From positions 930,001 to 994,000 of the forward strand of contig CM120643.1 of the NCBI GenBank assembly GCA_051362555.1: a DNA stretch of 64,000 nucleotides, read 5' to 3'. Numbering within the stretch: position 1 is the stretch's first letter; each line of letters opens with the position of its first letter. The stretch comes from Lingula anatina. Lineage: Eukaryota; Animalia; Brachiopoda. The notes beneath the pieces were generated by a model. The model was not told where the DNA came from. It did no database searches and was given only the letters and a program-made list of their open reading frames with translations. This document shows positions 1 to 64,000 of the stretch, one piece after another. Made by a program: the position numbers and the translations under genes.

Positions 1-512
1 TAAACTAAATCAAGTGTTGGCCAAGTACATCGTGAACACAGAATTTTAATTAATATTAAATAAAATAATTTAATAAATAAAAAAATAATAATAATAATAA
101 TAATAACAATACGCTCACTGTAAATAGAATTACATTAAATCGGCATAATGGTTTAAAGAAAAGCTTATGCAAAAACAAAAAATATATAATCACAGCATTT
201 ATAAGCTGTTTATTGGACCCTCTCTTCATAATCTTGCTTTACAGCATTATTGACAAAATATCGTCCTTAATTGGTCCAATAAAATCTTAAATATCTTTTA
301 TTTAACTAGCATTGAAAACACGACTCTATACTATACAAACAGATATCTAAGGAGCGTGTATAAAAACTTTATCTGCACTGGCAGCATGGACTGTTAACAA
401 AATAAATGCACTTACATCGAGGAAAATCGACATCCCCTTCTCTTTCTCCGCCATCTTGAAATCACGCGAGAAAATGCGAGGTTTGTATCTGGGTCAAAGG
501 GATGCGGAAGTG

Positions 513-553
<41 letters not shown>

Positions 554-688
554 AACGCTAGAAGGCGTTACACTGAAGCAATTTTTGCGGCTTTTTAAAA
601 ATAATTTCATGTCAACGCGTATTATTCCATCTTTACATCCTGCCAATAGGACTCAATATAAATTTATTATTTTATGTTAAAACACCTG

Positions 689-952
689 GGTCCAGTTTTG
701 TAAAGGACGTTTAGCACTAACCAGTGGATAAGCCTAACCAGTAGATAAATTCTCCTAACACCCATTAACTAAAAGATGGTTAAATTGTGTTTTATATACA
801 GTCTTCTGACGGAAAACAGCCAATTAGTTAACTGGCCTTGTTTAACTGGATTAAATAATTATTTAAAGGTCAGTTAACTAACAGGCTGTTTAGGTCTGGT
901 TAGAGTTAAACACAGCTAGGTTAGTGCTAAACGTCCTTTATAAAACTGGGCC
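689..952. mobile_element. PIF/Harbinger-type MITE
   Basis: TIRs ggtccagttttgtaaaggacgtttagcactaacc / ggttagtgctaaacgtcctttataaaactgggcc, flanked by 3-bp CTG duplication; left flank reads AAACACCTG. Confidence 0.75.
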
Positions 953-966
953 CTGATTATTAGGCC

Positions 967-998
<32 letters not shown>

Positions 999-1987
999 GG
1001 CCTACAAAAATGTATGGACCCTCCAGCCCTAAAGTCACATAAAGAAAGATTGTGTCAGCACCACAGCTTTGTGAATTCTGATTTTAAATTTCATACAGGC
1101 CTACTGTATGTGTGTGTGTGTGTGTGTTATCAATTTTTTTAGGTGAAATGCATCTTTAGTTTTGGTTAGGATATACTGCAGTACTGTGTGCATAGGTTCT
1201 GAATGAAACAAGTCCAAATAGCTTGGACATGTGGACAATCCCAGAAAATATGTAATATTTAGATTTGGGGGGGGGGGGGGGGGGGGGGGGGCATTACAAA
1301 AAGTGCATTAAATTGTTCATGTTTTATATTATATTTAAAGAGCATCGAATTCGTGAAATAAATTCTATGTAAACTTCTGAATGGCAATGTGTATAGTTTA
1401 TGATAATTTGTTTCTCGAAAGGGCAAAGCATGGACCAATTTCCATTTCTAAATTGGAAAATCAATGTTATATGCTTCTCCCTCCCATTGTCATGAGTGCT
1501 AAATGGTATTACGGTATTGCATCTTTACCTAAAATAAATTTCAGATAAAAAGTTTCGTTAATTTGTTTTTCGGTCTTAAAAATACAAAATTTTATTCGTT
1601 ATTACTGTAAGGTCCTTGTGGTACCCTATTACGCCAGTTTTCCAGGCAGAGGTTAAAGCACTGATGACGCCTTCATAGTCAAGAAAATTATAAGGTATTT
1701 CATTCATCACAGAAAACGTCCAGACTTTCACTGAACCATGCAGTATCATCAATCAGCGCGTTAACGTAAAGAACTCCTTTTTAAAACCAAGTTTTATAAA
1801 AAAAACTTTTTATTGATTTTAACATGATCATTTCAGAAAACTATTTGCTTGTAGCAAATTGTTTGTCGAAGGATGGGACAGGTATCTAAAGAATGTGTTT
1901 GAAATTTCTTTGATGAAAATCACGTCAGTGACCTGGTTGCGGAGTGCTTGGTCACCGTCAAGTGATCAGGACCCATCAAACACTTAA

Positions 1988-2324
1988 AGGGATAATAACT
2001 CTTCGTATGAAATCTATATTTCACAATAAAAACATTGTGAACAACTCATAGAAAAATAATATATTCTGTTTTACCACAAAAACAGCAGTGATAGCTATTA
2101 TTCTGATATCTGAGCTTGTCTTTAGACCACATGACCTCCATTGATGGCTATACTCTGTTATAATCTCTTAAGAGATTATAACAAAAAAACAAAGTTTTTT
2201 GAGAAAAAACAGGGACTAACTTTGAATGTAAAAATGGATACAATAACCATTGGTAAGTATGGGAAAATTGTTGTTTACTCCAGGAAAATTCATTTTTTGG
2301 CCAAAACGAAGAGTTATTATCACT
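1988..2324. mobile_element. TTAA-flanked MITE (Kolobok-type), copy 1
   Basis: TTAA at 1984-1987 and 2325-2328; TIR agggataataactcttcgt / acgaagagttattatcact; near-identical to 3026-3366. Confidence 0.8.
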
Positions 2325-2659
2325 TTAAGCGAGTCATACCATATTATATCCAATAATCAGTACATCAAGGCATAGGCCTATGTGGGTTAAAAAAAATGCC
2401 AATTTTGATTTAAAAATCACTAAATGAAACCAAAAACTAAGTTTTATGAAATTCATGCAGGTTTTTTCATTTACTCACTTCAATATCTATTTTATTATTG
2501 TTGACCGTTGACAAGTGTCGTAAGATTTTTCAAAGAATATGAAAAATTTTGGTAAATAAATATGTGTAATATAAATAAATATACCTAATAAAAATAGTGT
2601 GGTTTTATTGAACCAATTTATTTTTTAATCCTGGAACTTCCATGCAACATGAATCTTTA

Positions 2660-2660
<1 letters not shown>

Positions 2661-2722
<62 letters not shown>
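2661..2722. repeat. (TA)n microsatellite
   Basis: Direct reading. Confidence 0.95.
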
Positions 2723-2725
<3 letters not shown>

Positions 2726-3025
2726 CGTTACGATATTAAACTAAAAATAAATACATAGATATTGACCAGTTCAAATTCAACAAGTGCAGATATTAAACAC
2801 GTTGATCACATGTAGTTTCCTCGTGATGTCGACCACAGCCTCTTAACTAGTATAACTTTACAAACATGTATTACACATATATTCATATACTGATATAAAG
2901 TACATGTACCTGTATTTTAATTTAGATGTGTTTCGCCAAGTTACAGTATATGGATGCACATGTATAAATATTAGCTGCATTGGTTACCTCATGATATATC
3001 GATGCTGTCGACCACAGCATCTTAA

Positions 3026-3366
3026 AGGGATAATAACTCTTCGTATGAGGTCTATATTTCACAACAAAAACATTTTGAATAACTCACAGAAAAATAAGAT
3101 ATTCTTTTTACAGCAAAAACAGCAGTTATAGCTATTATTCAGATATCTGAGCTTGTCTTCAGACCACGTGACCTCCATTGATGGCTATACTCTGATATAA
3201 TCTCTTAAGAGATTTTGACAAAAAAAAAACAAACTTTTTAGAAAAAAAAAAACAGGGACTAACTTTGAATGGAAAATGGATTCATTAACCATTGGTTATT
3301 ATGGGAAAATTGTTGTTTATTCCAGGAAAATTCATTTTTTGGCCGAAACGCAGAGTTATTATCCCT
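3026..3366. mobile_element. TTAA-flanked MITE (Kolobok-type), copy 2
   Basis: TTAA at 3022-3025 and 3367-3370; same TIR and internal sequence as 1988-2324. Confidence 0.8.
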
Positions 3367-5000
3367 TTAACTTCCATTTTGTACACATATATGTTTCATA
3401 AATATACATTTAATATAAATTCACATAATTATATACATGTCATTTAATACTAGTTTCACCCAGTTACAATGTCACTAGATATATAAGGTATCATCTCGAC
3501 ATTTCTAAGTTCAGGGTAGACAACATACCAGAATATCTGACCATCTGGGGCCGTATCTCAACATGTCTTCTAAAACTACATATTCTTATGTATTATTATG
3601 GATTAATGTTTAACACACATTTGACAATACAATAACACAATTGAACAAATGAAATAAGCTGTTGAATTATGCCTGGTATCTTGAATATAGAATATTTGTA
3701 AATGAGTATTGCAGAAAACTTACAACTTGATAAATAAATAGAGTTTCATTTGTCAGTAGCTATAAAATAAAAACCAAAATCTACCAGCCAGCTGACCAAG
3801 TATACAGTTTTGAAATTTTTTAGGCATTTTACAGCGTGCTCTGGGACTGGGGTCAGTTATTTGTTTGGTTCAGTAATGTGCAGGGTTGAGGGGGGTCCAG
3901 CATAATATCTATATTTAAATAATTCTACATAAGTGTGTCATAGATATACTGACATTATATTTTGGTGATTGGAGATTTGCTAATTGTTTAACACAAATAT
4001 TTATTTTTAATTACCGACCCGACATTTGAAAATAAGTACTTATCTGTTTTGTCTGACACACGAAAATTAAGCTATTCCTACTAGTACGTTAACTATTTTC
4101 AATACACTTTATAACATTTTGAATAACAAAATCTAATATTGTTCTTGAGCCGTTTAAATTAAGTGAAGTGTAATTAAGTGAAGAAAATCTTCACCACATA
4201 GTTGAGGATGAATATGAGATTGCAATTTTGACTTAGTAAGTGAATCGATTCTTAAGAAGTCACAGCTATAGGCCTCATGTGAAGATTGGGCAGTAGGTCA
4301 GGAAAAAATAACAAACCTGTATACCGACTGGAAAGTCCTGACAAATCTCGGGGTGATGTCATATGATATAGATAAGTAGAATCTTCACTACAGGTTTGAA
4401 CAGGAAAGTTAATACAAGTCTTTGGGAGATATGATATAGACATGTGGACGCACTACGGGTTTGTTCTGGTACTTTTGTTTGGTAGGAAGATTGAAAAAAA
4501 ATCATTGAATGACTTCCTATTTCTCGGAATGGCAAAACAGAGTGTTCATGTATGAGATCCATACATGTACAGAATAAGGTAGTGCAAATCCTTAAACCCA
4601 AGACGGAATGTACTGGTACAAATTAATAAATACAGGTGTCCCGTGTACGGCCCGTTCTGGGTGAACCATCCGTCCTGACCGATTGTACACGCAGCAGACG
4701 CGTGTATGAGCCGTTCCGTGAATGATCCGTTGTTATTCACCTGTACTGTTCGGCTAGTTCGTTTCCTACCTCATTATATATTTATTATAATGGGGATATT
4801 TCTAGGTAAAATTCATGTGTTAATTCATAATTTTGATAGAGAAACGGCGTCAAATTACAGTTCGACGTACGGCACACACTGATTAAAAATTATAATATAT
4901 GACCTATCCCACTCTTTGTATTGTTCACATAAAAAGGAAATAAACACATAAAAAATGGCCCACTGACCATTTATGTGTCAATATAAATTGAAAAATCTTA

Positions 5001-7863
5001 TCAAAATTTGTAAAGCTTGAATTTCCAATCAATAAAATTTAAGAATCGACTTGCTTGATTAAATTTGCCTTTAACTATCAGTTCAGTGGCAAGATATTTG
5101 CTCATATTCACAAGCACCTTACTTAATATTATCAATTTTATGAAGTGCACTTTAATATTAAGAGTCACCGTCATTTCGTGATCTGGCCCGAAATGTTCAT
5201 GATAGACTTCAAGACATTTTTCATAATATGTCAGGGCCTCTGAATATTTGCCCATATCATGCAGGACACAGCCAATGTTGCGATATAGCAGGGCAGTATC
5301 AGGGTGTTTGTCACCAAGTATCTCTCTTCTTACGTCAAGAGCTTTTTCGTAGTATTTAAGTGCCTCTGCATGTTCACCTAACTCACTAAGTGCATGTCCT
5401 TTATTGCTGTATTCACTGACAGTGTCAGGATGTTTGAATCCAAGAACTATTTCTCTAACTCCAAGACATTTATTATGGTACGTGAGTGCTTCTCTATTCT
5501 TACCCATGTGAGCAAGCGCCAGACCCATATTGCTATAAGTATTAGCAGTATCCGGGTGATTGGGTCCAAGGACTTCCTCCCTGCCTTCAAGACATTTATG
5601 ATAACATGCAATTGCGTCTTCATACCTGCCCATATCACAGTACAAGTTGCCCATGCTGTGGTATATGGCGGATGTTTCAGGGTGTTTTGGACCCATGAGC
5701 TCTGTCATGGTGTCAAGGTTTTCAGAATAATATTTAAGTGCATCTTCTGGCTTACCAGTTTCCGTTAGTATTTTACAAATATTTGTAATTGCTTTGACAG
5801 TCTCAATGTGCTGTGACCCGAGTACATCTTTCAAGATTGCATGTGATTTCTTATAATATGCTAATGCTTCTGGATTATTACCCATTTCGGTCAATGTGTT
5901 ACCAATATTGTTATATGTTTTGGCAGTTAGAGGATGTTTGGGGCCAAATATTTCTTCAAATACTGAAAGTGATTTCTTGTTATACGTGAGGGCTTCTCTA
6001 TACTTCCCCATTCCTCTATACACCTCACCAATATTGCTGTAAGCCGAAGCAGTATAAAAGTTTTTAGAACCAAATGATGACTCTAAGACGTCAATACTTT
6101 TCTGGTGGAATGTAAATGCTTCTCTAAACCTACCCATTTCCTTCAGGATTGTGCCATGTGCGTCATATTTCATGGCTGTATTAGGATGTTTGGGACCAAA
6201 TACTTTCTCTAAGATATCAATACATTTTTCTTGATTTGAAAGGGCTTCTGTATACTTGCCTATGGACCTAAGTGTATCAGCAATACTACTGTATGTGTCG
6301 GCAATGTCAGGATCGTTAGACCCAAGGTTTTCTTGCTGGACTTCAAGACATATTTGCAAATATGATATTGCCTTAATGTACTCACCGATTTCCTTTAGGA
6401 CATAGCCCATTTTGCCGTAAACTGAAGCCATCACGGGGTGGCTAGAATCCAGTGAGTTTGTCAAGATTTTTACACTTTTTTGATAAAAGTCGTAGGCATC
6501 TTTGTATTTTCCCATTCCACACAGCACATTTCCAATGTACATATAGACAATTCCACCAAAAGACCTCAACGTACCTTCTTGTACCAACATTTTCAATGAG
6601 TTCAGTATTGAAAAGGCTTCAGGGAATAAAAAAAGGTTTTGAAATACAGAGGCAATGTGCAGCAAATCTTTGAATATAATTTCTTTGTCGCTTGGTTTGT
6701 TGTTGCTCAGCTGATCTGACAGCAAACCAGCAATAAGCCTAAGATGTGGCAGTATCTTTTGTGCTTTTGCGTGCGTTTCTTTAGACGGAAGGGTATCAAA
6801 TTCGGATAACAGAAGAGGAGTTTGTTTCATGTAATATTTGCAGTATGCATCTTGTATGTGAGCTATTTCATTTTGATCTTTCCTTGTTTGAAACTCCGCA
6901 TAAGCTCTTAACAAGGGATGGAGATCAAAGGAACTTAGGTCTGAACTGAGAAGGGATTTGTTGGAAAGACTGTCAAGGATAGATTCACATTCATCCTCAT
7001 CTATTTCAAACATTTCTGAAACTTCTTCCAGAGAAAATGAGACTGGAAACATATGCAAAGCCCTAAATACTCTTTTTTCTTCAGTATTTAGTGTTTCATA
7101 AGACATATCCAGGCATGCCATCATTTCTTGAGAAGCTGGAAGATTTGCTACCTTAAGACTTTCAATAACATTTTTGTTTTTTATCCTGTCTAATACTCTC
7201 TGCACAGTTTTTTTCTTGAGTTGAACTGCTAATAATTTCAGTGCAAGTGGATTCCCCCCACATTTTTCTGCTATTTCACTTAACACTACTGATTCACTAT
7301 CAGTGGGTCTAGAGGTTTTTCCTTCCCAAAGAATATCAATGGAAGGGGCCTCATCAAGGGGAGGTAAGTCATGACAGCCATGTGATGCGACATTTGACTG
7401 AATGCTTCACGACTGGTGCACAGTAAATTGATATGCTTTGTTGAATTCAAAATATCTTGGATCAATTTGTGAAATTCTTGCAAATTTGACTTCAATACCT
7501 CATCATTGTTATCAAATATTATAACAGTGTCTGAAGTTAAACTAGACAGAGATTGTATGAATACATTTTGATAGTCACTGTATAAATCTTTCAGGGAACT
7601 TGTTGGGTGGTAGTGCTGGACTAGAGATAACTTCACAGATTCAAGGTTGGTGACTTGTCTCATATCAATGAACAACACATTTTGCTCGCGATGCCCGACC
7701 TCGATAGCCACCGAGGTCTTCCCAATGCCCCCCATCCCAGTTAGAAGAACAAGCCTGGTTTCACCTGCAATGTGCCGCTGTATTTGTTGAACCAAGTCTT
7801 CACGGCCTTTAAGGTCAGCAAATTTTCCTGGTAGCTGTACTGAGAGGAGCTGACACGGGGCAA
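5001..7863 (-). CDS. Exon 2 of HEPN-STAND-TPR NLR-like gene: NB-ARC/STAND ATPase plus ~11 TPRs; one 1-nt frameshift at ~7370-7410
   Basis: Acceptor ttattttcAG at 7865-7864. Walker A GMGGIGKT, Walker B VIIFDN and sensor LLCTSR in ORF 7286-7795. After the frameshift: LPPLDE, GxP motif CGGNPLAL, MHD-like FDLHPLL and 42-aa TPRs with LGxxHPxTA linkers in ORF 5001-7286. Confidence 0.88.
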
Positions 7864-9465
7864 CTGAAAATAAAATATTAAAATATGATAATAAACAGGA
7901 TTATAACTTTTTGCAATAATGACCTTGGTAGCCTATCATCTACTTAGATTTTTTAATGATTTATGTAATATTACATAATCAAACGGTTTAAATAAACGTT
8001 TATTCAAAAGCCAAATCATATTGTACTTATACCACACATTATCAGTGTCATTATTTCAAAATAATTGGTTCACAGATAATATCAAGATTTATTTCAATAT
8101 CAAGGTATATATTGCTCGATCCTGACTGTATTCAAATATATGTATGCCTGATTGAGTTAATTTGTCAATGCATATACTAATAATGGAAGCATTGCATAAT
8201 ATACTCCCTTACCAAAAAGTGTCACCCCTACCTCATTTTTGTACATGACTACAAGAGTACCCGCAGATTGAATTGCACTATTAAATAACGACCATCGTGT
8301 AAATTGGGGGTGTGAGTAGTAGAACATTAACCTACCTAGCGTGACCACAACAGCAACTAGATTTCATGAATTAGTGGGATACTTTCTTTACCAAGCGGGC
8401 GACACAGGAGGGAGGTACCAGAAGGAACTACATGTACCAGAAGTTTTGGTTGTTCCATGAGAGCCATTTGGTGGATAAGGCAACATCATAACCAAACAGA
8501 CACATGGGCAAGATTACCTGGGTAAAGCCGCCAGAAAGCCCGGGCTACACTGCGCTTGCAACCTTTTGGTAATTTTCGCGAGGCTATAAATCGTCTCCTA
8601 CAGAGGAGTGCCGTTTCCCCATTTTCGAGAAATTATATATGTCTGTCGTATTGCAGAAGTGACAGTTAAACATTCTATAATTTCGCAATACTACGTGGGT
8701 TTTCTGATATAAATTACCTAAACAACACCTCCCTAAAGCATTTTGTAAAACATTCACACTAGGCACGAAGTAGTATTTTTGGGCGAAGGGGTGAAATTTC
8801 CCTTGGGACCACATGTAACACTATAAATACAAACTCACTAAAGGCAAAATAAACGTTATACATTCCAAGCAATTTACCTTTTAATACATGCAATCATCAA
8901 AACATTTCCAATATAATGTCTCAAAACGACACCAGAAAGCAAATTAAAAAAAAATGAAATCAACCAATCTAGATCAATCCCCCGTTGAGAATTTGTCGGA
9001 TATCCTACGAAATGAAAAGCTGATGGATAAAATATCTTTACAACGTATGAGGAACGCCATCAAACGTTATTATTCTACATGTATTTAATCCCATGCACAG
9101 ACGCGTCAGGTGCGTCCTACAACCCAGAGGAAACTGCAAAATATTAAACACGATGCGTTTTTTTAACTACATGTATGGCTGGCTTATTTATTTGTTGTAC
9201 AGGTAGTAAAGTGTTGTGGTAAATCATTTTTAGAAGTTTAATAAATAACACTGGTTGATAACATGATTTCTGTAGCGCTTTACCCATTTTATTAGGGGTG
9301 ACGTTTTGGTAGGGGAGTATAGTTAGCCTGAATGCCTTACCGTAGACCAGTAGGTACAAGCGCATTCAACACTAATTAAAATGTTGTACAGTTCAACTCC
9401 GTAAAATACGTTTCTTAAAATTAAGAACAACATTTTTTTTTTTTGCAAATGCTGTTTTAACATAC

Positions 9466-10054
9466 CTTTAGCCTCCAGTGGCACAATAAGAAGCTTGTCG
9501 TAGTCATCGCTGGTATATATTGGTGACAGTGACAGCAGGATGTGCTTGAGATCATTAAACTCTGCCTGAAATGCTGTGTTTGTGATGCCAAGACGATGTC
9601 CATGCGAGAGCTGATTGCGGTAGGTCTTCACTCTACCAATGTTGGCCTCTATGGAGGTGTCGGTAACTGGTGGATTTTCCCATTTAGCATGAAGGTTCAG
9701 ATTGGTGATGTTTCTTAGTAAAACAGCTGCAAGTGTAATATCTAAGTCCTGCGTTGTCACAGTTGTTGAAGGGTCGCCAGAGGGGTACAGGAGTTTCATT
9801 TGACTCGAGTTCATTACATTTCTCTTTTTCAACAGAAGCACAGAATGTTTGACTTGTTGATTGTCAAGTACATCAAACAGTTTGTCAGTTTTACTGGGAT
9901 CAAACAGTCCTGGATAAGCTGCTTGTAGCTGAGTCCTGAGAACATCTCTAAGCACGTCAGTTGCACGTTCTAAGAGCAGCCGCATGCGGAAATAATTTTC
10001 TTTTTCATTTCTTGGGATTTCAGAGAGCATTCCCACTGCCGTTGCCATGGTCAT
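9466..10054 (-). CDS. Exon 1 (first coding exon) of NLR-like gene: DZIP3-type HEPN domain
   Basis: Acceptor AG directly before ATG 10054. LYP...DLDITLAAVLLRN and RNQLSH (HEPN R-X4-H). Donor AAAG|GTATG at 9465 is phase 1 and joins in frame to the exon at 7863 (PLEAK-V-APCQLL...GREDLVQQI). Confidence 0.88.
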
Positions 10055-11289
10055 CTACCGATCCAAATAATAAAAAAAAAGCAAATGATATGTTTGTTAT
10101 TCTAGTTGTTTACTCAATTTATACATTAACGGTAAACAATAAAGAAAAAAGATTGAGCTTTTTATGTACCAAAGACGTCGTTTCAAAATGCACCTCAATG
10201 TATACTGTCTTATACATCAGGTTATGAAATGGTCGTTGGACCTACATGTAGGAAAGAATTGATTTTCATTAAAATGGTTAAAAATAAAGGGTGTGTGACT
10301 GAGGTTAAATGGAAGTTAAATACCATGGAGGAAGCATTTCCAATTTTTCATAGAACAGGCCCAGTTCCCTTTGCATTAAAATACAGTAGAAAGGGAACTA
10401 AGCAGGAATCACTTATCTTACAGTATGGAATGCAAGAAAAACGATCGCATCAGGTAAATTGCAAATACTATACCAACTCGCAGTGACAAAACCTGACTTT
10501 CAACCATTTAACCACATGAAGTGAACCATAAAATCCAAATTGAAGTAGCAAATATCAGGTTTGCCTACCCTGAATAGAGCCAGTGTTAACAATAACGGGA
10601 CTAACATCCATTTTGTGACCGCTACCCCCAATATGCAGTCATCACATGGGAACTCCATTCCTAGGACTACCATTTCTGTCACACCGGCTAAATTTAACCT
10701 CTACTAATTATAAGGGACCCACAATTCCTTTACTAGTCATTAACTTTTACTGCACTCATTATGAAGATTTCCGGGTGTCCATTTTTTGTACTATGATTTT
10801 CTATTTTAACCAGGATGCTAGTTATATTTTGCACAGTCATGTAATCTAGGAACAAAATTAGCGACAAGATACATACCAGAACGCTTCATTTTTACTGCAT
10901 ACGTGTAATACACAGGTGAATATCATATCATTTAAACTGAATATGGATGATATATGTAACTGCTCTTTCACTGGCTTGAGGTTATTTTTCTTCTTTTCAT
11001 TTTGTCCTGTACACTCCATGTATTTCTAGAAGAGGGTCATCATCCACCCATCGCCTTCCACAGTGTATCTTCCACGGGATTAATGGTTGGTATCCGCTAG
11101 GTATACGTATTCACAAATATACTATGATATCTAGCTATACTAGAATCAGCCCTGCTAGGGCATACCTGTGGATATCTAGGGGAAAGCAATATGTGGCCCT
11201 AGTTAAGGGTTACATGATCTTCTTAAACGTTTGGGCATCGCACGGTGCTAAAAGAATCACGCATGTAATTTAGTTGATGAACAAATTAA

Positions 11290-12235
11290 TGTTTAGCCGC
11301 CCTTGATGAACTTACCGAAATGTCTCCTTGTAAAATCTGTCGTTACAGCTTCGACATCTAAAACCTCAGGTAACTTGGTGTTGCTAGTTAACTGCGAAAT
11401 TTATCGAAACAGCTCCGGAAAAAACGCTAAGTTAAAAATAACCACATTGGACGTGAGTCTCGCGATAAACTCTTAAACAATGCATAGTTTTCACAAAGTT
11501 TTGGGCTATTTTGTATGCTTTCAACCCAATTTTGTCTAGCAAAGTCCTTCAGCCTAAGTAAAAACTGGCTTACAAAGGTATTTATATCACCCACATTTTG
11601 TGCTATCTGTGCATAACCAAAACCATACATATACATGTAAATTATTTGTTTCACTTTAGTCACCCAGTTAATCCTTCCATGTTCATCTAGGGTATGCAAC
11701 ATATTATTGCAAGCTCTGGGGTACCTCTCTCGTTCCATCCTAATCAATTCCATCCAATACTTAATGCATCGTATAGTGTAAACTGGATACATTGGTAATC
11801 TACCAGTTTCTCCGAGAACCACGACATTTGAAGTCCTTGAACTCAGCCCTAATAATTTTTTACAGAATTTATGTTGAACTATTTCTATTTGTTCACATTT
11901 CTCGAAGCCCCAAATTTCAGCACAGAGTTGGTACAACAACATGATCAAAGAATTATAGCGACTGAGTCAAAGGCACGTCAAATTTTCTAATAAAGTATAT
12001 CAGAATATTCATGGCTTTTTCTCCTTGCTGTGCTAGGGTACTCTTACCTTTGCTCCAGGACAAAAAAGCTGAGAATATCAGCCCTAGGTACTTATAATGG
12101 CTAGCAATTTCTACCTCCTTATTATTTAGGAACCATTTTTCATGTTTATTTAAATTACCACCTCGTCTGAATACGATGGTTTTTGTTTTATCTATGTTGA
12201 TCATCATGCCATATTTTTTACAGAAGTTTTCTAGT
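11290..12235 (-). mobile_element. Degenerate LINE (RTE-X/L2-like), 3' part of ORF2
   Basis: INIDKTKTIVF...YKYLGLIF (RT end) and EIWG...KFCKKLLG...VLGETGRLP...CIKYW in ORFs 11953-12207 and 11427-11948; frameshifted; clade assignment tentative. Confidence 0.8.
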
Positions 12236-12356
12236 TTTATATTTTAATTCGCTTACGCTTAAACGTATATAAATTATTTATCGTCTAATAACTCTCAACG
12301 AATAAAACCACTTCATCTTCAAACACCAAATCATTGAGTCGATGTGCCTCTGCCTG
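12236..12356. repeat. Split direct repeat B2 (partner B1 12693-12830)
   Basis: aattcgcttacgcttaaacg...gagtcgatgtgcctctgcctg present twice. Confidence 0.9.
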
Positions 12357-12533
12357 TGTGCAGACGATACAATATTACATACAAACTTTTGCTCCGTCAC
12401 CAGTTACATTTCCCGCATAGCCTAATTCCAATTCCGGTACAGTTCGTACTTACATGAATCTGATAATTTTATAACGCATAATCAAAGCCCATCTTTATAC
12501 AAATGTTTTTATACAAAAACTTTTATTTGGAAT

Positions 12534-12696
12534 AAACTGGAATGTCTGTACAGTAGCGTAGCTCGACTTCGAATGATCGTTTCCCTTCCTCACGTGATCT
12601 GTTCACCTTTTGAATACAGCGCCCCCTGTACCTCCTAATGACCTTTCTCCTAAGACACGTCATTGTTGACCCGTTAAACGACAATAAATACATTTA
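12534..12696. repeat. Split direct repeat A2 (partner A1 22071-22233)
   Basis: ~163-bp near-identical direct repeat aaactggaatgtctgtacag...gacaataaatacattta. Confidence 0.92.
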
Positions 12697-12995
12697 TATT
12701 CTAATTCGCTTACGCTTAAACGTATATAAATTATTTATCGTCTAATAACTCTCAACGAATAAAACCACTTCATCTTCAAACACCAAATCATTTATTTATA
12801 AATAGGAATGAGTCGATGTGCCTCTGCCTGCTTCGACCACAAAGAACGGGCCTCCTCTGTGTATCATTACTTTATCCTAAAAAAGAAAAAACAAATACAA
12901 TTCCATCTACTTATATACGTACATAATTTATTAATCCACATCCACTCTGGATTCACATTGTCCTACAATATCGACAAACAAAATGTAAATGCATA

Positions 12996-13978
12996 TCAAA
13001 TACCCAAGTTTAAAGATACACTCATTCTTTGCAATATATTGTCTTTAATATAACCGTCTTTCGCTTTATCCGATTTCCAGCGACCATGTTTTTTGAATAA
13101 TCGTTCTTTTATCCCGCAATTTGCTGCAGCTGATGCGCCACCTGCTCGTAGACTACGTAGTCCAAATTTACTTTTATCAAAACCCAATTCTTCAAATTTT
13201 TGTAAAACCGTTTCTCTCATACGTGTATACGACAATTTTTCCAGTATCCCTTAAAACATGTTTTCCTGATTTCTTTAAATACTTGACCGATCTGAAAATA
13301 TACTTCTCTGAATCTTCTTCTTTGTCTGCGGCTCTTAGATATCTTTGTAAGAAAACATATGGGCATGAAGTCTTACCTGTTCTGGCTATTAAAACATTAG
13401 AGCCATCTCTGTATATATCAGTTTTGCTTTTTTCTATAAAAACTTCAAAATATGAATTTTTGAATATAATATCTGTTCTTCTAATTGAGGATACCTCGCT
13501 ATATCTTAAAAATCTTGAAAATGATAATAAACATATACAGACATCTCTCAAATCGGGCAAACTGGCGTTAGGTTTTGCAAATCTATTAACACGTTTATTA
13601 AGCATGTCACTGGTTACTATTTCCTTTTTTATTGTTCTGTTACATGACAGTCTTTTTGCTGCTTCCACAATATTACTGATCAAAGCGTTATCGCAAGGAT
13701 TTCGTGTTATTCCAGCAATATCATGAACCCATTTTAAGGCATATTTCACATCCTGTATTGCTCCTGGTTTACTCTCTTGTTGAATTAAACTTAACATATA
13801 TAGTGCAATGTGACTTGTGGATGCCGGGAATATGTTAACCTCTGTAAATTTCCCTGCCCAATTCTTCCACTTTTGAAATATATAAGTATACTTTTTCACT
13901 TGGTAACTCTTTACCCAATCTTCGTAAAGTTGCATTATTGAAATCCTTTAATTCCATCCAAACTCCAGATTGGAATAC
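12996..13978 (-). pseudogene. Tyrosine recombinase (YR) of the DIRS/PAT element, frameshifted
   Basis: FLRYSEV (catalytic R), KSKTD, GLRSLRAGGAS (HxxR with H>R), KKHGRWKS..DGY; split over ORFs 13835-14074, 13192-13935 and 12996-13235. Confidence 0.88.
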
Positions 13979-14797
13979 CTGTAAATACAAATAAAGTATT
14001 TTGATGAAAACACACCAGTTTATGTTTACTAATATAAAAGCCCATTTTAAAAACATTTCAAATGTTCTTTTCATGCATTATACTGTTTTCAAAAGCCAAT
14101 CCAGACAATCTCTTTTAACAAAAAAGACTGAATTATCCATTAACTCTTAAACATCGTTAAGAGTAAACAATTAAAAATGCTTTCATTGCCTTTTTTTTTA
14201 ATTGCTGTGCCAACTTGGCAAATTCTATATACCTGTACCATAGCTTTGTTTGTACTTTTACCAGCTAATATTGTATTTGACAATCATGAAACAAAATAAA
14301 TCAATACGATTATGTATAAACATTTTGTGCACTGTCCATCCTGATTATCAACTTTCACAATAACACACCTTCATGCCACCAGACCTTTCAAATATATGAA
14401 TTTCATTTAATGTTGTATAACATTTGTTGCATCGTCAATCCTGACTAGCAAAACTATATCATAATTCACCTTTATCTCATCATACTTTTCAATTGAACTT
14501 TTCAATTCTGTATAACAATTGTTGCAGTGTTAAAGGCACATACGTCCTCAGCCGAAATATCAGTGTTTTCACAATAAAGTGTTCAAACTAACGGCCTCAG
14601 CATATTAATCGTAACAAATAATGCCCACGACAATGGAAAATAAAGCCTAAAAGCCGATGGATCTGTAAATAAATAGGTATGAAAAGTGCTTTTTTCTAAA
14701 ATTCGTACGAATATCCAATATGCAAATCAGCTAGGATCCGCCTCGAAGTGTTACGTATCTCTCATTTAAATATGTGTCACATGACCGCAAAGTTATC

Positions 14798-16582
14798 ATG
14801 GCGGACAAGGGGGAGCGTAAACTGGTTTGTAAACAAGAACTTGTTAGCCGATTCAGCGAAGAAAAGGAGAAGAAAAGTTGGATAAGAGAAGATGCAGCGA
14901 GAGGGTGACAGTCGGAAAAGAATTTTGGAGGCGGAGAGAGGTCAAACAGCGGATAAATGCAAAAACAGTCGAGGCAGTGGCCCTGTTCCTCATTGAATCG
15001 GTAAGTTAATATTGATCATGTGGGACATGAAATGGGTGCATGGAAGTTGAAACTTAGCTTTTTGAGAGGTTTTAGGTTTTAATACGATTGAAAAACACAT
15101 GGATTTTCTCTACAGATGATCCTTGTGCAAATAGCCTTAGGGAAAATTCGAGTGAGATCAAATGCCGTCTCAGAGACTGCGAGTGTCCCAGCTGAATACG
15201 TATGCCCTGTACTTTTGCTCCCGAGCTGCTTCATTGTCAGCTTTGTTTCAGTGTTAGTGAGTCTCTGTGCTACGACTCAGTGAAAGTCAACCATTTGAAA
15301 ACCAACTGATTAGTCCGTGTTATATGAAATAATGCTTAATTATAGTGAGAGTCACTGTTAAATGCTTTCCCTTTTTCCTGAAAGGGACACAGCATTGTTG
15401 ATATCTCAGCCAGTGTGACTGTGATAGTCAGATCTTTTGTCTGTAGGCTTTCTATAATGAATAGCATATATTTATATATATATTACTTTTAATTAGATAT
15501 GGCACAAGTGAGGCAGAAGCATCAACCGCAGTTTTTCCATCAACATCCAAATACACCAGTGATTCAGAATTGTAAGTTTTTTTCCTTTTAATAAAATTAT
15601 AATAAATTTATAACTGTCTTCTTTATACGCTGTGTAAATTTTATGTATTTCTTTTTATTCTGGACATCTCATTTTGAATTATTTATTTTATTCATATTTT
15701 TTCATTTTTATTTCAACAGTGGTTACATAAATAAATTAATTAAAAAAATATATATATTATTCTTTATTCCTCATTGGTCAAAATGTTTTTATTATCAGGG
15801 TTATGTTGCATGATTCTTTTAATTCTATTCCACAGAAGTATAATAGTGGAACTTGAGTCATCCCATCAACACCCGATGTATTGTGCCAAGCGGTGCAGTT
15901 AAACACACCTCCAATTAATAGAGTAAGGAACAGACTAGCCGCTCTGGACCATGATGTAAACAAGGAGGGAGCTGTTCAGACTAATATAGATGGCACAACA
16001 AGGTGGTGATACAATTTCTATTTTATTTGAATAAAGGCATTTTTTTTCTAAAAAAAGGAAAAAAGGACAAAAAGGAATCAGAAAGGTAGTTAAGATGGTG
16101 TATCATGGAATAATAACTGTAATATTGTTTTATCAATGTTTTATTGTTATCAGAAAAATATATTATAGCTTGGATTTTTTTTGAAAATTTTACAGCTAAA
16201 ACCCCAGCCTTTGACGTACTGTGGTAAAATAAACTTTTTATATAATTTTGATCACCTGCACTAATTATTGTACTAGCATAAAACTTACTTGTGTGCACAG
16301 TGACATGATGTTATGAAATATAAATTGCATTGTATATTGTATTGCATTTCCAGATACCACAGAGCTTATAGTTAAAAGTGGGTGCTGGTCAGTTTACCCT
16401 GAGAAAGAGCACAAGACTTATACCAATGTTCAAGCTATTCTAAACAATGCACTGAAGAAGATAATAAATGACAGGGTGGCGATGAGACGAACTATGTTGG
16501 AGAAAGGATTTCAAACCACATAGCACCTGTTCCCCCACCTGCAACAGAGCAGTTGGTACAAGAAAGTTTCAAGATTTTAAAG
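14798..16582 (+). pseudogene. Intron-containing Kolobok transposase remnant (catalytic core apparently missing)
   Basis: RVTVGKEFWRRREVK..NAKTVEAVALFLIES|gt (~14900-15000); RNRLAALDHDVNKEGAVQTNIDGTTR|gt (~15923-16002); YHRAYS*..WSVYPEKEHKTY and IAPVPPPATEQLVQ..SRF (~16353-16580). Recognised from memory of Kolobok protein termini. Confidence 0.7.
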
Positions 16583-17911
16583 AATTATTTTCCCACATAC
16601 ATTGTGTACTGTCAGACTGCTATTGTTCTGACCTGAAAATGGACAGGCTGTTGGGCACTGCACACTAGGACACGAGTTTCAAAAATTGTTTTATAAGACT
16701 AGTTTCTCTCACATACTACCGAGTGTAGTGTGATTTATAGTACCATTTGAAATGTTGCACTTACTGGCAATTTTTGGTGCATGTCGTGGCGCAGAATGTG
16801 GTCTGCTAGGACAGTTTCTTTACATGTTTACTCTATTACACATTATTTAAATATAAGAAGCAGACCTGCTAGTTATGTGGTATTGTAATGGTAGGGGAGA
16901 ATATCTGACCGAAAATGGGAAGCTCTGTTGAAAAGATTGCTGCCTAATCAACATTGCTAATGTGTAATATGTTGTGTTAACATTCAATAGCCTTGTCTTT
17001 GCATGCTTGGCATGGATGGAAAATTACGTACTGTGGGTATGTGGCCCACAAGTTTCATTCCGTAACAATTGTAATATAATTTTCGTTATAAGAATAAAGA
17101 CCAAGAGCAGCAATTTATCCACGAAAATAGTATTTTAATTTCAATACCTCTTTATAATAATAATAAAGATGATGATGATATTTTTTCAGCTAATATACAT
17201 AAAATACAATTAAAAATAAAGGAAAATGCATCTCTTAGAAGTTCCTCAAAATTCTCAGCTGCTGAAACAAATTAGTTTTCTTCAATTTCAATTGACCATT
17301 TGAAAGGTTTTACTGCAAAATGGTTGCTATCAAGGAAAAGAAGATGAATAAAACACTATCATTTGTATATCTTACAACAATTACTAACAACCGAGTCACT
17401 TCTGATCACCCAAGTGTTTCTGGAAAAACTCCACATACTGCCCGAAAAGAGGAATACTTTTCTGTTCCCTGCCCCTGTCTATAGGCAGTATGTCCATTTA
17501 CCTTCACAGGGTCCATCATAAAATGCAGCAGGTTTCAGCAGTATAAGTGGACCAGACTGAGGATGCCTTCATTCAAAATCAGCACACCAAAATGTTAAAG
17601 GTTAGCCAGAAAATGGCCAGTAACCCAAACCCCTTCATGCTATAAAGTTGTTGAGCATAAATACTTTTTGTCATTTCAGGTATTGAGGTAAGAGGTTCAT
17701 AAAACTAGGAGGTAGGAGTGTTGTGCACTGTTGAATACCATAGCATATTTTCTCTGACTCCTGTAGATAAACAGTTTGGGGTGTTGCTGCTTGGTTCAGG
17801 ATGTTATCCCCCTGGCTAGCAGCCTGGTGTTCAACACATTGGCTAGATGGTTTTCATGACAGCTCACCTACACTCCCTTTGCTTTGCCATCTGGAGAAAA
17901 AGCAAATACAT

Positions 17912-18004
17912 CAGAGGCAGAATTGAAGGGGGTTTCGGGGGGGGGGGGGGGGGGGGCTTTCCATCCATGCCCCCCCCTTTCACATAATCCTGGATCCGCC
18001 CCTG
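17912..18004. mobile_element. CAG..CTG MITE with 5-bp TSD (TACAT)
   Basis: cagaggcaga.../ggatccgcccctg flanked by tacat on both sides. Confidence 0.7.
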
Positions 18005-18180
18005 TACATATATCATGAAGTATAGCAAATCATGAGAATAGTTAGTTACTTTCTTTCACTTTATTATAAAACAAGGGCTACTCATTTGATAAGTCTTTGA
18101 TCTCATCATTTAGATATAAGAAAAAGTTATTTACTGAGCTTCGTTTTTTTATAAAGCGTGCCAGCTAACACTGCATCATC

Positions 18181-18470
18181 CAGGGCCGTAGGCTCCGGGG
18201 GGGGGGGGGGGGGGGGGGGGGCAGGGGGGCAGCTTTGTCTGTGCTTTGTTTGAGGTGCAAAAAAATAATTGCAATTTCTGACTTCTGATTGAGCAATAAA
18301 TAACAGTTAAAATTCACCAGAATGCAGTATTATACATACAGATTTTAAAAAATTGGCCACATCGTGGGAGGGGGACACCCCCACCCTTCTCCCTCGGGGG
18401 GTTCGCCCCCTCGTGTCCGCTTACTGCCCCCCCCCCCCCCCCCCGGCATTTTGCTCAGGCTACGGCCCTG
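18181..18470. mobile_element. CAGGGCCGTAG MITE with 5-bp TSD (TCATC); relative at 50503-51004
   Basis: TIR cagggccgtag / ctacggccctg; shares caatttctgacttctgattgagcaataaataacag with 50810-50850. Confidence 0.8.
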
Positions 18471-19812
18471 TCATCATGTACAGAATAGAACTACTCAAAT
18501 AGAATTGATAAAGCACGAACTTACTCTGAAGGTTTCCTTTCTTCTCCTCAAATTCTCCACTGCCACTTCGGCTCTCTGTTCTGTAAAAACTGAGATAGGT
18601 ACCGCACACGGTCAGTTGTGTTTACGTATTCTTCAATCGCTGAGTTTAGTGCTTACATACAACTTTATTTATAAAGATCAGATTTTGAACCACAAAGTCA
18701 AACCTATCACTTAGATGTGTCTACGTAAACAATATGAAGATTCAGCAAAGTAAGCCTCGTGACTATCGAAGTAAGAACCTCACTCGCACCCCAGTCTTAC
18801 TTCAAAGTTGCACATGTCACCTCGACCACGTAAACTGATTGTGTGCGATTTTGTGCTTCAAAAATTACTCTCACAAATGCCTGTTACCTTTTTCATTAAA
18901 GAATATCGGTTAAAATGTTGCAGTCCACGTACATTTGAAGGAAACGACCGTTAAGTACACAGCAATGTCGATCTCGTCGATGCCATATTGAAACACGTGC
19001 GTATTTACGGCTCAGTGTTTACATCCAGGTTCCGGATATAGATGCAAAGCGCGCGCAATATTTAAATTATCTTTGACTGACAAGTGAGGAAGTCTCAAAT
19101 AGCGGTATAAAAAAGCGCTCAAAAACATCATAGGGAAGAAATTTATGAGTTTGTTGTGAGCAGACATGTAAGTTAGGTATATTTGAACACCACCAAACTA
19201 TTTTAATGAGGAAAATCAGCGAACTTTTCGTTAAAATCTGAGCACGTATGGGCCTTTAATCCGGACTATAAACCTTTATAAAATATACCTTCATCCCATA
19301 ACGCTTTTCAATTATAAATTTCAACTCTGTATAACTTTTGTTGCAGTGTCAATCCTGACTAGTAACCTTCCTAAATTATACCTTCATTCCATCATGTTTT
19401 TTCCCAATATAAATTTCAGTTTTGTATACCATTTGTCGCAGTGTCAATCCTGACAGTCAATTTATATAAAATACATCTTCATGCCGTAACAACTTTCAAA
19501 TATATATTTCAATTCTTTTTAACATTTGTTGCATTGTCAATCCTGACTGGCAACCTTCATAAAAATACACCAACATGCCATAAAACTTTCAAATATATAT
19601 ATTTTATTTCTGTGTAATATTTGTTGCAGTGTCAATCCTGACTTGCAACCTTCATAAAAATACACCGTCATTCCATCACACCTTCTACATATAAATTTTA
19701 ATTCTGTATAATGTTTGTTGCAGTGTCAATCCTGACTGGCAACCTTCATAAAAATACACCATCCCATCACGCCTTTGAAATATAACCTTCCTTTTTAGAA
19801 AATATTCTTGTA

Positions 19813-21100
19813 TTAAAATCCTGTCTCCCCATCAATCCTGACTGCCAAAACTTTATCCTTAAATTTCTGCGACCCTATGTAAGATTGCTTATTTTTCCCC
19901 TTCTTAAAAATACCCTTGTTATCGAAAATAAGAACATCTTTTATGTAAATTTTCCACTTCATATCTCTGTCAAATATCATTGGCCAAAATGCAGCCGACT
20001 TCCAACTTGGAACGACTAAAGTGCCTTTTGCTTTACAATTTAATAAATGGTTTATCGCCTTTTGTACCAAACCTACAGGTGGAACTATCCAATTATTCTC
20101 ATGCTGCCAATTTTGTAAAAATGCGTCTGTTGCCTCTGTATTTGGATTCCAAAATCTTGAATTAAAACGGTTTGTCTTTGTATTTTCAAAATTCGCAAAT
20201 CTATCTACAGTGTGAGGTCCCCATTTTTTATCCAAAAATTCGAAAAAAGAAGATTCTACCTCCCAGTCGTCTATGTCTACCAATTTGCTGATATAATCTG
20301 CTTTTTCATTTTTTGATCTAGGTATCCAGTTTACTGTCAAGCTGATTTCATGACATGTACATAAATGATATATTTGTAAAGCTAAATTTTGTAGATCACG
20401 TTTCATAGATCCTGCCTGTACAATCCTCACGACATTTTGATTATCTGTGTACCAACCTATTTTACTTCTTTTTATAACTTTAATAAAAGCTTGTAATGCA
20501 ATTGCAATTGCCTTCAACTCCCTCCATGTGGAACTTTTCTCCTTTTCTTCATCTGACCACATTTTGTGACAAATGTCAGATTGACAACGTACCAAATAGG
20601 CACCACATGCATAATCACTAGCATCTGAAAATCCCAAGATTTTGGGTATTTCATTTAAGAATAAATGTCTTTTATTTAGACAATGAATGTTTGACAACCA
20701 AAAATGTAACTCATTCAGAATTTCTGTATTTGAACGAAAATTTTTGCATTCGTCCCAACTGTTTCTATCATTGATTGCGTGATACATATTTCTTGTCATT
20801 AATCTACTAATATCTCCAATAACTGTTGACATTAATATAATTTTTCCTGTAATTCGAGCCAATTCACGTGCCAATGTCATATTAATATTTTGCATCAGTT
20901 TTCTAATATCATTTTTCAATTCTGAAACCCTTTTTTCTGTGATTGATATCGTACCCTGTATCAAATTCCAATGAATACCTAACCAATCAATCTCTTGAAC
21001 TGGTCTCCATATACTCTTTTCATTGTTCACTACGAAACCCGATTTCTTCAATCTACCTTTCACATTGTCGCTATTATACTTATCTTTTAGAGTTGTATCT
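19813..21100 (-). CDS. DIRS pol ORF: truncated RT C-terminus, RNase H and DNA adenine methyltransferase-like domain
   Basis: GFVVNNEKSIWRPVQEIDWLG (RT end); FSDAS, SSTWREL, WYTDNQNV, WIPRSKNEKAD (RNase H); WGPHTVDRFA..RFNSRFW..DAF..NW..VPP (MT). RT core with YxDD is absent. Confidence 0.88.
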
Positions 21101-21103
21101 GTC

Positions 21104-22036
21104 TTATTGACTGCCGACCTGTGCGTAGCTGTAGTAGCTTGGGTTCGGTTCCGTGCTGTTTTGAAAGTATGACTGCTTTTGCTGGTTAAATTTGGAGCAT
21201 TCTGCTCGCCAGTGACCGTATTGCCCACATCCAAAACACTGGTCATACTTGGACGGTTGACTTCTTTTGGCTCGAAAAAGCCTTTTGAATGGCCCTGAAC
21301 CTGAAAAATTGGCTGAGGCTGTATATTGAGCAGGCATATTGGAATAGCTATTATAAACACCAGACCTACGTTGACCGACATTGTTGCGTTTCTGTTTTTT
21401 CTGGCGCAATTTTCTATTTGCTCTTATCTGGGCTGAACGAATTTTCTTTTCGTCTTCACTATCATCTGCAAGATCATCGGATTGATATTCTTCCACAGCT
21501 TCCCAACCAGCATCCGATTTGTCCGCCAATCTTATAAGCTTGTTACGTTTCTTAATTTGATCTACGGACCTTTTCAGTAACTGTCTTCCAGACTTCACTT
21601 CCCCTTTCTTAAAGTAACTCTCTGCAATCTCAAGGTTTTCAAGTACTTCAGTGTTAAATTCAAATTGCTTTCTGTTTCCTTTGAACTTGAATTCAATGGG
21701 ATGACCTCAATTTTTTGTTTTCTGCTATATTTTTCTCGGACAGTTCTCTTTTTAATCCTTTAAACTTTTGATCCATATAGGATTTAAACAAATTGAAAGT
21801 ATCAGCAAGATTTGAGCCAACTTCACCTGGTGGCCATTTCTTGGCCACTCCCTTCATTTTCAAACTCTCCGCTCTCCTCGGTCGAGTAGTTTTTAGCCTC
21901 TTTGTTTGATGCCACACCCTCCGACTGTATCAACTCAGGTTCGCTCACCTCAGGCCTCTCAATTTCTTTCTCAGTATGTTCAGAATCTGACTCAAACACT
22001 TTCTCTATCCTTTGTGATTTCCTACCCTTTGGCATA
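21104..22036 (-). pseudogene. DIRS gag-like ORF1 with CCHC zinc knuckle, two frameshifts
   Basis: MPKGRKS... start; KRNKLIRLADKSDAGWEAVEEY; CFGCGQYGHWRAEC; split across ORFs 21823-22230, 21693-21917 and 21104-21598. Confidence 0.82.
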
Positions 22037-22070
22037 CTAGACGTTTGAAATATGAAATTCAAGCTTAGGA

Positions 22071-22233
22071 AAACTGGAATGTCTGTACAGTAGCGTAGCT
22101 CGACTTCGAATGATCGTTTCCCTTCCTCACGTGATCTGTTCACTTTTTGAATACAGCGCCCCCTGTACCTCCTAATGACCTTTCTCCTAAGACACGTCAT
22201 CGTTGACCCGTTAAACGACAATAAATACATTTA
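22071..22233. repeat. Split direct repeat A1 (5' terminus of the DIRS/PAT element)
   Basis: Matches 12534-12696. Confidence 0.92.
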
Positions 22234-23816
22234 CAGGTACTACAAGTTTTTGCAAGCTACCAACCGTGTTACTTATTTCTACTGCATCGTTTGCAAAGAG
22301 CAAATGTGAGATGTTTGGTGCATCTTCATTTACGAAAATGCCTTTACAGCTTTCATCATCTCTTAACATATATACAAATTAATTTAGAAATACAGAAAAC
22401 ATAAATGGACTTAACATGCAGCCTTGTTTAGTGCCTATGGTGCAATCTTTCATCTGTATACTTGACTTCAATTGTTTATACATAGATTGAATTATTTTGA
22501 CTATCTTTGTATTAACCTTGTTTTTAGTAAGACATATATTAATAATGTATGGTCAATGCAATCAAAGGCTTTAGCGAAGTTGATGAAAATATAATAGCAT
22601 CTTTCCCTCTGTTTTGTAAGATATTTCTGTATTAGGGCTTGCAATGTGAAGCAATTATCTGTTGTACTATAGCCTTCCCTAAACCCACTTTGTTCTTCAC
22701 AAAACTTACTTGTACCTTCTGCCCATTTTATTACCCTTCAATGAGGACTTTTGATAATATTTTCCCCACTACGTTTACTTCGAGAAATACCTCTGTAATT
22801 ATTTGGATCATTTTTGTCACCTTTTTTATAGACTGGGCATCTAATAGCTTGTCCCCATTTTACCGGGAATACCCCAGTTTGCATAACTTGGTTATATAAT
22901 GAACATAAACAGGGGACTAGGATGTCACTATTTTTTAACATTTCGACCACTAAGCCATTAGGTCCTCCCGATTTGTTATTTTTCATTTTCTTCATTGCAG
23001 CAATTGTTTCTTCATTTTTTATTTCGCCTTCTAAATTATCAATTTCTTCATTTTAAAACGTTTCCAGATTATCAATGAGCCGTTTAGCTTCATTTTTGAA
23101 CTAGGGATCAATAGGGTGCTTAGCTATTTCTAATAAAGACAGTGTCTGCTGATATGCTATTTCCCCCTGCTTTTGAAAAAGTATACTCTTTGAGCCGATC
23201 CCAAATTTCATTTGGGGAACTAGGGTCTTTAAACAGGTCCTCCGTTGTCTTGATTTTAAATTGCATTTGAGCATGCTCACAAATTTTCTTGAATTTATTT
23301 ATACTTATTTTATATGCTTGGAGATCTGCATTTAAATTTGTATGCCTGAATACAACATTGGTCAAAAAAGGTTGTCCCACCCTCATTTCCATGTACTTAT
23401 ATTTACAAATGATCACATCACAGGTGTAAATTGTTATAAACGGTGCCTTTTATTCCAGATACCATTTCTAACATGATTAATGGTTCAGAAAATACAAAAT
23501 AGTGGTGAAAATATGTAAATTTTATGCCATTTAGTCAAATTTATAACAGGTACCCCTCAAACCCAATGTTTCACTGTGATTTTTACAGATGTTAAGAAAT
23601 GTCTATTAAATTGAAAAGACGCCACCAATTGTCACCAAATACACAATTAGCATTAGGGTGTGCTCGTTAAAGGTCACGTGCCTAATAGCGAGTGCGGCTA
23701 CCGCGTACTGCAATTGTCCCCTGTAGATGGCGCGACAAGCCTTCAACACGGGTAACCGTTCTGTTTTGTGGGATATTGTCCCATTCTTCTTTAACAACTT
23801 GGGGGAGATGGTCCAC

Positions 23817-23851
<35 letters not shown>

Positions 23852-25210
23852 CCAATGTTGTACATTCAATAGCTTATATTTTTCTACTTTGGCTTTTTTC
23901 ACAATGTCCATTCCATCAGTTTGGTTGCCTTTTCAAAATTATTTTCTGCTTGCAAGACATACAGTATATCACACAGAATGTCAACAGCTGTGTTTACGTT
24001 TACTTTTACAATATCATGGAACTTTTCTATCATAGTTTGTGTAGTTGCATCTAATAGCTTTTCCTGGGAAACCTCCGTAAATTTTGTTTTCCCTTTATAT
24101 TTAATTATTTGTTTATTGGGTATCATGCATATTTATACCCCTGTAGGTCGTGAACCTCTAAATGATGCTGGGGAAATGATCAGATAGGTCGCATTCCAAC
24201 ACTATAAAGTCGGTTACCTGTGGGAACAGATCAGTGTCTCCGTCATAGTTTTCGCCTAGCGGCATATGTTTACTGCTATTATCAATTATAAAATCCTGTT
24301 TATTTCGTAGTCTAGCGTTAAAATCTCCAGCACAGATAAGATAAGGGTGGTCATACTTCTCAATCTCAATCTTACACTGCTCAAGATTCTAAACATCATT
24401 TGGTTCAGGTAATTAGTTTTCAGGAGGGGTATACAGACTTGACATTTAATATGGAATTTGTTTTTTTCCAAATCATTTTTCATCGGTTTTTTCCTATTTT
24501 GCTGACTGATAAATGAAAATAAGGATTAAAATCATGTGGGATATATTCCATGACAGCAAGTTTACTGTATTTCGTTTTTTTACTGCATGTCCAATCGTTT
24601 CAGCCTGATTTTTTTTCTATATTTGTGGGTCTTGGGCTTCGGCCGAATTCCTAGGCCTGGTATCCCCTCCATTCCAAGATATTCTGTGAGTCAAAGTCAT
24701 ATGTAAATTTATTGCCATTTATGATTAGTTTATCATGCACGATGTAGGCATTCTTCCCTCCTTCTCTAGCTTTTACCATATATGGTCCTAGTTTCCATAT
24801 CATCTCTTTTACCTGTTTTGTGAAGTCCTGTTTCACTCTGAGTTGTTTGTTTCCTTTGAGTTTTTACTTTGCCTTTCTCAGGACAGATTCACGATCTTTG
24901 AAATTGAGGAAATTCACAATTACTGGCCGCTGGATTCCCCTTGGTCTATTCAGTCGATGTGCCCTTTCAATTGGCATCTTGCTAATTGTTTCGGGGGTTA
25001 TTCCTAACGACTCTACTAGAAATGGTTTTTGCTTTTTCTTCGACTGCCTCCCACGTTTCTTCTGCTCCTTGCCCTGGGTCCTGGATACCATGAATAATAA
25101 CATTGTTCCTCATCGAACGGCCTTCTATGTAGTCCAATTTGTTTTCTAGTTGTGTGATTTTAGCTTTCAGGCTGCTATATTCCAACTCCATATACAGACT
25201 TGACATTTAA
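22234..25210 (-). mobile_element. Degenerate LINE, 5' part: ORF1 plus N-terminal ORF2/RT; same element as 11290-12235
   Basis: ORF1: LENKLDYIEGRSMRNNVIIHGI, IERAHRL..RPVIVNF, HDKLIING. ORF2: KSGGPNGL..PVYKKGDKNDPNNYRGIS, GTKQGCMLSPFMF, LLFAND; many stops and frameshifts. Confidence 0.82.
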
Positions 25211-25589
25211 TTTTGAATATTTCAGTTTTAAAGGTATACCTAGGTAAAAATGCGTTCTAGTTAAAAAATTCAGATCTCATATAAGACATGTGACCGGAGA
25301 AATGTGTAGTCAGGTGTGTCGCTGCCAATTAACTGACTGCCAATTCTGTTGCACTGTTGCCTTGTGTAATATGCAGTGATTTAATAGGGCAGTTCTCCTT
25401 TGGGCTGGTCAAAGCCTGGCTTTGGCGAAGCATGGTTCTGTCAAAAAAGTATACATATGTCAGCAAGTACCGCATAGAATAATTTGAAATGTTGCATGCA
25501 AGCAGTCAGTTTTGCAGTGCGTAAAATGAATTAAGCAGTCTTTTACAAAATTGTTAAGCTGTGCCAGAATAGCGCGAAAAGCACAGACA

Positions 25590-27250
25590 AATTGCCAGAA
25601 GATTATTGTGTCAAATGGAATGGTCTACACAGTTTTATAGAGTAATGCCCAGACTGATGTACCTACACAGAGACCACGCCCAGTGCATCGACGTCTTACC
25701 ACCAGGGTACAGGACTCACTGTCTTTCAGGATGTGCTACTGCAATTAAACCAAAGCCACCCAGTCCATTTTGAATGAGGGGCAAATTGTCACCAAAACGC
25801 ATTTTTCAAGGCTCTTAGCGAACACCAAACTGGTTTCAGTAGCTTAAGATACCAGGTGACCTCTGAGGAACCCACTGTAAACAGCAAAGCAGCGTAGTCT
25901 GTTTCTCTAATGAATTGGGGACCATTACCGTTTCTGGGTTGAACACTGATACCGCGTGTCTTTCTTTATTGGGGTCAGACTTCACTGTTCCGCTAAACTG
26001 GTCAAAACCTTTTAAGAGTTTACAGGCAGCCTGAAGAGGCCTACGACGAAGAGTGTGCCACTTCTTAAGCTACTCTTACAACCGGTCGTGCGTGCTTCTA
26101 CGAGCGGTTTGCGTGCAAAAAATTGGCCAAGTAGTAAGATACACGCACATGGAACGTACTTTTTTGGTGGACGCAAACACGACGCAAAGCACGCAGCCCG
26201 AAAACTGGCCGGCCAGTTTTTCGCTACGACCTGTCTGCGACAATTATAACGCCTGGAGCACGCTCGTAGCACGCAAGACCAAAGTACTGAGTAAGTACGC
26301 TAGGCGTGCGTGTAACGCAGGAAAAGCATGCAGAAATTCCGGGGTATTTTACCACTAAGACGTACTTACCACGCAAGAGACTCGTACGTTCAGCTTGCTT
26401 TCAATGTACGTGTTAACAAAAAGGGGGGTGAGCGCATTTCCTCCGTGCGTTTATCTTACTTCCAAAGTGCGTGGCGAGTACTACTACCATACTTGTGAAG
26501 TGCGTCACACTAAGACGACGCACCTGCCCAGCACGATAAAAGTGCAGGCGATCCCGAGCAACCAATGCAAGCATTCACGATCTTCGGCCTCCTTTAGCAT
26601 TAGCAGCTGTAGAAGTCGATGGCGCATCCTTCTTGGAAGTGCCATTTTGGAAGCCAAAGCAGTGAATGATGAAGAGACTCGGTGCTCCCTTTTATATTAT
26701 TTTGATTATCCGTGCGTTCCACTTCCGTGCTTATTACGTTTCTCTTACTTCGTAAGTACGATTTCTGAAAACGTACGCTTCACTTGAAATACACGTACGA
26801 TTATCTCACTCACTGTGTGCGACACAAGTACAGACCGTACGTGCTCCTTACTTCTTCCTACTTCCAAAAAAAAGGCGTACAGACCACTTGCGGGCCCCAC
26901 GTTTAGAGCACGACACACCTACTCATAAAGTAGTTACTACTTCGTCCGCTGCGATTTAATTTTCATCCTACGACAACGCTACGTCTGACAAGAACTCCGA
27001 GGACGCACGATCTCTAAGCACGCACGACGGGTTGTAAGAGAGGCTTTAAGTGACTAGGTCATTGAGAGTGTCAGTATTTTGAGTTGATACCACATTGGTG
27101 CCAAAACACCAATGGTAGTCATCGATGAAAACCTGAACCAGATCAAATAAAGGAATAATCTTGGAACCACTTGACTATCATTTGATAAGCACAATTTTAG
27201 GTTGCACGATGAGATTGTCGGTTCACACAGAGCACTTCTAATAGCAGATA
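25590..27250. repeat. Dispersed repeat of unknown class, copy A (interrupted by a MITE); copy B at 29150-29835
   Basis: gcccagactgatgtaccta, gaggaacccactgtaaacagcaaa, gaagaggcctacgacgaag and cagatcaaataa are shared colinearly with 29150-29835. Confidence 0.8.
26068..27045. mobile_element. PIF/Harbinger-type non-autonomous element
   Basis: TTA TSD; ~30-bp TIR agctactcttacaaccggtcgtgcgtgctt / aagcacgcacgacgggttgtaagagaggct; absent from the paralogous site at ~29650. Confidence 0.8.
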
Positions 27251-28027
27251 ACTTACTGAACCAAGAGAATGAGCAGCTACCTTGGTCATCAAAATCGCCA
27301 TAATTGAACCACATAGACAATACGTTGGTAGGTCATTACTCGCCGAATCAACGGCCACGCGGAATCAACTGAGCCAAACTGGACAGGCTTTAACCGTTGC
27401 CTGGAATTTTATTTCAGATTAAACTTTAAAAACCTATCATAAGTAATACCTTGCGGCTTGAAACCTCTGGTAACAGCAAGATGAGGTCAAGCGTAACAGC
27501 GACAGTTGCTGTGACTAGACACTGACGTGGGGAGCCTTTGTGGGACGTGTACATGTAACTCTTTTAAAGAAAATAATTAGAGAATATAGAGATCCAAAAT
27601 ATCGCTTTCAATGGTTGTTGTATGACTTAAAATAGGCAATGTATTTTTGTATGCTTCACTGGCGAATTCAATAAATGAACTGATGTCACAATGACATCGA
27701 ATAGATTATCAAAAGTTATTAAAACACGATTTTAATCATTATTTCCATTTATCAGTCAGCAAAATAGGAAAAATACTGATGAATTATCTACAACTATATA
27801 ATGTCTGACGAGAACGAAGAGAGTATTTTCTCACTGGCTAGATTTTTATTAAACGCCTTTACTCTAAGAAGTGAAATTGTAGATAACAGTTAACCTTCCA
27901 GATATGTAAATGAGATACCTGTATATGTATGGTGTATTCATAATTTATTTCTGTATGTAAAGCCTTGATTGTATATGTCTTGTGTGTCTATACAGATTGT
28001 AATGTATTGTTGGCCAGAGGCCTTAAA

Positions 28028-28560
28028 CTACAAAGAAAAAACCATCATCATCGTACACTGCTTGATAACACTGTCTTTTATTTTCTCCATGAGATCTTCC
28101 ATCATGTTTTCTACTATCTCTTGCAGTTCATTTTTCTTTACCAGCTTTTCTACTACCTTTTCCAAGTCCTGTTTTGTGAGAGAGGTTTTAAGAGCATCTT
28201 TTATTTCTTTTATATCTGATTGTATTACTGCCCCCTCCAGGCTCTCATTAGCCACATCTGAATGTTTCCTTTTTTCACGCTTGGCTGCCTTCTCCTGTAT
28301 ACTGTTTGGGTAATTAGTGGCTGAAAGTTTTCTTCTGTGAACCCCAAGGCATGTTGACTACTGAGTACAAGTTGCTAAATATTTGAACCTCAACTTCAGA
28401 ACTATACTTTTCTAGTTGTTTCCCTTTCAAACAATTTGAGTTTAAGTTCTAAGGCTTACCATTTTTGTCTTTATGCCTTCATAGATGTATTATTAAGTTT
28501 TAAAGCTCTCTAACTCTCACATCACCAGTCTTCATGCTACTGCTTCATGTCGGCCATCTT
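28028..28560 (-). mobile_element. Possible 5' fragment of a LINE (coiled-coil ORF1 start)
   Basis: Starts with AAGATGGCCG on the minus strand; heptad-rich truncated ORF IKEIKDALKTSLTKQDLEKVVEKLV. Confidence 0.4.
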
Positions 28561-28637
28561 GAGTTACTTGAGAACTATGAGACTAAAAACTAATTTCATC
28601 TTATCTTTAACTTTTAGGTTATCAACATATCGTTGTT

Positions 28638-28713
<76 letters not shown>
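28638..28713. repeat. Compound (CA)n(TA)n microsatellite
   Basis: Direct reading. Confidence 0.95.
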
Positions 28714-28717
<4 letters not shown>

Positions 28718-29149
28718 TGCATCGTATAATTTCGTAAAGCATGCATAGGGCATGCCCTCGCATGTCTTGAATTTTGCTTGCATGAATGGCAATGATTGGC
28801 CACTTATTTCCCTTTTTTTTAATTGGCACCATATGTTCCAAATTACAAAATACCACAGTTGTCACCTTACTACAGCTATGGAAATGAAGCAATGTAATGT
28901 ATTTCAGATCTCCCCCAAAACACACATTTTCATGAATATTTGACAAGGTCATTTTGAAATTAATTTTTTTGATATTTCAAAATTAAAAAAAAAAAAATAC
29001 AGTGGATCATAAAATTGTAAGACCTTAACTTTAATTTGGTATCATTTTTTCATTCATTCAAAATTTATTTTTATGTACAAAGGATAACACTTTAACCCTC
29101 TTATCAGTGCTCATCCTTTGCTAATCTATGGAAGAATGGCGAGAAAAGA

Positions 29150-29835
29150 CATTGCCAGACAGATTATCGTGTCACATGGAGCGGTCCGCACAGTTTTATA
29201 CAGTTATGCCCAGACTGATGTACCTACCACACCCAATGTATCGAAATCTTACCGTCAGGGTACTAGACCCACTGTCTTTCTGGATATGCTGCTGCAGTTA
29301 AATAAAAACCACCAAGTCCGTTCAGAATGACAGTGGATCCTGTCTTTCGGGATATGCTGCTGCAACTAAACAAAAAACACCCGGTCCGTTCAGAATGAGG
29401 GTAAAACTGCCGAACACTAAACTGGTTTTAGCAGGTTAGAATACCAAACGACCTCCGAGGAACCCACTGTAAACAGCAAAACAGCGTCATCTGTTTGTCT
29501 AATGAATTAGGGAACATGACCGTATCTGGGTAAAACACTGAAACCGCGCGGCCTTCTTCGTTGAGGTCAGATTTCGCCTGTACCGCTCAACTTGTCAAAA
29601 CAGAGTTTACAGACATCCAGAAGAGGCCTACGACGAAGCGTGTGCCGCGTTTGAAGTGACTAAGGGTCATTGACAGCGTCAGTATTTGGAGTGGTAGTCA
29701 TCGAAGAAATCCTGAAACAGATCAAATAACGGAATAATCTGGGGACCATTTGACTTTCATTTGATAGGAGGCACCTTAGGAACAATTTTAGGGTGCACGG
29801 TGAGTGCCGGTTCACACAGATCATTTTTAACAGCG
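29150..29835. repeat. Dispersed repeat, copy B (uninterrupted paralog of 25590-27250)
   Basis: Colinear similarity; includes a small internal duplication ctgtctttc..gttcagaatga. Confidence 0.8.
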
Positions 29836-30831
29836 GACAACCCAGCAGGCATAGTGAAGTTGGATGAACGTTGTATTTTGGTCATTGACTCAACGTTGTT
29901 GTTTGGTCGTCGTGATGCAAGACATGGATTGTAATTTAAAATATTAATTATTGAAAACGTGATGCTTTGTTTATCAATACTGTAACTAACTTTATCAAAA
30001 TATTTAAAAAATAAAGTGTTTTAAAGTAATTATTTTACAGGTAGTTTTTGCCACAATATCGCTATTATGACTTCATATGTAAGACGACGTGTGTAAGCAC
30101 TGAGGGTTTATCTATTACCCAAAAGAATGTATGTAAGCAACAAAGGAGTTTTGGGCGAAGGGTGACAATATCCTTCACAGGAGCTGCACTGTATTCAACG
30201 GCACAGGGTAAACTATTTACCAACACACTACAACACCAAATTTAACGAAATACGCTCCATTGCCCAATTTCTAAAGAAGTTTGCCTTGTAAATTCTAGCT
30301 CGAATCCAAGACTTGTTTGACGTCATCTGCTGCGCAAATCGTAAAATTGGCTGCGACGGTTGGTCTCCAATGTTGGAGCGAAATTCATCACAGATTGGTA
30401 AATTGCAATTAAAATAATCTGATCAATGCATAAAATTTTAACATAAGTACAGAATAATTATTCAAAATTATTTTACATTGTTCACGAAACAATTCAACAA
30501 CATATGTTTTGCTTTTGCATGTTCAAAGGAAGCAGCAGGTATTAAACTAAGTGGCTATCAAAACGAAGAACTGGTTATCATTGAGTTGCCAGCCAAGCAT
30601 AATTCCCCTTAACCATAGACACTCGTCTATTAGCCATATATTGCGTTATTTAAAGCACTCCGGAACACCTATTAAAGCTCACCCAAGAAAATGAGCTTTT
30701 TCAGTGCTGTGCCAGCGATATCAGAACTATACCAACATTTATGTGGTATTTGGTTTCAAAATTTGTTTCACGCAAGAAATATTCAGGATTCACTGATATC
30801 CCAGTTTATAGTTTACTTGCGGCAGTTGATG

Positions 30832-31305
30832 TTATACTGGTTCATATCCTTTTTTCAATGTTGGCTTGGCAAGTATACTACTAACGTATGCTTCCAACTC
30901 TCTCTTTATCTGATTCTGATTAAGTCGCTCTTCAGGCTGACGTTGGGTGCACTTCTGGATAATCGCCCACCACTTGGTCTCCAACCCCTGGGCGTTGGCA
31001 CCGTGAACATCGCTGAGTGCTGAGAGCACCGCCTCTCCTGTTCGGAGACGGTTAGTGAACTCTTCTACGGTGACGTCACTGGCATCATCGTAGACTTGCT
31101 GACCGTTCCACAGCTCCCACATTATCAAACCAAAACCATAGATGTCGCCTTCGTGTGTGTACACCCCGCCTTGGAGGACCTCTAGCGGCAAATATCTGCA
31201 GGCACCGAGGGGCTGTAGGCGTCCAGCTGATGGGATATTCGCCGGTCTTGGACACCCAATGTTAAAGAGTTGAATGTGTCCATGTTTCTCCGGCGGCTGA
31301 TCCAC
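30832..31305 (-). CDS. Dynamin-like/pseudokinase gene, terminal exon (kinase C-lobe)
   Basis: Acceptor tgtAG, phase 0; IQLFNIG (DFG site), YLPLE (APE site), EGDIYGFGLIMWELW, CTQRQPEERL. Confidence 0.85.
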   Translation of the reverse strand: MDQPPEKHGHIQLFNIGCPRPANIPSAGRLQPLGACRYLPLEVLQGGVYTHEGDIYGFGLIMWELWNGQQVYDDASDVTVEEFTNRLRTGEAVLSALSDVHGANAQGLETKWWAIIQKCTQRQPEERLNQNQIKRELEAYVSSILAKPTLKKGYEPV

Positions 31306-31553
31306 CTACATGTATAAAAAACCTTATTATTGTTCCTGGTTTGCAGACAAAGGGTATATAAAATTGTTCATAGTAAAATATAACAGCAAAAACAGTATAT
31401 GTCCATATGTCTGGTTTCCAATCGAGATCCCATATATTATGTCATATGACAACTCTAAATTGACATCGAAAACAAATACCCATGGTAGTTTAAGACTTCT
31501 GTGGGGAATCCCAGCAGTAACAATATATGCATCATTTTTACCTCCATACTCAC

Positions 31554-31693
31554 CATAACCGTGTCCATGGACAACTCCATATGAACAAAACCCTTTTGGT
31601 GAAGCCACTCCAACGCGTCTATCAGCTGCTGGAGAAGGGGGATCAAACTGACGAATAACCGCCACTTGCAATCCTCTATTGATGAGACAAGGC
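31554..31693 (-). CDS. Dynamin-like/pseudokinase gene, exon (alphaE and catalytic loop)
   Basis: aaatAG acceptor phase 1, ATG|GTGAG donor phase 0; QLIDALEWLHQKGFVHMELSMDTVM. Confidence 0.85.
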
Positions 31694-34003
31694 CTATTTC
31701 ACAGGAAAAAAGTAGGTGTAGAACCGCATTGCAACCGAATTGCAACCAAACGCATCTCGTAACTGCAGTGCATTTTGAAATCAAAGTAAAACGTCAGCAC
31801 GCACTTTGCAACCGCAATGAATTTAGCCACTATTTTTTTTTCATTTCTAAGTCACTGAAACTGTTTTTAAAACTCATAAGTACCCTAAAGAAATACAGGT
31901 GGAATAGGGATGAGATTATTAGCTCATTGACGCTGTTTCAGGTGGGGCTCGGTGGAGATGGTTGAAACTTTGGGTATTGAAAAGCCTAGCTATCATCAGG
32001 GGATTTGTAGGGTTCTTCGGTAACAGCATGCGCCCGGCTGTCCACGTAGGCAGAAGGCAACTGGCTGGAAAACGTTTTGAAACTTTTCAGTGAGTCCGCG
32101 TCAGGAGGTAATGCCGTTTCGCGACATCTGCGATGACCGACATAAAAACCGTAGATCTACCTTGGAAATTGTAGCTGCACTCAGTCAAAAAAAGGGAATT
32201 CTCCCTTTCTGATTGAATTTACTGAATTCAAACGTAAAACTGAAAGAAAAATGAAATAAATAAATAAATAACAGAACAAAAATTGTAGCGAAAAATACTG
32301 AAAACAAATTAACCCTCATCCACAAGGAAATGGAACCCTACGTAAACCCTGAAACACCGAGTCCGCTCGGCATACAGAAAAAGTGTATATTGCACAGGGT
32401 CTGAAAACTAGGGTCCTACTGTAGAACAGTAGACATTTAGTAAAAGTGCTTTATATTCACACACATAGTAGTATTATAATAAAGCAAACCTTTGATGCAA
32501 GTAAATATAATATAACAAAACGGCAGTGGTTTGCACAACAACCTGGTGGTGTAGTGGAGAGCAACACGGATGAAGAACCTACCATGGAATGAATGTAGCA
32601 GTCTACCAGACATGGCTTGAATCCCCCAATGGATTTGAGTTTCGTGTACCTCCCATATTTTTAATTTTGTTTTCATGAAAAATTTCACCTGCAAACTAAC
32701 AAAGTGTCAATATATCCTCCATTATGCATACTTCAAGATAAAAGTCTCAAATAAAATAACAATGATTGAGTTTTGGGGGAGTGGGGGTCAAAATTTATCT
32801 TGGGGGGGGGGTCTGATTTTCATTATGAAATTTTGACTGGGGAGTCAGATTTTTGTTATGGGGAGTCACCTTTTAGGGGAGACAAATTTTCATGGTACAT
32901 GTTGTAAATAAAGCCGTAATCCTTGAAAATCCATGGTGACAGTGTAGGACATCGCGAGCAACTAGTCATTTTATACCTTGAGAACAATGAAATACGTTCC
33001 TTTTTGGTTGATTCCATTTAAATGTTATTTATTTTATTTGAATGTAATTAAATGAGTATACAATGACACTTTAATAATAAATGAATTCCTTCCGTTTCAA
33101 AACATATTTTGCACAGCTTAATACTGATGCACTGTATAACGCTTGCTGTCAAACACTTGAGTGGTTGTAAGCATCGCTGCATTGTGTATGTCTAGCTTAC
33201 ACATATTTATGAGTGGTAGTCAAATAAGGCAAACGTATAGGGGGGCCTAGTCCAAATGATCACAAGGCAATGGAATATCTGTGAAAAACCTCAAACGAAA
33301 AATAAATTAAATGTAAATAACAGTGTGTATAAAACATTTTACTGCAGAATGACACACAATGAGCTTACAATAAGTTAAATATTTTACTTTTAAGTTAATT
33401 ATAAGAGAAAAATAAGAGTAAGTACCCCCACCCCCACAAAACTCAATAATTGTTATTTTATTTGAGTATAAGATATATTGACACTTTGTTAGTTTGCAGA
33501 TGAACTTTTTCATGAAAACAAAATTAAAAATATGTATTTTACCACCCAATGACTCCCCTATGAAAAAGCTATTAATTTGATATTTAGTGATCATTTCAAC
33601 ATCTTTCCTTTTAGTGTACTTTATGAATAATATATTGGATAAAATATTGGGTGGAAAAATATCACGAAAAATATTCATTTTCATTCATAACTTACGTGAG
33701 TCAAAATGTAAGAAAGTGAAGTGAGCAAAAAGAAATAGGGAGGAGGCCTTATATACGCTGTGGAATGAAAACTGTTCAGTGCAGGGTGTGGTACAGGCAT
33801 GTGACGGTGCGGTTAGGTAAGTGCGGTGGCCTGTAACGTTATAATTAGTAGAGCGAGAGAGAGAGAGAAAATAGAGAAAGAACGGAAAATGTACTTCGCA
33901 TGAATAATAAATAAATAAATAAATAAATAAATAAAAATAAAAAATATCGCAGGCAGTTACAGAAATAAGACTATTAAAATCAAACAAAAACATAGTGCTC
34001 AGT

Positions 34004-34635
34004 CACGCTCGGCTGTCACCTTGATTGGATAGTAAACGATTATCGTAATATCACTAAATGATTTTAAAAACGGGTGCATTAACTTGAAAACCACCTAGAA
34101 CAACCTTAGACTGCCACATTAATCCAATACAATGCAAAAATAAACTATAATAAGTGGTTAAAGCATTCAAGCCGAATGTCGTTAAGTCCCCATATACCTC
34201 CTAGAGACAATAAAATAGAGTAAGCTTGTGAAACAAGATTCCACAAATTTAAACATAATAATCGAAATAAAATACTGCCGGGCATCGTAGCGGCCTAAAA
34301 CTTGGCACGCTTACCGCAAATGCCGCAGGCTTCATCATCCTGTCGCTCGTTTGTTAATTCCGTGCATGGCATATGCACAATCAAACCGTAAATCCAAATT
34401 CCCGCTTTGACGCTTGAGTCGGTCCTCTCTAACCTCCCATTACACCGGGCTTACGAAAAAGAAGCCATGCCATTGGACAGATATTTGTAATGCTACCTCT
34501 GCGGTTTGTGGAGAGGACCGACTCAAGCGTCAAAGCGGGAATTTGGATTTACGGTTTGATTGTGCGTATGATCGTAAAATCATTTAGTGATATTACGACA
34601 ATCGTACTATCCAATCAAGGTGACAGCCGAGAGTG
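34004..34635. mobile_element. Foldback/hAT-like non-autonomous element with long TIRs
   Basis: TSD tgctcagt (8 bp) on both sides; 34004-34066 pairs with 34575-34635 and 34375-34430 pairs with 34511-34565. Confidence 0.75.
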
Positions 34636-35620
34636 TGCTCAGTCATTTTACAGACATGTAGAAAAGCATGTACTCTTACCCTTGGTTTCAAATGGACACG
34701 CAGATGAGCATTACATATGAGTGAAATACAGACACAAAAATAGCACTTTGGAAATAATGAAGCAAAATTGTATCTCGTAGGCGGTGGGACTATAGTGCGA
34801 GAAAAAAAGCTGCCAGCCTGATTTTTTTTGCATATCTAGATATGAGTTAAAATATCATGTTAGGTTTAAATTTTCAGTTGCATAAATGCGTTATCTCTAG
34901 TATAGCTACACTACTCCCGAATTCAACATTCAACGAAAAACTAAAAACATTAAATTACGTCTTTCGATATCTCTCTCAAACAGTGAAATTTCTCAAAATG
35001 TTTCGGTGTTGCTTTGGCCCAGAGTTGACCCGTTGGCAGACTTCGTCGAGTTCTACGTCATTCATTTCTTCTTGCTTAAAGGTCAGTTGCACGCTTAGAG
35101 ACGCGTAGTAAACTCTGCTACCATGTTTTAATTTTTCACCAGGCAATAGAGTACAATTCTTGAATTTCCTCGACGGTTGCGAAATTGACAAATTTCCGAC
35201 CACGACGTCATCTCAGCGCACGCGCTCCGTTCTAAATATCTTCCTGCGCGCAGCCAGTTGCCATATGACTGCCCAGGGTGGATAGGCATAATTTTACTCA
35301 CTGTTATTTTCGATATCTTTTCTTAAGCCATTACAGTGTGTACTTGTTTAAAATATTTTGGGATTAAAAATTCGGTCTGATAATCATAAGTTGCTAAACT
35401 ATTTGGTGCTCTGTAAAATATTTATCGCTTGACTTTGACTATAATTAAAACACACCCTGATGTAGCAGTTTAGAGGCATTGTAGCTACTGTTATGGGGTG
35501 ATCGCGGGCAAGGGCACATTTAACAAATAATGTTGATCTCGTTAGCAATCGTTTTCTTGATAATTTATGTGAACAATACAGAAGGTATACAGCACCAGTT
35601 AATACTCTAACCAAACTGAC

Positions 35621-35754
35621 CTATTTTGCGGTCACACCGTTTTCGCAAGCTCATGATTGTACCACTGAACACCAGGGACGGCAGGCTGGTAGACGGGTCG
35701 TTGAAACTCCCCATTAGTGCAGGGACGTATATCTCCCCGGGTTTTCCCAAAAAT
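35621..35754 (-). CDS. Dynamin-like/pseudokinase gene, small exon (kinase N-lobe/hinge); not in the ORF track
   Basis: ttatttgcAG acceptor phase 2, ATAG|GTCAGT donor phase 1; reads FLGKPGEIYVPALMGSFNDPSTSLPSLVFSGTIMSLRKRCDRKI; phases match both neighbouring exons. Confidence 0.78.
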
Positions 35755-36033
35755 CTGCAAATAACAAAACGTAAAGAACATTATATCATGGATGCCTTTC
35801 CATTTAGAGAAGGAACTACAGTGTAATAAAAAGTAATGACTTAAAAGGGTAAATAAAGGTACTACGACTTGTCGTAGTTATAGTTAGAGTGTGAGCTATT
35901 GCTGATTAAATGTAATGTATTCTGGTATCCCAAATGAACATTTTTATCTATTAATATGTATTCATGGAAATAATGATACTCAGATCGTACAAGAACCATG
36001 GAAAAACATACCCGGCAAACTACTTAATAAACA

Positions 36034-36093
<60 letters not shown>

Positions 36094-36144
36094 CAATGAA
36101 ACAAATAATTAAAGCAAAAGTGGAAGGCCTTTTTGATAAAAACA

Positions 36145-36190
<46 letters not shown>

Positions 36191-36635
36191 CATTTGGATG
36201 ACACTCAAAATAAATGCTTCTCAGAGCGGCAGATCCAACACCACGATTCTACAACACATACCAGTAAACACGTCTTATGTCTTTTTTTTATCTTCGTCTA
36301 CGACACGTCCACACAAAGATGTCATTGCGAATATTCAAAAACTTGCAATGGTGCATCTATATAAACTAGAATAATTTCATTGCCAATAAACTGTTCCAGC
36401 TTTCTTAAATAAAGCTTTTACTTTCTGCAGCGGTTTGAGTACGTGACTTTGACATGTAAAGTTATTACAAAGATCAACCCAAAGCAGTGTAAAATGGTCT
36501 ACTTGCTTCGCTACGGTATTACTGATGAAAACAGGATTCTCACTTTAGCACACATGCTCAGGCACAAACGCACACACAAACAAAAACAAAAACGCACATG
36601 CAAAAAAAAAAAAAAAAAAAAAAACATTTTCTCAC

Positions 36636-37850
36636 CTCAGAGCTGCAATATCATCTAAAGCATCATCCTCCGTAACTTCCAGATATGCCTTGATCATCAC
36701 TTTCGCTCCAGAATCTTTCAGGTGTAATGGGTAGACCTGCGACCAGATCCCGCTTCTAACAATGGAATCAGTTGGTTGGATGGTTGAAAAGCTTTCAACC
36801 CCATATGATTTTCTATCAATGAATTTCAAATAGAATCTCTCCAGGCGATACAAAGTTGATCCCTGGCCAATGCCAAGCGTTTCCACAAGGGGTCTGTAGG
36901 TATCAATTATTTTGTCTCTGGAACGCTGATCGTCCTGAATGCAAGTTAAAAGCTTTTGTGTACCTTCTACTAACTTTGGAATGTGAGTTTTCATGATCTC
37001 TAGTTGGTGATAGGCAACATCAAATCGGCCTTTCACGTACTCCTTGCAGAGGCCTAAATCCAGGAAAGCTTGACATATCTTGTTTGCTTGTTTTGTCAGA
37101 AAACCTGTCGGGTTGGCACGATAGAGATGTACAACTTCGGCCTGTCTCTTGCGGCGTATCCATTTCTTAATACTGGAAAGTCCAAACAGGGCCATCGGAA
37201 TTGCCGAAAAGATTCCAGATACGCAACCAACGGACATAATTACCGGTGCAAACAGATCAATGGCGACTTTTTCTTTTAATGTCACGATCGGCGTCTTGGC
37301 TACGTCATCATCCTTCAATCCTTCCACATCGATTTGAAACTCATCTGTGATATCCTGCAAATTTCCCCTGGGGTATGCATAAGTTTTTTCAATCAGATCA
37401 TCTTCTATCTGCTTCAATTTACTTTCAAGCAGTTGGAAGTACGTGGCAAACTTTTTGAACTGCGCCTCCAGTGCAGTAGCCATGTAGTTCCCCTTTTTCT
37501 CCCAACTTGAAATTATGGACATTAATTTTTTATTAATGGTTTCTTCTATTATCCACTCAAAGTCCTCAAAGAGTAATCCACTTTGGGTGTCAGGCAATTT
37601 CCACTCCGTTAGTGCCTGTTTTACCTCACTTGTACAGAAGTGATCTTTCAAACAAGTTGCCGTAAATTCTATATTATCTGCTAAGTCTTGTGTGAGTTCC
37701 TCCATCTCGGAATCAGCGTTGTCCAGTAAGGTCTGCAGCTTTTGCTCCACCTGGAGATGGATCTTCAACAGGTCTTCCTTAGACAAAGACGCATTGGAGA
37801 CGTACATTTCGGCAGTGGTCATGACTCTGGTCACAAACCGTCTCAACCAG
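36636..37850 (-). CDS. Dynamin-like/pseudokinase gene, large exon (helical stalk, hydrophobic hairpin, kinase N-lobe start)
   Basis: ttttcaAG acceptor phase 2, AG|GTGAG donor phase 2; coiled coils; VAIDLFAPVIMSVGCVSGIFSAIPMALFGL then KKWIRRKR; IVRSGIWSQVY..VMIK. Confidence 0.85.
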
Positions 37851-37854
37851 CTTG

Positions 37855-38597
37855 AAAATGATGATGATAGAATAAGTAAACCATGAAAGGTGGCAGTCCT
37901 CGGGCTGGGATGATGGTAAAATAAGTAAACCATGAAAGGTGACAGTTCACGGGCTGGGATGATGGTATAATAAGTAAACCATGAAAGGTGACAGTTCACG
38001 GGCTGGGATGATGGTAGAATAAGTAAACCATGAAAGGTGACAGTTCACGGGCTGGGATGATGGTTTAATAAGTAAACCATGAAAGGTGACAGTTCACGGG
38101 CTGGGATGATGGTATAATAAGTAAACCATGAAAGGTGACAGTTCACGGGCTGGGATGATGATAGAATAAGTAAACCATGAAAGGTGGCAGTCCTCGGGCT
38201 GGGATGATGGTAAAATAAGTAAACCATGAAAGGTGACAGTTCACGGGCTGGGATGATGGTATAATAAGTAAACCATGAAAGGGGACAGTTCACGGGCTGG
38301 GATGATGGTATAATAAGTAAACCATGAAAGGTGACAGTCCACGGGCTGGAATAATGATAAAATAAGTAAACCATGAAAGGTGACAGTTCACGGGCTGGGA
38401 TGATGTTAGAAAACGTAAACCATGAAAGGTGACAGTTCAAGGGCTGGGATGAGGGTATAATACGTAAACAATGAAAGGTAACAGTTCACGGGTAGGGATG
38501 ATGGATGATTATGTAAACCATGAAAGGTGACAGTTCACAGGTTGGGATGATGGTAGAATACTTAAACCACGAAACGTGACAGTTCACAGGCTGGGAG
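37855..38597. repeat. 49-bp minisatellite, ~15 units, abutting the splice acceptor
   Basis: Unit aataagtaaaccatgaaaggtgacagttcacgggctgggatgatggta(t/g). Confidence 0.95.
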
Positions 38598-38700
38598 TCT
38601 ACTTAGCTTCAGGCTGGAAGAGCAATTAGCCTCAGGCTGGGAGACCACTTAGCCTCAGGCTGGAGGACTGCTTAGCCTCAGGCTTTAAAACCACTTAACC
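38590..38700. repeat. ~21-bp tandem repeat (cttagcctcaggctgggagacca); second block at 39140-39235
   Basis: Direct reading. Confidence 0.8.
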
Positions 38701-39788
38701 TGAGTGTAGTAAACCGTTAATTAGTGCTGATAACATAAATTTGAATACATATCATTTACATATCCAAATGGATCTAAGCATGACGGTTTGCATGCGGTGA
38801 ACTATTAATAGTATTGAGAGCTAATTTCCATATATGTGATCTACATATTCGTTAATGCAAATTGTACCCACAATTAAATTTTAAGGTCTTGAGGCATGGC
38901 ATGTCGCATGTCAGTCCTAGAAGTTAATCTAAAATGTAAATTAAGTTCATGTATAAAAGTAGAGAGACTGAGAGAGTAAGGGATAGATACGACAGAGAGA
39001 GATGGTAAAAGAGACCTGAGTCTTCAGTCGGTTGAATAAATCATGTAGCAGAAAACTATTCCTGCCTGTCTCAGTTGACTTATTGGTGAAAAAGTAACTC
39101 TAAGAAGGTGTGTATAACCACCGGCCGGTTATTACATGAGGCTGGGAGAGCACTTAGTCTTAGGCTGGGAGACCACTTAGCCTCAGACTGGGAAACCACT
39201 CAGCCTCAGGCTGGGAGACCACTTAGCCTTAGGCTGCTCTACATAAACAAGCGTATATGTGTGAAAGTGTAAACCATTAGCCTGTTAAGAAATCAAACGT
39301 ACGCAAATTACTTAAAAAAACTACTGTTCAACGCAACATAAATCAAAATATCATTTTTTAATGACAGTTATACTTTAATAATAATATTTATTTATAATCT
39401 AAAACCCATTAAAATGTTCAGGGGTAGAATTAACAAAATAAGCTTAATATAAATTAATGAATAAATAAAATTATTAAGAGAGTAAAATACAGCGTATAGC
39501 ACAATGTAAAGTTAAAAAAAGCCAAATTATTTTTAGAGCATATTGGCAAAGAAAACAAAAATGTTTTCATTGTCATGGTCTCTACCGTTTTGTAACTACA
39601 TTGGTAGAATGTTCTATTCATTTGAGTCTCTGATTTGTAGAGCTAAATAACGTAAAACCTATGTACGTCGCCATAGGTTTTACGTTATTTTGGCTTTCTC
39701 AGCAAGACTGAACGAGTGATCAAAAAATAAGAATGTCCCAAATATTGATAAAATCAAATATCATTCCATGGTCTACATGTAATTTTAA

Positions 39789-41020
39789 GGCCTCAAGGAT
39801 ATTAATGAAAAAGTCCAAAACTAATGCAGCTTATTTAAGCTAATTTAAGCAAAACAATTTTCCAAAGCTTGTAGTCGCAGTGTAACACGAGTGACGTATC
39901 AGCGTTTTCATTGCTTAAATCAAGTTTTTCTCTTAAACAAAAAAACCCTAAAAATACGATTGAAAGAGCTATCTAAAATTTAGCACAAAAAACAGTAAAC
40001 CGACTTTGGATTTTCTCTTGTTATTTTTACTTTTGATTTTATTTCGATAAAACATGTATTTCACGAAATATATATGAACCCTCCACTTTCAGTATAAATA
40101 ACTTCAAAAATAAAAGGTCAATCAAAAATCAAGATACAGCTGAAAAGAAATTATACTGAAACACAGCCACATCAAATTTCATGTAAATCTGACAGTTAAA
40201 TTTTGAGATATGGTGGTTGAAGTTTAGACTATGTCATCAATCTCCAAAGCTGAGAAATCGCTCGTAAACCATTTGACGCAGGTAATTGGGCTAATTCAGC
40301 AAATTTACTGCACCTCCACCTTACCTGTTAATATCTTATTGATCAGAAAGGTCTACACATCATTATGTGTTAAAATTGGGATGTTTGTTTCTATCTAGAT
40401 GCCAGAATATCTTACTTTTTGTACGCAAACTTATTCGCCCCACGAAAGCCGCTCTTCCCTGAGAATTGATTGACAGCTGAGTACCTATTCCCGTTTCACT
40501 GAAGTAATTGACTATAATTGTGTCTGTCGCAGTAGGAGACTGTGCACTGTCTAGGAAGTGTCTAAGGAAGCGCTACAAACAAAAAGCAAATGACTTGAGG
40601 TGCAAGCAGAGGACAATGCCACCGGTCGTGCGTGAACGTCGCTCTACACACCAAGACGCGAAAATTGAGAAAGCAAAGAAATAATTACTCCGAGAAATGG
40701 CCGAATGTGGGTATGTGTCTGCCACGATGCCACAAAGTAATATGCGAGTTTGAAAATGGTTTTTGGGTGGCAATATTACAATTTATAAATCTGCTTGCTG
40801 TTACGATTGATCTTTATTATGAATGTAATGATAGCCTAACGATGAACGAATACTCAGCAGCTCAAGTGTGATCCCGCCCCCCTTAGTAACGGTGCTTGAC
40901 AACGTAGGCGGAGCCTAAAGGCTTCCATGCGTACCAGTCAGGACAGGTAGAAAACTCGTCCAAATGTATATTATTTGTCCGTGTTGCAAAAATACAACTT
41001 AATTCAGTATCCTTGAGGTC
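39789..41020. mobile_element. TTAA-flanked non-autonomous DNA transposon (Kolobok-type)
   Basis: TTAA at 39785-39788 and 41021-41024; TIR ggcctcaaggata / tatccttgaggtc. Confidence 0.75.
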
Positions 41021-41070
41021 TTAAGGTACTTGCCAGATTTTTGTTGAAACGTTAAAACTCTAAAACTCAC

Positions 41071-41396
41071 TTATAATTCAGTAGAATCTGCCTCTGCAAG
41101 CTGATTGGCTCCAACTCCTTGATTCCATTAAGTAGAGCTTCATATTCATCACTTACGTAGCCCAGTTCCATGCTGACCCGTGCTTTTTTTGCTGCCATGG
41201 TGAACAACTGCTTCTCTGGACTGATTCCAGGCCAACATTTATCAAGATCCTTGATGATTTTTTCCTTCACCATTTTCCTGTCTTCCTTTGGAACCAAATC
41301 CCATCGATTACAAACGAAAATGGCGGATCTAGGATCGAATGAGTTTGTGCCCTCAGTGCCCTGATGTTCGACAAGCATTTTCAGCAGCTTTTGAAG
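41071..41396 (-). CDS. Dynamin-like/pseudokinase gene, most 5' exon found (end of dynamin-like GTPase domain)
   Basis: ttttAG acceptor, AA|GTGAG donor phase 2; FDPRSAIFVCNRWD (G4 NKxD-like), CWPG, LFTMAAKKA. Confidence 0.8.
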
Positions 41397-43420
41397 CTAA
41401 AACGTAAGTAAAATATTGAAACATACAGTGCAGACATTTTCTGAAACAAATATCAGATAATTAAAAAAAAAATGTTCCTTCATTGTATTATATGATGATT
41501 TATTAACTGTAAGACAACTGGAAGTCAATATAACCTTCAGATCCCCGTTTCATTAAAATTGGATAGCGGCATGCTATGGATAATACTGTCTACTGGATAA
41601 AATTGGTATCTTCTGGACAGTTATCGTGAGGACATTATTAACCAGCGGGTGACAGTGACAGAGCTCCAAGAAGTCTACAGCCTCGGGGAAATATTTACTA
41701 AGAACAGGATAACTGTCCTTTGATGAAACCGGTGTAACATTAATCCAGGTCCCCCAGGACCTACGGATCTCGGTTCATGGTAATGGTTGTCCATAGGACT
41801 GCCATTACTTATGGATAGTAGTGGGGGGGGGGGGGGGGGGGGGGATGATAATACCAACCTTTTTGTACTACCCCCCTGAAATTATGTAATGGGTCATAAA
41901 AGACATAACAGTATTTTTTTTAGAATTTTAAAACCCCTCTAACCCCCCTGTACATACCCTCTGAAGTTTGCCATATTCGAAATTACTGATTTTTTTGCAA
42001 TTTTTTGCATTTTTTCATGGTATTTGCCCTTCTTAATGTTCCAAATGCTAAGAGAAATATATTCTTGTAATTTTTATCCACAAATATCAAGATAAAACCA
42101 GTTTCAACATCATAGCTAAAGAAAATAATGAAAAAATAGACCATTTTTGCTCATAATCGTTTAGGGCAGACCCATATTTTATGTCACACACTGAATATGC
42201 TATATCTGAATAGTATGTTTAATACATCAAAATAATCCTTGATGATTGGCCTTTCTTTTTGGTATAAAACAATAATCACATGGGTCTCAGGGTTGTCACC
42301 TACACATCAGAATTTACCCCTACCCCCTTTATCATGATAAACATGCAGGCGGTTGCTTTGTGATTTGGGGGGTTCAATACCTCTTTTGAATGATAAGTCA
42401 GCCCCAGAAACTATGTTCTTATAATAAAACTATATATTTCAATTATATTTATGTTTAATAATTGCACAAAACTGTTCAAAATATTGCACAACCCTACAGA
42501 TACTTGGTAAAATAGCAATTCTAAGACATCTGCCAACCCCTTGCTTGATTTTGTTGCCTTGGAGAACATACAAGTGAGTGTGAAATGAAGATATTTTGTC
42601 AAATGTTTTATTCAGAATATTTTTTCTATCTTTGAAAAGAGATGCCCAACAGAATAATGTTGGATATTTACTAGTATATATACAGGGAACAAACAAAGCA
42701 GTACTTGTCTGTGAAGTGCAAGAATTAAATGTGGCGGATCATATATAATGATGTATGAAGGTGTAGGAGTTCAATATAAACTTGACATAGAATATTTATG
42801 ATCAAAGCCACATCAAAATACAATGTTTTTAATACATTATCCCAATATGACAAAGAAAACTGCTAAGTATGTAACTTAATTATATCATAAACATTCTTAG
42901 TCATGTTTGAACAAGATCCTATACATATACATGTACCATCCATCCTTTTCCATCCATGTATTTCACACTGCAACACAGCTTCATTAGTTCCAACAATTTA
43001 TTATTATACAACATTATTCAGTTGGAAATGTTCTACTCAAAGAGTGGAAAGATATTCTTGGACATGCAGACATTAGCTATTTCAATGGCAACTTCTTTGC
43101 TGGTCTCAGTTTATGATAGTGAGTGTTTCCTGTCTGCATACATGAAGAACCAAGATATATCATCCATTATTGCTTGCGTCATTAAAAAATTATGTCACTG
43201 AGTGATAAAAAACATCCAGTCTTCTGTTGTGAGATATTTTGGTCAATGATATCAAATCTGACATAAGATGCCATTCAGAAGAAAGGAACACCCCCAGAAA
43301 ACCATATCAACAGTTTGATGTCAGAATTAACTTTAAGCTAAGATATTAAAGAAAATGATAGCCCCCGGACAGTGATATGTTACACAGTTAAAGAACTCAC
43401 TACAGTAAATCATAAAAAGC

Positions 43421-43583
43421 CAGTAATTGCGGGTATGACCTCCAGCAGCCGCTTGCAGCGCCCTCATCCTACATGGCATACCCTGTGACACGTTTTTTAG
43501 AGTTTGGGTGGAGATATCATTCCACGCAGTGATATTTGCCTGTGGCAGTTCATTACTATTTACCGGCCGATGACCATAGCTAT
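43421..43583 (-). pseudogene. Tc1 transposase C-terminal fragment
   Basis: GHRPVNSNELPQANITAWNDISTQTLKNVSQGMPCRMRALQAAAGGHT. Confidence 0.8.
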
Positions 43584-44560
43584 TACCGTACTAGTATTAA
43601 GTATGTGTATATTTACCCCGTGGATCATTTGAAGATTACACTGCGATTAATGCGGTGGAAAATACAATAGAGGGAGTGTATAATGATAGGGTCGCTAAAC
43701 GATTGTTGACGGCATATTGTAACTAGCCTAACCCTCTGGTCGCCTGGGTAGCCATGCCCCCTTAGAGTACTTATGTAAACAAACGGTCTCCCGTAGCGAA
43801 CTATCCTTTTGTCCAACAGCATCGCGCGTGCAGCTGATTATGTATGTAGTGACACTATAGCTATCTGCATATTCATTTGTGCTACCTGTCTTTTGATTCA
43901 TTCTGCTGTGTCAAATGTTGTGAATCAGCCCACTGGTTCGTTGACTTATTTTTTTCTGAAGATTGGTGATGCAGATATTGAGTGCTTAATTATTTACCCT
44001 CCTTCTAACAAGAGAAAGGGGAAAGGAGAGAAAAAGAGAGAGTGTCAAATGAAATGGGTAATGAGTAATACAATACATTAAAAAAAGGGACTCGCGGTGG
44101 AAGAAAAGATTTGCATCAAGGTATGCAATTATAATTCGACATGGCCCATAACATGACTATATATTGTATGACTTATATTTGTGCCGACTTATATTTTACT
44201 CTCGTTCATTTCGTGAAACTATTTCCTTGAATAAAGTTTTGCCTGTATAAATTTACTTTGTGACATGAAGTAATTAATAAAACAAGCCTGTTGAAAAGGG
44301 GGCTTTTCGTAACTAATACAGGTTCACTGTTCAGAAAAATATTGTCGCCGTTCATCGCCGCTACCTTCAGGAAAGCGTACCCTCCGCTTGGATCACCGGC
44401 ATTTTTGGTTATCTGACAAATTAGGGCAATTTACGTTTTAGCTAATAATTCTGAATTTACTAATATCTTGGACTAAATTCGATGTCAGATTCAGAGCAAT
44501 GACGGAAAGCCGCCTGAGTAACTGTTTAATTTTCTAAACTAATCAAACTAGAACGCGTGG

Positions 44561-44932
44561 TTTTTTTCCAGATGTTTTTTATTATCAGTCGAAAACGTTT
44601 TCATGTTTTACTTCTCAAACCTGTACGTACACTATTCTGGACTATTTTATTTTATCCAACTACACATACAAAATACCACTACCCCCCCCCCCCCCCCACC
44701 CATAAACACACACACGCCTTCTTATATTTTGCCGTTTTTGCGTCACTTGTTGTTGCACACCCTGAAGATCTAAGGCGCGTATGATACCATTCATTGTATG
44801 ATAATCTAAGCTACATTTTTCAGACAAAATCATTCAGACCTTTCAACACGACTGGTCTCCTCGAGAATCTCCCCATTTAGGGACATGTCTCCTGATTCCC
44901 CGTTTCATAATAAACACCCACTGATTTATCAG
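44561..44932 (-). mobile_element. 372-bp insertion with 14-bp TSD (retroposon-like)
   Basis: actagaacgcgtgg duplicated at 44547-44560 and 44933-44946; T7 run at left edge; absent in copies 2 and 3. Confidence 0.65.
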
Positions 44933-45053
44933 ACTAGAACGCGTGGCGATACAATTTGTCGCTAGATCTTGTAAACACTCAGCGAAATGCACCTAGTGAC
45001 TATATTCAATGTGCCGTCACTTAATTGCTTTCTCGATTTCATTAATTGACGAT

Positions 45054-48000
45054 CATGGGCGTACAGTGGTCGGAATAATTTTGTTTCCGTTGTACACCGG
45101 TGTAACCACGTTCGAAATGTTTTAATCCCTATCTTGTGAATAGAAGGGGGCGGACAAACAATGGAGGGCCGTATAAATCCCTTCAAAATTCGAACGCACA
45201 AACGCAATAGCTTAGGTGGAATAACACAATACTTAATACGTGTGAACCCCATGACGCCGGTTTCTGTGGCCCAGCGCGAGCGTGACAATCCGCTGTAACT
45301 AGGTGTAATTAACAGCAGGATACATCAGCCAGAAGGTCCCTATTGTTTGTTGCGGCGATAGGATTATAGCTTGAAGAGGCTAAACCCATGCTAAGGCGTG
45401 CCACGCGAAGCGAACTGTCCTTTTGTTCACTAGTTTGGCACGCGCAGCTGGTTTTTAGTGTTGCTAACAAACTGCTAGTTAAATTTGTTATCAGTTATTT
45501 CATCCTATATGAAATTTCCGCAGTCAAAAATTGAACTAATTATTGTTTGTTTGGTTGAAATGCATGAGCGTCAGCATCAATCTGTCTCAAAAAATTCCCA
45601 TTGCATTAATTTATAAATGTATAATTTATTTATGTACTTACGTTTTAATTTGAAATATCTGCATTCAAGCGTTCAAGTATTTATAAGACATGAATGATTA
45701 TGAAAGAGGAATAAGGAAATAACATATTACTTATATTATGCTTATATTATAATATTGAAATTAAATGAGGTGCATTGACATAGGCGCAATGACAATCCAA
45801 CTACAACGTGCAACAGGGGGAAGTCTGGCTGTATGATCATACAATATACGAAAGTACGGTCAATTAAAAGTGTAAATCATCAGTTAAATAGGAGGGGGTC
45901 TTACTATGGTCGCTATCTATTGTTAAACCCGACTGTTATTGTCTCTCGAACAAGCTTAAAGCATGCCTATACAATTACTGTGTCTCCGGCTGCCGTTCAG
46001 AAACACCATGTCGAACGTATTTTGCTACAGTGAGAAACATGGTACACTAGCGACTTGTTTTAGATCACTCAAGAAAGGATGCATACGTGCGACACCAGAG
46101 GAAAAACAATCAAGTATGCTTCTGATCCATTAATAGTAATTGCACAGTGCATGTTACTAGACCTTTGTCCTAACTCAGTAGTTAGGAATAGGATGTTTGG
46201 ATAAAAAGCTTCTATTCAACTCGCTTAGACCTAGGGCGTGATGCTATCATCCGATGAAACACGTAACTGCACCCTCTACCTGAACCTGAAGTCCCTTTAT
46301 CTGAGACAAAAACTGCCCCTTGAACATGTCCATTTTTTAATCGTCAAATGATTTGTGATTTCATTGAACGTCTTTGATCGAAAGCTTTCAAGTGACAATA
46401 ACCGAACCATGTGTTGATTATTTATTAAAGCGTAATTAAGTTTATTCAACATGATCTATTTTGTAAACGATACTTGCCAAGATTGAGCTTGGATTGATAA
46501 CCGTCACTATTTAGCTACTCGCCTATAATGCGTGCTGAACGACAGACAACTTAAAAATATTATCTGTGTAACTGTGCAAATGCAAATGTTAAAATATAAC
46601 AAAGCCGGCATCTAATCCATCGAACGTATCTATATTTGTTCTTTTTAAACCAGTGTAAGGGTAACGCCAAATCAAAGCAAGCCTTGCAGACTGGTTTTGT
46701 TTAAACTGTCGTGCATCAAGTAAAGCTAAGTAAAGCCTGTTTCTACTTCGCAGTGTTCATCCCAGCCATAAAACTGCATGAAGGATAACAAGACTCCGTA
46801 GACCTGTGCTTCAGGTTTCCAGGAGTCCCGTGTAACACAATAATATCGAAGGCCTGAGAGTAATACATATATGAGGCCGTGTATGAAAGATTTAACAAAT
46901 TAGAAATTCAAGAATTTAAACATGCTAGGTACATGCACATCACTTAATAAGTCATTTCACAAAAATCGCATCTAATTGTTTAGATTAACCTTTACTTTTA
47001 TCGATCTCATCCCATTGTCTCAACCACCTAAAAGAAATATAGAGAACATGAGGAAAAGTAACACGTTTACATGCAGGCGAAGGAGTTATACTTCAATATT
47101 AATCGCGAACAATATCAACAGCGACTAAAGACCGTTGCCTGTCTTTCACACTTTTACACAAACACACGAAGGTTTAATAAAGGGAGTTGCGGCGCGATAT
47201 CTACAGGTATCTCTTTCATTCGAACAAGCAAAGGGCTGACCCGAAGTAAGCTTTCTATACTAATGTCCTTTTTATTGTGTATTGTAATTACTCTACTTGC
47301 TCGCCTCCATTGTCTTGTAAAAGTGACAAAGAATGTGTTGTATTCACACACGAGATGAAAGAACTCCTTTACCTTAAGTTGCATAATGTCTTTCTCAAGG
47401 TTATAATCAGTGTGAAGAGGGTGTCTTGCCTCATTTAAAAAGGGTGTTGTTCTTCATACTGGTTGTTGCTTAACTTATGCTAATCTTAAACTTTTATGTA
47501 CCAATATGGTTTTAATAAATCGCTAAAATTATTAATTTAATGAACATTGTGTATCAAACGTTTTGATACGATTTAAATAAATGGACGAGGAGGATTACGG
47601 TATTAGGTTCTATTTACCTCTGGCTTTAACTTCGCCCTGCTATATAAATGAACAAATGTTGCAGATCGTAACAAAAAACTTTCTTATAGTGTTTTATGAC
47701 ATATATGATTTACACATTTGATAGTGAAACACTCCTCGACTTTAACGAATCACCTGACGTAAACTGTCTACCCGCGCTCCCCGAAAAAAACTGTTTCTTT
47801 TAATTTTGAAATGAATTGCTTTTAAGGCAAAGAAGTCCATTAAACCCTTTAGTCTCAATATCATTGTACAGCATGTTGTAATCGATATTTAAAAAAGTTA
47901 ATTTTTGTACTTCGCTTTCATCGAGGATACCTCAAGTTGAGGTTACAATTACGTCGCTCGCCTATGCTACTGGAATATATATTTAAGGACAAATTAAGCT

Positions 48001-51000
48001 TTGTAAAGTCCCTATTGTCACACACCATAGATACTTTATTTTGTCTTGAATGAAAAAATAGCCTCAAATTATCGTTTTGTGCTTAAACCTTTCATTACTT
48101 GAACCAAGATCTGTACTATAGCTACCAAGACGTACATGCATCAAGTTGGGTCTGCTGGGGGAGGGGAGCATTTAAATGATAAACGAGGAAGTCTACCTGC
48201 AAAAGCAGCAGCAGTGGTTTAAATAATCGCTATCTAGACTCCTTTTTCTTTGACAGCAACATAAAAAGTGTTTAGGGAGAAAGTCACACAAAGACCCGAC
48301 GTTGTTTTGTCTTCAGCATTTCCTCTTCCTTGTTATCTGCAATTACTATCGTCAATTAATGAAATCGAGAAAGCAATTAAGTGACGGCACATTGAATATA
48401 GTCACTAGGTGCATTTCGCTGAGTGTTTACAAGATCTAGCGACACATTTTATCGCCACGCGTTCTAGTTTGATTAGTTTAGAAAATTAAACAGTTACTCT
48501 GTCGGCTCTCCGTCATTGCTATGAATCTGACATCGAATTTAGTCCAAAATATTAGTAAATTCAGAATTATTAGCTAAAACGTAAATTGCCCTAATTTGTC
48601 AGATAATCAAAAATGCCGGTGATCCACGCGGAGGGTACGCTTTCCTGAAGGTAGCGGCGACGAACGGCGACGATATTTTTCTGAATAGTGAACCTTTATT
48701 AGTTACGAAAAGCCCCCTTTTCAACAGGCGCGTTTTATTAATTACTTCATGTCACAAAGTTAATTTATACAGGCAAAACTTTATTTTAAGGAAATAGTTT
48801 CACGAAATGAACGAGAGTAAAATATTAGTCGGCACAAATATAAGGCATACAACAATGAGTCATGTTATGGATCATGTTATGGGCCATGTCGGATTATAAT
48901 GGCATACCTTGATGCAAAACAGTCTATCGTTTCTTCCACCGCGAGTCCCTTTATTTAATGTAATGTATTACTCATTACCCGTTTCATTTGACACTCTCTC
49001 TTTTTATCTCCCTTCCCCTTTCTCTTGTTAGAAGGAGGGTACATAATTAAGCACTCAAAATCTGCACCACCAATCTTCAGAAAAACAGAAGTCAACGAAC
49101 CAGTGGGCTGATCCACAACATCTGACACAGCAGAATGAATCAAATAACAGCTAGCACAAATTTATATGCAGTTAGCTATAGTGTCACTACATACATAATC
49201 AGCTGCACGCGCGAAGCTGTTGAACAAAAGGATAGTTCGCTACGGGAGACCGTTTGTTTACATAAGTACTCTAAGGGGGCGTGGCTACCCAGGCGACCAA
49301 GGGATTAGGCTAGTTACTATATGCCGTCAACAATCGTTTAGCGACCCTATCATTATACACTCTCTCTATTGTATTTTCCACCGCATTAATCGCAGTGTAA
49401 TCTTCAAATGGTCCACGGGGTAAATGTACACATTCTTAATCCGAGTACGGTAACTAGGCATACGCACGGATGCACTGTGCGTACAATTTTTTTGGCCAAC
49501 CATGATATTATTTTATATAAATTTAGTGTATTTTTCACGGAATATAAAAAAACCCTCTGCTTATTAAAGTCACCTGTATGTACAAATCCTCTGTATCAAT
49601 TGTAGGCCTATAGGCACAATTGTTCTGACCCCCCCTCCCCGTCTTGCAAACTGAGGTTAACAATGCCTGTAACCTTAACAATTCCTATCTTAGTCGTCCA
49701 TCTAACTGGAACTTCCTTTACCTCTTAATTGGAGGGTTCAGTGGCCCTCAACTCTTCTGTACAATCTTTCTTCAGAATATCAAGCGCATTCTCACTGGCG
49801 ATATTCATCTCAGGAAAAATCTGCCTGAGTGTTATTTTCAAAGAGCGGCTCGATCCCGCAACCCTGGGGGCACTAGATAAAATCTGAACACCAGGTTTAA
49901 GAAGGAGCTAGAGAAACAAAAGAAAGGATTTTTCCTGCAAATCTGCAAAGAATTTTGACACGGACTTGACCCAGCTTACCCCTCCAAACTAACAGGGTGA
50001 CAGGGGCAGTTTTTACAAACAAATAATTAAACTTAGATGGTTGGTTTTGGGAGCCATGCATCCACATGTAAGGTGAATCTAAGATCTAATAAACGGATAA
50101 ACGTATATTTGATCTTAGGGTGAATGAAACCGTATGTTAGTTCAACTCAGAGGTGGATCCAGGATTTTTTGAAGGGGGTTCCACATATGCGAAGCTAGCA
50201 GGGGCGGATTTAGTGCGTCTTCTGGGTCTTCCGGAAGACGGTCATATTTTAAAGTTTACATTGACAGGTATCTAATTATTTCTGTCGGAAGACGGTCAAA
50301 AAATGGAGGATGGATCAACAAAGATAATTTGGAAGACTGTCAGGAAATAACTCTGGGTCCGCCCCTGGCTAGCCTCCCTATAAATAAATATACCGTTCTG
50401 GGTAATAAGAATATTGAAACTTTTTTTAATTGCGAGAATATTTCTGACTAAATGATAATTTAATAATAAATGGAAATTAAGCTGCGATGTGTGGTACACA
50501 TGCAGGGCCGTAGCCTACGGTGGGGGCAGATGCCCCCCCCCCCCCCCCCTTGGGATTTGAGGTGCAAAATAATGATAATAATAATAATAATAATAATAAT
50601 AATCGCAGAGGTAAAAAAAAATAATAATTGCAAAGTTGGTTTCAATTCTGTGAAAAAATGCACTCATGGCCACTAGACAATCATTCAACAATATGTTTAC
50701 AAAGGTGTACTGTTTTTAGCCAACTCTCTCTCCCCTCCCTTAGGAAATAAAGTCCAATTGGCGTGTTGTGTTGAAAAAATGACTGCACTTATGGCAAAAT
50801 GAACCCACAATTTCTGACTTCTGATTGAGCAATAAATAACAGTTAAAATGCACCAGAATGGAGTATTATACATACAGTTTTAAAAAAATTTCCACATCGT
50901 GGGAGGTGGACACCCCCTCCCACACCCTCCCCCCTCGGGGGCTCCGCTCCCTCGTGTCCGCTTACTGCCCCCCCCCCTGCCAATTTGCTCAGGCTACGGC

Positions 51001-51108
51001 ACTGATATGCTGTAATTACGCCGTCCTTCATGTCTTGCGTTGGTCTACATTTTGCTGGGAATTTTTAAGATCTGTGCGTACAATTTTAAAGGCCTGGTTA
51101 CGCCCCTG
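45054..51108. mobile_element. CAGGGGCGTA-type element (~1.67 kb) with 5-bp TSD ACGAT; copy 2 sits in its left TIR
   Basis: catgggcgTA|actaggc vs gcctggttacgcccctg; acgat at 45049-45053 and 51109-51113; contains further MITEs at 50199-50367 and 50503-51004. Confidence 0.75.
45064..49450 (-). mobile_element. 4.35-kb TA-targeting non-autonomous element, copy 2 (complete, inverted)
   Basis: TA|CAGTGGTC ... GTACGG|TA; reverse complement of 51891-56239. Confidence 0.88.
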
Positions 51109-51890
51109 ACGATAGTAATTGCAGTAAACAAGGAAGAGGAAATGCTGAAGACAAAACAACGTCGGGTCTTTGTGTGACCTCTCCCTAAACACTTTTTATG
51201 TTGCTGTCAATGAAAAAGGAGCCGAGATAGCGATCATTTAAACCACTGCTGCTTCTTTTGCAGGTAGACTTCCTCATTTATCATTAAAATGCTCCCCTCC
51301 CCCAGCAGACCCAACTTGAGGAATGTCATAGTAGACTGTATAGTACACTGTATATCAGATCTTGGTGCAAGTTATAAAAGGTTGCTATTTTTTTCATTCA
51401 AGATAAAATTAAGTATCTATGGTATGTGACAATAGGGACTTTACAAAGCTAAATTTGTCCTTAAATACATGCTGTACAATGACAATGAGTAAAAAAAAGG
51501 GTTAATGGACTTCTTTGTCTTAAAAGCGATTCATTGTGAAATTAAAAGAAATAACAAAAAAAAAAAAAAAAAAAAAAGGAAATTAGTTTAGAAAGCTTAC
51601 TTTGGGTCAGCCCTTTGCTTGTTCGAATGAAAGAGATAGATATCGCGCCGCGACTCCCTTTATTAAACCGTCGTTTGTTTGTGTAAAAGTGTGAAAGACA
51701 GGCAAGGGTCTCGAGTCGCTGTTGATATTGTTCGCGATAATATTTAGTTACACGGGACTACTGAAATCCTGAAGCACAGGACATTGTGAAAGTTAATTCG
51801 CTATGGAGTCTTGTTTTCCTTCATGCAGTTTTATAGCTGGGATGAACACTGCGAAGTAGAAACAGGCTTTACTTAGCTTTACTTAATATA

Positions 51891-54800
51891 CCGTACTAGG
51901 ATTAAGAATGTGTACATTTACCCCGTGGACCATTTGAAGATTACACTGCGATTAATGCGGTGGAAAATACAATAGAGAGAGTGTATAATGATAGGGTCGC
52001 CAAACGATTGTTGACGGCATATAGTAACTAGCCTAATCCCCTGGTCGCCTGGGTAGCCACGCCCCCTTTGAGTACTTATGTAAACAAACGGTCTCCCGTA
52101 GCGAACTATCCTTTTGTTCAACAGCTTCGCGCGTGCAGCTGATTATGTATGTAGTGACACTATAGCTAACTGCATATAAATTTGTGCTAGCTGTTATTTG
52201 ATTCATTCTGCTGTGTCGGATGTTGTGGATCAGTCCACTGGTTCATTGACTTATGTTTTTCTGAAGATTGGTGGTGCAGATTTTGAGTGCTTAATTATTT
52301 ACCCTCCTTCTAACAAGAGAAAGGGGAAGGGAGATAAAAAGACAGTGTCAAATGAAACGGGTAATGAGTAATACATTACATTAAATAAAGGGACTCGCGG
52401 TGGAAGAAACGATAGACTGTTTTGCATCAAGGTATGCCATTATAATCCGACATGGCCCATAACATGATCCATAACATGACTCATTGTTGTATGCCTTATA
52501 TTTGTGCGACTTATATTTTACTCTCGTTCATTTCCTTGAATAAAGTTTTGCCTGTATAAATTAACTTTGTGACATGAAGTAATTAATAAAACGCGCCTGT
52601 CGAAAAGGGGGCTTTTCGTAACTAATAAAGGTTCACTATTCAGAAAAATATCGTCGCAGTTCGTCGCCGCTACCTTCAGGAAAGCGTACCCTCCGCTTGG
52701 ATCACCGGCATTTTTGATTATCTGACAAATTAGGGCAATTTACGTTTTAGCTAATAATTCTGAATTTACTAATATTTTGGACTAAATTCGATGTCAGATT
52801 CATAGCAATGACGGAGAGCCGCCAGAGTAACTGTTTAATTTTCTAAACTAATCAAACCAGAACGCGTGGGGATAAAATGTGTCGCTAGATCTTGTAAACA
52901 CTCAGCGAAATGCACCTAGTGACTATATTAAATGTGCCGTCACTTAATTGCTTTCTCGATTTCATTAATTGACGATATTAATTGCAGATAACAAGGAAGA
53001 GGAAATGCTGAAGACAAAACAACGTCGGGTCTTTGTGTGACTTTCTCCCTAAACACTTTTTATGTTGCTGTCAAAGAAAAAGGAGTCTAGATAGCGATTA
53101 TTTAAACCACTGCCGCTGCTTTTGCAGGTAGACTTCCTCATTTATCATTTAAATGCTCCCGTACCCCAGCAGACCCAACTTGATGCATGTACGTCTTGGT
53201 AGCTATAGTACAGATCTTGGTTCAAGTAATGAAAAGTTTAAGCACAAAACAAAATTAAGTATCTATGGTGTGTGACAATAGGGACTTTACAAAGTTTAAT
53301 TTGTCCTTAAATATATATTCCAGTAGCATAGGCGAGCGACGTAATTGTAACCTCAACTTGAGGTATCCTCGATGAAAGCGAAGTACAAAAATTAACTTTT
53401 TTAAATATCGATTACAACATGCTGTACAATGATATTGAGACTAAAGGGATTAATGGATTTCTTTGCCTTAAAAGCAATTCATTTCAAAATTAAAAGAAAC
53501 AGTTTTTTCGGGGAGCGCGGGTAGACAGTTTACGTCAGGTGATTCGTTAAAGTCGAGGAGTGTTTCACTATCAAATGTGTAAATCATATATGTCATAAAA
53601 CACTATAAGAAAGTTTTTTGTTACGATCTGCAACATTTGTTCATTTATATAGCAGGGCGAAGTTAAAGCCAGAGGTAAATAGAACCTAATACCGTAATCC
53701 TGCTCGTCCATTTATTTAAATCGTATCCAAACGTTTGATACACAATGTTCATTAAATTAATAATTATGGCGATTTATTAAAACCATATTGGTACATAAAA
53801 GTTAAAGATTAGCATAAGTTAAGCAACAACCAGTATGAAGAACAACACCCTTTTTAAATGAGGCAAGACACCCTCTTCACACTGATTATAACCTTAAGAA
53901 AGACATTATGCAACTTAAGGCAAAGGAGTTATGCAAAGTTCTTTCAACTCGTGTGTGAATACAATACATTCTTTGTCACTTTTACAAGACAATGGAGGCG
54001 AGCAAGTAGAGTAATTACAATATACAATAAAAAGGACATTAGTATAGAAAGCTTACTTCGGGTCAGCCCTTTGCTTGTTCGAATGAAAGAGATAGATATC
54101 GCGCCGCGACTCCCTTTATTAAACCTTCGTGTGTTTGTGTAAAAGTGTGAAAGACAGGCAACGGTCTTTAGTCGCTGTTGATATTGTTCGCGATTAATAT
54201 TGAAGTATAACTCCTTCGCCTGCATGTAAACGTGTTACTTTTCCTCATGTTCTCTATATTTCTTTTAGGTGGTTGAGACAATGGGATGAGATCGATAAAA
54301 GTAAAGGTTAATCTAAACAATTAGATGCGATGTTTGTGAAATGACTTATTTAGTGATGTGCATGTACCTAGCATGTTTAAATTCTTGAATTTCTAATTTG
54401 TTAAATCTTTCATACACGGCCTCATATATGTATTACTCTCAGGCCTTCGATATTATTGTGTTACACGGGACTCCTGGAAACCTGAAGCACAGGTCTACGG
54501 AGTCTTGTTATCCTTCATGCAGTTTTATGGCTGGGATGAACACTGCGAAGTAGAAACAGGCTTTACTTAGCTTTACTTGATTCACGACAGTTTAAACAAA
54601 ACCAGTCTGCAAGGCTTGCTTTGATTTGGCGTTAACCTTACACTGGTTTTAAAAGAACAAATATAAATATGTTCGATGGATTAAATGCCGGCTTCGTTAT
54701 ATTTTAACTAAATGCGTTCATTTGCACAGTTACACAGATAATATTTTTAAGTTGTCTGTCGTTCAGCACGCATTATAGGCGAGTAGCTAAATAGTGACGG

Positions 54801-56239
54801 TGATCAATCCAAGCTCAATCTTGGCAAGTATCGTTTACAAAATAGATCATGTTGAATAAACTTAATTACGCTTTTATAAATAATCAACACACGGTTCGGT
54901 TATTGTCACTTGAAAGCTTTCGATCAAAAACGTTCAATGAAATCACAAATCATTTGACGATTAAAAAATGGACATGTTCAAGGGGCAGTTTTTGTTTCAG
55001 CTAAAGGGACTTCAGGTTCAGGTAGAGGGTTCAGTTACGTGTTTCATCGGATGATAGCATCACGCCCTAGGTCTAAGCGAGTTGAATAGAAGCTTTTTAT
55101 CCAAACATCCTATTCCTAACTACTGAGTTAGGACAAAAGTCTAGTAACATGCACTGTGCAATTACTATTAATGGATCAGATGCATACTTGATTGTTTTTC
55201 CTCTGGTGTCGCACGTATGCATCCTTTCTTGAGTGATCTAAAACAAGTCGCTAGTGTACCATGTTTCTCACTGTAGCAAAATATGTTCGACATGGCGTTT
55301 CTGAACGGCAGCCGGAGACACAGTAATTGTATAGGCATGCTTTAAGCTTGTTCGGGAGATAATAACAGTCGGGTTTAACAATAGATAGCGAGCTATAGTA
55401 AGACCCCCTCCTCTTTAACTGATGATTTACACTTTTAATTGACCGTACTTTCGTATATTGTATGATCATACAGCCAGACTTCCCCCTGTTGCACGTTGTA
55501 GTTGGATTGTCATTGCGCCAATGTCAATGCACCTCATTTAATTTCAATATTATAATATAAGCATAGTATAAGTAATATATTCTTTCCTTATTCCTCTTTC
55601 ATTATCATTCATGTTTTATAAATACTTGAATGCTTGAATGCAGATGTTTCAAATTAAAACGTAAGTACATAAATAAAGTATACATTTATAAATTAATGCA
55701 ATAAGAATTTTTTGAGACAGATTGATGCTGACGCTAATGCATTTCAATCGAACAAAGAATACTTAGTTCAATTTTTGACTGCGTAAATTTTATATAGGAT
55801 GAAATAACTGATAACAAATTTAACTAGCAATTTGTTAGCAACACTAAAAACAAGCTGCGCGTGCCAAACTAGTGAACAAAAGGACAGTTCGCTACGCGTG
55901 GCACGCGTTAGCATGGGTTTTAGCCACTTAAAGGTATAATTCTATCGCCGCAACAAACAATAGGGACCTTTTGGCTGATGTATCCTGCTGTTAATTACAC
56001 CTAGTTACAGCGGATTGTCGCGCTCGCGCTGGACCACAGAAACCGGCGTCATGGGGTTCACTCGTCTTAAGTATTGTGTTATTCCACCTAAGCTATTGTG
56101 TTTGTGCGTTCGAATTTTGAAGGGATTTATACGGCCCTCCATTATTTGTCCGCCCCCTTTTATTCACACGATAGGGATTAAAACATTTCGAACGTTGTTA
56201 CACCGGTGTACAACAGAAACAAGATTATTACTACCACTG
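51891..56239 (+). mobile_element. 4.35-kb TA-targeting non-autonomous element, copy 3 (complete)
   Basis: TA|CCGTACTAG ... TACCACTG|TA; imperfect TIRs; no long ORF. Confidence 0.88.
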
Positions 56240-56241
56240 TA

Positions 56242-56615
56242 ACTCTGTGAGTTACTTTTGCCCAAAGTTTTTCAATTGGGTTCATATCTGGAGAGTTTGC
56301 AGGCCAGGACAGTTGCTGAACCCATTGGTTTTGAAGAAAAACAGTGCTTCTGCGGCCTCGATGTGGGGTTGCGCAGTCGTCTTGGTACACAAAGTTGTTC
56401 CTGAAGATGACTCTTACCAATCAAAGCATTGTTTGCTGTAGGATGTCGCTGTAGGAATCCTGGATGAGGTTGCCTCTTAGAAAAACCAACTGGTTCTGGG
56501 TACCGACATGAAATGCTCCCCAAACAGAGACGTTACCATCCCCTGCTTGCACACTAGGCAGTACACAATCATCGTTTTATGCCCCTCGTACAAGTCGGTG
56601 GACACTGATTCAACA
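56242..56615 (-). pseudogene. Tc1 transposase catalytic core (DD34E), with stops
   Basis: GDGNVSVWGAF..YSDILQQ..FVYQDDCATPHR..WPANSPDMNPIEKLW; 34 residues between D and E. Confidence 0.88.
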
Positions 56616-56637
56616 AAATTTTGTAGAAAATTTACTC

Positions 56638-56685
<48 letters not shown>

Positions 56686-58545
56686 ATATTAAGTGGTAAC
56701 CCTGTAAGTGTTCCCTACAATTCACATCCAACTAAACTTAAGATCTCATCACTACTTGCTTTGACTGAGATTTGGGCTTTTCCATCAAGCTTGACAATAA
56801 ACTACCAACACACAAGGTAACCAAACTCCCATTTCAAATGTAACATAAGAAAAATATTTATTACAACCCTAAATATGAACATATGAAAAGGAACAATACA
56901 AAGTATGGGTCATTTAATTGCTGATGATGAAACACTTAAGGGCATTTTGTAAGGGCATTTTGTCAGTGATTTTGAAAATGGTGATTTTACCAACCTAGAT
57001 GGTTGTTGTAAAAAAAAGTTGTCCCACCTGTTAAGCATCCATTTCTGCCAAAGCAAATACCTGTTAATAAAAAATTAGGAGATTCAGCCAACCATATTCC
57101 ATACAGATACTGGGGTATATACATACCTTGTACTGCTAATTTCTACATTTGGTACACGCACTTTGTATGCAATCTAAAAACAGTGGTTTTTATTGATCTG
57201 AATAATGCTTATAGCTCAAATTTCTCATTAGAAATGGACTCTCTGGCCCATTTTGCCTTTAGAAGCACCCGTTCCTCTAGGGTTTTCCATAGAAGTTATT
57301 ATTTACCCTTCCCTATTATTTACAACAAAAGGCAAGTGTTGATAATCACCAAAAAATAATGTTTGTATCATATATTTATCTACTTCTGCATCCATAGACC
57401 TACAGATGAGTTCATTCAGACAACTTAAAGAAAGTAAATGTGTATTTGAGTATCTTAACATCAATTAAAGTACTAAACTATGGTGACAGATATATATCAG
57501 TTCAAATGTAAACAGCACAACAGTTGGATGAAACAAAAAATGCAAAGATTGTTCCAGTTTGTCCTGATGCAGGTAGTCATCCTGAATTTCTAAATGAAAT
57601 ACATTGATGTTTTAGGGCGCACCCCCATAGATTTCAGATTGATCTATCCCCGTGGGGAGTCTCACTAGATTACTATCAGATAATCCGGCTTAAATGCCTG
57701 TCCTGCCTACTACAAACTGTAAGGGGGTAATTAACTTCGTGCCCACTCGGCTGACGGCTATTTTGTGTGAACCCCCAGGGAGTTAGCTCAATCTAGTTGG
57801 ATCGATCTAATCTCTAGGAATGGGGTCTAAGTTTTTTAATGATAAAATAGAAATAGATAACTATGCCCATACAAGATACTGGCTTTCATTGGTGACCAAA
57901 TAGGCAGTTGCAAATAAATGTATGTAAGCATATGCATGGAATATTGCAGAAGTCACTCAAATGTGAGTTTTTCATATCTTTCAACTTCAAAGAACAAATA
58001 AGAGGATTTCTATGGAATGTACAAATAGGTAATATACTTCATACTACTAACATAATATATTATCCATTGTGAGCATTTTAATTACTCACAATATGACATA
58101 CTTTGCCAAAACGCCAAACAAGCGTCCAAACCGCTAGATCTATGAATATCATTAACTTCAGGGGGTATGTGCAGGGGGGTTAGAGGGGGGTAAACATTTC
58201 AAAAAAATATTTTACACTTCTTATGTCCCATTACATAAATTAAGGGGGGTAGACCTTGACTTTTCTAAAAAAGTGAAATAACACCCCTCCCTAATAGTAG
58301 TCCTACTGGTGCTTAGGTTCCTGGCTCATAATCACAGTAGGTAGGACTTGTATTACTGGTGGACTTTTATTCCTGTTACACCTATGAAAGTAATGTCACA
58401 GCCATTTTATGTCATAGCCATAGTCCAGCCATTTGAAAGTCCTATCCTTATGCAATATAATACAGTTAAATGATGCAATTATAAATGTATATGGAATTAC
58501 TTCTGGTGAGCCATATATAAGACAAAAATGGAGAGTTTGCAACTT

Positions 58546-58630
58546 CAGCTCCTCTGTGTAGTGGTTAGCATGCAAGTTTCATGAATCGCCCTGTTACGTA
58601 CTTGGGTTCGAGACCCACCTTTGACATGAC
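58546..58630 (+). mobile_element. tRNA-derived SINE head (degenerate)
   Basis: A-box-like tgtgtagtggtt and B-box ggttcgagacc about 45 bp apart; no complete cloverleaf. Confidence 0.5.
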
Positions 58631-59676
58631 TTTACTCCCCCCCTCCCAAACCCCTATCTCGAATAAATTGTAACTAGTTGTATAATCGTGTTCTTAATGT
58701 ATTATGTTCTAAATTCTGATCTTATTATACTTACAACTGGTTGTCTTTGTTTTGTCTTTTAACCCCCCCTCAAAAAAAAAAAAAAAAAAAAAGGAATATC
58801 ACAGAACATTATATATGATTTCAAATTCTAAAATGTCTTGATTTGTCTTAAATCCTCTATCTAAAATCAAATTTCCATTGAGTTTGCGGTTATTTTTCAA
58901 TTAATGCGAATGTAAACCGAAAAATTAATCTAAGAACGGAGACCCCGTGTTTTGTGTAAAATGATTTCCCCTCATTTGAAGGCCTAAGAGGGTCAATGAC
59001 ACATGTAAAAATATGCGTTTATTTCAAGAAAAATACACAAAATAAAATAAATGAAGAAAAACTACGGGAACCGTGTGGTTTTTGTTACTTCATTAATACG
59101 CATATAAACTGTCTATCGGAAAATTAAAAAAAAAAAAAAAAACATCTTTAAATATTAAAATGAAATGAAATAAAGCAAACGTTTATTATATATTCAAACC
59201 TAGTATATTTCTATCTATATTTATTAATGTCATTTCTTGATGTAAACTATATAGGACGTGCGTTACTAAAATGTAAGGAACGCACGTCCCATTACTTGGG
59301 AGCCTTCGAACTCTAGACAATGAATCCTAGTAAAGCCTCGGTCACAACCGGACGCACCCATTTCAGGATCGTACGTCCTCTGCGATTTTTAGGTTGTTGC
59401 GGAGGCCGTGGAGGTCGTAGAGGTAGAGGAAAGTCTGCCTTGCGAGTCGCAAATGCCACATGAGATGTCCTTTCAAGCAGGGACGCTAACTGCAAGGAGC
59501 GATGGCCGTGGAAATTGTACTCATTTATTGAGTTTGTATTGCTTCCTGTGTACGTGGCACACACTCACCTCTTAGGAAGGGAATGCAACGCAGGGAGAAA
59601 GTACTGTCCTTTTGCGTCAGTTTTGCTTCATACTTGCCTCACACGTTTGTGGTGACGTACTGACGGCGTACAGGTA

Positions 59677-62600
59677 CAGTAGAAATAATAATTATGTTTC
59701 CGTTGTACGACGTTTTAAAAGCGTCAGAATGTTTTAATCCCTATCCTGTGAATAGAAGGGGGCGGACAAACAATGGAAAGCCGTCTAATCCCTTCAAAAT
59801 TCGAACGCATAAACACAATAGTTTAGGCGTAATAACACACAATACCTTAGGCGAGTGAACCCCATGACGCCTGTTTCTTTGGTCCAGCGCAAGCGCGACA
59901 ATCCGCTGTGACTTGGTGTAATTAACAGCAGGATACATCAGCCAGAAGGTGCCCATTGTTTGTTGCGGCGATAGGATTATAGCTTTAAGATGCTAGAACC
60001 CATGCTAACGCGTGCCACTCCCGTGGCCACCTATCCTTATGTTCTCTAGCTTGGCACGCGCAGCTGATCATGTTTTAAGTGTTGCAAGATAACTGCTAGT
60101 TTAATTTAGTATCAGTTATTTAATATAATATGAAGTGTTCTGTGGTCAAAATTGGAATTTGATAAACATGCATCAGCATCGTACATCAGCATGATCAACA
60201 AATCACCCCGTCTCAAAAAGTTTAAAGATGCTCCGTACACAAATTTTCATCATCGCGACCGGTGTAAAAATAGATTACTGTTTAGAAATAACAAAGAAAG
60301 AAACATTATTAAAACAATTTATACAAGCTGACGTGTTGCCTCAATTACTACATTAAGTTACATTTTATATAAAATAATAGAGCGAATCCGTAAAAGGATA
60401 ATAATAGAAAATCTTAATAAATAAATAAATAAATAAATAAATAAACAGGCCCGCAGCCAGGGGGAGTTCAAGAGGTTCGAAAGAACCCCCTTTTGCTGAA
60501 AAAAGGTCCACTCTGGGTAAAATTTGACATAAGTACATGGGGATTTTTCGGTAAAAGGTCCACTTTTTCAGAAAAAGACCCCCCTTTGAAATTGCTGGCT
60601 ACGGGCTTGATAAATAAATAAATAAATTATTTAAGAAAATTAAGTAAATAATTAGATGACATTAGGAATCAAATAAAAAAGATAAAAATTAGATGGTATA
60701 AATCATTTAAAAAAGGTAAATTATTTCAAATAATTTAATAAATATATTATGATTTAATAATTAAATGAATAAATCGCTGTGAAGAAATAATCTTTGTCGC
60801 AACTAACGCGGTGAGTGTCTACCCATTATCAAAGGCCACAGATAGATTTTCACTAGTTACCAGTATAGACAGATGTGTATCTGGTTATTTGATGGGACCT
60901 TTTGGCACGCGCGTTAGGGGAACGAGCACATTAACTAACTTCTTTTAAGATTAAAGTGAGTGTCCTATCATTTGAAAGCCAACAAAATATTTCATTCCAC
61001 ATTAGAGAAATTAGCCTCATAATTACATTTGTAATTTTATAACTGGGTTTATGTAACTCTTCGCTGTTCAGTAACAGTTATAAAGGAAAGTTAGATTTTG
61101 CTTGTATGAAACACACTTTTTATTTTGATAAAAATCGACTGCGCATGCAGCATATTGATAAAAGGCTTTCGATGATGATTGTGCATGAAACGTCAAGTCA
61201 TTTTTCCTTTTCATAATAGTGCTGGGCACCCAGGTGTTGAATCTTTCACTCGACGTGCATCTCCTAATATTGTATAGGCATGATTTCAGGTTGTTCGGCA
61301 GCGATGACGATTGCGTTCAAAATGGGTTGTTTGCAGCATAACGCCCTTATGCTTTGTGATATATGTAAATAAACCTAGCTTACTAAATAACTATTACCAA
61401 AGTGAAGCATGGCTTTAGGTTTAACAGTCCAAGATTTATATAATATGGGCAGTTAACTTGGACCAGTCTTGTTTCATTAACTTTGCGAATGGAAGTCTCC
61501 GTCGTCAGAACAATAAATCTTATTGTTTAGGTTTTGTTTAAGGTTGTATGAGAAAAGATAATGATCGTGTTTAACAATAGATTGAGGGCTACAGTAAGTC
61601 CCTCCTCTTTGGGCGATGTCGAAGACTGTTAATTCAACGTACTTTCATAAACATGTAGTGTGACCACACTGTCAGCCATCCCCCTTGTTGCACGTTGCAA
61701 GCGATTTGTCTCATAACTATGACAAGGCGTTCTTTTTTGTCGTTGTTGTTTAAAAACGGACCACTTTGTCAAGGCTAATTGCTTAGCTCTTTGCGCGTCA
61801 TATGTACTTAGCTCTTTGCGCGTCATATGTAAACGCTAAGATATGAATGTTATACCGGGTAGTTGATTGTTTTGCCCGGGCGCCGCACTTATGCTTTCTT
61901 ACTAGAGCGATCCAGAACAACTAAGTCGCTAGTTTTCCCTGTTTGTAACTGTAGCAAAATATGTTCGACATGCCGTTTCTGCACGACAGCCGGAGACACA
62001 GTAATTGTATAAGGCATGGTTTAAGCTTGTTCGAGAGATAATAACAGTCGCGTTTAACAAAAGATAGTAAGACCCCCTCCTCTTTAACTGATGTCTTACA
62101 CTGTTAATATTGACCGCACTTTCATATATTATGTAATACACTGTCAGACTTTCCCCTGTTGCACGTTGGCGTTGGATTGTACTTGTGCCTCTGTCAATGC
62201 ACCTCATTTAGTTTAAATATTTTTACCGCTTTAACCTTTGTGGTTTAGAGTTATTAGTTTAGTAGTAGGAATAGGATGCTTGGACAAAAAGCTTCTAGTC
62301 AACTCGCTTAGACCTGGGGTGTGATGCTGTTATCATCCGAGGAAACACCTACACTGAATCCTCTACCTGAAGTCCCTAGCTGAAAAAAAAATGCCCCTTG
62401 AACCGGTCCATTTTTAAAGCGTCGAATCATTTTTGATATCATTGAGCGTCTTTAAACGAAGGCTTTTAAGTGACAAAAACAGAACCGTGTGGTGATTATT
62501 TATTAAGGCGTAGGTTTATTCATCATGATCTATTTTGTAAACAATACTTGCCTAGATTTTACTTGGATTGATCATCGTCACTGTTTGGCTACTCGCCTAT

Positions 62601-64000
62601 AATGCGTGCTGAACGACAGACAACTTATAAATATTATCTGTGTTACTGTGTAAATGACCACGTTAAGTTAAAATAGAACGGTGTCGGTGATTCAATCCAT
62701 TCAACATATTTATATTTCTCCTTTTAAAACCAGTGTTAGGTTAACATCAAGTCAAAGCAAGCCTTGCAGATTGATTTTGTTTAAATTTTCGTAAATTAAG
62801 TAAAGCTAAGTAAAGCATGTTTCTAGTTCATCCACGCTATAAAACTGCATAAAGGATAACAAGTCTCTGTAGCCAATTAACTTTCACAATGTTATGTGCT
62901 TTAGAGTCCCATGTTATACAATAAAATGAGTATGGCCTGAGAGAAATATAAACATGAGGCCGTGTATGAAGATGTTTCAAATAATAAAAATCAAGAATTT
63001 AAACATGTTCGGTACATGCACATCACTTACAAGGTAATAAGTCATTTCACAAAAATGGCATCTAATATTTCAGATGAACCTTCACTTTTATCGATCTCAA
63101 CGCCTTGTCTGATGTTTACATGTAGGCGGTATACTCCAATAATAATTGCGAACAATATCAACAGCGACTCGAGATCGTTGCCTGTCTTTCACACTTTTAC
63201 ACAAACTCATGAAGGGTTAATAAAAGGATTCGCGTTGTGACATCTATCTCTTTCTTTCGGACAAGCAAATTAAGGGCTGACCCGATGTAAGCTTTCATAA
63301 CTAATTTCTCTTTGTCTGTACAGGGGTATATTGTAATTACCCCACTTGGTCGCCTCCATTGTCTTGTAACAGTGACAAAGAATGTGTTTTCACACGCTAG
63401 TTTACATAACTCCCTTACCTTGTGTCCTTATCAAGGTTCTAATCAGTTTGAATAGGTTGTCTTTCCTCACTTAAAAAGGGAGTTGTTCTTCACACTGGTT
63501 GTTGCCTAACTTATGCTAACCTACTTTGTACAATTATGGTTTTAATACATCGCCAAAATTATGACACTAGTGAACATTGTGTATCAAACGTTTTGATACG
63601 ATTAAATAAATGTGCAGGAAGGATTACGGAATGAGTTACTATTTACCCCTCCCCCCCCCATGCTCCCCCCAAAAAATGCTCTTTTGATTTCGAAATGAAT
63701 TTGTTTCTAACGCAAAGAAGTCCAAAACCCCTTTCACGACTCAGTCATTGTACAGCATGTTGTAATCGATATTTAAAAAAGTTAATTTTTGTACCCCGCC
63801 TTTCAGTGTTCATTGTGGTGCTTGCTTTCATCGGGGACACTGCCTGTTGAGGTTACAATTACGTCGCTAGCCTATCTCCATAGGTTACTGGAATATATCT
63901 AAGTACACGTTAAGCTTTGTAAAGTCTCTTTTGTCACACATCATAGTTATTGAATTTTGTCTTGAATGAAAAAATACCCTCAAATTATCGTTTTGTGCTT
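59677..64000 (-). mobile_element. Older diverged copy 4 of the 4.35-kb element, with insertions and an internal inversion; runs off the window
   Basis: TA|CAGTAGAAATAAT start; 59677-60220 and 62255-64000 colinear with copy 2; ~61860-62220 is in the opposite orientation. Confidence 0.78.
60446..60609. mobile_element. CAG..(C/T)TG MITE with 5-bp TSD (ATAAA) inside an (AATA)n tract
   Basis: caggcccgcagccag / ctggctacgggcttg. Confidence 0.7.

Follow-up and report, generated by a model that had tools for sequence, protein, structure and literature searches.

Does the locus at positions 5001..10054 (minus strand) of the window, i.e., the 64,000-nucleotide stretch of Lingula anatina DNA that was analysed, encode one intact immune receptor in which a HEPN RNase head, a STAND ATPase and a TPR tail are joined, and what might the members of its family do? 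Our reading, to which we give a probability of roughly 0.6, is that a frameshift has turned the locus into a likely null allele of a HEPN-NB-ARC-TPR gene, that this two-exon gene belongs to an expanded Lingula family, and that the intact members of the family are likely cytoplasmic immune receptors that couple a ligand on the TPR tail to RNA cutting. From the sequence and its relatives, the locus consists of two coding exons around one phase-1 intron (Table 1).

Table 1. Features of the HEPN-NB-ARC-TPR locus, with positions in the window
Feature	Position	Strand	Basis or remark
Coding exon 1, HEPN_DZIP3	9466..10054	(-)	Pfam PF18738, E 4.2e-32; phase-1 GT donor at end
RNQLSH, R-N-x3-H motif, predicted RNase site	9602..9619	(-)	Starts at 9619
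Phase-1 GT-AG intron, 1602 bases	7864..9465	(-)	Sequence; joint in RNA reads
Exon 2, first part: nucleotide-binding domain, in frame with HEPN	7371..7863	(-)	Motifs, frame
One-base frameshift relative to intact relatives	7370..7371	(-)	Change of frame in tblastn with P0003 and further paralogs
Premature stop codon	7286..7288	(-)	28 out-of-frame residues past the break
STAND remainder, out of frame: HD1, winged helix, arm helices	6579..7370	(-)	NB-ARC profile positions 178-247; helices assigned from secondary structure of the P0003 model
11 kinesin-light-chain-type TPRs, each of 42 aa, not in frame here	5193..6578	(-)	TPR_12, E 2.5e-114; repeat register
C-terminus in the ancestral frame: capping helices, stop codon	5001..5192	(-)	Protein match to P0003

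Exon 1 opens with an ATG at 10054, and a second ATG at 10048 is the start in most relatives. In all 11 family models, any N-terminal extension is at most 15 residues long, and a tblastn search for an upstream death-fold exon with the DED-like N-terminus of P0001 had no hit in the window at E<1. An untranslated exon likely lies upstream of the HEPN exon. The Roc-COR part of P0004 was also not found in the window (best E 0.66). The phase-1 intron proposed in the first-pass annotation is borne out by its GT...AG ends (9465-7864) and its phase; repetitive DNA was observed inside it. The predicted joint of 9466 to 7863 was seen in five RNA reads from three starts in run X16, but none of the 140 X16 reads was at least 99% alike to the window, so their source is paralogs or different alleles and not the window copy. 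Across four RNA runs, chosen by species label and read to 6-26% each, reads 99% alike numbered 0/30, 0/12, 0/140 and 0/53; this negative is uninformative on the window allele, and those animals probably carry other haplotypes. Relatives are expressed at a low level (140 reads in X16, 30 in X10 and 12 in X13, the latter two mostly on repeats).

The assignment of the first exon to the DZIP3 type of HEPN, with an intact RNQLSH, held up by profile and motif. It scores 111.3 bits on HEPN_DZIP3 against a cut-off of 27, and RNQLSH agrees with the Rx4-6H motif as defined in PMC3710099, in which the R is followed by a polar residue. The AlphaFold model of the exon (pLDDT 90.9) found HEPN proteins as its two best structural matches, namely Csm6 (Z 7.1, rmsd 3.9, 117 aligned) and AbiF (Z 7.0, rmsd 5.5, 161 aligned), and further HEPN proteins were in the match list, all at modest Z below 8. 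With the same model, Foldseek matches did not reach E<=0.001 (best E 0.17), and a PDB sequence search with the exon gave nothing at E<0.4. In general, HEPN domains pair two by two into a composite R-N-x3-H RNase site; our homodimer prediction, made with the alignment not used, scored 0.00 and says nothing either way on pairing.

In the second exon the NB-ARC-type motif set is complete across two frames, with Walker A GMGGIGKT starting at 7738, Walker B IIFDNND at 7522, sensor-1 CTSR at 7420, HD1 GNPLA at 7256 and winged-helix LHPLL at 6923. Thus all the motifs and the approximately 11 TPRs noticed at first pass are present, but the single in-frame protein drawn from them is not. CTSR and GNPLA sit in different reading frames, one base being absent at 7371/7370 relative to P0003, and the nucleotide-binding domain, HD1 and winged helix, which are continuous in P0003, are not in one continuous frame here. 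The spliced product is 388 aa long, ending at the stop 7288-7286 ahead of the ATPase lid and every TPR. Of the two splits between the three ORFs that had been assigned to one gene, the first is the intron as supposed, and the second is a frameshift with no intron. A micro-intron or recoding at the break was rejected, the relatives differing by one base.

Could the gene nevertheless be intact in the animal, the frameshift being an assembly error or bypassed by a micro-intron or ribosomal frameshifting? Past the break, 801 codons remain open and differ little from P0003, and the deletion was observed only in runs of one study. Against this, contigs over 7221-7458, built from short words, carry the deletion with 0 differences in both X1 (depth 47) and X2 (depth 75.6), the break site is not a homopolymer, relatives simply carry one base more, and the stretch from CTSR to the break contains no GT-AG micro-intron that would fit; we therefore consider an intact gene extremely improbable. 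Since X1 and X2 stem from a single study, and may represent one animal or the animal behind the assembly, they do not show the deletion independently. The extra base is present in the X5 contig (7 letters different over 205) and the X3 contig, which stem from two other studies, in 4/4 X17 RNA reads spanning the site, and in the Lingula proteins. When 1148 codons are read through with X at the break, no stop besides the premature one is met, which is indicative of a recent loss of frame. On sequence grounds the window copy is a recent, likely null allele, which we interpret as a recent loss from a family that evolves by birth and death; in fungi, too, NLRs are described that are whole in some strains but disrupted in others (PMC13449251).

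The window allele could encode only the HEPN and a truncated nucleotide-binding domain, lacking the sensor and the oligomerisation scaffold. Conceivably, such an allele is not null: the stop lies in the last coding exon, no intron follows it in the coding region, and the HEPN and the motifs Walker A, Walker B and sensor-1 are all preserved in frame, so cells might produce the 388-aa fragment, which could be an RNase free of regulation or could bind intact paralogs in a dominant-negative manner. However, the cut falls inside the STAND module ahead of HD1 and the winged helix, which is likely destabilising, the short form would leave a 2.3-kb untranslated tail, and reads 99% alike were absent from the four RNA runs, though with the caveat on haplotypes given above. 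We hold a functional fragment to be very unlikely and retain the likely null allele as the preferred reading.

The receptor architecture claimed at first pass holds for the family, though not for the window copy. In the intact P0003, NB-ARC scores 40.1 bits (cut-off 23.5) with the whole profile covered. NACHT scores 20.9 bits, below its cut-off of 26.7, and the C-terminus is TPR, with no LRR family among the matches listed. The AlphaFold model of the whole of P0003 (pLDDT 88.5) has the STAND-TPR protein PH0952 as its best match (E 5e-15); the ESM Atlas returned generic NB-ARC clusters only. Compared with P0003, the window copy is a mosaic: identity is 94-98% along the ATPase (96% for the module), 58-76% in the first TPRs and 100% in the tail, where the last 148 residues are identical. 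TPR variation concentrates on one helix face, positions 10, 13, 17, 20 and 21 differing most often (0.60-0.81 of 118 repeat pairs at least 70% alike, the pairs not being independent).

The paralog count proposed at first pass came to at least 11 Lingula anatina protein models with HEPN, ATPase and TPR, as counted in protein databases. The same layout occurs in the corals Montipora capricornis (P0093) and Stylophora pistillata (P0118). The HEPN exon is 95% identical between an NB-ARC-TPR protein and a Roc-COR protein, and thus behaves as a cassette. In trees, the HEPNs of Lingula cluster among themselves and not with the coral ones, and the Lingula and coral ATPases fall on separate branches of a weakly resolved tree (138 of 158 rows kept, near-copies dropped; weak backbone). 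An AU test (31 of 43 rows) rejects the grouping of all NB-ARC-linked HEPNs in one clade at p 0.03, a result that is partly driven by P0004 and is no proof of independent origins. Possibly, the Lingula and coral layouts were assembled independently; a horizontal origin from bacteria is neither favoured nor disfavoured, the backbone of the ATPase tree being weak. Tentatively, and with rather more doubt than confidence, we suggest a wider picture in which the phase-1 HEPN exon is a portable RNase cassette mounted on several self-assembling NTPase switches (NB-ARC-TPR, Roc-COR and, in older copies, IRG-type GTPase and NACHT), the TPR arrays are reshuffled and vary on the groove face, and the outcome, assembled independently of the coral layout, is a set of polymorphic, adaptor-free, RNA-destroying receptors with functional and null alleles segregating.

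Does the HEPN head itself cut? In an alignment of 43 HEPNs, the motif's R and N each show conservation of 90% or more, R-N-x3-H is kept in 10/11 of the Lingula HEPN-ATPase-TPR models, and Rx4-6H is reported in 194 of 202 DZIP3-type HEPN proteins of pearl oyster (PMC9646362); the conservation in the aligned HEPNs and in pearl oyster suggests that catalysis is kept. The motif is missing from the Lingula protein P0010 and from the Montipora relatives P0093 and P0214-P0217, which is indicative that catalysis is dispensable in some members. Intact members could accordingly be sensors whose HEPN binds RNA or recruits partners and is not the final cutter, or the family could serve self/non-self recognition or stress control and not pathogen defence. 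The Lingula paralog P0087 carries a CARD on a related ATPase-TPR body, related HEPNs adjoin CARD, caspase and DED-like domains as adaptors do, an RNA sensor is given as an alternative in PMC8662601, and a fungal NB-ARC-TPR protein governs allorecognition (PMC13449251). Set against the conservation of the motif, we judge such non-cutting or non-defence roles unlikely.

The intact members are more plausibly seen as likely TPR-gated, oligomerising RNases. At rest, such a protein would be an ADP-bound monomer whose ATPase is kept closed by the TPR arm, in the manner of PH0952/MalT. Once a foreign or altered protein binds the TPR groove lined by the five variable positions, ADP would be exchanged for ATP (involving the sensor-1 Arg of CTSR and the His of LHPLL), followed by oligomerisation. 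Two HEPN heads would then pair into the composite site and cleave cellular or invader RNA, and translation would be halted.

The concept of the layout is already known, with HEPN-NLRs, bacterial HEPN-STAND-TPR proteins and SAMD9 in print, and nuclease-STAND-TPR immunity is exemplified by SAMD9 and Avs; the window copy is a broken new member. Many NLR-like proteins of invertebrates begin with a DZIP3-type HEPN domain, for which the literature searched yielded no functional assay. Our literature search also found no report of HEPN with NB-ARC and TPR in corals, though the supplement of PMC9646362 may list the layout. The Lingula family includes compact members of two exons with their motifs intact, HEPN heads that are nearly identical yet sit on different switches, and a natural, likely null allele, and therefore direct RNA cutting by invertebrate NLR-like proteins should be easy to test; since the window copy is broken, an intact relative such as P0003 is needed for functional work.

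Among known systems, the PH0952/MalT-type STAND-TPR proteins are the best structural match, and their TPR sensor locks the ATPase (PMC6468293). Fungal and brown-algal NB-ARC-TPR receptors share fast-evolving repeats, birth and death, and shuffling with ROCO-type families (PMC13449251, PMC3341825). Both these and the PH0952/MalT type bear effectors other than HEPN in the accounts cited, and each repeat in Ectocarpus is its own exon (PMC3341825), whereas the Lingula ATPase and all TPRs lie in one exon. The canonical animal NLR (NACHT-LRR) differs in that the Lingula gene has neither a NACHT above the cut-off nor an LRR. Bacterial Avs and HEPN-STAND-TPR-S1 proteins have the same enzyme head, STAND switch and TPR sensor (PMC13581612, PMC3710099), and the Arg for ATP and His for ADP described in Avs7 may correspond to the sensor-1 Arg and LHPLL His, although the HEPN of HEPN-STAND-TPR-S1 is of a Swt1-like family and not DZIP3. 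The ‘Avs-like’ label given at first pass is thus reduced to an analogy of layout: this is a spliced animal gene, and the PADLOC matches listed comprise two TPR models for P0003 and none for the HEPN exon, with no Avs model among them. Human SAMD9/SAMD9L, an animal STAND tRNase that cuts RNA directly and restricts viruses through tRNA cleavage (PMC13600222), resembles the Lingula family in its N-terminal RNase, STAND module and C-terminal TPR domain (PMC12680541). By these accounts it differs in its AlbA_2 nuclease, additional SAM, SIR2-like and OB domains, ATP-bound resting state and one or two genes in place of an expanded family; the N-terminal 194 residues of P0003 are HEPN, and AlbA_2, SAM, SIR2-like and OB were absent among the 25 of 26 Pfam families of P0003 inspected. 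The coral proteins P0093 and P0118 have the identical three-part layout at ~25-30% identity. Invertebrate HEPN-NLRs of pearl oyster, corals and other taxa have the same HEPN_DZIP3 with Rx4H, STAND NTPase and C-terminal repeats (PMC9646362, PMC8260672, PMC8662601); as described there, they carry NACHT with LRR, TPR or WD40, whereas the Lingula gene is of NB-ARC type with 42-aa TPRs and is frameshifted in the window copy. In essence, they share with the Lingula family lineage expansion and haplotype variation, and their roles, too, are predicted.

The gene on the minus strand, which the first-pass annotation had read as one Avs-like HEPN RNase-STAND ATPase-TPR immune receptor, carries a frameshift and belongs to a known kind whose function is predicted. 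Its parts are largely as annotated: the first coding exon holds a DZIP3-type HEPN domain (HEPN_DZIP3, Pfam E 4.2e-32) with the RNQLSH motif, and downstream of the intron Walker A, Walker B and CTSR are in frame, followed by GNPLA, LHPLL and 11 TPRs, each 42 aa long. The HEPN exon ends one base into a codon with GT next (a phase-1 donor), and the intron closes on a T-rich tract and AG. Exactly its 1602 bases were skipped by five reads (three starts) of the RNA run X16; since none of the 140 X16 reads is 99% alike to the window (12 are 95-99% and 128 are 90-95% alike), the annotated junction of 9466 to 7863 stands for close relatives and not for the window allele. Another T-rich tract with AG, splice-acceptor-like, lies directly upstream of the first ATG, which makes an untranslated exon upstream of the HEPN exon likely.

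The claim of a single reading frame failed. The ORFs at 7286-7900 and 5001-7406 (minus strand) are in different frames; tblastn of Lingula proteins against the window places the change at 7370, and aligned Lingula proteins show the window to be one base short at 7371/7370. The spliced product is 388 aa, comprising the HEPN, the nucleotide-binding domain and 28 final out-of-frame residues. An assembly slip is unlikely as the source, because a 238-base contig over 7221-7458 carries the deletion with zero differences to the window in the DNA runs X1 (depth 47) and X2 (depth 75.6), which come from a single study and may represent the source animal. The extra base is present in one contig each of X5 (7 differences to the window over 205 bases) and X3, DNA runs of two other studies, in all four reads of the RNA run X17 spanning the site (two starts), and also in two more divergent X2 contigs (among 24 of 131 pieces listed). 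Read through with X, the gene runs for 1148 codons with no other stop, so the frame was lost recently. We put the probability that the window copy is broken at about 0.9. The TPR region in X1 is one 2199-base contig (window 4796-6994, depth 40.8) and intron contigs have depths of 80-110; a second haplotype may be absent or divergent at the TPRs, or the intron may be common to a paralog.

Features of the gene and of the rest of the window
Feature	Position	Strand	Remarks
T-rich tract and AG before first ATG	10055-10090	-	splice-acceptor-like
HEPN exon	10054-9466	-	RNQLSH at 9619
Intron	9465-7864	-	phase 1
TPRs	6578-5193	-	11 repeats
High-copy repeats	4600-4870, 8400-9020		just downstream of gene and in intron; summed contig depth in thousands
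Broken ORFs	11427-12243	-	no Pfam family for 11430-11966; similar in look to LINE reverse-transcriptase remnants
Tyrosine recombinase (weak Phage_integrase match)	13192-13947	-	retroelement piece upstream of gene
RT-RNase H with Dam-like methyltransferase	19813-21423	-	retroelement piece upstream of gene
Zinc-knuckle ORF	21104-21706	-	retroelement piece upstream of gene; the three combined resemble DIRS elements
Tandem array	19258-19760		about 5 copies of 95 bases
Protein kinase C-lobe exon	30832-31305	-	PK_Tyr_Ser-Thr, E 3.5e-10
Tandem array	37860-38596		15 copies of 49 bases; overlaps 470-codon open frame 36632-38044

Each of the ten longer proteins matched by the HEPN exon carries the name Lingula anatina. 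Of the 66 matches to a profile, 11 are Lingula models that combine HEPN, ATPase and TPRs, and R-N-x3-H is kept in 10 of these 11. The closest relative is the intact P0003 (LOC106175059, 1147 aa), with 96% identity over the ATPase module and 88% over the HEPN. Identity to P0003 is mosaic (ATPase 94-98%, first TPRs 58-76%, last 148 residues 100%) and parts of the window HEPN are nearer to the database proteins P0002 (96%) or P0005 (92%), which suggests recombination among paralogs. Five Lingula models (P0010, P0013, P0015, P0017 and P0068) look incomplete, with Walker A absent, few TPRs, HEPN absent or a lone HEPN exon, as either frequent gene decay or poor gene models could produce.

The HEPN exon behaves as a cassette, as judged from predicted gene models in the databases. 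The HEPN of P0004 is 95% identical to that of P0003 and joined to a Roc-COR GTPase, the similarity stopping at the HEPN exon end; P0001 and P0068 terminate two residues past this end, as would be expected from donor read-through. In more distant HEPNs of Lingula the fusion partner is an interferon-inducible (IIGP) GTPase, CARD-NACHT, CARD or caspase; besides P0004 with its Roc-COR, the fusion models include P0069, P0071 and P0078, and P0087 bears a CARD on a related ATPase-TPR body. A selection of 35 from the 150 top matches of one search contains 11 proteins in which HEPN_DZIP3 and TPR_12 flank the ATPase, two of them from corals, Montipora capricornis and Stylophora pistillata. In a Branchiostoma protein, HEPN and NB-ARC occur but TPRs do not, and the Montipora cluster is without R-N-x3-H. 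Lingula HEPNs group together (SH-aLRT 94) apart from a coral-type set (97), and in a weakly resolved tree the ATPases of both sit on separate branches; the layout was possibly assembled independently in the two.

Together with this cassette behaviour, the variable TPR face is the most interesting point. Entropy across 124 TPRs is highest at repeat positions 10, 20, 17, 39 and 13, with 21 next, and differences within 118 near-identical repeat pairs, which are not independent, are most frequent at 10, 13, 17, 20 and 21, a spacing that places them on one helix face. In TPRs, that face lines the ligand groove. RNase activity of HEPN domains generally needs their pairing. The HEPN model (pLDDT 90.9) has Csm6 (Z 7.1) and AbiF (Z 7.0) as its top matches of 48,161 chains, at modest scores; Cas13, HepS and sacsin HEPN rank lower, and Foldseek gave no match at E<=0.001. 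The P0003 model (pLDDT 88.5, pTM 0.69) best matches PH0952 (E 5e-15), a STAND protein whose resting state is described with the TPR sensor touching the ATPase (PMC6468293), and over the ATPase the family profile also matches AfsR, PH0952, Apaf-1 and plant NLRs. By analogy, intact members would rest as closed, ADP-bound monomers; ligand bound in the TPR groove would allow nucleotide exchange and then oligomerization, whereupon the HEPN heads would pair, cleave RNA and arrest translation. We hold this mechanism to be somewhat better than an even bet, its switch steps being modelled on Avs7 (PMC13581612) and PH0952/MalT and the RNase role of Rx4-6H taken from PMC3710099.

The first-pass observation is partly confirmed and its interpretation partly supported. 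Our literature search, with thin coverage of subscription journals, found no paper naming a HEPN-NB-ARC-TPR layout in animals. Section 16 of PMC3710099 describes animal proteins that join DZIP3 HEPN to TPR and NACHT, as well as bacterial HEPN-STAND-TPR-S1 proteins, and the same source proposes RNA degradation in defence for such HEPN proteins. Over 50 HEPN-NACHT proteins with haplotype variation are reported from the pearl oyster (PMC9646362), 17-83 HEPN-NACHT-type proteins per species from anthozoans (PMC8260672), and HEPN-NLRs from nine invertebrate taxa by authors who ask for functional work (PMC8662601). Among known systems, the animal tRNase-STAND SAMD9/9L has been characterised (PMC13600222), and enzyme-headed NLR-like proteins have been described in eukaryotes, with a PNP domain put to the test (10.1101/2023.01.24.525353).

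Follow-up and report, generated by a model that had tools for sequence, protein, structure and literature searches.

At this Lingula anatina locus, the question was whether a dynamin-like GTPase, a membrane hairpin and a kinase domain with altered catalytic motifs belong to a single gene, and in what capacity such a protein could act. To our knowledge, a dynamin-superfamily GTPase and a kinase do not usually occur in one protein.

A five-exon GTPase-kinase fusion

Coordinates are positions within the window, the whole 64,000-nt stretch of DNA analyzed, counted from its first letter. A minus-strand join of five exons (2289 nt) encodes 762 amino acids and one stop codon with phases 2,2,1,0, which agrees with the chain of about 760 residues given in the preliminary description. 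All five acceptors are AG and all four donors are GT. The motifs AIFVCNRWD, KKWIRRKR, VMIK, HME, and NIG, as well as the hydrophobic stretch, were all found as described. The features are as follows:

41396-41071, minus strand: exon a (326 nt), C-terminal part of the dynamin-like G domain, G4, and first neck helix; 96/109 residues identical to L. anatina XP_013396513
41309-41298, minus strand: G4 motif NRWD in exon a
37850-36636, minus strand: exon b (1215 nt, 405 codons, phase 2-2), neck/trunk helices, hydrophobic hairpin, return helices, and kinase beta1-alphaC
37145-37267, minus strand: hydrophobic hairpin (aa 304-336) and basic KKWIRRKR, predicted membrane-inserting paddle; G307D and P315S relative to the family pattern
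36636-36754, minus strand: start of the pseudokinase N-lobe within exon b, with a degenerate G-loop, beta3 Lys496 kept (36691-36689), and alphaC Glu lost
35754-35621, minus strand: exon c (134 nt), kinase beta4-beta5 and hinge; RNA depth 0.75 in run X7
31693-31554, minus strand: exon d (140 nt), alphaE and catalytic loop, with HMELSMDT for HRDLKxxN (HME at 31583-31575)
31305-30832, minus strand: exon e (474 nt including TAA), NIG for DFG (31263-31255), activation segment, and C-lobe; 154/157 residues identical to XP_013396487
41397-64000: upstream region without a G1-G3 exon; 13,767 of its 22,601 bases (61%) are repeated within the window

The acceptors carry 10-15 pyrimidines per 20 nt, and the GC content is 45.5% in the exons versus 37.1% in the window. 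The exon chain is confirmed as real and above chance by the Pfam Pkinase match of exon e (E 3.6e-9), by the 52 relatives (E<=0.001) retrieved in a HMMER profile search with exon b, and by the b/c/d/e junctions, which are identical in the RefSeq model XP_013396487. Single-exon ORF fragments of the relatives have the same start and end points as exon b. A word-index search of exon b against longer proteins gave no match, but the HMMER scan did detect relatives; against Pfam, exons a, b, and c had no genuine family match. A stop-to-stop extension of exon b across a 49-bp minisatellite was rejected, this segment being an intron.

Since the trunk and the kinase N-lobe are encoded in one exon, the fusion is genuine. 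The kinase does not occupy an exon group of its own, as had been assumed, and a separate gene made of the kinase exons, the objection raised in the preliminary description, was rejected at the level of the sequence. The trunk and kinase parts were also both aligned in 117 relatives of at least 850 aa. The locus is thus a single gene, as claimed, but not a complete one: the five exons make up the back three-quarters of a gene for a protein of roughly 1,080 aa, and of the G1-G4 GTPase motifs only G4 is within the window. The exons for the remaining ~320 N-terminal residues with G1-G3 were not found in positions 41401-64000 (22.6 kb) by tblastn or by a six-frame 15-mer scan, in which the best 15-mer upstream of exon a matched at 8 of 15 positions. 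These motifs are present in L. anatina XP_013396513 (G1 GETSSGKS, G3 DTPG, Dynamin_N E 8e-17), which is 84.7% identical over 366 aa. The upstream region is likely a single repeat-swollen intron, or else the point where the gene was cut; the exons that this copy lacks are probably to be found past position 64,000. Introns elsewhere in the gene are 3-4 kb long.

Pseudokinase and predicted fold

The catalytic residues lost are the HRD Asp (HME), the DFG Asp (NIG), the catalytic Asn (Thr603), and the catalytic-loop Lys. The reported HRD and DFG changes, degenerate G-loop, and retained beta3 Lys were therefore accompanied by further losses, including that of the alphaC Glu, which is Ala512 here and Glu in 21/21 active relatives. 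Judging by these residues, the fused kinase is predicted to be catalytically dead. Since the beta3 Lys is kept, cation-independent ATP binding, established for some pseudokinases, is possible. Orthologues share the dead motifs and do not have the intact HRD and DFG that would have spoken against the earlier interpretation; this means more than relaxed selection in the window copy alone, and recent kinase decay confined to this copy was rejected.

The kinase fold is supported by Pfam and by a model of the 97%-identical XP_013396487, which gave Z about 20 to many kinases; the tied matches included the JAK2 pseudokinase (Z 19.8). MLKL was absent from the 50 tied kinase-fold matches listed, though a likeness to it is still possible. 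The proposed analogy to MLKL found no specific support, since a dynamin-like GTPase and trunk precede the kinase, not the N-terminal four-helix killer domain (HeLo-like bundle) and brace of MLKL.

The hydrophobic stretch of aa 304-336 has a Kyte-Doolittle peak of 2.04, and values of at least 1.6 were obtained for 101 of the 117 relatives, nearly all at the hairpin position. An AlphaFold model was examined for XP_013411824, a dead Lingula paralogue taken at full length, which shares 30% identity with the join; the model has a pLDDT of 82.6 and a pTM of 0.75. Its best Foldseek match was BDLP 2j69 (E 1.3e-17); residues 68-730 matched MFN1 5yew (Z 28.9, rmsd 4.6, 351 aligned), and residues 730-1022 had kinases as fold matches. 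The layout of GTPase, stalk, and paddle of the mitofusin/bacterial dynamin-like type was thereby borne out, together with the Pfam Dynamin_N domain in relatives. In the paralogue model, the neck (HD1) and trunk bundles close back on the G domain, and a hydrophobic hairpin lies at the trunk tip, modelled without confidence (pLDDT <50). The window protein is accordingly predicted to have a G domain and a neck resembling mitofusin HD1, with a tip hairpin predicted to insert into the membrane. Attached directly after the last neck helix, the kinase is predicted to sit beside the G domain, far from the membrane.

A probably distinct family with an ancient dead clade

A family search yielded 318 matches, including corals, molluscs, Lingula, hemichordates, and lancelets. 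These are BDLP/mitofusin-fold GTPase-kinase fusions, related to DSTYK but probably distinct from it. The genes are labeled in databases as "uncharacterized," "DSTYK-like," or, wrongly, MAP3K/FGFR. No description of such a fusion family was among the papers listed in searches of a largely open-access literature. Lineage-specific expansions were observed in corals, bivalves, Lingula, and lancelets, and the oyster has a HEPN-fused member. In metagenomes, the active alignment retrieved 21 loci, mostly short, and the dead alignment no confirmed locus. All 79 loci from a scan of one of the 64 parts of the prokaryotic data matched the kinase only, and a viral scan for the family was negative.

Like Nostoc BDLP1 (2j68/2j69) and MFN1/MFN2/Fzo1, its top sequence and fold matches, the family has a G1-G4 GTPase, neck and trunk helices, and a hydrophobic segment at the trunk tip. 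Unlike them, it has a small helical domain at the N-terminus and, following the last neck helix, a kinase or pseudokinase, and it occurs in many copies; identity is 15%-18%, with no Fzo_mitofusin among the Pfam matches listed. DSTYK (Dusty, SgK496) provides the nearest non-family ESM Atlas clusters (score 0.93, 527 residues over 55-1000, TM 0.42/0.45), and NCBI calls many coral and bivalve family members "DSTYK-like." However, DSTYK of chordates and molluscs clusters separately and lacks the Dynamin_N share, whereas Dynamin_N is present in 98% of the family clusters; mollusc DSTYK also clusters apart from mollusc family members. The suggested link to DSTYK is supported by its place as the nearest other cluster. 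According to PMC9573974, DSTYK retains 9/12 critical kinase residues. The active kinase motifs expected of a DSTYK orthologue are absent from the window gene.

Among the 117 long proteins, with isoforms and close orthologues counted, the kinase motifs are complete in 71, the dead signature is present in 34, and 12 are in another state. The dead proteins keep G1, G3, G4, and the beta3 Lys in 34/34 cases and the DFG Asp in 0/34. On the non-kinase half, the dead genes were monophyletic in FastTree (0.945; 15/64 sequences) and in IQ-TREE, both without Capitella (93.3/95; 11/34 sequences) and with it (97.3/96; 12/36 sequences); support in the kinase tree was 0.999. The clade comprises annelid, brachiopod, hemichordate (acorn worm), and lancelet genes and is marked by conserved residues of its own: in the catalytic loop a Ser (11/11), an Asp (10/11), and a Thr (10/11), and furthermore a Pro-Arg (10/11). 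To judge from these trees and residues, the dead kinases are one ancient lineage, new here. No coral or mollusc member was found among the proteins aligned, so that active-type genes seem to exist without the dead clade.

Apparent gene pairs and possible roles

Dead and active genes appear to recur as neighbors, as judged by accession numbers, not genome coordinates. In L. anatina, active XP_013396511-12 adjoin dead XP_013396513. Consecutive accessions were found in Ptychodera (dead XP_070564252-53, active 254), Branchiostoma lanceolatum (dead CAH1255337-39, active 340), B. floridae (BRAFLDRAFT_81322 and 81321), and B. belcheri (XP_019636106-09 and 110-11), and in Saccoglossus both types share one 448,542-base scaffold. 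For two lancelet pairs, duplication seems to have involved both members: among the dead genes P0124 groups with P0133/P0135, and among the active ones P0082/P0033 group with P0120, both with full support. No active paralogue was found elsewhere in the 64-kb window, seven other dead-type L. anatina models sit on other scaffolds, and the active partners formed no supported clade in the trees. Tandem paralogues are neighbors by default.

Side-by-side paralogues of one fold are also known as bacterial DLP pairs (Campylobacter DLP1/DLP2, IniA/IniC, DynA; Eleos LeoA/LeoBC). Structures 5owv/5oxf and IniA were among the fold and sequence matches of the family; profile matches to LeoA/LeoBC were weak to moderate (E 2e-4 to 2.5e-14) and reflect a shared fold, not membership. 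PMC6104087 states that bacterial DLPs mostly occur as pairs encoded side by side and that GTPase activity and lipid binding of the Campylobacter pair require tetramerisation. Unlike these pairs, the family partners differ in kinase state, and their co-assembly is putative. Dead kinase folds under selection beside active ones are familiar from JAK JH1-JH2, RIPK3-MLKL, EGFR-HER3, and LKB1-STRAD, but in this family each of the two domains is attached to a dynamin-like GTPase of its own.

The reading that we prefer, with confidence somewhat short of even, is that the window holds the part from G4 to the C-terminus of a ~1,080-aa BDLP/mitofusin-fold GTPase with a predicted membrane hairpin and a dead kinase, which would form a hetero-oligomer with a neighboring active paralogue and serve as its dead half. 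By analogy with the bacterial pairs, dead and active chains would co-assemble on a membrane. GTP-driven hinge movement would draw two kinase domains together, the pseudokinase would gate or serve the partner kinase, and membrane tethering or repair would thereby be coupled to phosphorylation. That this membrane might be a damaged or pathogen-containing compartment, implying defence, is the least supported step. A wider version, possible but doubtful, sees an undescribed animal two-gene system for membrane remodelling and signalling that dates back at least to the divergence of protostomes and deuterostomes. Its active/dead GTPase pair would co-assemble on such membranes and turn remodelling into a phosphorylation signal, with DSTYK as the lone vertebrate relative.

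The state of the window copy bears on a rival reading, in which the family and dead clade hold but the gene in the window is a duplicate that is truncated at its 5' end or decaying, its GTPase exons lost or silent behind upstream repeats. Four RNA runs were mapped on 30300-37856 only; within this interval, exons b and c were covered in one run at <1x, while exons d and e had no reads and no splice joint was among the results. Differences from L. anatina affect 10/288 residues of the pseudokinase versus 49/356 of the N-half (Fisher p 4e-6). At 48 scorable differences in exons a-b, the family profile favors the L. anatina residue 34 times and the window copy 14 times (p 0.006); with dead-clade members only, the ratio is 30:16 (p 0.054). 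The drifted residues include hairpin G307D and P315S, and the terminal branch is 0.138 versus 0.020. The L. anatina counterpart is also divided in two by a frameshift. The neighboring HEPN-STAND-TPR gene carries a frameshift and is 86%-89% identical to L. anatina, versus 97% for the kinase part. With trace RNA and hairpin drift, the window copy may be decaying. The empty, 61% repeated 22.6 kb upstream, the neighbor's frameshift, and the partial models of several L. anatina copies also suit truncation. Nevertheless, 2,289 coding bases without a stop or frameshift, canonical splice sites, the higher identity of the kinase part than of the neighbor gene, and the presence of a little RNA over exons b and c speak against it, and introns of 3-4 kb with ~14 kb of upstream repeats could displace the exons beyond the window. 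We consider truncation rather unlikely.

Unlikely, too, is a dead protein acting alone as a homo-oligomer, its pseudokinase working in cis to lock its GTPase or act as a sensor on it (the MLKL-like switch of the preliminary description) and adjacency a relic of tandem duplication. Intact GTPase motifs in all 34 dead members, the kinase placed directly after the last neck helix, and several dead Lingula copies without a known partner would fit this, but neighboring accessions turn up repeatedly, in a brachiopod, hemichordates, and lancelets, and duplication as units seems to have occurred in two of the lancelet pairs. DSTYK has been linked to lysosome and vacuole biogenesis; with DSTYK clusters as the nearest look-alikes and fusion GTPases as the closest solved folds, the family could instead serve housekeeping traffic (lysosome, vacuole, mitochondrial fusion) as a multiplied DSTYK or extra mitofusin, the dead domain being only a structural remnant. 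This is improbable, as the lineage-specific expansions, the HEPN-fused oyster member, and the conserved dead-clade residues better fit a selected, variable role.

Hundreds of invertebrate genes fuse a mitofusin/BDLP-type GTPase to a kinase, including an apparently ancient dead-kinase lineage beside an active twin. The intact lancelet pair BRAFLDRAFT_81321/81322 is suited to biochemistry. If the hetero-oligomer forms, animals would have an equivalent of the bacterial DLP pairs with signalling built in, pseudokinases would be seen to function in a new context, and the pair would be a candidate component of cell-autonomous defence in invertebrates. If the two-gene system is true, the unexplained N-terminal half of DSTYK would gain a function, giving a testable lead for human DSTYK.

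A GTPase-pseudokinase gene and its state

The gene fragment comprises five exons, with AG acceptors, GT donors and phases 2,2,1,0, which splice into 2289 nt encoding 762 aa followed by a stop:

41396-41071, minus, exon a
37850-36636, minus, exon b, 405 codons: trunk, hairpin and kinase beta1-alphaC in a single frame
35754-35621, minus, exon c
31693-31554, minus, exon d
31305-30832, minus, exon e, Pkinase match in Pfam (E 3.6e-9)

Pfam gave no real family match for exons a, b, and c. The motifs named in the preliminary description were present in these exons, and its reading of one fused dynamin-hairpin-pseudokinase gene was borne out, since trunk, hairpin, and the start of the kinase share the frame of exon b; a separate kinase gene is thereby ruled out. 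Single-exon ORF fragments of relatives start at the same RWL and stop at the same LR as exon b, and the exon layout is therefore old. Exons a-e represent a real gene fragment. A minisatellite (49 bp x 15, 37860-38596) adjoins the acceptor of exon b and is followed by 23-bp arrays.

A HMMER scan with exon b found 52 relatives. The best one, L. anatina XP_013396513 (84.7% identity across 366 aa), and the best one for the kinase part, L. anatina XP_013396487 (278/288 identical), lie on a common 645,407-base scaffold. These matches place the window in Lingula. The C-terminal end of XP_013396513 is in a shifted frame; either a lesion or an assembly error therefore splits the reference gene. XP_013396513 carries ~320 additional N-terminal residues with G1 GETSSGKS, G2, and G3 DTPG (Dynamin_N, E 8e-17). 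This part was not found at 41400-64000 of the window, where repeated DNA occupies 13,767 of 22,601 bases. The following features surround the gene:

5001-10054, minus, HEPN(DZIP3)-STAND/NB-ARC-TPR gene, 86-89% identical to L. anatina LOC106175059
13192-22230, minus, tyrosine-recombinase retroelement pieces, which we take to be DIRS-like
13192-13947, minus, integrase-like ORF of these pieces
19813-21423, minus, their RT-RNaseH-Dam-like ORF
21104-21706, minus, their zinc-knuckle gag
43583-49453, repeat element
51889-56241, repeat element
59672-64000, repeat element

The HEPN-STAND-TPR gene has a one-base frameshift near 7330-7370, reflecting a pseudogene or an assembly error; its relative LOC106175059 is on another scaffold than the dynamin-kinase genes. 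Among the repeat elements, one of 5.9 kb, which has no long ORFs but ~1-kb terminal inverted repeats (92.6%) with ends TACCGTAC, is likely a non-autonomous DNA transposon; an inverted copy (96%) and then an older copy (78-83%) follow it.

This copy is probably intact: its 762 codons contain no stop, splice sites are canonical, and its kinase part is 97% identical to L. anatina (10/288 differ), versus 86% for the N-half (49/356 differ; p 4e-6) and 86-89% for the neighbouring gene and its nearest relative. However, RNA is scant across 30300-37856: of four runs, X7 alone has exon reads, at a depth below 1x for exons b and c; exons d and e have no reads, and no splice joints are listed. Moreover, exons a-b depart from the profile of the family (34:14, p 0.006), including G307D and P315S in the hairpin. 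The divergence of the N-half fits a rapidly evolving membrane-facing part, a relaxation of selection, or a mosaic of paralogous sequence. In the intron between exons c and d, a short repeat (34004-34390) has deep, divergent RNA coverage derived from other loci.

Family, fold, and relation to DSTYK

A 14-sequence profile search yielded 318 proteins. The 120 among the matches listed were mostly ~1,000 aa in length with Dynamin_N and kinase domains, originated from stony and soft corals, bivalves, Lingula, hemichordates, and lancelets, and were named "uncharacterized," "DSTYK-like," or as unrelated kinases. Capitella has one member. An Ostrea edulis member of 1,465 aa (P0150, LOC125665478) has HEPN_DZIP3 added to dynamin and kinase.

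The fold was assessed on the AlphaFold model of a full-length dead Lingula paralogue, XP_013411824 (pLDDT 82.6, pTM 0.75; under 50 pLDDT in hairpin region 548-612). Its first Foldseek match was BDLP (E 1.3e-17). Residues 68-730 matched the mitofusin-1 G domain and HD1 (VIA-align Z 28.9, rmsd 4.6, 351 aligned) and kinases matched from residue 730 on, so in the model the chain would extend to a hydrophobic tip and return to complete the neck, with the predicted kinase beside the G domain. Residues 9-53 of the P0104 model form a small, family-wide conserved three-helix N-terminal domain covered by no fold match, a candidate for pairing or targeting. Some active-kinase members, from Branchiostoma (P0147, P0148, P0154, P0155, P0158, P0161, P0171) and scallops (P0146, P0157), have their most hydrophobic window somewhere other than the hairpin, which suggests soluble variants.

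The ESM Atlas places family members in coral and mollusc clusters of their own. Next-nearest are chordate and mollusc DSTYK clusters (0.93; 527 residues aligned, TM 0.42/0.45), which, unlike the family, have no Dynamin_N share. The family is likely a relative of DSTYK rather than its orthologue.

The dead kinase clade and its active paralogues

The GTPase and kinase domain pair is already visible in public annotation; new here are a single ancient clade of dead kinases and, by accession order or shared scaffold, a recurring link of its members with active paralogues. Result listings of literature searches contained no paper on the family or this pairing, and the available text of a RIP-kinase review covers DSTYK without the word dynamin (PMC9573974).

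In this copy, the kinase reads HME instead of HRD and NIG instead of DFG, and Thr and Ala stand in place of the catalytic Asn and the alphaC Glu, respectively; it has one G-loop Gly and keeps the beta3 Lys. Among 117 long family proteins, a count that takes in isoforms and close orthologues, 71 had the full motif set and 34 the dead signature; the remaining 12 were in other states. G1, G3, G4, and the beta3 Lys were kept in every dead-signature protein (34/34); the HRD Asp persisted in 7/34 and the DFG Asp in 0/34. Dead genes formed one clade in the kinase tree (support 0.999) and, independently, in trees of the non-kinase half (0.945; 93.3/95; 97.3/96 including Capitella), all built from 64, 34, and 36 hand-picked sequences and unrooted or midpoint-rooted. 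The clade has conserved residues of its own. Since the clade unites proteins of an annelid, a brachiopod, two hemichordates, and lancelets, the kinase loss is likely older than the protostome-deuterostome split. Degenerate kinases (HRG, HRH, HGD) also occur outside it, in coral and unnamed proteins (P0127, P0132, P0159, P0162-P0164, P0169, P0174); judging by these motifs, kinase activity seems to have been lost more than once in the family, independently of the ancient clade.

The accession numbers of dead and active genes follow one another in L. anatina, Ptychodera flava, B. lanceolatum, B. floridae, and B. belcheri; in Saccoglossus and at a second B. belcheri locus, both kinds of gene are on one scaffold. 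This pairing was judged from accession order rather than a map, and tandem paralogues are neighbours by default; for L. anatina, seven further models of the dead type were set aside, as was the gene of Capitella. Two lancelet pairs branched in parallel. Active partners formed no supported clade in the trees. The 64-kb window contains no active partner of this copy.

Most bacterial DLPs are described as side-by-side pairs, and in Campylobacter the two partners acquire GTPase activity and the ability to bind lipid upon formation of a 2:2 tetramer (PMC6104087). By analogy, dead and active chains could co-assemble on the membrane via their hairpins, and the pseudokinase may act as a switch that gates or serves the kinase of its partner. 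The sole hints of a possible role in defence are lineage-specific expansions, the HEPN-fused oyster member, kinship in fold to Eleos dynamins, and the STAND-TPR neighbour.
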